Assembly: GCF_003044035.1 (NCBI RefSeq)
Contig: NZ_NVQC01000013.1
Span: 60,001 to 92,000 of the forward strand
Direction of reading: 5' to 3'
Origin: Candidatus Methylomirabilis limnetica
Lineage (GTDB): Bacteria; Methylomirabilota; Methylomirabilia; Methylomirabilales; Methylomirabilaceae
Length of the DNA: 32,000 bases
Each line of letters begins with the position of its first letter. The first letter of the stretch is position 1. The position numbers and the translations under genes were made by a program. Shown one piece after another: positions 1 through 32,000 of the stretch. Below the pieces are notes generated by a model. That model was not told where the DNA came from. It was given only the letters and a program-made list of their open reading frames with translations, and made no database searches.

Positions 1-1
1 A

Positions 2-1672
2 GAGGAAGTTCTCCAAGAGCTTCATGTCGAGGCGGAGCGCCGACGGGAGGCGCTTGAGGCCGTGACAACCGACCGCGATGCCTGGGAGGCCCGCTACCAA
101 CAGCTCTCCGCAGAATACGAGGCAGTGTCCCAAAGCCCTCTTCTGCAGTCCAAAATCCAGCACACAATCGAGCTCGAGCGTGAATTGGAGCAGAAGGAAA
201 AAGTCATCCAAGAGCTTCACGCCGAGACAGAGCGCCGACGGGAGGCACTCGAGGCCGTGACAACCGACCGCGATGCTTGGGAGGCCCGCTACCAGCAGAT
301 GGTCGCCGAAGCAGAGCGCCGATGGGAGGCGCTCGAGGCCGTGACGGCGAAATTGTATACCGTTGCTCAGGGGTCCTCTCCAATACCTTCGGGAAATCTG
401 GCGGCATCGGTTGAAGAAGCACCGGCGAGCCAAATAGGGAGAACTCTCGCAGGATCTCTTACGCAAGCCACAGTTACTCCGGTAGGCCCTCTGGTGTCGA
501 TTGTCACACCGTCGTATAACCAGGGCCGCTTTATTGAGGAGACGATCCTGAGTGTTCTCACTCAAGACTACCCCAATATCGAGTACATCGTGATTGATGG
601 CGCCTCAACCGACAATACCCTGGACATCCTCAAAAAGTATGAGGGACGGCTCACCTGGATCTCCGAGCCGGATCTGGGTCAGTCGCATGCCATCAATAAG
701 GGCTTCCGAATGGCCAAGGGTGAGATCCTGGCTTGGCTGAACTCTGATGATACCTATCTTCCCGGGGCGATCGGCAAAGTCGTACAACATTTCCAGGCGA
801 ATCCCGCGGCGATGATGGTCTATGGCGAGGGGTATCTCATCGACGAACACAGCCGGATTAAACAACGGTTTCCATATACAGAAGAGTTCAATCTGTGGAA
901 ACTTATTTATCTGTGGGATAACATCCTCCAGCAGACGGCCTTTTTTCGAGGCCAAATCTTCGATCATATCGATTTGCTGGACGAAAACCTTCACTACGGA
1001 ATGGATTGGGATCTCTGGATCAGGATCGGCAAGAAGTTCCGAGTCGATTACATCCCGGAGTATCTGGGCAATCTTCGCGAATACTCGGAAGCCAAGACCT
1101 TTTCTGGGGGTACCACGCGCTTTAATGAACTCGTGTCCTTAATGAGACGACACGGGACCATGCGATTTCCACCAGCGTATTTTACCTATGGTTTCGGTAC
1201 CTATAACAGAACTATGTTCGGCCGTCTGGCGCATCAATATCCACACGCGTACCGGTTCTTGTTTTCGATGCCCCGCCTGTTAGGTCAGCGCGTCTGCAGC
1301 CTGATAACACGCTATCTGGTGACCCATTCCCAGGGCTATTATAGTGACGGTTGGGCCACGCCGAAGGCCCATTTCCTACTGGTGAATCCCGGTCAGGCGT
1401 CTTATTTGAGACTTGAAGGCGAATGTATCAATTTGCGGCGCGGCTTCTACACCGTCATCCGTGCTCGAGCCAATGGTCGCCCTCTTGGAGACCCGATCAC
1501 CGTCTTTCCTGGACACTTCAAACTGGAATGGCCGATACCAGAAGAGATGCGATCTTCAGACATTTTTGAGGTGACGCTGCTCTCAACCCGCTGGCATCGC
1601 CCCCCACTAGCCGGAGCCAATACCGATCGGCGCAGGCTGTCCTATCGAGTTACGCGAATTGCTGCGGAGTAG
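2..1672 (+). CDS. Family-2 glycosyltransferase (GT-A fold) with N-terminal coiled-coil repeats and a C-terminal ~110-aa module; 5' end runs off the window
   Basis: The frame is open from nt 2 (EEVLQELHVEAERRREALEAV...), so the listed GTG at 62 is internal. GT2 signature VSIVTPSYNQGRFIEETILSVLTQDYPNIEYIVIDGASTDNT ... AWLNSDD. Stop at 1670-1672. Confidence 0.85.
   Translation, partial: EEVLQELHVEAERRREALEAVTTDRDAWEARYQQLSAEYEAVSQSPLLQSKIQHTIELERELEQKEKVIQELHAETERRREALEAVTTDRDAWEARYQQMVAEAERRWEALEAVTAKLYTVAQGSSPIPSGNLAASVEEAPASQIGRTLAGSLTQATVTPVGPLVSIVTPSYNQGRFIEETILSVLTQDYPNIEYIVIDGASTDNTLDILKKYEGRLTWISEPDLGQSHAINKGFRMAKGEILAWLNSDDTYLPGAIGKVVQHFQANPAAMMVYGEGYLIDEHSRIKQRFPYTEEFNLWKLIYLWDNILQQTAFFRGQIFDHIDLLDENLHYGMDWDLWIRIGKKFRVDYIPEYLGNLREYSEAKTFSGGTTRFNELVSLMRRHGTMRFPPAYFTYGFGTYNRTMFGRLAHQYPHAYRFLFSMPRLLGQRVCSLITRYLVTHSQGYYSDGWATPKAHFLLVNPGQASYLRLEGECINLRRGFYTVIRARANGRPLGDPITVFPGHFKLEWPIPEEMRSSDIFEVTLLSTRWHRPPLAGANTDRRRLSYRVTRIAAE
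11..307 (+). repeat. In-frame tandem coding repeat, period 195 nt (65 aa), two full units plus a partial third at 311-349
   Basis: nt 11-106 and 206-301 both encode QELH.E.ERRREALEAVTTDRDAWEARYQQ and are about 88% identical by hand alignment. Confidence 0.75.
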
Positions 1673-1702
1673 GCGATTGCTCGCAGGGCGCATCGCCATG
1701 AA
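1506..1702 (+). repeat. 197-bp direct repeat, copy A (GT2 3' end, 25-nt spacer, ATGAA)
   Basis: Aligns without gaps to 3124-3320. I counted 28 mismatches in 197 (about 86% identity). Confidence 0.85.
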
Positions 1703-2918
1703 TATTAAGCAGCCATTCGATCTATTCATCATTACGTGCGGCCGCGACATCAAGTTGCTGCGCCATTTTTTTCTCAGTTACGAGTTGTTCTTCCGGAATC
1801 CAGGAAAAATCCATCTCTTCATCTGGAAGAAAGAAGAACATCTTTTCGACCAAATCAATCGCCCGGGCAACCTCGTCATTCACTACAAGGATGCAGTAGA
1901 GGGTTTGGGTGAGGACGACTTTCGCAATCAGATGTATCTCAAGCTGATCAGCGATCAGTATGTCGAGACAAACTGGTACTGGGTGGTCGATTCGGATTAC
2001 TTGATTTGTTCACCGCTGGGGATCGAAGATTTCTTCCATGATGACAGCGCGTACTGGTTCTTCAGACCATGGAGTGGATTACCTGAGCAGTCATGGCGAA
2101 CTGGATCCGAGCGCTTTCTCGGAAAAGAGATTCCGTATCTGTTCATGGACGCACAGTCATACGTCTTGAATCGGGAGGTGCTACGCGATCTGCGTGCATC
2201 ATGTGACGTAAGCAGGATTTTGTCCTGCAAGCCTTTGCCTAGTGAGTTTGTAATCTACGGCGCCTTTGCATACAGTCAACATCACGAGAAATATCGCTGG
2301 GTCAATCTGGACCGTGACGCTACTCTTTGTGCTGCTTATGTAGTCAACCAGCGTCCCCCAACATATTGCGAACTGGATGAAGGCGTCAATTTATCTTCGA
2401 TTGGTAGCGCTAAGTATGCGGTGTTGTGGTCTCACTGGGATAAATCTGAGCAAAAAATGGTAGAATTTCTCATTGACGCACAGATTCGTGAATTTGGGGA
2501 AGTGCGAGTTGAGCCCGACGCTCAACCTCTTTATCTTGAACTCCAAACCAGCAGCTTGTCACGCGATGACTTCATTGCTATCGGCGGAGCATATTCGGAC
2601 GGCTGGGTAAAAGCAGAGTCGGTTTTCCGTCTTACAGTTCTTATGCCCTGCGAACTCGTACTCAAGCTTAAAGTACCGTTGTGTTTGTTACATAACACCA
2701 CGAGGTTATCTCTTCAGACAGACGCTACCGTTCGAAATTTTACGCTCACCAGGAGAAATCACATCTTACGCATTCCTCTTAAGTCAGACGTCGATAACAT
2801 TGTTCGTTTACATTTCTCTGGGGGGATGCCAGAACCTGACGGGGGGCGAAGATTGTACGCTCAACTTACCCAAATGTTTGTACAGCCATATGGCTGGAAC
2901 CCACTGCGGCGAACCTAA
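1698..2918 (+). CDS. Hypothetical protein, possible nucleotide-sugar transferase; carries the same C-terminal module as its neighbours
   Basis: 406-aa ORF from ATG 1698 (MNIKQPFDLFIITCGRD...). This ATG sits at the position occupied by the methyltransferase ATG in repeat copy B. The gene is visibly AT-richer than its flanks. It has a DxD-like VVDSDY motif and the tail AYSDGW...GGRRLYAQLTQMFV. No family was recognised with certainty. Confidence 0.6.
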   Translation: MNIKQPFDLFIITCGRDIKLLRHFFLSYELFFRNPGKIHLFIWKKEEHLFDQINRPGNLVIHYKDAVEGLGEDDFRNQMYLKLISDQYVETNWYWVVDSDYLICSPLGIEDFFHDDSAYWFFRPWSGLPEQSWRTGSERFLGKEIPYLFMDAQSYVLNREVLRDLRASCDVSRILSCKPLPSEFVIYGAFAYSQHHEKYRWVNLDRDATLCAAYVVNQRPPTYCELDEGVNLSSIGSAKYAVLWSHWDKSEQKMVEFLIDAQIREFGEVRVEPDAQPLYLELQTSSLSRDDFIAIGGAYSDGWVKAESVFRLTVLMPCELVLKLKVPLCLLHNTTRLSLQTDATVRNFTLTRRNHILRIPLKSDVDNIVRLHFSGGMPEPDGGRRLYAQLTQMFVQPYGWNPLRRT

Positions 2919-2930
2919 AGGATTTTAAGT

Positions 2931-3290
2931 ATGGTTGCGTTTTCAATCACACTTTGTTTATGCCTGTATTTCGCGATTGTTGGTTATGCGATCTTGCGGG
3001 TTGTTCCATCGAGGCTTAAACCTGCGCTCAACTTGCTAATCGCCCCAGCAATCGGTGTGTGCGCAATACTGTTGCCGGTTTTCTACCTGAACCGGTTCGG
3101 TATACCAGTGAAGAGTTTTTCGGTTCCAGGAAGCTTTAAACTGGAATGGGTGATCCCGCAAGAGATGCGATCGTCGGACCTTTTTGAGGTTGCGCTGCTC
3201 TCAGCCCGCTGGCATCGCCCCTCACTGGCCGGAGTCAATACCGATCGGCGCAGGTTGTCCTATCGAGTTATACGGATTGCCGCGGGGTAG
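2931..3290 (+). pseudogene. Chimeric ORF: about 63 aa of transmembrane N-terminus fused to a duplicate of the GT2 C-terminal 55 aa
   Basis: MVAFSITLCLCLYFAIVGYAILRV... is hydrophobic. From about 3124 the ORF reads FKLEWVIPQEMRSSDLFEVALLSARWHRPSLAGVNTDRRRLSYRVIRIAAG, which parallels residues 483-536 of the first ORF. Confidence 0.6.
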
Positions 3291-3320
3291 GCGATTGTTC
3301 ACAAGGTGCATCGCCATGAA
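3124..3320 (+). repeat. 197-bp direct repeat, copy B
   Basis: See copy A at 1506-1702. It ends at the same ATGAA, after which the two copies diverge completely. Confidence 0.85.
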
Positions 3321-3508
3321 CGAGGCCGGAGGCAATCGGGCAGAAGACGCACGCCAGCGTTACCTAACGGCACGTCGTGAGCACTGGGACGCGTTTGCCC
3401 GCCGCCTGGATTATTGGGCGGGGTGGGATCGGTATTATCACCGGCGGCTTGGGCAGATCTATCAATTTCTGGTGGCCCCCGGGCAACGAGTGCTCGAGAT
3501 CGGCTGTG
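3316..3508 (+). pseudogene. Class I SAM-dependent methyltransferase, 5' fragment truncated inside motif I
   Basis: MNEAGGNRAEDARQRYLTARREHWDAFARRLDYWAGWDRYYHRRLGQIYQFLVAPGQRVLEIGC. The reading then breaks at about 3508 into sequence antisense to an IS3 orfB. Confidence 0.7.
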
Positions 3509-3729
3509 TACACCTGCGCCGGCGCAAGGTCTGCGAACCGATCGTCGTTGAGCATGGAGAGCACCATCTTCCGCTCGTCGGGCGGCAGGGCCCGGAGGAC
3601 TTGCCGCGGAGGCCTGGGAACCTCTATCTGCGGCTTCTGCCGCCGGTAGAAGGTCGCCCGCACCACGGACAGGGCCACGCACGCCGGGGCGATCCCCACC
3701 ACCGTCCTCTGTTGAGCCACCACCGCCAT
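3509..3729 (-). pseudogene. IS3-family orfB (integrase-type transposase), N-terminal fragment
   Basis: MAVVAQQRTVVGIAPACVALSVVRATFYRRQKP...DDRFADLAPAQVYT parallels MMQTVATVKDRLGVAPTCAAMGLARASFYRRQRP...EPRFADLAPAQVYT of the intact copy. Homology stops at about 3509. Confidence 0.75.
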
Positions 3730-3751
3730 CAATCCGTCTCTCTGTTCCGCT

Positions 3752-4043
3752 TCAGCTCGATCCCCAGCAGCTCCGAGACTTTTTTTGGACCTCGAGCAGC
3801 GCTTCGGCGCGCTCGGCACTGGCCTTCAGCCGCCGGCTCTCCTTCTCCAGCGCCGCCACCTTCGCCGCCAGCGGGTTCTTCTCCTTCGATGCAGGACCCC
3901 GCTTGGCGGGGGAGAGCCTCGTGAGATTCCCCGCACGCTGCTGCTTGCGCCAGATGCACAGGTGGGAGGTGTGCAGCCCCTCCCGCCGTAGCATGCCGCC
4001 GGATCTCCCCGGGCTTTGTATAGCCCATCGGCCTCATGCAGGA
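3752..4043 (-). pseudogene. IS3-family orfA, C-terminal part (frameshifted)
   Basis: MLRREGLHTSHLCIWRKQQRAGNL...LEKESRRLKASAERAEALLEVQKK parallels LLRREGLYSSHLTVWRAARERGEI...LERETRRLQARLERAEALVDLQKK. The upstream KPGEI lies in another frame. Confidence 0.7.
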
Positions 4044-5422
4044 GAGGTCGTGTCAAGAGGTGTGCAAAAAGAAGTTAGGCGGCAACCTCCCAGGCTCGCT
4101 CCATGACGCGCACGCCATTCACGAATGTGACGCCGTGATAGACCTCCGCCAGCAACTCCGGGGCGTTCAGTCGACGGAATCGCCCCTGGGCGACCAGCAG
4201 CATCTTCCAGATGACTGCTGTGGCGTTCTCGACTTGCTTGAAGCGTTTCGCTGCATCGGTCCGCAGCCGCAAGGCCGCAAAGGGCGACTCGATCGGGTTG
4301 CTCGTCCGCAGGTGGATCCAATGGGCCTTCGGGAACTGGTAGAACGTGAGCATCCGCTCCCAGTCCCGATCGAGCACCAGCGCAGCCGCCTCGAGTCCCT
4401 GCTGCCGACACCAGTGCTGGTAGACCGCCTTCAGCCGCTCCGCCTCCTGCTGGGTGGCCGCGTAAGGAATCTGCGTGAGCAGGAGCCGGGCGTGCGCCTG
4501 CCGTGTCTTCGGCACCTTGTCGAGCGCGTTACAGAGTCGGTGATTCCAGCACCGCTGCTCCTTGGCCTCGGGGTACACGTTGCGCAAGCCGGCCCAGATC
4601 CCGAGATGCCCATCGCCCACGACCAGCTTGGGCGCCGACAGGCCGCGCGCCTTCAGGTCCCGCAGGACGTCCGACCAGCTCTCGGTCGATTCCCGATGTC
4701 CGGGGACGAGCGCGAGGAGCTCCTTGCGTCCGTCGCTCAAGCCCGCGAGCACCACCAGCACCGCCGCCTTCTCGCGCTCCAGCCCGGCCTTCACGTAGAC
4801 ACCGTCCACCCAGAGGTAGACGACCTGCAGGTCTGCGAGGCTGCGGCTCGCCCATTGCTGCCGCTCGGCGTCCCACTGCGCCTTCAGCCGTGCCACCGTC
4901 GTGGCCGAGAGCGGCGCCTCCTCCCCGAGCAGGCCCCGCAGCGCCAGATCGAAGTCGCCCAGGGCGAGGCCGTGCAGGTACAGCTCAGGCAGCAGCGCGT
5001 TGACCTCCGGTGTCCGCCGCGCGAACAGGGGCAGCAGACGGCTCTCAAACCGCGGCTGCAGTCCTCGGACCCTAGGTCGTCGGAGCGTGACTGTGCCGTT
5101 ACACAACGTCAGCCGTCGGGGCTTGCCGTGTCCGCTGCGGTAACCTGGCGCAGCATCCACAGCCTGGCGCCGCTCCGACTTACGGCGGCCCAGCAACTCG
5201 TCCATTTCCGCTTCAAGCAGCTCTTGCAGCCACTCGCGCATCTTGCTTCGCAGGCACGTTTCCAGGTCGTTCCATGTTACCCTTGACTCCGCGGTTGATT
5301 CTGTGGTCTGCTTCGGCATGGCGGTGTTCTCCTCTCACTGACCGGGTGTCAGCCCGGTGGGTTCGTAGATCACCCGAGAGGGTACACCGCCTTTCCTCTA
5401 TTTGCACACCTTTTGAATATAG
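4044..5422 (-). mobile_element. IS256-family insertion sequence (about 1.38 kb) nested in the IS3 orfA
   Basis: Imperfect terminal inverted repeats: TCAAGAGGTGTGCAAAAAGAAG at the left end versus the reverse complement of the right end, TCAAAAGGTGTGCAAATAGAGG. Flanked by the direct repeat CTCATGCAGGA (4033-4043) / CTCACGCAGGA (5423-5433). Removing the element rejoins the IS3 orfA reading ...ILRE/ADGL.... Confidence 0.8.
4075..5319 (-). CDS. IS256-family (Mutator-type) transposase, apparently intact
   Basis: 414-aa ORF with LLEAEMDELLGRRKSERR...GYRSGHGKPRRLTLCNGTVTLRRPRVRG...WVDGVYVK...RCWNHRLCNAL, a typical IS256 transposase layout. Confidence 0.9.
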   Translation of the reverse strand: MPKQTTESTAESRVTWNDLETCLRSKMREWLQELLEAEMDELLGRRKSERRQAVDAAPGYRSGHGKPRRLTLCNGTVTLRRPRVRGLQPRFESRLLPLFARRTPEVNALLPELYLHGLALGDFDLALRGLLGEEAPLSATTVARLKAQWDAERQQWASRSLADLQVVYLWVDGVYVKAGLEREKAAVLVVLAGLSDGRKELLALVPGHRESTESWSDVLRDLKARGLSAPKLVVGDGHLGIWAGLRNVYPEAKEQRCWNHRLCNALDKVPKTRQAHARLLLTQIPYAATQQEAERLKAVYQHWCRQQGLEAAALVLDRDWERMLTFYQFPKAHWIHLRTSNPIESPFAALRLRTDAAKRFKQVENATAVIWKMLLVAQGRFRRLNAPELLAEVYHGVTFVNGVRVMERAWEVAA

Positions 5423-5587
5423 CTCACGCAGGATCCTGAGCTTGTACTCGACCGTAAACCGCCACCGCGTGGGCTTCGCCGCCACCTCCGGATCAGGTAC
5501 CGGCGTCAGCGACGCCGCGCCCGCCGGCAAGCCCTCGCCGCGCCGCGCGCTCAACTTCTCTACAGTCGCCTCAGCTCCCGTCGTCAT
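5423..5587 (-). pseudogene. IS3-family orfA, N-terminal part
   Basis: MTTGAEATVEKLS...TRWRFTVEYKLRILRE parallels ...AARRRFSAEYKRRILKE of the intact copy. Confidence 0.7.
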
Positions 5588-5702
5588 CCCTAGTCTTACT
5601 CATGTTTCCCTTCTCTCCTCGCCCCCCTATACTAATTTCCGAGGAGTCGGTGTCTCATCGATCATAGACAAAGAGAGTGGCTGAGAAAGCTGTGATAGTT
5701 CC

Positions 5703-8474
5703 ATGAAAATAATACTAGTTCTATTAGGAATGCTGCTCACTTGTGGGCTGTCCGGGGCACTTCTGGTATTTACGTTTCGTGCAAACGACAATTCAAAAAG
5801 ACTCGTATTACATATTGGCTACGCCTATATATTGATTGCGTTTTATGTTTTGTACATGCAATTTAATTCTGCGTTTATCGCTACTGTGTTCACGGTGGCA
5901 TTGCCATTTATTTTGGCAGCACTAAGTCTACTAGCGCGTGGTTTAAAGTTCTGGGCAGGAACCAGAGTGACAGCACATCCCTCAAGCAAGACGGTTACCC
6001 GCATCCCGGGTAGGTTTTCATACCCTGTGGCAGCCAGTTTAGTCGTTGTTCTCTTGGCTGCTTGGCCGTATTTATTTTCAGGCTGGGGAGCTTATTGGCA
6101 TTCTGGAAATTACGACATGGAGGATGGCCTCAATGGGAGGGATGCCTATGTTACTAATCTGATAGCTGATACGCACTCATTCGATATGGGAGAAATTATC
6201 GGAGATAGGTCTTGGTATGACTTTGCCAAGGTTACAGGCACGTTGGCAAAAAAGGCGCGGGAGGCTGATTCGTACAAGGCGTGGTACGCCGGCGATGGAT
6301 TTCGTTTCCAATACAGCAGCCTTGCCTTCTGGTCCGTTCTTTTTGATGAATACCATGGGATTGATGTGCTGTTGATACAAGCAATCCTTAATTTGATTCT
6401 AATAACGGTTGGTATTTTCTATCTGTCCAGGCATGCTTTCTCCATGACACCTGCAGCTTCGGCGGCGGCATCAGTGATTTCAGCGAGCAGCACTTTTTAC
6501 TTAACAATTTTTTTTGCCGGGCATGTGGGTTCATTGATGTATGGAGCACTGATACCGGCACTGCTTTATCTGGTGCTAGCCAAAGATGATGCCAATCTGG
6601 ACATTAAACATAAACCGATTTTCGGTGGGTTAATCGTAGGTGCAATTGCATTCTCTTACCCCCACCCGCTGGCGATCCTTGGTTTGCCGTTATTGGTCTA
6701 CTGGTTATCATCTCTGGAATCGTTTCGTAGCCGCGTTACAGTCATTCGATCGGCAATTGAAAGAAATCCGCGCATTCTGTACATAACCATTCTCGTTTTT
6801 GCACTCGTAGTTATGATTGCACTGACAGGGTTGTGGTATGTAACCGAGGGATACAGGCTGAGACAGGATGGGCAGTACCGTGCATGGAGTTTCACCCATT
6901 GCTGGCTGATTGTTCCGCTTTTTCTTGGGCTGATACCTTCCCCCATGGAAGGGTCAATATTTGTTGGAAGTATTCTCGGTAAGACCGCTTACTTGGTGTT
7001 TATCCTGCTCTCGTCTTTGATAGCAGGAATACTGTTGGTTAGTTATTTCAAAACGAAAACTCTGAAAAATTCTGGATTTTTCCTGATATTCGGTCTTTTT
7101 TGGATTGTGGCGTATTTTGTGTTCAGATACTTCATCGTTGATAGTTATTACCTCTACAAATTTCTATACATCCATCAATTCATCTTCGTGATTGGCATCG
7201 TTGGTTACGTGTTTCACACGAAGTCGCGCGCTATTAAATTGCTTTGTGCCACTATCATCCTGGCTAACTTTGGTTCTGACTTGTACATGGCGTACGGGAT
7301 TTATCGCCGTCCGTATAACCAGAACGCGGAGCGCTACACGAGCTTGCTTCAACTTGACCGTACTTTATTGCAGAAGTCGTTTGTTGAGCTAACTGGAGGT
7401 GATGGAGTTTCAGTGCGGCAAACGCTGAAGGCACATGGTGTAGAGACGATACGTGATCCACGATTTGCAGATTACTTTATTGTCCCGTCCGGGCGCGAAT
7501 CAGACATTACTGGTGCTCAATTCACCGAAACAGTAGCTGAAATAGGTGGCCTTGCCATCAAGCGCGCCATAGCGAAAAATTACCTGATGATCCGCACATG
7601 GTTCGACCCCGAGCGGTTTTCTGCTGATCCTGTTTTGAAAAATACTGTGTTCCGGTGGATGGGGCATAGAAAAAATGACAATCTTGGCATCTATGTCATT
7701 CGTCCTAGTTCGGCTGATGAGATGCGGGATAACTACCTCAGAATCTGCTTTCAGAAAGGCCCAAGTGCAGAAGGGGCCATCAATATGGTCGTGTCTGCGG
7801 CTGGGAAGGAGGTTCTCAGCAAGTTCACGTTGGACGGTGGTGGCGTGTATTGCAAATGGATTCCATCTAAGCGGGTTGTGAGTGCCGAGCAGCCACTGGT
7901 TATTCGATCTGGGGCAAAGGGAAACAGTTTGCTCCCTCATGATGACAGAGTATTGCTGTATCGAGTTTTTGCGGTTGGCTGGTCGGATCGAATATATGAC
8001 GACAGGGCAATGACTTTCTTTAATGCAACTGAGGACATCGTCAAGGACAATCCCAAGAAAGCCGAAGACGGATTCACGCCTAGTGTTGCCCTTCACTTGG
8101 GGCAGGGTTGGGAGGCCTATGAAAACTTTGGTGGAGAGCATTTTCGCTGGGCGGGTCGCTCCACCGAACTCCTTCTGACGGGGGGCAACAATGACGGAGT
8201 AGCTAATGTTGTGCTTGATTTGGAACCGGGACCGAGCCACGGCAGTAGTCCTTTAAAGCTTGAAGTATTGGATAAAGATGGAAGCCTAGTTTTCACCAGT
8301 ACTACAATTACCGGCCGCAACACAGTCATGCTGCCTTTGAACTATCGCAAACAGCAGACTTCTGTGTACACATTAAGAACAAAAAGCGACAATCTACCAA
8401 TTTCTGGCGATCCCAGAGTACTTAACTATCGGGTGTTCAGCCTAGTACTATGTAACGTTTACAGTTGCGGATAA
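5703..8474 (+). CDS. Large polytopic membrane protein (about 14-16 predicted TM segments) with a soluble C-terminal half carrying two copies of the FRW...D.RVL.YRVF module; putative GT-C-type glycosyltransferase
   Basis: 923-aa ORF, markedly AT-richer than its surroundings. It has long hydrophobic stretches through about aa 530, then soluble sequence. The last 8 codons and the stop lie inside the IS630 end (see findings). The function is inferred from architecture and gene context only. Confidence 0.7.
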   Translation: MKIILVLLGMLLTCGLSGALLVFTFRANDNSKRLVLHIGYAYILIAFYVLYMQFNSAFIATVFTVALPFILAALSLLARGLKFWAGTRVTAHPSSKTVTRIPGRFSYPVAASLVVVLLAAWPYLFSGWGAYWHSGNYDMEDGLNGRDAYVTNLIADTHSFDMGEIIGDRSWYDFAKVTGTLAKKAREADSYKAWYAGDGFRFQYSSLAFWSVLFDEYHGIDVLLIQAILNLILITVGIFYLSRHAFSMTPAASAAASVISASSTFYLTIFFAGHVGSLMYGALIPALLYLVLAKDDANLDIKHKPIFGGLIVGAIAFSYPHPLAILGLPLLVYWLSSLESFRSRVTVIRSAIERNPRILYITILVFALVVMIALTGLWYVTEGYRLRQDGQYRAWSFTHCWLIVPLFLGLIPSPMEGSIFVGSILGKTAYLVFILLSSLIAGILLVSYFKTKTLKNSGFFLIFGLFWIVAYFVFRYFIVDSYYLYKFLYIHQFIFVIGIVGYVFHTKSRAIKLLCATIILANFGSDLYMAYGIYRRPYNQNAERYTSLLQLDRTLLQKSFVELTGGDGVSVRQTLKAHGVETIRDPRFADYFIVPSGRESDITGAQFTETVAEIGGLAIKRAIAKNYLMIRTWFDPERFSADPVLKNTVFRWMGHRKNDNLGIYVIRPSSADEMRDNYLRICFQKGPSAEGAINMVVSAAGKEVLSKFTLDGGGVYCKWIPSKRVVSAEQPLVIRSGAKGNSLLPHDDRVLLYRVFAVGWSDRIYDDRAMTFFNATEDIVKDNPKKAEDGFTPSVALHLGQGWEAYENFGGEHFRWAGRSTELLLTGGNNDGVANVVLDLEPGPSHGSSPLKLEVLDKDGSLVFTSTTITGRNTVMLPLNYRKQQTSVYTLRTKSDNLPISGDPRVLNYRVFSLVLCNVYSCG

Positions 8475-8878
8475 AGACGTTTCAGCTTGATCCGAGCGTC
8501 CGCCGTAGTGAATTGCCAATTGATTGTCCGTGTGCGGTTGTTTCGGTCTGTTGTCCAGGCGGCTACCTCTGCCTGCATGGTGGCCATGTCGGGAATACGA
8601 CGATCAAGGCACTGTCCTTTGAGGACGCTGAGTTCAATCTCAGCCATATTCAGCCAGCTCCCATGTTTGGGCGTGTAATGGATCTCAAGTCGCGCCGCCA
8701 GCCTCCTGGCATCCTCTGGTGGAAAGGCGTCATAGAGTGAGGCAATGCGGTGAGTGTTCAAGTTATCCAAAATCAGCCGTACCTTGATGGCGTGCGGATA
8801 CCGTACATCAAGCATCTGCTGGATCTGCCTCGCCCAATCCTTCGAGGTGCGATGCGCCGCCCTCTCTGCCAACATGAG
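8459..8878 (-). pseudogene. IS630-family transposase, C-terminal DDE part
   Basis: ...DWARQIQQMLDVRYPHAIKVRLILDNLNTHRIASLYDAF...LEIHYTPKHGSWLNMAEIELSVL... Confidence 0.85.
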
Positions 8879-8936
8879 TGAGACAGTGACCCCCCTGGAG
8901 TTTAATGTAGAAGAGGGCTGGGAAAGAGTTGGGTAA

Positions 8937-9341
8937 ATGAGTGAGTTGAGCGCAGCGGTTATCGCACCGGAGGTGGAGGTGACGGAGAAGGCAGCCCGGC
9001 GGCGGTTCAGCGCGGAGTACAAGCGCAGGATTCTCAAGGAGGCGGAGGCCTGCGGGACTGGGGAGATCGGCGCCTTGCTGCGGCGGGAAGGGTTGTACAG
9101 CTCCCACCTGACAGTATGGCGGGCGGCACGCGAGCGGGGCGAGATCGCGGGGCTGGCGCCGAAGAAGCGCGGACCCAAGGTCGTCCCTCCCGACCCGCGG
9201 GACCGGAAGATTGTCGAGCTCGAGCGCGAGACGCGGAGGTTGCAAGCTCGGCTCGAGCGGGCCGAGGCCCTGGTGGATCTCCAAAAAAAAGTCTCACTGA
9301 TCCTGGGGATCGCGCTTCCCGAAAGCGACGAGAAGCCATGA
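8937..9341 (+). CDS. IS3-family transposase OrfA (HTH plus leucine zipper)
   Basis: 134 aa: RRRFSAEYKRRILKEAEACGTGEIGALLRREGLYSSHLTVW...ELERETRRLQARLERAEALVDLQKK. Confidence 0.9.
   Translation: MSELSAAVIAPEVEVTEKAARRRFSAEYKRRILKEAEACGTGEIGALLRREGLYSSHLTVWRAARERGEIAGLAPKKRGPKVVPPDPRDRKIVELERETRRLQARLERAEALVDLQKKVSLILGIALPESDEKP
9283..9290 (+). other. Probable programmed -1 ribosomal frameshift site (A8 run) producing an OrfAB fusion
   Basis: CCAAAAAAAAG lies in the orfA/orfB overlap, and the orfB frame is -1 relative to orfA. This is the standard arrangement in the IS3 family. Confidence 0.6.
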
Positions 9342-10438
9342 TGCAGACCGTCGCCACTGTGAAAGATCGGCTGGGCGTCGCCCCGACCTGCGCGGCGATG
9401 GGACTGGCTCGCGCAAGCTTCTACCGGAGGCAGCGGCCGCAGCCGGTGCGCACCGCACGGCGCAGCCCGCCGCGAGCGCTCACGCCGTCGGAGCGCCAGA
9501 CCGCCCTGGCGGTGCTGCACGAGCCGCGATTCGCCGATCTTGCCCCGGCTCAGGTCTACACCCGGCTCCTCGATGAATACCGCTATCTGTGCTCGGAGCG
9601 GACCTTGTACCGGATTCTCGAGGAGAACCAGGAAGTGCGGGAACGCCGCGATCAGCTGCGCCATCCGGTCTACCAGAAGCCCGAGCTGCTGGCGACCGCC
9701 CCGAACCAGGTCTGGTCCTGGGATATTACCAAGCTGCTCGGACCGGTGAAATGGACCTACTACTACCTCTACGTGCTCCTGGACATCTTCAGCCGTTACA
9801 TCCCCGGCTGGCTGCTGGCCACCAGGGAGAGCGCCGCCTTGGCCACACATCTCATCGAGGAGACCTGCCGCCGCCAGGGGATCGAGCCGGGGCAGCTCAC
9901 GACGCACTCGGACCGCGGCCCCTCGATGACCAGCCAGCCCGTCGCCTTGCTGCTGGCGGACCTCGGGATCACCAAGTCGCTCTCGCGGCCGCATACCTCC
10001 AATGACAACCCGTACTCCGAATCTCAGTTCAAGACCCTAAAGTACCTTCCGGGTTTCCCGGACCGCTTCGGCTCCCTCCAGGATGGGCGGGGGTGCTGCG
10101 GCAGGCTTATCGACTGGTACAACACCGAACACCATCATTCGGGAATCGGCATGATGACCCCGGAGGCCGTCCACTACGGTCGGGCCCCGGTGATCCTCGC
10201 AGCCCGGCAGAGGACGTTGGATAAGGCCTTCGCCCTCCATCCGGAGAGATTCGTGCGCAACCCGCCCACTCATCAGGAAATACCCCAACAGGCATGGATC
10301 AATCCGCCAAAGCCGAAAAGGGATCTCCCGGTTGTCACAGGATCGACGATCGTCACGCAGGCCGACCTACGCATCGCGGGTTCCATGAACTTCTTGCAGA
10401 CCGAGGTGAGCCCACTGACAAAGAGAGTCGCACACTAA
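9338..10438 (+). CDS. IS3-family transposase OrfB (rve/DDE integrase core)
   Basis: MMQTVATVKDRLG...WSWDITKL...HSDRGPSMTSQPVALLLADLGITKSLSRPHTSNDNPYSESQFKTLKY...WYNTEHHHSGIG. The ATG overlaps the orfA stop (ATGA). Confidence 0.9.
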   Translation: MMQTVATVKDRLGVAPTCAAMGLARASFYRRQRPQPVRTARRSPPRALTPSERQTALAVLHEPRFADLAPAQVYTRLLDEYRYLCSERTLYRILEENQEVRERRDQLRHPVYQKPELLATAPNQVWSWDITKLLGPVKWTYYYLYVLLDIFSRYIPGWLLATRESAALATHLIEETCRRQGIEPGQLTTHSDRGPSMTSQPVALLLADLGITKSLSRPHTSNDNPYSESQFKTLKYLPGFPDRFGSLQDGRGCCGRLIDWYNTEHHHSGIGMMTPEAVHYGRAPVILAARQRTLDKAFALHPERFVRNPPTHQEIPQQAWINPPKPKRDLPVVTGSTIVTQADLRIAGSMNFLQTEVSPLTKRVAH

Positions 10439-10459
10439 ATGCCTACGGTCAGTGTCTCA

Positions 10460-11225
10460 AAGTCGTTGACAGGCTCCGTCGTGACCGCCACATGTCTTTT
10501 GCCGGCAAGCGGCTCGACTGCCATAAATATCTCGGCCACGCCGTTCCTGACATATTCGTCGTCAATGCGTGCCGGGCGTCTAGGTGCGCAGGGGATCGGC
10601 TGGTGCACTTCGCCGATCATCTGCTTGCAGGACTCATCCATGCACACCACCGGATAGTCAGGATCGTACGGCAGGTGATACACCGCCAGCACGTCCTCCA
10701 TATTGGCTACGAACGCCGCGCTCCCTTCCGGAGGGATTTTCCAGTACTTGCTGCGATGAGGCTGCAGTGCGTTTTTTTTAACGCTCGCTGTACGGTCATG
10801 TGTGATACGGACGCAACAAAGTTCAATTCGACGACCTTGTCGGCAAGGAGCCTGACCGTCCATCGCCGATGCCCCTCCGGGGCCTCGGCGCAGGCCAGGG
10901 CGATCAATCGTGCCTCAAACGCCCCATCAAACGTGACTTCCCGCGGCGGCTTCTCCCGTGGTTTTCGTTCAAGCGCGGCATCAAGTCCATCTTCTACAAC
11001 GCGTTTCTTGAGGTGCTCGATCGATCGGCTGCTGATCCCAAGGGCTTCCGCTGTATCGGCAACCGTCCAGGCCGGGCCGCATTCTCCGGCGTCACACAAC
11101 AACAGTGCTCGCGCATGTATGACTTTCCTCGCCTGCGTCTTGCCACGTTTCGTTACGGCATCCAGCTCCCTGCGCTCTTGCTCTGTAAGGGTCACGCGGT
11201 ATCTCGGCGACATGGCGGCCTCCAT
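10460..11225 (-). pseudogene. IS630-family transposase, N-terminal HTH and middle part, in two frames joined at an A8 run
   Basis: MSPRYRVTLTEQERRELDAVTKRGKTQARKVIHARALLL...MTVQRALKK. After the A8 run (complement of 10772-10779) the -1 frame continues NALQPHRSKYWKIPPEGSAAFVANMEDVLAVYH...VVCMDESCKQ. Confidence 0.8.
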
Positions 11226-11348
11226 TGTGAGGTTTCCGCCAGTATGCCATAGGTTGGCTAAATACGAAATACTAACTGTTACATGGTACTAGAATGGAAA
11301 GCATGAAGTCTGCATTGATGTGTAATATTCCAGCGCGGAGAGACGCCG

Positions 11349-12278
11349 GTGGCTAAGACTTCGTTTCGCTGGCTCCGACTTATCGGGATTCTGCTCTTCA
11401 TCTGGATTGTATTCCAAATTAACTGGATTACGGTATGGAAGCTTCTGAAGGAAATTCGGCCGGTTTATGTCGTTGGGTATTTCGTCGTATTTTTTATTGC
11501 TGTTTTGCTGAAGGTTGTTCGCTTGCGTTGGTTTTTATATCGCCTTGGCTATCGTGTGGCGTTCAGAGATGTATATCAGAGCGTGATTGAACCGGCGTTT
11601 TATGGCATGGTTACACCTGCGAGAATTGGAGAGTTTTCCAAGGTAATGTATTTGACGCGCTTTGGATTGAGCGCCCGCTTGGCATGGGGTGTTGTTTTGA
11701 TGGAGAGGCTGGTTGATTTTTCGGTTTTGTTGATGGCCAGCGTAGCCGGAGTTTTCTATTTCATGATTTTCGGTGTTGAGACCAGGGGTTTAACGCTCGT
11801 AGTGTTCTTAGCCTTGGTGGTTGTGCTGTATGTCTGTCTGATAAATATAGGGGGATTGAGCAGATTGGGTAGTCGTGTGATGGGGTTGTTTCCTTGGAAG
11901 CATCCTGCATATAATGACCTGTCGTCTTTAGGCGAAGGATTGGCCCGGCTTGGAAGATTGGCGGCATCCCTTTTCTTTCCATTCTCACTTGCGATCCTAA
12001 TCCTGTCGTTTGTCCAACTGTGGTTCTTGGGGCTGGCTTTGGAAGTGTCCGTTTCCGGGCTATATCTTGGTTTGGCCTATGCGTCTTCGTCCCTTGTGTC
12101 TCTGCTCCCGCTGTCAGTCGGCGGGCTTGGAACGAGGGAGGCTGTATATATCGGCCTTCTGCACCGGCAGGGTGTTTCTTCCGACATGGCGATAACGATC
12201 TCATTACTCGATGGACTGGTTTTCTCCATGATGGCACAGCTGATCCTGCTCATTCCCATTGCATGGAAAAGAAATTGA
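11349..12278 (+). CDS. Flippase-like membrane protein (UPF0104 / lysyl-phosphatidylglycerol-synthase TM-region family)
   Basis: 309 aa with a GTG start and multiple TM segments. Characteristic ...FYGMVTPARIGEFSKVMYL... and C-terminal ...LPLSVGGLGTREAVYIGLL... Confidence 0.75.
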   Translation: MAKTSFRWLRLIGILLFIWIVFQINWITVWKLLKEIRPVYVVGYFVVFFIAVLLKVVRLRWFLYRLGYRVAFRDVYQSVIEPAFYGMVTPARIGEFSKVMYLTRFGLSARLAWGVVLMERLVDFSVLLMASVAGVFYFMIFGVETRGLTLVVFLALVVVLYVCLINIGGLSRLGSRVMGLFPWKHPAYNDLSSLGEGLARLGRLAASLFFPFSLAILILSFVQLWFLGLALEVSVSGLYLGLAYASSSLVSLLPLSVGGLGTREAVYIGLLHRQGVSSDMAITISLLDGLVFSMMAQLILLIPIAWKRN

Positions 12279-12279
12279 G

Positions 12280-12936
12280 ATGGGAAAGCTTGAGTTAGTG
12301 CTCCGATCAATCAGGCGGCGCGGTTTGTTGAATACCGTGCGTTATTTGTCTCACGAGGTAGGATTTGATCTTAAGTATGGAACAGACACAAAACCTGAAA
12401 TGGCTGATTACGTCTTGGCAGGCCAGTATCTTGATAACTACCGCGCGCCATGTCAAGGCGCCAACCCGTGGATTGTTAATCAATGCTTTGACGAACTATC
12501 ACGGCTCGGTGTTCAGCCTGAACAGAGTGCTTTTCTGGATTTTGGCTCAGGGAAGGGCAGAGTCATGCTCATGGCTTTGATGGCTGGTTTTAGACGCGTC
12601 ATTGGCGTGGAGCTGGATCCGGCGCTATGTAAAATCACATCACATAACCTTGATGGGAACCCTACCCTTTTCATGCGTGACCAATGCATCGTGTGCAACG
12701 AGGACGCAACCCAATACATCCCGCCGGCCGACATCAATGTTGTTTTCCTATATAACCCTTTTGGATGCGAGCTGGTTCGCGCAGTCATGCTGAATTTGCT
12801 CCTGTCATTCCGTGCATCCCGTCGGCCGATTTATGTTATCTACGTTAATCCAGTATGCGCCCAAGTGCTCATCGAATGTGGTTTGAGGCCTGTATCAGAG
12901 ATCGCCGGCGAAGCGAAGATATTCATGATTGCTTAG
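12280..12936 (+). CDS. Class I SAM-dependent methyltransferase
   Basis: The ATG lies 1 nt after the upstream stop. Motif I is FLDFGSGKGRVMLMA and motif II-like is VIGVELD. Confidence 0.75.
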   Translation: MGKLELVLRSIRRRGLLNTVRYLSHEVGFDLKYGTDTKPEMADYVLAGQYLDNYRAPCQGANPWIVNQCFDELSRLGVQPEQSAFLDFGSGKGRVMLMALMAGFRRVIGVELDPALCKITSHNLDGNPTLFMRDQCIVCNEDATQYIPPADINVVFLYNPFGCELVRAVMLNLLLSFRASRRPIYVIYVNPVCAQVLIECGLRPVSEIAGEAKIFMIA

Positions 12937-12950
12937 AAAGGCAGGTATCA

Positions 12951-13826
12951 GTGAAAACCATAAAAGAATCCGTTAGCATCATCATTCCGGCATACCAGGA
13001 AGCCGCGAATATTTCCTCTGTGGTTGCCAAGGTCAAAGCGGTCTTGCAAACGCTTCCTTGCGAGAGTGAAGTCATCGTCGTTTGCGACGGCTCTACCGAC
13101 GGCACGGGGGATGTTGCCGAAGCCGCAGGGGCGAATGTTGTCAGGCACCCGTACAACAAAGGCTATGGGGCGGCTTTGAAAACCGGCATCCGCGCGGCTG
13201 CCGGGCGGACCGTCGTTTTCATTGATGCGGACGGGCAGCATGACGCGAATGACATTTTTCGCTTGGTGGCCGAACGCCAAACCTACGACATGGTTGTGGG
13301 CGCCCGAAAGGGGACGGCGGGCTCCCCGCTGATGCGCAAGCCTGGAAAGATATTCCTCGGTTGGCTGGCCAACCGCCTGACCGGGCGGAAGATACCGGAT
13401 CTGAATTCCGGCTGCCGTGCGGTGGATCGCGAAATGGCCCTGCGTTTCCTGCCGTTGCTGCCCAATGGTTTTTCATTTTCAACCACCGCGACCATTGCGG
13501 CGTTCAAGGGCGGCTACACGGTCAAGCACATTCCGATCGAGGTGGCCAGGCGCGCAGGGAAAAGCACGGTGTCCGTGGCGGATGGTTTCAATACCATCAT
13601 GCTGATTATCCGCATCGTCACCTTGTTTGCCCCGTTGCGAGTATTCTTGCCGATAAGCCTCGCCACGTTTCTGATCGGGGCCGGATTTACCATCAACAGC
13701 TACTATACGGTGGGTGAATCGAGCCTTCGCGGATTGATCGCTTTATTGGCATCGGTTCATTTTTTTCTGTTTGGCATTTTGGTTGATCAGGTGGTTGCCA
13801 TTCGTCGGGGGGAGCACATTCAATGA
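12951..13826 (+). CDS. GT2 polyprenyl-phosphate glycosyltransferase (GtrB/ArnC/DPM1-like) with two C-terminal TM helices
   Basis: GTG start. VSIIIPAYQEAANI...VIVVCDGSTDGTGDVA...PYNKGYGAALKTGI...VVFIDADGQHD, followed by two hydrophobic helices at the C-terminus. Confidence 0.85.
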   Translation: MKTIKESVSIIIPAYQEAANISSVVAKVKAVLQTLPCESEVIVVCDGSTDGTGDVAEAAGANVVRHPYNKGYGAALKTGIRAAAGRTVVFIDADGQHDANDIFRLVAERQTYDMVVGARKGTAGSPLMRKPGKIFLGWLANRLTGRKIPDLNSGCRAVDREMALRFLPLLPNGFSFSTTATIAAFKGGYTVKHIPIEVARRAGKSTVSVADGFNTIMLIIRIVTLFAPLRVFLPISLATFLIGAGFTINSYYTVGESSLRGLIALLASVHFFLFGILVDQVVAIRRGEHIQ

Positions 13827-14467
13827 AACAGTCAGTCCGTGGACTTCCACAGAGAATTTTGGATGCGCTGTTTTTCCCAATAAGAGCTTTATTCGTGCCG
13901 GAGGAACGTTCCTTCGGTCTGACTTCATTGCGCGATGAACGATTTGAAATCGTCGCCATGCATGCCAAGGGCAAAGTTCTCGACATCGGCTGTGGAAAGG
14001 ACAACCTGTTTATCAAAAACTGGTGCGATCATCCGGAGAGTGTCGGGATTGATGTCTACGCCTACGGCGGCGTTGAACGGGTACATCAGGATATGACCCA
14101 CTTGCCGTATGCGGACAATACCTTTGACACGGTCACTTTGATCGCGGTCGGGGGGCATATTCCGGAAAACGTGCGCGTGAAAGAATTTGTGGAAATTGCG
14201 AGGGTGTTAAAGCCCGGCGGAAATCTGCTCATGACCGAAGGCGAACCCGTTACGCAGACGGTTGGACATCTATGGCGGCATTTCTCTTATGCGGTCATCG
14301 GGAAGAAGGATATGGACAGCGAGCGCGGTATGGAGGAAGACGAGCAGTACTGCATGCCGTTCAATGAAATCATGGGTTACTTGAATGCCCCTCCCCTTAA
14401 ATTTACCAAGCAGGTAAAATTTATGTGGGGGCTGAATAATCTTTATGTTGCGCAGAAGTCAAATTGA
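13823..14467 (+). CDS. Class I SAM-dependent methyltransferase (Methyltransf_11-like)
   Basis: ATGA overlap with the upstream stop. VLDIGCGKDN ... FDTVTLIAVGGHI ... VLKPGGNLLMTEG. Confidence 0.8.
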   Translation: MKQSVRGLPQRILDALFFPIRALFVPEERSFGLTSLRDERFEIVAMHAKGKVLDIGCGKDNLFIKNWCDHPESVGIDVYAYGGVERVHQDMTHLPYADNTFDTVTLIAVGGHIPENVRVKEFVEIARVLKPGGNLLMTEGEPVTQTVGHLWRHFSYAVIGKKDMDSERGMEEDEQYCMPFNEIMGYLNAPPLKFTKQVKFMWGLNNLYVAQKSN

Positions 14468-14540
14468 GTTAAAGGCGGCGTGGTGAAAAAATACCAGATT
14501 GATCGCTCCCCCAAGGGTTGAATAATAAAAGAGGTAAGCA

Positions 14541-15344
14541 ATGGGAAAACAGCAGATGCCGACTGAAAAAAGTGAACTGTCCGAGTCACAGCAGAATTCA
14601 ATTGAGTATCAAAAAAAGCGATACAATAATGAGGCCCAAGAGCATGTGAGGCATCATGGGGATCAGTATAGCCAGTTGTACCGTACAGAATTTATCCGAA
14701 GCAAACTTTTTGATTTCGATTTGCAGGGCAAGGTTGTACTCGATGCCATGTGCGCATCGGGAATCGAGACGGAATATTTAATCTCGAAAGGTGCAATAGT
14801 TACCGGCTTGGATATATCTGAGCGGAACGCTGAAATGTACCGAGAGAAATGGCATCGAGAATGTGTCGCTACCAGCATACACGATACGAAACTGGCCCAG
14901 GCCTCATTCGATGTGGTTTATATATTCGGAGGGTTGCATCATGTTATCCCTTGTCTTGGGGAAACAATCCGAGAGGTTTATCGGTTATTAAAGCCGGGAG
15001 GGCATTTTGTATTTGTCGAGCCCAATAAGGATACATGGTTCAACGCACTCCGAATGGTTTGGTACCGTTTCGATAGTCGATTTCAAAAAGACGAAGAAGC
15101 GTTAAGTTATAAAGACCAGCTGCGTCCTTTCCTTGAATCGGGGTTCAGGGAAGTCGCTTTCTTCACTGGCGGAAATATTGCGTACCTCCTGATCAGCCAA
15201 TCCTTAATCATCGGAACGCCCACTCGCTGGAAAAAATGGCTTTACCCGATTCTTTCTAATCTTGAGCGGCTTGTTACCCGCGTCCCAATACTGCCAAGGT
15301 TATTTTTGGCTGCAGTGTGGCAAAAATATCCAGATAGAAATTGA
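14541..15344 (+). CDS. Class I SAM-dependent methyltransferase
   Basis: VLDAMCASGIETEYL...VTGLDIS...FDVVYIFGGLHHV...LLKPGGHFVFVEPN. An AGAGG ribosome-binding site lies upstream. Confidence 0.8.
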   Translation: MGKQQMPTEKSELSESQQNSIEYQKKRYNNEAQEHVRHHGDQYSQLYRTEFIRSKLFDFDLQGKVVLDAMCASGIETEYLISKGAIVTGLDISERNAEMYREKWHRECVATSIHDTKLAQASFDVVYIFGGLHHVIPCLGETIREVYRLLKPGGHFVFVEPNKDTWFNALRMVWYRFDSRFQKDEEALSYKDQLRPFLESGFREVAFFTGGNIAYLLISQSLIIGTPTRWKKWLYPILSNLERLVTRVPILPRLFLAAVWQKYPDRN

Positions 15345-15354
15345 AGGGGACGGT

Positions 15355-16383
15355 TTGCAAAACTATCAGGTTGTGGACTGTCATGCAGATTCCATTGATA
15401 ACTGGAATGCGTTCGTACAAAAGAACAATGGCAATTACTGTCACCTCTACCACTGGCGCGATGTCATACGTAATTCGTATGGGCTGATGACATTCTATCT
15501 TGCGATTGTTCGTGAATCGGAATGGGTTGGTATTCTGCCGTTGGCTCTTGTTCCCGGCGTTGGTGGGCGCAGCGCCGTCTCTGTCCCTTATTGTAATTAT
15601 GGGGGGCTCTTGGTTGCCAACGACTCCGATCCGGTTCTTGTAATGAAGGCTGCGCTGTCCTTTCTTACAGACAAAGGAATTCATCGAGTAGAAGTCAGGG
15701 AGTTATGTCACCCAGGGGACGTTTTCTCTTCAGAAGAAGTTACCTTGATCCTGGAGCTTCCCGATAGCCGTGATCTGTTTTGGAAAATGATCGGCGACAA
15801 GGTGCGCAATCAAGTGCGCAAGGCTGAAAAAGCGGGGCTTGAAGTTCAGTGGGGCCGTGAGCAAGCACCTGACTTGTACGAGGTTTACGCGGATAACATG
15901 GGACGGCTGGGCACGCCGGTTCATCCGCGGGCTTTTGTGGACGAGATACTATCATCCTTCGGGGATGATGCGGATGTCCTGACGGTTCGCCTGCAAGGGC
16001 GCGCGATTGCGGCGATGTTGGTGCTTAAATTCGGCGATACCTGGATAGACCCGATTGCTTCCAGTCTGGTTGAGTTCAGACATCTGAATCCCAATATGAT
16101 TTTGTATTGGGAGGCGTTGCAACGGGCCATGGCCGCCGGAATGCGCCGTTTTGATTTTGGCCGCAGCAAGCGGGATTCAGGTACATACAAGTTCAAGCAA
16201 CAATGGGGGGCGACGGAAGTTCCGTTGAACTATCATTCATACGAGAAGGGTGTTCGGGTTTCATCGGCATCTACGGATCTCTATCGCGGCAACAAGGCAG
16301 TGATGTTCGCCAGGGTCTGGTCGGTGCTGCCGGGCCGTATTCAGCGCATTCTCGGTCCAAAAATCAGGCGGTACATTCCATGA
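15355..16383 (+). CDS. FemAB-family / GNAT-fold acyl- or aminoacyl-transferase of the type found next to deacetylases in PEP-CTERM/exosortase EPS loci
   Basis: ...NWNAFV...YHWRDVI...VRNQVRKAEKAGLEV...MRRFDFGRSKRDSGTYKFKQQWGA.... The start is uncertain (TTG 15355 or GTG 15373). The listed ATG at 15262 overlaps the upstream gene by 83 nt. Confidence 0.65.
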   Translation: MQNYQVVDCHADSIDNWNAFVQKNNGNYCHLYHWRDVIRNSYGLMTFYLAIVRESEWVGILPLALVPGVGGRSAVSVPYCNYGGLLVANDSDPVLVMKAALSFLTDKGIHRVEVRELCHPGDVFSSEEVTLILELPDSRDLFWKMIGDKVRNQVRKAEKAGLEVQWGREQAPDLYEVYADNMGRLGTPVHPRAFVDEILSSFGDDADVLTVRLQGRAIAAMLVLKFGDTWIDPIASSLVEFRHLNPNMILYWEALQRAMAAGMRRFDFGRSKRDSGTYKFKQQWGATEVPLNYHSYEKGVRVSSASTDLYRGNKAVMFARVWSVLPGRIQRILGPKIRRYIP

Positions 16384-17261
16384 ACATTCAGCACAAACAT
16401 TTTCTTACCTTCGATGTGGAGCATTGGTACGAAGGATATCGCTATCGAGGAATGAGCGGCTGGGAGGGGATCGCCCCCCGAGATCATATTATCGTCGAGC
16501 GGCTCTTTGATTCGTTGGGAAAACATAATCAGAAGGCCACATTCTTTTTCACCGGGCGCTTTGCGAAAGATTTTCCGGGATTGGTCAGGCGGTGTGCCGA
16601 ACTCGGCCACGAAGTGGCATCCCACTCCTATGAACACAGAGTGATTAGGCGGATAGCAAGTAGGGAAGAATTTAGACAAGACCTGCGTGATTCCCTTAAT
16701 ATCCTTGCCGACCTTTGCGGGAAACCCATTTTGGGCTATCGCGCCACAAAATGGTCAGTAACTCCGGATAATCAAGAGTGGGTGATGTCCATCCTTGCCG
16801 AGGAAGGGCTGAGTTACGACAGTAGTTTTTTCCCGACATTTGGGGCGGATGAGCTCCGGCGAAACGGGAGACCATTACTGATTGATTTGCCTGGTGGGCG
16901 GCAGATTCTTGAAATCCCAGCATCCGGTTTGAATTTTGGGCCACTCTGTGTTCCCGTCGCCGGCGGTCTTTATTTCCGTGCTTTTCCGGCCTGGATAACT
17001 TTGGCAATGTTGAAACAGAAAGAGCGGCAGGGTCTTTGCGGGATGTTGTGTGTGCATCCCTACGATCTTGACCTGGATAGCCCTAACATTGCTGGGGGTG
17101 GGATCCTGTTTCGGTTGTTTCGAGCTTACGGTGTGGCGCAGGCATGGGGGCGGTTAGATCGTTTGCTGAGCTTGAAGAAATTCACCAGTATTGCGGACTG
17201 GATCCAGTCCGCTCCATCGGATTTATGCCGAATTAATTATAGGGACGTGAAGAATGACTGA
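16380..17261 (+). CDS. Polysaccharide deacetylase (NodB homology domain with C-terminal extension)
   Basis: ATGA overlap with the upstream stop. LTFDVEHWYEG...KATFFFTGRFA...GHEVASHSYEH...ILGYRA... Confidence 0.85.
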   Translation: MNIQHKHFLTFDVEHWYEGYRYRGMSGWEGIAPRDHIIVERLFDSLGKHNQKATFFFTGRFAKDFPGLVRRCAELGHEVASHSYEHRVIRRIASREEFRQDLRDSLNILADLCGKPILGYRATKWSVTPDNQEWVMSILAEEGLSYDSSFFPTFGADELRRNGRPLLIDLPGGRQILEIPASGLNFGPLCVPVAGGLYFRAFPAWITLAMLKQKERQGLCGMLCVHPYDLDLDSPNIAGGGILFRLFRAYGVAQAWGRLDRLLSLKKFTSIADWIQSAPSDLCRINYRDVKND

Positions 17262-17469
17262 AACAACCATCGCGGTAGTCGGACTCGGCTATGTTGGCTT
17301 GCCCCTTGCTGTTGAATTGATCTGGGCCAGCCCCCGTGAACTGCTCAATATCATTCAAGCCGACGTCATTGGCTGCCATATCATTACCGTGACACAAGAT
17401 CTTTTGAAGAAATCGCACCTCATTGGCAAGGATCTGCATGAGTACTCACTCGACACCGTCAAGATGTTT

Positions 17470-17783
<314 letters not shown>

Positions 17784-17786
<3 letters not shown>

Positions 17787-17832
17787 GAGGAGACTGCCTC
17801 TCCGATTACGACGAAGACCATCTGAATTGCCG
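17784..17832 (+). repeat. 49-bp conserved junction element, copy 1
   Basis: TGAGAGGAGACTGCCTCTCCGATTACGACGAAGACCATCTGAATTGCCG matches 19200-19248 at 46 of 49 positions. It contains the hairpin GAGAGG-N6-CCTCTC. Confidence 0.85.
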
Positions 17833-17900
17833 GTAAATAGGGACAGGTAAATAGGGACAGACACTCGTAACTTCCCAATGAAGCCGTCCCTTCCCATGGG

Positions 17901-18290
17901 TTATCTATTGGGGAGAATAGATGCCTGTTTGAAATGTAACAAGCGGTCATCCGCTGTAACCAGCGTCAGATCATAGACCCGAGCTGAGGCAATAAGAAAA
18001 CGATCAGCCGGATCCTGGTAGGGAAGATCGACTGATCGGCTTTGAATGGCGACTTCATGATTCAGTACGGCCTCCTGAAAGGCAATGGTCCTATAGACCT
18101 TGCGGATCCAGGTGGCTGGATCCGGTTCCAGGATGACGCGCCCCTTTTCGGCAAGGAGGATCATTTCCCAGGTGCTGATGGGTGAGACCCATAGCTCATT
18201 GGCCGGATCCTGAAGGGCTGTGGCGACACGTTTACTCAGACGAGCGGGCTCTAAAAGAGCCCAGAGAAGGATATGGGTAGTGCGGGCGAA
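17901..18290 (-). pseudogene. PIN-domain (VapC-like) toxin lacking a start codon and the first catalytic Asp
   Basis: The frame reads ...RYHFARTTHILLWALLEPARLSKRVATALQDPANELWVSPISTWEMILLAEKGRV...QDPADRFLIASARVYDLTLVTADDRL. No ATG, GTG or TTG lies upstream of ATG 18164. The usual LLDTH reads ARTTH. Confidence 0.6.
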
Positions 18291-18490
18291 GTGATATCTC
18301 CCACAATCTTCCCCGTGGATTGAAATGCGCCCAACCAGGATGCCTGTTTTTCCGGAGGAGGAGGTGGGATTACCTGAGCCATGGGTTCACCCCGGCGTGT
18401 TACCAGGATGGGCCGTCCTGTTTTCTTTACTTTATCCAAGAGCGTGAGGCAGCTCGCTTTGAACTTAGAGATTTTCACCTTTTCAATCAT
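18251..18490 (-). CDS. Phd/YefM-family antitoxin
   Basis: MIEKVKISKFKASCLTLLDKVKKTGRPILVTRRGEPMAQVIPPP.... It lies immediately upstream of, and overlaps, the PIN frame. Confidence 0.75.
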   Translation of the reverse strand: MIEKVKISKFKASCLTLLDKVKKTGRPILVTRRGEPMAQVIPPPPPEKQASWLGAFQSTGKIVGDITSPALPISFSGLF

Positions 18491-18572
18491 TGAAATGTAA
18501 GTCCTCCTTTCTGATCCGATAGCTACGTAAATTGTACCATAGTTATGGACTGCACCCTTAAGTTTGGACGGT

Positions 18573-18895
18573 TTAGGTGAGAGTCCCTCGACAGGGGTCT
18601 TGGTTAATCTGGGCGGCCGTCCAGAACGCTTCAAATTCCTCCGGCGGTCGGTAGCCCAAGGCTGAATGCAGTCGCTTATGATTATACACCTGTTCGATAA
18701 AATACGGGAGTCTGGTCTGGACATCGTCCAGCGTCCGGTACCCCGAGAGATACACTTCTTCGATTTTTAAGGTTTTCATAAAACTTTCGGCCATGGCATT
18801 GTCATAGAACCGCTCCTTCGACGATGACCGCGACTGTCTTCCAGTTGAGCCGGAAGTGGGCGGCCATCGGTTGTCTTGACATCGGGGTCTCCTTC
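18573..18895 (-). pseudogene. IS3-family orfB, 3' fragment
   Basis: ...SSKERFYDNAMAESFMKTLKIEEVYLSGYRTLDDVQTRLPYFIEQVYNHKRLHSALGYRPPEEFE. There are frameshifts upstream and no ends or orfA. Confidence 0.75.
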
Positions 18896-18899
18896 AGGC

Positions 18900-19199
<300 letters not shown>

Positions 19200-19202
<3 letters not shown>

Positions 19203-19248
19203 GAGGGGGCTGCCCCTCCGATTACGACGAAGACCATCTGAATTGCCG
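19200..19248 (+). repeat. 49-bp conserved junction element, copy 2
   Basis: TGAGAGGGGGCTGCCCCTCCGATTACGACGAAGACCATCTGAATTGCCG, with the hairpin GAGGGG-N4-CCCCTC. Confidence 0.85.
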
Positions 19249-19271
19249 CAGCTCATGTCGCGTGCTATACT
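19243..19271 (+). promoter_or_regulatory. Candidate sigma70-type promoter for the AbrB/RelE cassette
   Basis: TTGCCG, a 17-nt spacer, then TATACT. The -35 hexamer is the last 6 nt of the 49-bp junction element. Pattern match only. Confidence 0.3.
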
Positions 19272-19341
19272 TTCTTAGAATAAGGAAGTAAGTACGATTG
19301 TCGTGACCTCATTTCTCCTGCCCATTCACCGGAGGCAAGCG

Positions 19342-19764
19342 ATGGCGTTAACCCGGATCGGCCCGAAGCACCAGATCACCATTCCGAAGGAAGTGTTCGA
19401 GAGGTTACAGCTTCAGGTGAGGGACTACCTGGAAGCCGAAGTCGAGGGGCGAAAGATTGTGCTGACGCCCAAACAGCTTGCGGAGAAGGCCCCAGCCCTG
19501 AAGCTCTCACTTAGAGAGCAGCGCCTCCTTGCCGGCGCCCAGGCGAAGATCGAGCGGATCCAGAAGAATCTCATGCAGGCCAAGGGGCTGACGCTTGCAG
19601 AGGCCAGGGTCGCCGCGAGGGTGGGGCTCATCGACCCTGAACAGCTCTACTGGTGGACGGAGGAGTGGCAGAAAGTTGAGCGGGAGGCAGAGGCCGAGAT
19701 CAGAGCAGGTGGGGCGAAGAGCTTTGAGCGAATTGAAGATCTCCTGCGGGATCTCCGCTCGTGA
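19342..19764 (+). CDS. AbrB/SpoVT-domain antitoxin with extended C-terminal region
   Basis: A GGAGG site lies 7 nt upstream of the ATG. MALTRIGPKHQITIPKEVFERLQLQVRDYLEAEVEGRKIVLTPK... Its stop overlaps the toxin start (GTGA). Confidence 0.75.
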   Translation: MALTRIGPKHQITIPKEVFERLQLQVRDYLEAEVEGRKIVLTPKQLAEKAPALKLSLREQRLLAGAQAKIERIQKNLMQAKGLTLAEARVAARVGLIDPEQLYWWTEEWQKVEREAEAEIRAGGAKSFERIEDLLRDLRS

Positions 19765-20018
19765 TCCTCGCCCGAACCGAGCGCTTCAAAAAGGAGTTCA
19801 CCAGACTGCCACTCTCTCTGAAGGGGAGAGCGGAAAAGCAGCTCGCCCTGCTCCTCCAAAACCCGGCTCATCCCTCGCTCCACGTGGAAAAGATGCGAGG
19901 GTACCCGGATATCTGGGAAGGAAGGATCGCCGAGGGATACCGCTTCACGTTTCAGATTACGGGGACGGCGTACCTTCTCCGTCGAATCGGAACCCACGAC
20001 ATTCTCAAACGTCCGTGA
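19761..20018 (+). CDS. RelE/ParE-superfamily toxin
   Basis: 85 aa: ILARTERFKKEFTRLPLSLKGRAEKQLALLLQNPAHPSLHVEKMRGYPDIWEGRIAEGYRFTFQITGTAYLLRRIGTHDIL. Confidence 0.75.
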   Translation: MILARTERFKKEFTRLPLSLKGRAEKQLALLLQNPAHPSLHVEKMRGYPDIWEGRIAEGYRFTFQITGTAYLLRRIGTHDILKRP

Positions 20019-20040
20019 CCCGATTTAGGCTCACGGTTCC

Positions 20041-20371
20041 CGATACGATGATGCCAGGAACGTCGGCTATACGCTGTAGCAACCGGATGGTCCCGCCTAC
20101 GGGAGACGGGGGCCAGTCCTGACCGAGTAGGACTCAGGAATCTACTGCGGGCGGCTCCATCGGACGCGTAACGAGGAGCACCCACATGACGATCGCGCTC
20201 ATCACGGGGATCACCGGGCAAGATGGCTCGTACCTGACCGAGCTGCTGCTCGCAAAGGGCTACACAGTCCACGGGCTGATCCGGCGGGCCAGCACCTTCC
20301 ATACGCAGCGGATCGAGCATCTCTACCAGGATCCGCATGACCCTGAGACCCGGCTCATCCTGCACTATGGT
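20041..20371 (+). repeat. gmd 5' repeat unit 3 (about 39 nt of transaldolase-like tail, 106-nt spacer, gmd codons 1-62), continuous with the full-length gene
   Basis: RYDDARNVGYTL* parallels FHDDAMKAGYTL* of unit 1. Confidence 0.8.
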
Positions 20372-21295
20372 GATCTCTCCGATTCGAGCCAACTCACAAA
20401 CCTCTTCTATGAGGTCCGGCCGGATGAGGTCTATCACCTGGGGGCGCAGAGCCATGTACGCGTGAGCTTCGACATGCCGGACTACACGGGCGACATCACC
20501 GGGTTGGGCACAGTCCGCTTACTGGAGGCGATCCGGAAGAGTGGGGTGGGGTGCCGGATCTACCAAGCCTCCAGCAGCGAGATGTTCGGCGATGCTCCGG
20601 CGCCCCAGAACGAGCAGAGCCGCTTTCAGCCGCGCAGCCCGTATGCGATCGCCAAGCTGTACGCTTACTGGATGGTGCGCAATTACCGCGAAGGGTACGG
20701 CCTCTTCGCCTGTAACGGCATCATGTTCAACCATGAGTCGCCCCGGCGGGGGGAGACCTTTGTCACGCGGAAGATTACGCGGGCTGTGGCCGCCATCGTC
20801 GCTGGACGGCAGAAGACGCTGTTTCTGGGTAACCTCGATGCTCGACGCGATTGGGGGTTTGCGCCGGAGTATGTGGAGGGGATGTGGCTGATGCTCCAGC
20901 AGGAAGCACCGTGTGACCTGGTCTTCGGGACCGGTGAGACCCATTCGGTGCTGGAGTTTGTGGAGGAGGCCTTTGGCTACGTCAACCTCGACTGGCGGGA
21001 CTACGTCACCGAGGACCCGCGCTACCGCCGCCCGACAGAGGTTCCGCTCCTGCAGGCCGATCCCTCCGAGGCCAAGCGACGCCTCGGGTGGGAACCTACC
21101 GTCGCATTCCGGGACTTGGTCAGGATCATGATGGACGCCGACCTCGAGGCCGCAGGCCTACTCGCGCCAGGGCAGGGGACGCGGTGCCTGACCGATGGAT
21201 GTAACCCGCGCGATAGTACATTGAAACTACCGGTGAGGTTGCCGTTTGATCAATCGGTGCCGCTTCTCCTCGAGGAGAACCAGTACGCCGGTTAA
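20186..21295 (+). CDS. gmd: GDP-mannose 4,6-dehydratase, full catalytic length but with a non-native C-terminal tail
   Basis: [22 protein letters not shown]...[13 protein letters not shown]...[45 protein letters not shown].... After ...RCLTDG (21198) it reads 32 codons antisense to the 3' end of the convergent toxin gene. Confidence 0.9.
20810..21198 (+). repeat. 389-bp gmd 3' direct repeat, copy 1
   Basis: Aligns without gaps to 22209-22597, about 90% identical by eye. Confidence 0.85.
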
Positions 21296-21586
21296 TTCAT
21301 CAAGATGGGTAGTGGTGAGCAGATGTTTAAGGCGGGGTTCATATCGCACGGGGGTGTTGGGCCGGATCGTGGAGATGATGATCCCACCGCATCGAGCGGG
21401 GTCAAACATACGAAAGCCTTTGTCGGTTGTGACGATGACACGCTTTTGCTGACAGGCGATACGATAGATTTCGAAATCTTGAGTTCCGAAGCGTTCAAGC
21501 TCCTTAATATCCAGAACGTCGTGGCCTAGGCCCCTGAGCAATGCAACAGTTGTGGGCGAGACGCACTCATCGATCAAGAAGCGCAA
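21227..21586 (-). CDS. DUF5615-type PIN-like putative toxin
   Basis: [58 protein letters not shown]... Confidence 0.7.
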
Positions 21587-21595
21587 GCAGAGGCC

Positions 21596-21841
21596 TTATC
21601 GTTGAAGGGCGTTCGAGCCATAACGGAGAGCTTCGTTGATATCTTCCGGTGTCAGATGAGGAAACTGATCGAGAATGTCTTTGATCGAGTAACCATCGGC
21701 CAGGTAATCAAAGATCAGGGAGACGGGGATACGTGTGCCCTTGATGATCGGCTGGCCGTGCATGATACTCTTAGCACGAACGATCCTCGCAAAGGTCCCT
21801 GTCTCACCATATTTTTTGGGAGATGTTGCGGTTTTGGGCAT
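21596..21841 (-). CDS. DUF433-type putative antitoxin
   Basis: MPKTATS...MHGQPIIKGTRIPVSLIFDYLADGYSIKDILDQFPHLTPEDINEALRYG. Confidence 0.75.
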   Translation of the reverse strand: MPKTATSPKKYGETGTFARIVRAKSIMHGQPIIKGTRIPVSLIFDYLADGYSIKDILDQFPHLTPEDINEALRYGSNALQR

Positions 21842-21888
21842 GGATAGAGTCTCCTTGATTGTTAGTGTAAGATGAAGGTGTATGAAAG

Positions 21889-22110
21889 TCAACTGTACCG
21901 CTGCATCGGTGGGTGCAGCAGAACCTCTTCTGGCACCTGGGCTCGCAGACCAGGGTACACCTCCATGAGCACCGCAATATCGGCCAGACCCTTCTGTGCT
22001 GATCCACGATCACCGCCTTCCAAAACGTGAACGCCCTCATCGGACCACTCACATTGACCCGTCACTTCCTGCCTTTCTGGAGTCCTCTGATTACGCCAGA
22101 TCCCTTTCAT
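21889..22110 (-). CDS. Hypothetical small protein (73 aa) upstream of the DUF433 gene
   Basis: ORF only: MKGIWRNQRTPERQEVTGQCEWSDEGVHVLEGGDRGSAQKGLADIAVLMEVYPGL.... No family was recognised. Confidence 0.3.
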   Translation of the reverse strand: MKGIWRNQRTPERQEVTGQCEWSDEGVHVLEGGDRGSAQKGLADIAVLMEVYPGLRAQVPEEVLLHPPMQRYS

Positions 22111-22208
22111 GTATTCGGTTCGGCATGAGGTAACTGCAACAGGGCTATAGGGAAAGAACAAGGACGCTGGAGAAGGGGAACCTTTGTCTGAGAGAGGCGA
22201 CGAGGCGC

Positions 22209-22597
22209 CAAACAAAGCTGTTCCTGGGCAACCTTGAGGCCCGACGCGATTGGGGGTTTGCGCCGGAGTACGTCGAGGGGATGTGGCTGATGCTCCAACA
22301 AGAGGTACCGTGTGACCTGGTCTTCGGGACCGGAGAGACGCATTCGGTTCAGGAATTCGTGGAGGAGGCCTTTGGCTACGTGAACCTGGACTGGCGGGAC
22401 TACGTGGCGGAGGATCCGCGCTACCGCCACCCGACCGAGGTCCCGCTTCTGCAGGCCGATCCCTCCGAGGCCAAGCGACGGCTCGGGTGGGAGCCCACAG
22501 TCACGTTCCGGGACTTGGTCAGGATCATGATGGACGCCGACCTCGAGGCCGCGGACCTACCCGCGCCAGGGCAGGGCAAGCGGTGCCTGACCGATGG
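22209..22597 (+). repeat. 389-bp gmd 3' direct repeat, copy 2
   Basis: See 20810-21198. Confidence 0.85.
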
Positions 22598-22625
22598 TCG
22601 ACTGGCGTGGCTCAGGAGACCGTGA
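22209..22625 (+). pseudogene. gmd: GDP-mannose 4,6-dehydratase, 3' fragment retaining the native C-terminus
   Basis: [66 protein letters not shown]...[34 protein letters not shown]. Confidence 0.9.
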
Positions 22626-22784
22626 TGGACAGCCTTCCTCATGCCCAGACCCCTTCCGCATCACTGTCTGCTAGAACCGTCCCTGCTTAGGAAGTGATCG
22701 CCATTCGTCCTCGGTGTGCACCACCAAATCTCGCCACGCTAACACCGGTCACCATTAACCAAGCGATCTCGCTGATGTAGTGTC

Positions 22785-23198
22785 CTAGATACCTTGTGTC
22801 AGGAGATCAAGGTATTGAGCTGGACTGACGATCTTGATGCCATGGTAGGATCCTAGAGGTAGCAGATGCTCCTTATCACCAGTAACCAGGAACTCGGCTT
22901 GAGCCGCAGCAGCACACTCCAAGATGCGGTTATCATCATCGTTGGCTGTCACAATGGTAATCCGCTCTATCGGTGTAATCACATGGGCAATGGCACGGAT
23001 CGCATTGACCCGAACATCCACCTCCTTGTTCGTGAAACGGAATTTCTCTCGCAGAACGCGGTCGAGCTCGGACAGGATGAAGGGGGAGATGAACAGCTCG
23101 CTTGCTCGTCGGCGGATGCGAGAAAGGATTTGATCCGGCTTGCTTCCCGGGAAGGCCAGGGCGGAGATCAGGACATTGGTGTCAAGGACAATCCGCAT
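22785..23198 (-). CDS. PIN-domain toxin (TIGR00305-like PIN family)
   Basis: MRIVLDTNVLISALAFPGSKPDQIL...FISPFILSELDRVL...DDDNRILECAAAAQAEFLVTGDKEHLLPL. Confidence 0.8.
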   Translation of the reverse strand: MRIVLDTNVLISALAFPGSKPDQILSRIRRRASELFISPFILSELDRVLREKFRFTNKEVDVRVNAIRAIAHVITPIERITIVTANDDDNRILECAAAAQAEFLVTGDKEHLLPLGSYHGIKIVSPAQYLDLLTQGI

Positions 23199-23210
23199 GG
23201 AAGGGAGGGA

Positions 23211-23447
23211 TTATTTGCGGATTGCGTGCACGAGTCGATCCACGTCCTCTTCCGTTCTGATCCCGAGCGCCTGTACTTGGAGGGCTGTCTTTCTCTGAAG
23301 TGTCCGCCACTGTTGGTCTTCAAGGTACAGGCGTAGGGCCTCCCGGACCAGTTCGCTCTTGGTTCGGTGTTCCTCCTTAGCCGTACGCTCGGCCTCTCGG
23401 ACAAGCTTGGGGGGAAGCGAAATAGTCCATGTCTTGGTGGTACGCAT
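23211..23447 (-). CDS. Ribbon-helix-helix (CopG-like) antitoxin
   Basis: 78 aa: ISLPPKLVREAERTAKEEHRTKSELVREALRLYLED.... It lies 12 nt upstream of the PIN gene. Confidence 0.75.
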   Translation of the reverse strand: MRTTKTWTISLPPKLVREAERTAKEEHRTKSELVREALRLYLEDQQWRTLQRKTALQVQALGIRTEEDVDRLVHAIRK

Positions 23448-23951
23448 CGCGTCACCTCCTGTTCAGTTGAAGCCTACTCAGTAGGATGAAATATTATTAC
23501 AGGGATGTCAAGGGAAACTCTAGCACCCGCTCCTCACGCCGAAGGGGTATTTAAAATTCATCAAGGGGACACCGATGAACCCTTCCATCTCGGCGAGTTG
23601 GACGATGTGGATATCCCGGAACCTGCTGGGCGGTGCCAACACCCTACAGGGAAGCGGCCGGGACAGCCGTCGTATTCGAGACGGTGGTCGCGCTCACCGA
23701 GGCCCCGAAAAGGTCTCGGGCGACCGCCATTCGTGCCCCGTGTTCCAGCACGTCCGTCGGCACAGGGAGTTCGGTGAGGGGGGCGAGGGGGCAGCAGGCC
23801 AGTATGGGCTATACTGCGCCCCGCCGTTGGAGAGGTCGACAGACCTGTGGAACGCTGATCGTGCAGAATCGAGTTTAGAATGGGGTCAGGAATGGGGTCA
23901 GGCATGCCTTATTGCCTCTTGGTGATTCCCGTCGTACGTCGTATGATCGGC

Positions 23952-25076
23952 CATGGCACGAAAACCGCGAGCGTATTGTCCCGGCGCTCTTTCTCCTGTG
24001 ATCTGCCGGGGCAATCACGGCCCACGGATCTTGTCGGATGACGCCGACCGGCGGCGATATCGTGCAGTTGCTTCAAGGCACCCGATGGCGGTGTGACTGT
24101 CGCCTGTAGGCCTATGGTCTGATGAGTACTCACGTCCACCACCTGATCGACGTCGGTCCACCCCCGTTGTCCGCCTTCCTGCACACTCTTCTCTTCCGTG
24201 ACACGCGGGACTGGACCCAGCGATACCGGGATGTGGGATATCTGTTTCACGGCCGGCATCAAGCGATCCTCTGCGAGAAGGACAGCTATTACTCAGAGCC
24301 TAAAATAGCCGGCCTCCCCCTTTAGCAAAGGGGGGTAAGGGGGGTTTTGAACGATCGGTAAAACCCCCTCAGTCCCCCTTTTGTAAAGGGGGAAGTTGCT
24401 GGAGATGTTGTGCCAGAGTGCAATCTAGTTAGTGCTCCCCGTAATATGTGCTGGAGGTGATCCGATACAGTCATCTCAATCCGGTGCGGAAGCCGACTCG
24501 TCCGAGATCCGAGCCGATACGCCTGGAGCAGCCACGGGGCGTCTGTCAGGGGGAAGGGCTCCGGGTGGATGGCGGTCGAGGACGTGCTGCCTCGGTGGGG
24601 GAGGAGGTGGGGGCCTCTCAGCGATGTGTGCGCGAAGGGGTGAAAGAAGGACATCGGGCGGATGTGTACGAGGTGGTGGATCAGCGGTATCTGGGAGATG
24701 ATGCGTTCGTGCAGGAAGTGACGGGGCGGTTAAAGAACGAGGATCCGCCGCAAGCGGTGGCCGTGACATGGGAAGAGATATGCAAGGGGGTGTTCAAACA
24801 GTGTGGTGTGTCGGCTGGGGCCGTGATGGATCGGGGCAAGGAGCGGGGCGCGGTGCGGATCAAACGGGTGATGGCCTGGGTAGGAAGAGAGGTCGGCGGC
24901 TTGAGAACCGGGAGATGGCTCAAGCCCTGAGGCAAGACCCCGGGTCGTTGAGCCGGGGTGTCAGAAATCTGGTGGACCAGAGGGAGAAGGACCAGGACCT
25001 CGTGACGTCGGTGCAGGTCCTGTGTGAGACGATGCGAAGAGGGCGGCCTTTTAAAAAGACAATAAGGCAGGCCTGA
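23952..25076 (+). pseudogene. HUH-type (RayT/IS200-like, COG1943-type) transposase fused to a DnaA-C-like HTH domain; disrupted by an in-frame TAG, several frameshifts and a MITE
   Basis: MARKPRAYCPGAL...ICRGNHGPRILSDDADRRRY; TAG at 24107-24109; GLMSTHVHHLIDVG (HUH motif); YLFHGRHQAILCEKDSY; MITE; VLEVIRYSHLNPVR; later ...WEEICKGVFKQCGVSAGAVMDRGKERGAVRIKRVMAWVGREVGGL / EMAQALRQDPGSLSRGVRNL in shifted frames. Confidence 0.7.
24290..24447 (+). mobile_element. 158-bp hairpin-rich MITE / REPIN-like element, copy 1 (inside the HUH transposase pseudogene)
   Basis: About 90% identical to 30251-30408 and the same length. Termini are TACTCAGAGC... and ...GCTCCCCGTAATAT. Excision restores the reading ...KDSY/VLEVIRYSHLNPVR. 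Confidence 0.8.
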
Positions 25077-25135
25077 CCCCTACTGACTGCTCAGCCCTGA
25101 TAAGGCAATGACCAAACTGATCAATGCGATAATCC

Positions 25136-26555
25136 GGCTCGTCCGCAGACTCTGTGGGTAGAACTGTAGGAGTTTGTGGTGTTGCTGGATAGAGAGATGA
25201 GAGAGGAGTCTCATGTGAGAGAGTGCATCCCGCACCCTGATTCTGAGAAGATGGAAGTTACGAGCAACCATCGATCAGAAAGTAAGGAGGCGGGATGCAG
25301 ATCAAGACTATCCTCAATCGTGTCCAGAAATTCAAGTCTTTTGTGTACGGCACCGTGCGTTGGGTTGAAGACGCGGCGGTGCCGGCACTGGAAGTAGACC
25401 TGCACCCGCGGATGAACAGTCGGCCGATCTGCGCTGGCTGTGATCGACCCAGGCCGGGGTACGACACCCTGGCGGTGCGCCGCTTTGAGTTTGTGCCGTT
25501 GTGGGGGATGAAGGTGTTCTTTGTGTATGCGCCGCGGCGCGTGGACTGTCCAGCGTGTGGGGTTCGGGTGGAGCGGATGCCCTGGGCAGAGGGTAAGCAG
25601 CATCTGACCCAAGCCTACGCCTGGTTTCTGGCCTCCTGGGCCAAACGTCTGTGCTGGAAGGAAGTGGCAGAAGCTTTTCGCATGAGTTGGGATTCGGTAT
25701 TCCGCGCTGTGGAGATGGCCGTCGACTGGGGCCGGGCGCATCAAGATCTTTCTGGTATCGGTGCCATCGGGGTGGATGAGATCGCCTGGCAGCGTGGCCA
25801 TCGGTATTTGACGCTGGTCTATCAGATCGATGCCCACCGCAAGCGGCTGCTGTGGGTGGGCGAGAAACGCACGGTCAAGACCCTGCTGCAGACCTTCCAC
25901 TGGTTGGGCCGGGAGCGCAGTCAGGCGTTGCAGTTTATCTGCAGCGATATGTGGAAGCCGTCCCTGAAGGTCATTGCCAAGAAGGCCGGGCAGGCCATCC
26001 ATGTGCTGGACCGCTTTCACATCATGGCGCACCTGAACCAAGGCCATTGATAAGGTCCGTGCCGAAGAGGCCAATGCGCTCAAGGCGAAGGGGTATGAAC
26101 CGGTACTGACCCAGACCCGCTGGCTGGTGCTCAAGCGGCCGGAGAATCTGAGCGACAAGCAGGAGACCCGACTGGCCACGCTGTTGCAGTACAATCTGAA
26201 GACCGTCCGCAGCTATCTGCTGAAGGAGAACTTCCAGTTCTTCTGGTCGTACACCTCGGCGCATTGGGCGGGACGGTTTCTGGATCAATGGTGCACACAA
26301 ACACTGCGCTCGAAGATCGAGCCGATGAAGAAAGTCGCCCGGATGTTGCGCGGTCATCGTGAGCTGTTGTTGAACTGGTTCCGTGCCAAGGGGCGGGTTT
26401 CCAGTGGTGTGGTGGAGGGTGTGACCACCCAAGCGAAATGGACGACCAGAAAAGCGTATGGTTTTCGGACCTATCATGCGGCTGAAATCGCTTTGTACCA
26501 TACGCTTGGCGCTTTACCCGTGCCAGAATCTACCCATAGATTCTACTGAGGAGCC
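25136..26555 (+). mobile_element. ISL3-family insertion sequence (about 1.42 kb)
   Basis: Terminal inverted repeats: GGCTCGTCCGCAGACTCTGTGGGTAGA versus the reverse complement of the right end, GGCTCCTCAGTAGAATCTATGGGTAGA. No clear 8-bp target duplication was seen. Confidence 0.75.
25295..26549 (+). pseudogene. ISL3-family transposase with a single +1 frameshift near 26040
   Basis: MQIKTILNRVQKFKSFVY...CPACGVRVERMPWA...VLDRFHIMAHLNQ. An extra G is then followed by AIDKVRAEEANALKAKGYEPVLTQTRWLVLKRPENL...GVVEG in the next frame. This could also be a sequencing error. Confidence 0.8.
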
Positions 26556-26704
26556 TCAAATTTACATGCAGTTGATGTCGGATTGTCGGAATGTTCATGG
26601 TGACGAACTCCTTTGCGTTAGCCTCTCGGATGATGCTACGTATACAGCCGCTTCAGCCGCTCTCGCGCAACACGAGGTCGACGGCCGTTAGCGGGCATAC
26701 TCAG

Positions 26705-27997
26705 TCACCGCAGGCGATCCGCGACGAGCTGAGCGAAGTAGTCAAGGTACGCATCAACCATGCGATCGAGCCCGCAAGACACGCGGGCTCGCTTGGCTGC
26801 GGCGGCGCTGAAGGTTTCGCGGCGCCTAGGGTCGGCGAGCAATTGCTCAATCGCCCCGGCCAGCGCGTCCGGCCGATAGGGCGGGACGAGGAGCCCGGTA
26901 CGCTCGTGATCGACGAGTTCGGGCAGCGCCGCGACCCTGCTTGCTACCACGGGCAGTCCCACGGATATCGCCTCGGCAACGACGTTGGAGAAGCTCTCCT
27001 CGTGCGTCGCGTGAACGAGCAGGTCCGCGGCACGATAGTACGCGGCGAGGTCGGCTGGCACATCGAGATACGGGACATGGCGGACCTCGGTCGACCCCCA
27101 CTGTTCGGTGCGTGGCTTGCGACCGCCGACAATCACGAACAGCGGCTCATGTCCGACATTCGCATCGGAGAGCCGGCGTACGGCGGCTTCAAGCGTGGCC
27201 CAGTCCTTGAAGCGGTTAGACACGCCTCCGTGCGCGACGGTGAGGAAAATCGGCCGGAGGTGCGGTAATCCGAGAGCATCTCGGGCCTCCCGGCGCGATC
27301 CCTGGTGAAAGATTCCGGGATCGACACCGTTAGGGATCACGCGGCTCGAGCGGATAGACGGCCCGAGCATCGATTGGTTCAGGCGCTTCAACTGCCACTC
27401 GGACAATGCGATCACGTGCAGCTCGGAGTGGGCATAGATCCGCTGCTTGCGGCGCCAATTGAAGGCGGTCGCGTCGCGCGGGATGGCCGGTTCGCGCTCG
27501 AGGTCCGGGCAGTGGCCGCAGCCGCGCAGCCAGCGATCGCACTGGCCGGGGCAGGCGCAGTGGCCGGTGACGAGCCAGCTGTCGCCGGGGCGCAGCACTA
27601 CTGGCACCTGTTTGGAGAGGGGCGCGAGCGCCCGCAGGTCGAAAAATCCGCCGTGCAGGTTGACGCCGAGCACGAGGTCCGGAGGCGGCTGCCCGGTAAG
27701 TTCGAGGAGCAGGGTGGAGTATGGATGCGCAAAACCCTCGAGCCCCAGCCAACGTTCTGCTGCGAGCGTGAGTCGCCGACGCGCTCGATCCACCACGCCT
27801 GCGTAGGGTCGGTAGTCGAAGTGTGGGCTGCCCCAGAACGGTATCACTCGGGAATCGGTTGTCTTCTTGTCGCCCACCGCCATCCAGGCGTCGACCCCGC
27901 GGGCTTCAAGTCCTTTAAGCAGGAGCCACCCGACCCGTTCGGCTCCGCCGCCGCGATCAGTGGTGTTGACTAGAATGACCTTACCTCTCCAGCTCAT
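26705..27997 (-). CDS. GT4-family (GT-B fold) glycosyltransferase
   Basis: Start MSWRGKVILVNTTDRGGGAERV (ATGA overlap with the upstream stop). C-terminal ...ADLLVHATHEESFSNVVAEAISVGLPVVASRVAALPELVDHERTGLLVP.... Confidence 0.85.
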   Translation of the reverse strand: MSWRGKVILVNTTDRGGGAERVGWLLLKGLEARGVDAWMAVGDKKTTDSRVIPFWGSPHFDYRPYAGVVDRARRRLTLAAERWLGLEGFAHPYSTLLLELTGQPPPDLVLGVNLHGGFFDLRALAPLSKQVPVVLRPGDSWLVTGHCACPGQCDRWLRGCGHCPDLEREPAIPRDATAFNWRRKQRIYAHSELHVIALSEWQLKRLNQSMLGPSIRSSRVIPNGVDPGIFHQGSRREARDALGLPHLRPIFLTVAHGGVSNRFKDWATLEAAVRRLSDANVGHEPLFVIVGGRKPRTEQWGSTEVRHVPYLDVPADLAAYYRAADLLVHATHEESFSNVVAEAISVGLPVVASRVAALPELVDHERTGLLVPPYRPDALAGAIEQLLADPRRRETFSAAAAKRARVSCGLDRMVDAYLDYFAQLVADRLR

Positions 27998-29268
27998 CGT
28001 GACCGCAGCGCGAACAGCGGAATGCCCAGCCGACGCGAGTCCCGCGGACCATTCAGTGCTGGTGGCAAGGGTCGCGTCACGACGGTGAGCCACCGGGGTC
28101 CGCTCGGGCCGCGGAGCCGGCAGTGGAGTTCTCCCCTGATCGCCCGGATGTCCCGGCGCGGGACTGCCCGCGTGCCCCACGATACGCCGCGCAAGTAGCG
28201 ATCCACCGGGCCGCGTAGCTCACGTGTGTCGAGCACGATTTCCCCGGCTCCCGGCGGCAGGCTGACCCGCAGGCGAGCCAGCGGCGCTCCCCACCGGAAT
28301 GCTTCTCCGTTCCAACTCTCCAGGGCGTGGAAGCCGAGTCGTTGATGTTCGAGGATCTCCTCGATGCCGCGCAGGTGGGTGAGCATCACGGGGTCCGACG
28401 GACCGTCGCGATGGGCGAGCGCCATCTCAATCCGCGTCGCGCGGATGCGAGTCTCCCAAGAACGGATGTATGCGCGCCATCCCGCCTCGGGGAACTGGGC
28501 GAGCACGTAAGTGCGCAGCTCCGTCCAAGCGTTTACCCATTTCGCTACCGTCAGGCGCGAGCGCGACCCGAATAATGCCCAAGCGAGTCCTGTGGCCAAC
28601 TCCGCGAGGCCGCTATCTCTCACATAGCCGTGTGCGAGATCCACGGCGCTCGCGCGGGCGAGCGCCAGCACGGCCGAGCAATCGAGAGCACCGTGGTATC
28701 CGGCGCGATCGGACCACTCCGGCGCATGGCCGAAGTAGGCATCGCAGAAGGTCGCGTCGCTCAGCAGCCGGTAGCGGCATTCGTCGCAGATGTGCGTATG
28801 GATTCGCCGCTGGTGGTCGGCGTAGTCCTCGCTGTTGTGATGGGTGACTACAGCATCGGGGATGGTCGCGACGCGCAATCCCATCTGGTGCAATCGTGCT
28901 CCGAGAAGCGTGTTGTTGAACAGACCGAATTCGTGGGGAATGCCGCCGGCGGCACGGAGGGCCGAGCTGCGCACAACGTATCCGTAAGTCTTCAGGAGAT
29001 TCCACTGGCTGTCAAGGGAGTTCCCGGGGGCGTGCTCAGTAAACCAGCGGCGCTCCATCGGGGCGAGACGGGCCGCTCCAACGTTGCGCACCGATAGCCC
29101 CGCACCTGCAATGCCGGGGTTGCGGTCGAAATACTCGATCACCTGCTGGACCAAGTTTGGGTCGGCGGCGCAGTGATGCTCGGTGACTAGCACCAGCTCG
29201 GCCTCGGTATCGCGCGAGGCAAGTGCCACGAGATTTTGGGGGTCCAACCCGCGGGGGTATTTGATCAT
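27994..29268 (-). CDS. GT-A-like glycosyltransferase body plus C-terminal FRW...D.RRLG module; likely the 3' part of a gene split from 29265-29456
   Basis: 424 aa: ...AELVLVTEHHCAADPNLVQQVIEYF...GYVVRSSALRAAGGIP...; tail GFHALESWNGEAFRWGAPLARLRV...PRDSRRLGIPLFAL. Confidence 0.65.
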   Translation of the reverse strand: MIKYPRGLDPQNLVALASRDTEAELVLVTEHHCAADPNLVQQVIEYFDRNPGIAGAGLSVRNVGAARLAPMERRWFTEHAPGNSLDSQWNLLKTYGYVVRSSALRAAGGIPHEFGLFNNTLLGARLHQMGLRVATIPDAVVTHHNSEDYADHQRRIHTHICDECRYRLLSDATFCDAYFGHAPEWSDRAGYHGALDCSAVLALARASAVDLAHGYVRDSGLAELATGLAWALFGSRSRLTVAKWVNAWTELRTYVLAQFPEAGWRAYIRSWETRIRATRIEMALAHRDGPSDPVMLTHLRGIEEILEHQRLGFHALESWNGEAFRWGAPLARLRVSLPPGAGEIVLDTRELRGPVDRYLRGVSWGTRAVPRRDIRAIRGELHCRLRGPSGPRWLTVVTRPLPPALNGPRDSRRLGIPLFALRSR

Positions 29269-29456
29269 TCGGTCGTGCGGACGAGAACGCGCCGCACCTC
29301 CGCTTCGAAGACCGAGTCGGATCCATCCGCAGCGATGACTAGACGGAACGCTTCACGCGCGATGCTTTGTTTCCCGGTCCAGGAACGAACGCACTCCAGC
29401 CCATGCTCCCGGGCATCCAACAACGGAAACACCACGTCTACCCGTGGCGTGCTCAT
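29265..29456 (-). CDS. 63-aa ORF resembling the N-terminal strand-loop of a GT-A glycosyltransferase
   Basis: MSTPRVDVVFPLLDAREHGLECVRSW...FRLVIAADGSDS.... It shares ATGA overlaps with both neighbours. The downstream frame is open upstream as ...RPHDRMIKYP, so a frameshifted single gene is plausible. Confidence 0.45.
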   Translation of the reverse strand: MSTPRVDVVFPLLDAREHGLECVRSWTGKQSIAREAFRLVIAADGSDSVFEAEVRRVLVRTTE

Positions 29457-29746
29457 GCGAACCAGACCTCTCGGTTCTGCTGGAAACAGAAGTGGGTCAT
29501 CGTGCGCCTAGAATGCTGCCTCCCACCTTCAATCCAGCCTCGATGGAGGCGTTCGAAGTCAACTCGGTTGTGGGTGAGGAGGATGCGGCTGGCTTCTGCG
29601 ACGAACTCCAATTGCTCGGAGTCTGCCCGGCCAAGTAAACCAGCATCCCGTGCGGTCAGCGCCTCGAATCCGCGCGCCTGTAATATCGCGGCGACCACCA
29701 CAGACACATCCTCGTCAAGGTAGACCCTGGCGGGCGGGCTAGCCAT
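29453..29746 (-). CDS. DUF5615-type PIN-like putative toxin
   Basis: VYLDEDVSVVVAAILQARGFEALTARDAGLLGRADSEQLEFVAEASRILLTHNRVDFERL.... The C-terminal 20 aa look atypical. Confidence 0.6.
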   Translation of the reverse strand: MASPPARVYLDEDVSVVVAAILQARGFEALTARDAGLLGRADSEQLEFVAEASRILLTHNRVDFERLHRGWIEGGRQHSRRTMTHFCFQQNREVWFA

Positions 29747-30023
29747 CCGTACGGACTGCCGGATGCGTCAGGTCGTCGGGCACTTTGTTGCGTTCGATGC
29801 ACTGCTGGATCTCCTCCCGATGGTCAGCGTAGTAGCTGAGCGCATCGAACACTTGGGCAAGGGTGAGGTGTGGCAGATGTAGGGGAATTTCCTCCGGATT
29901 AACCCCAAGGCGCCAAAGCTCGACAATCGCGCGTACGGGGGTCCGTGTGCCCATGATGATGGGCTCTCCGCTGAGGATGCCGTTATCCCGCATGATATAG
30001 TGGTGCTCTGTTTGAATCGTCAT
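29739..30023 (-). CDS. DUF433-type putative antitoxin
   Basis: A GGGAGGGGG site lies 5 nt upstream of ATG 30023. MTIQTEHHYIMRDNGILSGEPIIMGTRTPVRAIVELWRLGVNPEEIPLHLPHLTLAQVFDALSYY.... Confidence 0.75.
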   Translation of the reverse strand: MTIQTEHHYIMRDNGILSGEPIIMGTRTPVRAIVELWRLGVNPEEIPLHLPHLTLAQVFDALSYYADHREEIQQCIERNKVPDDLTHPAVRTDG

Positions 30024-30250
30024 GGTATCCCCCTCCCATACCCAGATCGCTTCTCGCATCGCCGGGGGCGTGAGTCAATATTCGGTCCCCTCGCCCTTAG
30101 TCCAAGAGTATAGTAGAATTCATGCGAAGAGCAAGCTTGCAGTTGATCCGAGAGCCGGGGTCAGTATCGACGGCACGAACCAAAGCCATCCCGCGCTTGA
30201 CACCAGCCTCAAAATACGGGTACGCTCCCCATCAAGTAGAGCCTAGTTAT

Positions 30251-30408
30251 TACTCAGAGCATACAATAGCGTGCCTCCCCCTTTCGCAAAGGGGGGTAAG
30301 GGGGGATTTTAACGATCGGTAAAACCCCCTCAATCCCCCTTTTGTAAAGGGGGAAGTTGCTGGAGATGTTGTGCAAGAGTGCAATCTAGTTAATGCTCCC
30401 CGTAATAT
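30251..30408 (+). mobile_element. 158-bp hairpin-rich MITE / REPIN-like element, copy 2 (intergenic)
   Basis: Same termini and internal palindromes as 24290-24447. The left flank is AGTTAT (copy 1: AGCTAT). Confidence 0.8.
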
Positions 30409-30536
30409 ATGGAGCGGACTGCGAGGAGTTACGGTTCGTGGAAGCAGAGACGATAGAAGTAGAGCGGGTCAAAGCTACTGGTGTGTACAGCCGAGTATAC
30501 CACCTGCCACATGACGACGATCAGGGAGATGTTCCA

Positions 30537-30845
30537 ATGGCTACGATCCCAGATGGGGTGAATCAGAGTGCTCAGCGTTTCCTGGCGGCAATGCGACAGC
30601 ATGTGCAGGCAGCCTACGTGTACGGCTCTCAGGTCAAGGGTACGGCTGTTGAGTGGAGCGACATCGATCTGGCGGTGGTATCGCCGGATTTTTCCGCCGA
30701 TCTGTTTCAGGAGCGGCTTGCCTTAATGCGCCTCGCTGCCCAAATCGATGACCGCATTGAGCCTCATCCCTTTACACCAGAAGATTTCAACGACACCGAT
30801 TCGCTTGCTAGTGAGATTCGCCGGACAGGGGTGCGGATCGCGTAA
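30537..30845 (+). CDS. Nucleotidyltransferase-domain protein (MNT-type, usually the antitoxin of HEPN/MNT pairs)
   Basis: MATIPDGVNQSAQRFLAAMRQHVQAAYVYGSQVKGTAVEWSDIDLAVVSPDF.... The listed upstream extension runs into the MITE. Confidence 0.65.
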   Translation: MATIPDGVNQSAQRFLAAMRQHVQAAYVYGSQVKGTAVEWSDIDLAVVSPDFSADLFQERLALMRLAAQIDDRIEPHPFTPEDFNDTDSLASEIRRTGVRIA

Positions 30846-30936
30846 GCCCGTTTCAGCGACTTGAGTTCCTTAACAAAGGGGTCAGGCATGCCTTATTGCC
30901 TCTTGGTGATTCCCGTCGTACGTCGTAGGATCGGGC

Positions 30937-31306
30937 ATGGCACGAAAACCGCGAGTGTATTGTCCAGGCGCCCTGTATCATGTGATCTGCCGTGGCAATC
31001 ACGGCCCACGGATCTTGTCGGATGACGCCGACCGAGGGCGATATCTGGAGTTGCTTCAAGACACCCGACTGCGGTGTGACTGTCGCCTGTAGGCCTATGG
31101 TCTGATGGGCAATCACGTCCACCACCTGATCGAAGTCGGTCCAACCCCGTTGTCCAAAATCATGCAAAAATCTTCTATTCCGTTACACGCGGTACTGGAA
31201 CCAGCGATACCGGAAGGTGGGACATCTTTTCCAAGGCCGGCATAAAGCGATCCTATGCGAGAGGGAAAGCTATTTACTGGAGTTGGTCCGATACAGTCAT
31301 CTAATC
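30937..31306 (+). pseudogene. HUH-type (RayT/IS200-like) transposase, second copy, 3'-truncated with the same in-frame TAG plus a frameshift
   Basis: MARKPRVYCPGALYHVICRGNHGPRILSDDADRGRYLELLQDTRLRCDCRL; TAG at 31090-31092; AYGLMGNHVHHLIEVGPTPLSKIMQ; frameshift in an A5 run; LLFRYTRYWNQRYRKVGHLFQGRHKAILCERESYLLELVRYSHL. Homology to copy 1 ends at about 31306. Confidence 0.7.
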
Positions 31307-31391
31307 AGAAAAAGGGGACAGATTTATTTTCCTCGACGCGCAGCCGTTGGAACTGGAGCCGGCCGGGATGCGATGACATTCATTGGCGTTA

Positions 31392-31739
31392 TTAACCGAG
31401 GATTATGGGAAGTGCTCGCCGAAGCGCCTGCCGATCTTCCTCTATCAATTGTCCAAGCTTTCGGAGGATCAGTTCCTTCTCAACCGTGGTAAAGATAGGC
31501 TTGATGGTCGAGGGTTTCAGCAACCCGGCCTGCTGCCAGTGTTGGATTATTACTTCGCCCACCGTGGTCGAGGGTCGGATTTGACTGGTCACGGCCAGCA
31601 GAATAAGGTCAGGACGCTCCCGATGGTAGGCTTCAGAGCTCACCACTACGGCGGGGCGCCTCTTACTGGCGGTCTGATCCGTGAAGGGGAAAGGGACCAG
31701 GACGATGTCTCCAAACTTAAAGCTTATCGTAGACGGCAT
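31392..31739 (-). CDS. MazF/PemK-family toxin
   Basis: FKFGDIVLVPFPFTDQTASKRRPAVVVSSEAYHRERPDLILLAVTSQIRP... Confidence 0.8.
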   Translation of the reverse strand: MPSTISFKFGDIVLVPFPFTDQTASKRRPAVVVSSEAYHRERPDLILLAVTSQIRPSTTVGEVIIQHWQQAGLLKPSTIKPIFTTVEKELILRKLGQLIEEDRQALRRALPIILG

Positions 31740-31926
31740 CGTCCGGATTGTCCCAAACCATTTGGAAGGCCTCTTCCGACAGCTTCATGGCGGCCCGGGT
31801 GAGGCGACGGTCCTCCATGCGCAGGCGCAGGAAGTCCACGAAATCCTCCACCTCGGCCACCTTCTCCGGCGGCAGGGTGATAATCTTTTCCATGAGGTTT
31901 TTCTGAGAGTCAGACTGGACGGACAT
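31717..31926 (-). CDS. Small antitoxin partner of MazF (family not certain)
   Basis: A GGGAGG site lies 7 nt upstream of ATG 31926. MSVQSDSQKNLMEKIITLPPEKVAEVEDFVDFLRLRMEDRR... It overlaps the toxin start. Confidence 0.6.
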   Translation of the reverse strand: MSVQSDSQKNLMEKIITLPPEKVAEVEDFVDFLRLRMEDRRLTRAAMKLSEEAFQMVWDNPDDAVYDKL

Positions 31927-32000
31927 CGTTTTGCCTCCCATGCCTCATTAGCCCTCAGTGGCGTAGAAAGATAACATCAATGATGTTTACTGAGTAGTGT

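What the first reader, a model, noticed from the sequence alone, without database searches (positions are those of the whole stretch)
5703..17261. Arn/Gtr-like lipid-carrier glycosylation set with FemAB-type transferase, deacetylase and three methyltransferases
Before the IS630 insertion, the 923-aa polytopic protein was followed 42 nt later by a tightly packed operon. Stops and starts overlap or lie 1-14 nt apart, except for two gaps: 73 nt before the third methyltransferase and about 10-28 nt before the FemAB-like gene, whose start is uncertain.
The set contains the three parts of the known periplasmic glycan-modification scheme (GtrA/B/C and ArnC/E-F/T). These are a GT2 with two C-terminal TM helices (12951-13826), a flippase candidate of the UPF0104 / MprF-flippase-type family (11349-12278), and a large GT-C-like membrane protein (5703-8474).
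It also has a NodB-fold deacetylase (16380-17261). ArnD, which acts on undecaprenyl-phosphate-linked Ara4FN, belongs to that fold. A FemAB-like enzyme (15355-16383) and three SAM methyltransferases complete the set.
Inference: a lipid-linked amino sugar is deacetylated, then N-acylated or aminoacylated and/or methylated, then flipped and transferred outside the cytoplasm. The FemAB plus deacetylase pairing is known from PEP-CTERM/exosortase EPS loci, but its chemistry is not established. The whole block is AT-richer than its flanks, which suggests import as a unit.
Basis: inference. Interest (0 to 1): 0.65.

Follow-up and report, generated by a model that had tools for sequence, protein, structure and literature searches.

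The report
Lipid-carrier sugar-editing module for surface glycan
This is a conserved gene set that probably loads an amino sugar onto a membrane lipid carrier, swaps its acetyl group for an amino acid or acyl group, flips it across the membrane and attaches it to a surface polysaccharide. It combines known enzyme types in a way not yet described, and the copy in this window is damaged by mobile elements.

Summary
Gene coordinates, spacings, the IS630 insertion and the "42 nt" reconstruction are all correct. Pfam and NCBIfam confirm the MprF-type flippase-like protein, the GT2, the FemAB-like enzyme, the CE4+DUF3473 deacetylase and two methyltransferases. The third methyltransferase is weak but has N-methyltransferase motifs.

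- The 923-aa protein models confidently. Its only consistent structural matches are GT-C enzymes (AglB, PglB, STT3, ArnT, AftD), though E-values and TM-scores are weak. It has invariant D138/D141 in the first long periplasmic loop and two C-terminal beta-sandwich domains.
- The five-gene core recurs in about 10 independent loci from several phyla, in shuffled gene order, inside O-antigen-type loci.
- The GT2's best solved relatives are ArnC, GtrB and DPMS.

New points:
- Relatives carry adjacent TviB/TviC genes, so the sugar is probably GalNAcA. This window keeps only 20 codons of tviB.
- The deacetylase plus FemAB chemistry has a published precedent (VimE/VimA, N-seryl or N-glycyl uronic sugars).
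- GT + deacetylase + UPF0104 trios are known for aminoglycolipids (hexSDF, gpgSDF), which gives a rival reading.

Verdict: a new variant of the three-component periplasmic glycosylation scheme. No step has been shown biochemically. The copy here is IS-ridden and may be inactive.

The parts
5703..8474 (+). 923-aa polytopic protein, a predicted GT-C-like periplasmic transferase. It has 14 predicted TM helices, an alpha-helical periplasmic loop (127-220) with invariant D138/D141, and two C-terminal beta-sandwich (CBM-like) domains. Its last 9 codons (from about 8445) derive from the IS630 element.
   Evidence: No Pfam or NCBIfam hit. 41 homologues found. AF2 pLDDT 87.7 and 85.2. GT-C enzymes are the top Foldseek matches. 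Topology follows the family-averaged positive-inside rule. The C-terminus was reconstructed.
8445..11291 (-). IS630-family element with TA target duplication. It is inactivated by a nested IS3-family element (about 8877-10436; orfA 8937-9341 +, orfB 9116-10438 +).
   Evidence: DDE_3, rve and HTH_Tnp_1 hits. Split transposase ORFs. Terminal inverted repeats read.
11292..11306 (+). Displaced native end of the 923-aa gene (codons EWKA plus stop). It is followed by the 42-nt spacer before the next gene.
   Evidence: In-silico excision restores ...RVFSLEWKA*, comparable in length to the homologues' ...RVFSITLQ*.
11349..12278 (+). UPF0104 / LPG_synthase_TM (MprF flippase-domain, 'PplT') membrane protein. 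It is the candidate flippase for the edited lipid-linked sugar.
   Evidence: PF03706 E 3.1e-35 and TIGR00374 66.6 bits (cut-off 43.2). Conserved in all related loci at 27-42% identity. Fused to an MT1-like domain in L004.
12280..12936 (+). MT1, a divergent class I methyltransferase-like protein with N-methyltransferase-type motifs.
   Evidence: Only sub-threshold Pfam hits, all to N-methyltransferases (DOT1, PrmA, RsmD-like, Erm). Motif I LDFGSGKGR, VIGVELD and YNPF are conserved in four orthologues.
12951..13826 (+). GT2 polyprenyl-phosphate glycosyltransferase candidate (ArnC/GtrB/DPMS type) with two C-terminal TM helices.
   Evidence: PF00535 E 1e-26. Best NCBIfam hits are PpgS, AglJ, Dol-P-hexose transferase and ArnC, all below their equivalog cut-offs. 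Best PDB matches are ArnC, GtrB (sll0501) and DPMS. TM helices. DGSTD and DAD motifs. 67-72% identical across phyla.
13823..14467 (+). MT2, a SAM methyltransferase (Methyltransf_11 type).
   Evidence: PF08241 E 6.7e-11. Orthologues in L001, L008, L015, L017 and L094.
14541..15344 (+). MT3, a SAM methyltransferase (Methyltransf_11 type), preceded by a 73-nt gap. This is the lowest-GC part of the operon.
   Evidence: PF08241 E 9.6e-18. Orthologues in L002, L011 and L094. GC profile.
15355..16383 (+). FemAB-like (Acetyltransf_6) N-acyl or aminoacyl transferase, VimA/HfsK-like.
   Evidence: PF13480 E 1.9e-22 and PF02388 E 4.4e-10. TIGR03019 scores 260.2 bits against a cut-off of 260.35. 43-55% identical in related loci. 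Fused to a hexapeptide acetyltransferase in P0199/L095.
16380..17261 (+). CE4 (NodB-fold) deacetylase with a DUF3473 C-terminal domain, VimE-like.
   Evidence: PF01522 + PF11959. TIGR03006 scores 162.6 bits, below its cut-off of 276. PDB matches are PgdA-type deacetylases. FDVEH and HSYEH motifs.
17254..17505 (+). Chimeric remnant ORF. The first ~20 codons of a TviB-like UDP-GlcNAc 6-dehydrogenase are joined to the last 64 codons of a HAD-transaldolase gene. It marks the truncated right edge of the module.
   Evidence: NCBIfam hits to TviB/NDP-sugar dehydrogenase N-terminus and to transaldolase. tblastn: 70% identity to L001 TviB residues 9-28 and 75% to L004 HAD-TAL residues 360-423.
62..3290 (+). 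Upstream low-GC glycan genes, separated from the 923-aa gene by the IS256 region: a GT2 (62-1672), a 419-aa protein (1659-2918) and a 119-aa two-TM protein (2931-3290).
   Evidence: Pfam. The GT2 is 44% identical to the 652-aa GT2 that lies two genes upstream of the 9xx-aa gene in L001. GC 0.515.
4075..5319 (-). IS256-family (Mutator) transposase gene, followed by an IS3 orfA-like fragment (5213-5587). Both are inserted between the upstream glycan genes and the 923-aa gene.
   Evidence: PF00872 E 1.9e-55. ORF translations.

Best explanation
The block is a periplasmic, lipid-carrier ('three-component', Gtr/Arn-like) glycan-modification module that includes a built-in sugar-editing step.

**Proposed path**
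1. A UDP-N-acetyl-hexosamine, most likely UDP-GalNAcA made by TviB/TviC-type enzymes, is transferred by the membrane-anchored GT2 onto polyprenyl phosphate at the cytoplasmic face.
2. The CE4/DUF3473 deacetylase removes the 2-N-acetyl group.
3. The FemAB-like enzyme re-acylates the freed amine. By analogy with VimA it probably uses an amino acid from aminoacyl-tRNA.
4. Variable tailoring enzymes then modify the product: methyltransferases here, a hexapeptide acetyltransferase in relatives.
5. The UPF0104/MprF-type membrane protein flips the edited lipid-linked sugar.
6. The 923-aa GT-C-like enzyme holds the polymer with its C-terminal beta-sandwich domains and transfers the sugar onto an O-antigen-type polysaccharide in the periplasm.

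**What is shown**
Gene content, domain families, predicted fold and topology, and conserved co-occurrence.

**What is inferred**
Every substrate, the order of editing relative to lipid loading, the acyl donor, the flippase role and the acceptor.

In this particular genome the module is interrupted by IS elements and has lost the adjacent tviB/tviC. It may be impaired or dependent on genes elsewhere.
For: **Domains**
- The GT2 is closest to ArnC, GtrB and DPMS, has two C-terminal TM helices and keeps DxD motifs.

**The 923-aa protein**
- The models are confident.
- GT-C enzymes are the only consistent Foldseek class.
- It has 14 predicted TM helices, and all invariant residues (D138, D141, R146, H274, Y319, R385, R393, W395, D480, Y482/483, K486) lie on the predicted periplasmic side.
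- Its architecture (alpha-helical periplasmic loop domain plus C-terminal beta domain) matches the GT136 ORF12 of a proven three-component O-antigen system (PMC11127046).

**Co-occurrence**
- The five-gene core recurs in about 10 independent loci across phyla, with permuted gene order.
- These loci sit next to Wzm/Wzt, ManC, Gmd/Fcl or WecA-like genes.

**The variable transferase slot**
- In L025, PMT_2 (a bona fide GT-C family) occupies the slot next to a 61%-identical GT2.
- Other large polytopic proteins occupy it in L015 and L017. This is the GtrC-like pattern of a variable transferase.

**The sugar**
- TviB-like and TviC-like genes adjoin the module in L001, L002 and L011; L017 has an adjacent TviB-like gene.
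- The window keeps a tviB stub.

**Gene fusions**
- LPG_synthase_TM is fused to MT1 in L004.
- Fem is fused to a hexapeptide acetyltransferase in L095.

**Published precedents**
- VimE deacetylase + VimA (which matches TIGR03019) install N-Ser or N-Gly on a uronic amino sugar (PMC7468200).
- UPF0104 proteins are predicted flippases in archaeal glycosylation neighbourhoods (PMC5898192).
Against: - No biochemical data exist for any protein of this module.
- GT-C similarity is at fold level only. Foldseek E-values for the TM domain are 0.1-3 and TM-scores 0.3-0.41.
- hhalign finds no similarity to a PMT_2 protein, and no Pfam GT-C family matches.
- The acidic loop follows the fourth helix rather than the first. 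This requires three extra N-terminal helices and rests on a positive-inside count, not on coordinates.
- The flippase candidate belongs to a family whose experimentally studied members are associated with glycerolipids (Lys-PG, GlcN-PG, HNHDRG), not polyprenyl-P-sugars.
- The FemAB-like and deacetylase proteins score at or below the NCBIfam cut-offs.
- Editing could occur on the UDP-sugar, as assumed for Vim.
- tviB/tviC are missing from the window and are absent within 10 kb in L004 and L008, so GalNAcA is not assured.
- IS256 and IS630/IS3 separate the 923-aa gene from both neighbouring gene sets.
Confidence: 0.6

Rival explanations
1. Aminoglycolipid end-product (hexSDF/gpgSDF-like). The GT2, deacetylase and UPF0104 protein would make and flip an amino-sugar-bearing membrane glycerolipid, further N-acylated and methylated. 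This lipid would be the final product and would alter membrane charge. The 923-aa protein would have a separate role in the polysaccharide locus.
For: GT + deacetylase + UPF0104 operons make GlcN-PG in P. aeruginosa (gpgSDF, PMC12713373) and HNHDRG in C. difficile (hexSDF, PMC10128005). Many metagenomic relatives of the GT2 (42-53% identity) sit next to a CE4 deacetylase and/or a UPF0104 protein without a 923-family gene.
Against: - GpgS is a GT4 and HexS an MGDG-synthase type. The GT here is the ArnC/GtrB/DPMS type with C-terminal TM helices.
- The 9xx-aa GT-C-like gene, or another large polytopic protein or PMT_2, is always adjacent.
- The module lies inside O-antigen-type loci with Wzm/Wzt, not in lipid-metabolism contexts.
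Confidence: 0.12
2. Editing happens at the nucleotide-sugar level (Vim/Wbp-like). The deacetylase and Fem-like enzyme would convert UDP-HexNAc(A) to UDP-HexN(acyl)(A) in the cytoplasm. Only then would the GT2 load it on the carrier, or add it directly to a growing chain. The lipid-linked intermediate would not itself be edited.
For: The Wbp/Vim pathway is drawn with VimE and VimA following the nucleotide-sugar Wbp steps, although their position in that pathway is stated to be unknown (PMC7468200). Both enzymes here lack TM segments.
Against: - In Arn, lipid loading precedes deformylation by the NodB-fold enzyme ArnD. The same order is reported for the Francisella, Bordetella and mycobacterial PpgS systems (from general knowledge).
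- The fusion of the UPF0104 membrane domain to the MT1-like tailoring domain in L004 places at least one tailoring step at the membrane.
- The GT2 is 67-72% identical across loci whose tailoring enzymes differ. This fits a common unedited substrate such as UDP-HexNAc(A).
Confidence: 0.15
3. Lipid A or core modification (a true Arn/Lgm/Flm analogue). The edited amino sugar would be transferred to lipid A phosphates or the core to change surface charge, not to O-antigen or EPS.
For: The GT2 is closest to ArnC among solved structures. ArnT is among the fold matches. A NodB-fold deacetylase step parallels ArnD.
Against: - The 923-aa protein carries about 380 residues of tandem beta-sandwich, CBM-like domains. 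Their Foldseek matches are carbohydrate-binding modules and BcsB. The polysaccharide-modifying GT136 enzyme has a similar domain, and ArnT is too short (541-residue chain) to carry one.
- The module is embedded in Wzm/Wzt, ManC and Gmd/Fcl loci.
- The ArnC and ArnD equivalog cut-offs are missed by a wide margin (67 vs 529 bits; 18 vs 382 bits).
Confidence: 0.08
4. In this genome the block is a decaying remnant. IS256, IS630 and IS3 insertions and the loss of tviB/tviC would have silenced or orphaned it, so it currently does nothing.
For: - IS256 lies upstream, and IS630 with a nested IS3 sits inside the 3' end of the 923-aa gene.
- tviB is reduced to 20 codons fused to a transaldolase fragment.
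- Three gmd fragments and toxin-antitoxin genes lie downstream.
Against: - All eight module ORFs are full length compared with their relatives.
- The IS630 insertion changes only the last four residues.
- Sugar-precursor genes may exist elsewhere in the genome, and L004 and L008 also lack adjacent tviB/tviC.
- This concerns activity in one strain, not what the module is.
Confidence: 0.3

Closest known systems
Three-component periplasmic glycosylation systems: GtrA/B/C, and the C. youngae O1/O2 system with the GT136 enzyme ORF12 (Kelly et al. 2024, PMC11127046)
   Same: - A lipid-linked monosaccharide donor is made at the cytoplasmic face, flipped, and used by a GT-C enzyme to decorate an already made O-antigen.
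- The module is embedded in O-antigen loci.
- The transferase has a polytopic core, an alpha-helical periplasmic loop domain and a C-terminal beta-rich carbohydrate-binding domain.
- The transferase slot is variable while the donor-making genes are conserved.
   Different: - The flippase candidate is UPF0104/MprF-type, not GtrA, SMR or MATE.
- The 923-aa family has no sequence similarity to known GT-C families and has three extra N-terminal helices.
- The set adds deacetylase, FemAB-like and methyltransferase editing steps that those systems lack.
ArnC/ArnD/ArnE-F/ArnT, together with the Francisella FlmF2/NaxD/FlmK, Bordetella LgmABC and mycobacterial PpgS/Rv3779 routes (the last three from general knowledge)
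   Same: A GT2 loads an N-acylated amino sugar on polyprenyl phosphate. A deacylase unmasks the amine on the lipid-linked sugar. The sugar is flipped and a GT-C transfers it. The GT2's best structural relatives are ArnC proteins, and PpgS is its top NCBIfam hit.
   Different: - The equivalog cut-offs are not met.
- Those systems stop at the free amine and target lipid A or arabinogalactan.
- Here a FemAB-like enzyme and methyltransferases follow, the likely sugar is a uronic acid, and the context is O-antigen.
Wbp/Vim pathway of Porphyromonas gingivalis and Tannerella forsythia: VimE deacetylase + VimA (Veith et al. 2020, PMC7468200)
   Same: A CE4 deacetylase is paired with a TIGR03019-type FemAB-like enzyme, acting on an N-acetylated amino uronic sugar. 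VimA determines which amino acid (Ser or Gly) replaces the acetyl group. TviB/TviC-type uronic-acid precursor genes are linked to the module in relatives.
   Different: - No polyprenyl-P GT2, UPF0104 protein or GT-C is part of the Vim set as described in that paper.
- The Vim sugar is a linking sugar for T9SS cargo.
- Direct sequence similarity of the window proteins to VimA and VimE could not be tested here.
hexSDF (C. difficile, PMC10128005) and gpgSDF (P. aeruginosa, PMC12713373)
   Same: The three-gene logic is the same: a glycosyltransferase adds a HexNAc to a lipid, a deacetylase unmasks the amine, and a UPF0104/MprF-like protein is the proposed flippase.
   Different: - Their transferases are GT4 or MGDG-synthase types acting on glycerolipids, and the aminoglycolipid is the end product.
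- They have no GT-C, no FemAB-like enzyme and no polysaccharide locus.
Caulobacter holdfast HfsH (deacetylase) and HfsK (Fem-like GNAT) (PMC5362036), and the PEP-CTERM/exosortase EPS pair TIGR03006 + TIGR03019
   Same: A deacetylase and a Fem-like N-acyltransferase are proposed to act in sequence on a polysaccharide precursor. The window proteins' best NCBIfam models are these two.
   Different: - No exosortase or PEP-CTERM gene appears in the gene tables of the related loci.
- The deacetylase scores well below the TIGR03006 cut-off.
- The HfsK donor is unknown.
Archaeal AglD-type GT2-UPF0104 fusions and their neighbourhoods (Makarova et al. 2015, PMC5898192)
   Same: UPF0104 is predicted to flip lipid-linked sugars. 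It is found next to Dol-P-type GT2 enzymes and PMT/STT3-like proteins, or next to a deacetylase plus a GT.
   Different: Those are archaeal, aimed at protein N-glycosylation, and purely predicted. They include no FemAB-like enzyme.

Membership tests
GT-C fold glycosyltransferases | Predicted 3D fold resembles solved GT-C enzymes | tested here: met
   For the TM-domain model (pLDDT 85.2), the top Foldseek PDB hits are AglB (prob 0.98), STT3B (0.96, TMq 0.41), PglB (0.94) and ArnT (0.72), then AftD, PimE and DPY19. Non-GT-C hits have prob 0.06 or less. The full-length model hits AftD, PglB and Stt3 with prob 1.0. The similarity is weak in absolute terms (E 0.1-3, TM 0.3-0.41).
GT-C fold glycosyltransferases | Conserved acidic residue(s) in the first long extracytoplasmic loop | tested here: met
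   D138 and D141 (motif GNxDxEDGLNGRDAY) are invariant in 33 sequences. They lie in loop 127-220, which the family-averaged positive-inside rule predicts to be periplasmic. The loop follows helix 4, so three extra N-terminal helices must be assumed.
GT-C fold glycosyltransferases | Sequence membership in a curated GT-C family (PMT_2, PMT, STT3, Glyco_transf_22 and similar) | tested here: not met
   No Pfam or NCBIfam hit at E<=0.01. hhalign of the family profile against a PMT_2 protein gives probability 0.3%.
GT-C fold glycosyltransferases | Uses a polyprenyl-phosphate-linked sugar donor | not testable with these tools
   Inferred only from adjacency to an ArnC/GtrB-type GT2.
Three-component (Gtr/Arn-type) periplasmic glycosylation systems | GT2 polyprenyl-phosphate glycosyltransferase with C-terminal membrane anchor | tested here: met
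   PF00535 hit. The best PDB relatives are ArnC, GtrB and DPMS. Two C-terminal hydrophobic helices. All specific equivalog cut-offs are missed, so the substrate is unassigned.
Three-component (Gtr/Arn-type) periplasmic glycosylation systems | Flippase of the GtrA, SMR (ArnE/F) or MATE type | tested here: not met
   None of the module's products matches a GtrA, SMR or MATE family in Pfam or NCBIfam. The only polytopic candidate besides the transferase is a UPF0104/PF03706 protein.
Three-component (Gtr/Arn-type) periplasmic glycosylation systems | Genes co-located, within or beside a glycan biosynthesis locus | tested here: met
   About 10 loci carry the set. Wzm/Wzt, ManC, Gmd/Fcl or WecA-like genes are adjacent in L001, L007, L011 and L002.
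TIGR03019 (FemAB family, XrtA/PEP-CTERM-associated; the family VimA matches) | Score at or above the curated cut-off | tested here: inconclusive
   260.2 bits against a cut-off of 260.35, full-length match 2-330/330.
TIGR03006 (XrtA system polysaccharide deacetylase) | Score at or above the curated cut-off | tested here: not met
   162.6 bits against a cut-off of 276.2. The Polysacc_deac_1 + DUF3473 architecture is shared.
PEP-CTERM/exosortase EPS loci | Exosortase (EpsH/XrtA) and PEP-CTERM proteins in the locus | tested here: not met
   No exosortase family appears in the gene and Pfam tables of L001-L005 or among the window ORFs scanned. The rest of the genome was not available.
MprF flippase domain / UPF0104 (PplT) | Match to PF03706 / TIGR00374 above the curated cut-offs | tested here: met
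   PF03706 122.6 bits (cut-off 33.4). TIGR00374 66.6 bits (cut-off 43.2).
MprF flippase domain / UPF0104 (PplT) | Lipid translocation activity | not testable with these tools
   It is unproven even for GpgF and HexF.
hexSDF / gpgSDF aminoglycolipid operons | Glycerolipid-directed glycosyltransferase (GT4 or MGDG-synthase type) | tested here: not met
   The transferase is a GT2 of the ArnC/GtrB/DPMS type. GpgS is a GT4 and HexS an MGDG-synthase type.
ArnC / ArnD equivalogs | NCBIfam equivalog cut-offs | tested here: not met
   ArnC model: 67.3 bits against 529. ArnD model: 17.9 bits against 382.

The most novel reading that the evidence does not exclude
The module may be a previously undescribed bacterial route that builds an N-aminoacyl amino-uronic 'linking-type' sugar on a polyprenyl-phosphate carrier; in some versions the sugar would also be N-methylated or N-acetylated. 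The sugar would be exported by a UPF0104/MprF-type flippase, which would be the first such role for that family. It would then be installed on O-antigen by a new GT-C family.
The FemAB-like enzyme plus the MprF-type flippase would then amount to a 'split MprF' working on a glycan carrier instead of phosphatidylglycerol. The product could serve as a charge-modifying decoration or as an amine handle for covalent attachment of proteins to LPS, as in T9SS A-LPS.
Probability: 0.2. Interest if true: 0.8.

Novelty: new variant of a known kind. Interest (0 to 1): 0.55.

Why it matters
If correct, the finding has four consequences:
- It adds a new GT-C family, a candidate for a new CAZy family.
- It gives the widespread but poorly understood UPF0104/PplT 'flippase' family a concrete, testable substrate class, namely polyprenyl-P-linked amino sugars.
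- It links the Vim-type deacetylase/FemAB chemistry, so far inferred by genetics and mass spectrometry in Bacteroidota and only speculated for PEP-CTERM loci, to O-antigen decoration in Proteobacteria, Acidobacteria and Ignavibacteria-type organisms.
- It explains how amino-acid-bearing amino uronic sugars could be added after polymerisation in ABC-transporter-dependent O-antigen pathways.

All carriers found so far are uncultured or known only from metagenome-assembled genomes, so its practical impact is limited for now.

Tried and rejected
- **ORF 10294-11292 (+), 332 aa.** It looked like the first operon gene. I rejected it as antisense to the split IS630 transposase.
- **Sequence link between the 923-aa family and known GT-C families.** Pfam and NCBIfam give no hit. 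hhalign against a PMT_2 protein and against the L017 744-aa protein finds nothing. BLASTP against the L015 and L017 polytopic proteins finds nothing.
- **PDB sequence searches.** The FemAB-like and UPF0104 proteins have no hits.
- **Model coordinates.** Topology therefore had to be inferred from DSSP helices and family-averaged K/R counts, not from geometry.
- **Literature search for 'LPG_synthase_TM' + glycosyltransferase.** No papers. The useful papers came from the UPF0104/MprF-like and TIGR03019 searches.
- **ArnC, ArnD, PpgS or AglJ orthology.** Rejected because all equivalog cut-offs are missed by a wide margin.
- **Exosortase/PEP-CTERM association.** Not seen in any gene table.
- **Organism identity.** Not established. 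The contig is a metagenome assembly (ENA ERZ4201063 NODE_42).

Full report
**1. What is in the window**

The region is a low-GC glycan-biosynthesis stretch broken up by mobile elements.

On the + strand, reading left to right:
- A GT2 (62-1672), a 419-aa protein and a 119-aa two-TM protein.
- An IS256-family transposase on the - strand (4075-5319), plus an IS3 orfA-like fragment.
- The 923-aa polytopic ORF (5703-8474).
- An IS630-family element whose transposase is split by a nested IS3 (orfA 8937-9341, orfB 9116-10438).
- A tight operon from 11349 to 17261.

The IS630 termini can be read directly. The left inverted repeat begins at about 8445 and the right one ends at about 11291, each flanked by TA. 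The element therefore sits inside the last codons of the 923-aa gene. Excising it in silico gives a 918-aa protein ending ...RVFSLEWKA*, close to the ...RVFSITLQ* of homologues. The restored stop lies 42 nt before GTG 11349. The '+' ORF 10294-11292 is antisense to the IS630 transposase and is not a gene.

Operon boundaries agree with independent gene calls on the source contig, a 152-kb ENA metagenome contig.

**2. Domain assignments**

| Coordinates | Assignment | Evidence |
|---|---|---|
| 11349-12278 | UPF0104 / LPG_synthase_TM | PF03706 E 3e-35; TIGR00374 above cut-off |
| 12280-12936 | MT1, N-methyltransferase-like | Sub-threshold hits, all to N-methyltransferases (DOT1, PrmA, RsmD-like, Erm); four orthologues conserve LDFGSGKGR, VIGVELD and YNPF |
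| 12951-13826 | GT2 | Best NCBIfam models PpgS, AglJ, Dol-P-hexose transferase and ArnC, all below cut-offs; best solved relatives ArnC, GtrB and DPMS; two C-terminal TM helices; DGSTD and DAD motifs |
| 13823-14467 | MT2 | Methyltransf_11 |
| 14541-15344 | MT3 | Methyltransf_11 |
| 15355-16383 | FemAB-like | Acetyltransf_6/FemAB; TIGR03019 260.2 bits vs cut-off 260.35 |
| 16380-17261 | Deacetylase | CE4 + DUF3473; TIGR03006 162.6 vs 276.2; FDVEH and HSYEH motifs present |

**3. The 923-aa protein**

It has no Pfam or NCBIfam match. Only 41 homologues turned up in 5.8 billion clustered proteins; none has a functional annotation ('hypothetical protein' at most). A profile search over 1.84 billion representatives finds 277 clusters at E<1e-30. 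Many of those hits cover only a C-terminal module of about 125 residues, which is repeated in many other proteins.

The AF2 models are confident: full length pLDDT 87.7, pTM 0.86, and TM domain alone pLDDT 85.2, pTM 0.89.

Foldseek results against the PDB:
- The full-length model hits AftD, PglB and yeast Stt3 with probability 1.0. The C-terminal half hits many CBM and beta-sandwich proteins and BcsB.
- With the TM domain alone, the only hits with appreciable probability are GT-C enzymes: AglB 0.98, STT3B 0.96, PglB 0.94, ArnT 0.72, then AftD, PimE and DPY19. Transporters score 0.06 or less.
- Absolute similarity is weak (E 0.1-3, TM 0.3-0.41). This is a fold-class assignment, not family membership. 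hhalign against a PMT_2 protein finds nothing.

Family-averaged K/R counts give a self-consistent topology with 14 TM helices, N-terminus out and C-terminus out. Helix 106-126 plays the role of the canonical GT-C TM1. Loop 127-220 is then the first long periplasmic loop, and it carries the invariant D138 and D141. All other invariant polar residues also lie on the periplasmic side.

The overall architecture is a polytopic core, a small alpha-helical periplasmic domain and a C-terminal beta domain. This is the architecture described for GT136 ORF12, the proven transferase of a three-component O-antigen system (PMC11127046).

**4. Conservation of the set**

Contexts of 923-family members show the same five-gene core: 9xx-aa protein, GT2, FemAB-like enzyme, UPF0104 protein and deacetylase.
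- It occurs in L001, L002/3/9 (Sulfuricella MAG), L004, L007 (Acidobacteria), L008 (Bryobacterales), L011 (Proteobacteria), L013 (Melioribacter) and L094. A protein on L094 is named Polynucleobacter sp. by NCBI. L026 carries part of the set.
- Gene order differs between loci.
- The GT2 is 67-72% identical even where the 9xx-aa protein is only 27-30% identical.
- The methyltransferases and a WcaF-like hexapeptide acetyltransferase come and go.
- Two fusions tie the tailoring enzymes to the pathway. UPF0104 is fused to MT1 in L004. The Fem-like enzyme is fused to a hexapeptide acetyltransferase in L095.
- Neighbouring genes include Wzm/Wzt, ManC, Gmd/Fcl and a WecA-like gene, which points to ABC-transporter-type O-antigen loci. 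L015 is a Wzx-type locus.

A GT2-seeded metagenome scan shows that the transferase slot is variable.
- L015 and L017 have the module but carry unrelated large polytopic proteins in that slot.
- L025 has a 61%-identical GT2 followed directly by a PMT_2 GT-C.
- More distant GT2 relatives (42-53% identity) often sit beside a CE4 deacetylase, a UPF0104 protein or a TviB-like dehydrogenase.

**5. Which sugar**

In L001, L002 and L011 the module adjoins a TviB-like UDP-GlcNAc 6-dehydrogenase (484-542 bits) and a TviC-like 4-epimerase (about 500 bits). Together these enzymes make UDP-GalNAcA. L017 also has an adjacent TviB-like gene.

In the window, the ORF that overlaps the deacetylase stop (17254-17505) begins with about 20 codons that are 70% identical to that TviB. 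It then continues as the last 64 codons of a HAD-transaldolase gene.

Downstream lie gmd fragments (17604-17783, 19017-19199, 22149-22556) around an intact gmd (20186-21295), together with toxin-antitoxin genes. The right edge of the module is therefore a rearrangement scar, and tviB/tviC are gone from this locus.

**6. Mechanism**

1. The GT2 loads HexNAc(A), probably GalNAcA, on polyprenyl phosphate.
2. The deacetylase frees the 2-amine.
3. The Fem-like enzyme re-acylates it.
4. Variable enzymes tailor the product.
5. The UPF0104 protein flips it.
6. The GT-C-like enzyme adds it to the polysaccharide in the periplasm.

The deacetylase/Fem step has a published precedent. In P. gingivalis and T. 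forsythia, VimE (a CE4 enzyme) and VimA (which matches TIGR03019) replace a 2-N-acetyl with Ser or Gly on a uronic amino sugar. Swapping vimA between the species switches the amino acid (PMC7468200). Caulobacter HfsH and HfsK form a second, less well defined pair (PMC5362036).

MprF itself combines an aminoacyl-tRNA-dependent transferase domain with the UPF0104 flippase domain. The Fem-like enzyme plus the UPF0104 protein therefore look like a split analogue of MprF acting on a glycan carrier. This is inference.

MT1's N-methyltransferase-type motifs suggest that an amine is methylated. This too is inference.

**7. Rivals**

- **Aminoglycolipid end product.** GT + deacetylase + UPF0104 trios make aminoglycolipids as final products (gpgSDF, PMC12713373; hexSDF, PMC10128005). 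Against this, the GT type differs, a GT-C-like partner is always present, and the context is O-antigen.
- **Editing on the UDP-sugar.** This cannot be excluded.
- **A lipid A or core target.** This is less likely, given the CBM-like domains and the locus context.
- **An inactive copy.** Independently of the above, the copy in this window may be inactive because of the IS insertions and the loss of tviB/tviC. All of its ORFs are nevertheless intact.

**8. Novelty and verdict**

The parts and the general scheme are known. Comparative genomics had already predicted UPF0104 flippases in archaeal glycosylation neighbourhoods (PMC5898192).

My literature searches found no description of this specific combination:
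- an ArnC/GtrB-type GT2;
- a Vim-type deacetylase and FemAB-like pair;
- variable methyl- and acetyltransferases;
- a UPF0104 flippase candidate;
- an unclassified GT-C-like family with tandem beta-sandwich domains.

The set is conserved across phyla in O-antigen loci. I class it as a new variant of a known kind. It is of moderate interest and is entirely a prediction.

Noticed in passing
window 8445-11291 (nested element about 8877-10436): An IS3-family element is inserted inside the transposase gene of an IS630-family element. The IS630 element itself is inserted at a TA inside the last codons of the 923-aa gene, replacing its last 4 residues with 9 IS-encoded ones.
   Followed up: yes
window 17254-17505: This is a chimeric 83-aa ORF. 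About 20 codons of a TviB-like UDP-GlcNAc dehydrogenase start are fused in frame to the last 64 codons of a HAD-transaldolase gene. That gene is 75% identical to the one in the heptose-like sugar cluster of L004.
   Followed up: yes
window 17604-17783, 19017-19199, 22149-22556 and 20186-21295: Three fragments of GDP-mannose 4,6-dehydratase genes (two N-terminal, one C-terminal) are scattered around one intact gmd. They suggest repeated recombination between O-antigen loci.
   Followed up: partly
window 17901-18724 and 19303-19764: Toxin-antitoxin-like genes (PIN domain with a Phd/YefM antitoxin, and a MazE-like antitoxin) lie between the glycan gene fragments.
   Followed up: no
window 25295-26050: An ISL3-family transposase fragment is present here. 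A GT4 glycosyltransferase gene (26705-28180, - strand) lies further downstream. The whole window is a mosaic of glycan genes and mobile elements.
   Followed up: no
window 7620-8440 (residues ~640-760 and ~800-920 of the 923-aa protein): Two tandem copies of a beta-sandwich module of about 125 residues (motifs FRW.G, GPS..G, R[IV]L.[FY]RVF) have no Pfam model. The profile search finds this module, often in 2-6 copies, in many unrelated-length proteins (roughly 270-1300 aa). It looks like an undescribed, mobile carbohydrate-binding-type domain.
   Followed up: partly
L004 15287-16960; L095 1124-2713: Two gene fusions occur in relatives. UPF0104/LPG_synthase_TM is fused to the MT1-like methyltransferase domain (557 aa). 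The FemAB-like enzyme is fused to a hexapeptide-repeat acetyltransferase (529 aa).
   Followed up: partly
L015 389-2245; L025 6070-8091; L029 8345-10288: Asparagine-synthase or GATase-type amidotransferases, of the enzyme type of WbpS, recur near relatives of the GT2. This fits uronic acid to uronamide conversion, as in the Wbp/Vim pathway.
   Followed up: no
L017 7693-9927: This 744-aa polytopic protein occupies the transferase slot. It has no detectable sequence similarity to the 923-aa family, but it also has an acidic motif (YWEMAYATGDDASRW) in the loop after its fourth hydrophobic helix. It may be a very distant analogue.
   Followed up: partly
window 14541-15344: MT3 is the lowest-GC segment of the operon (about 0.45) and is preceded by the only sizeable gap (73 nt). 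Relatives carry either an MT2-type or an MT3-type gene after the GT2, whereas the window and L094 carry both. This suggests modular gain of MT3.
   Followed up: partly
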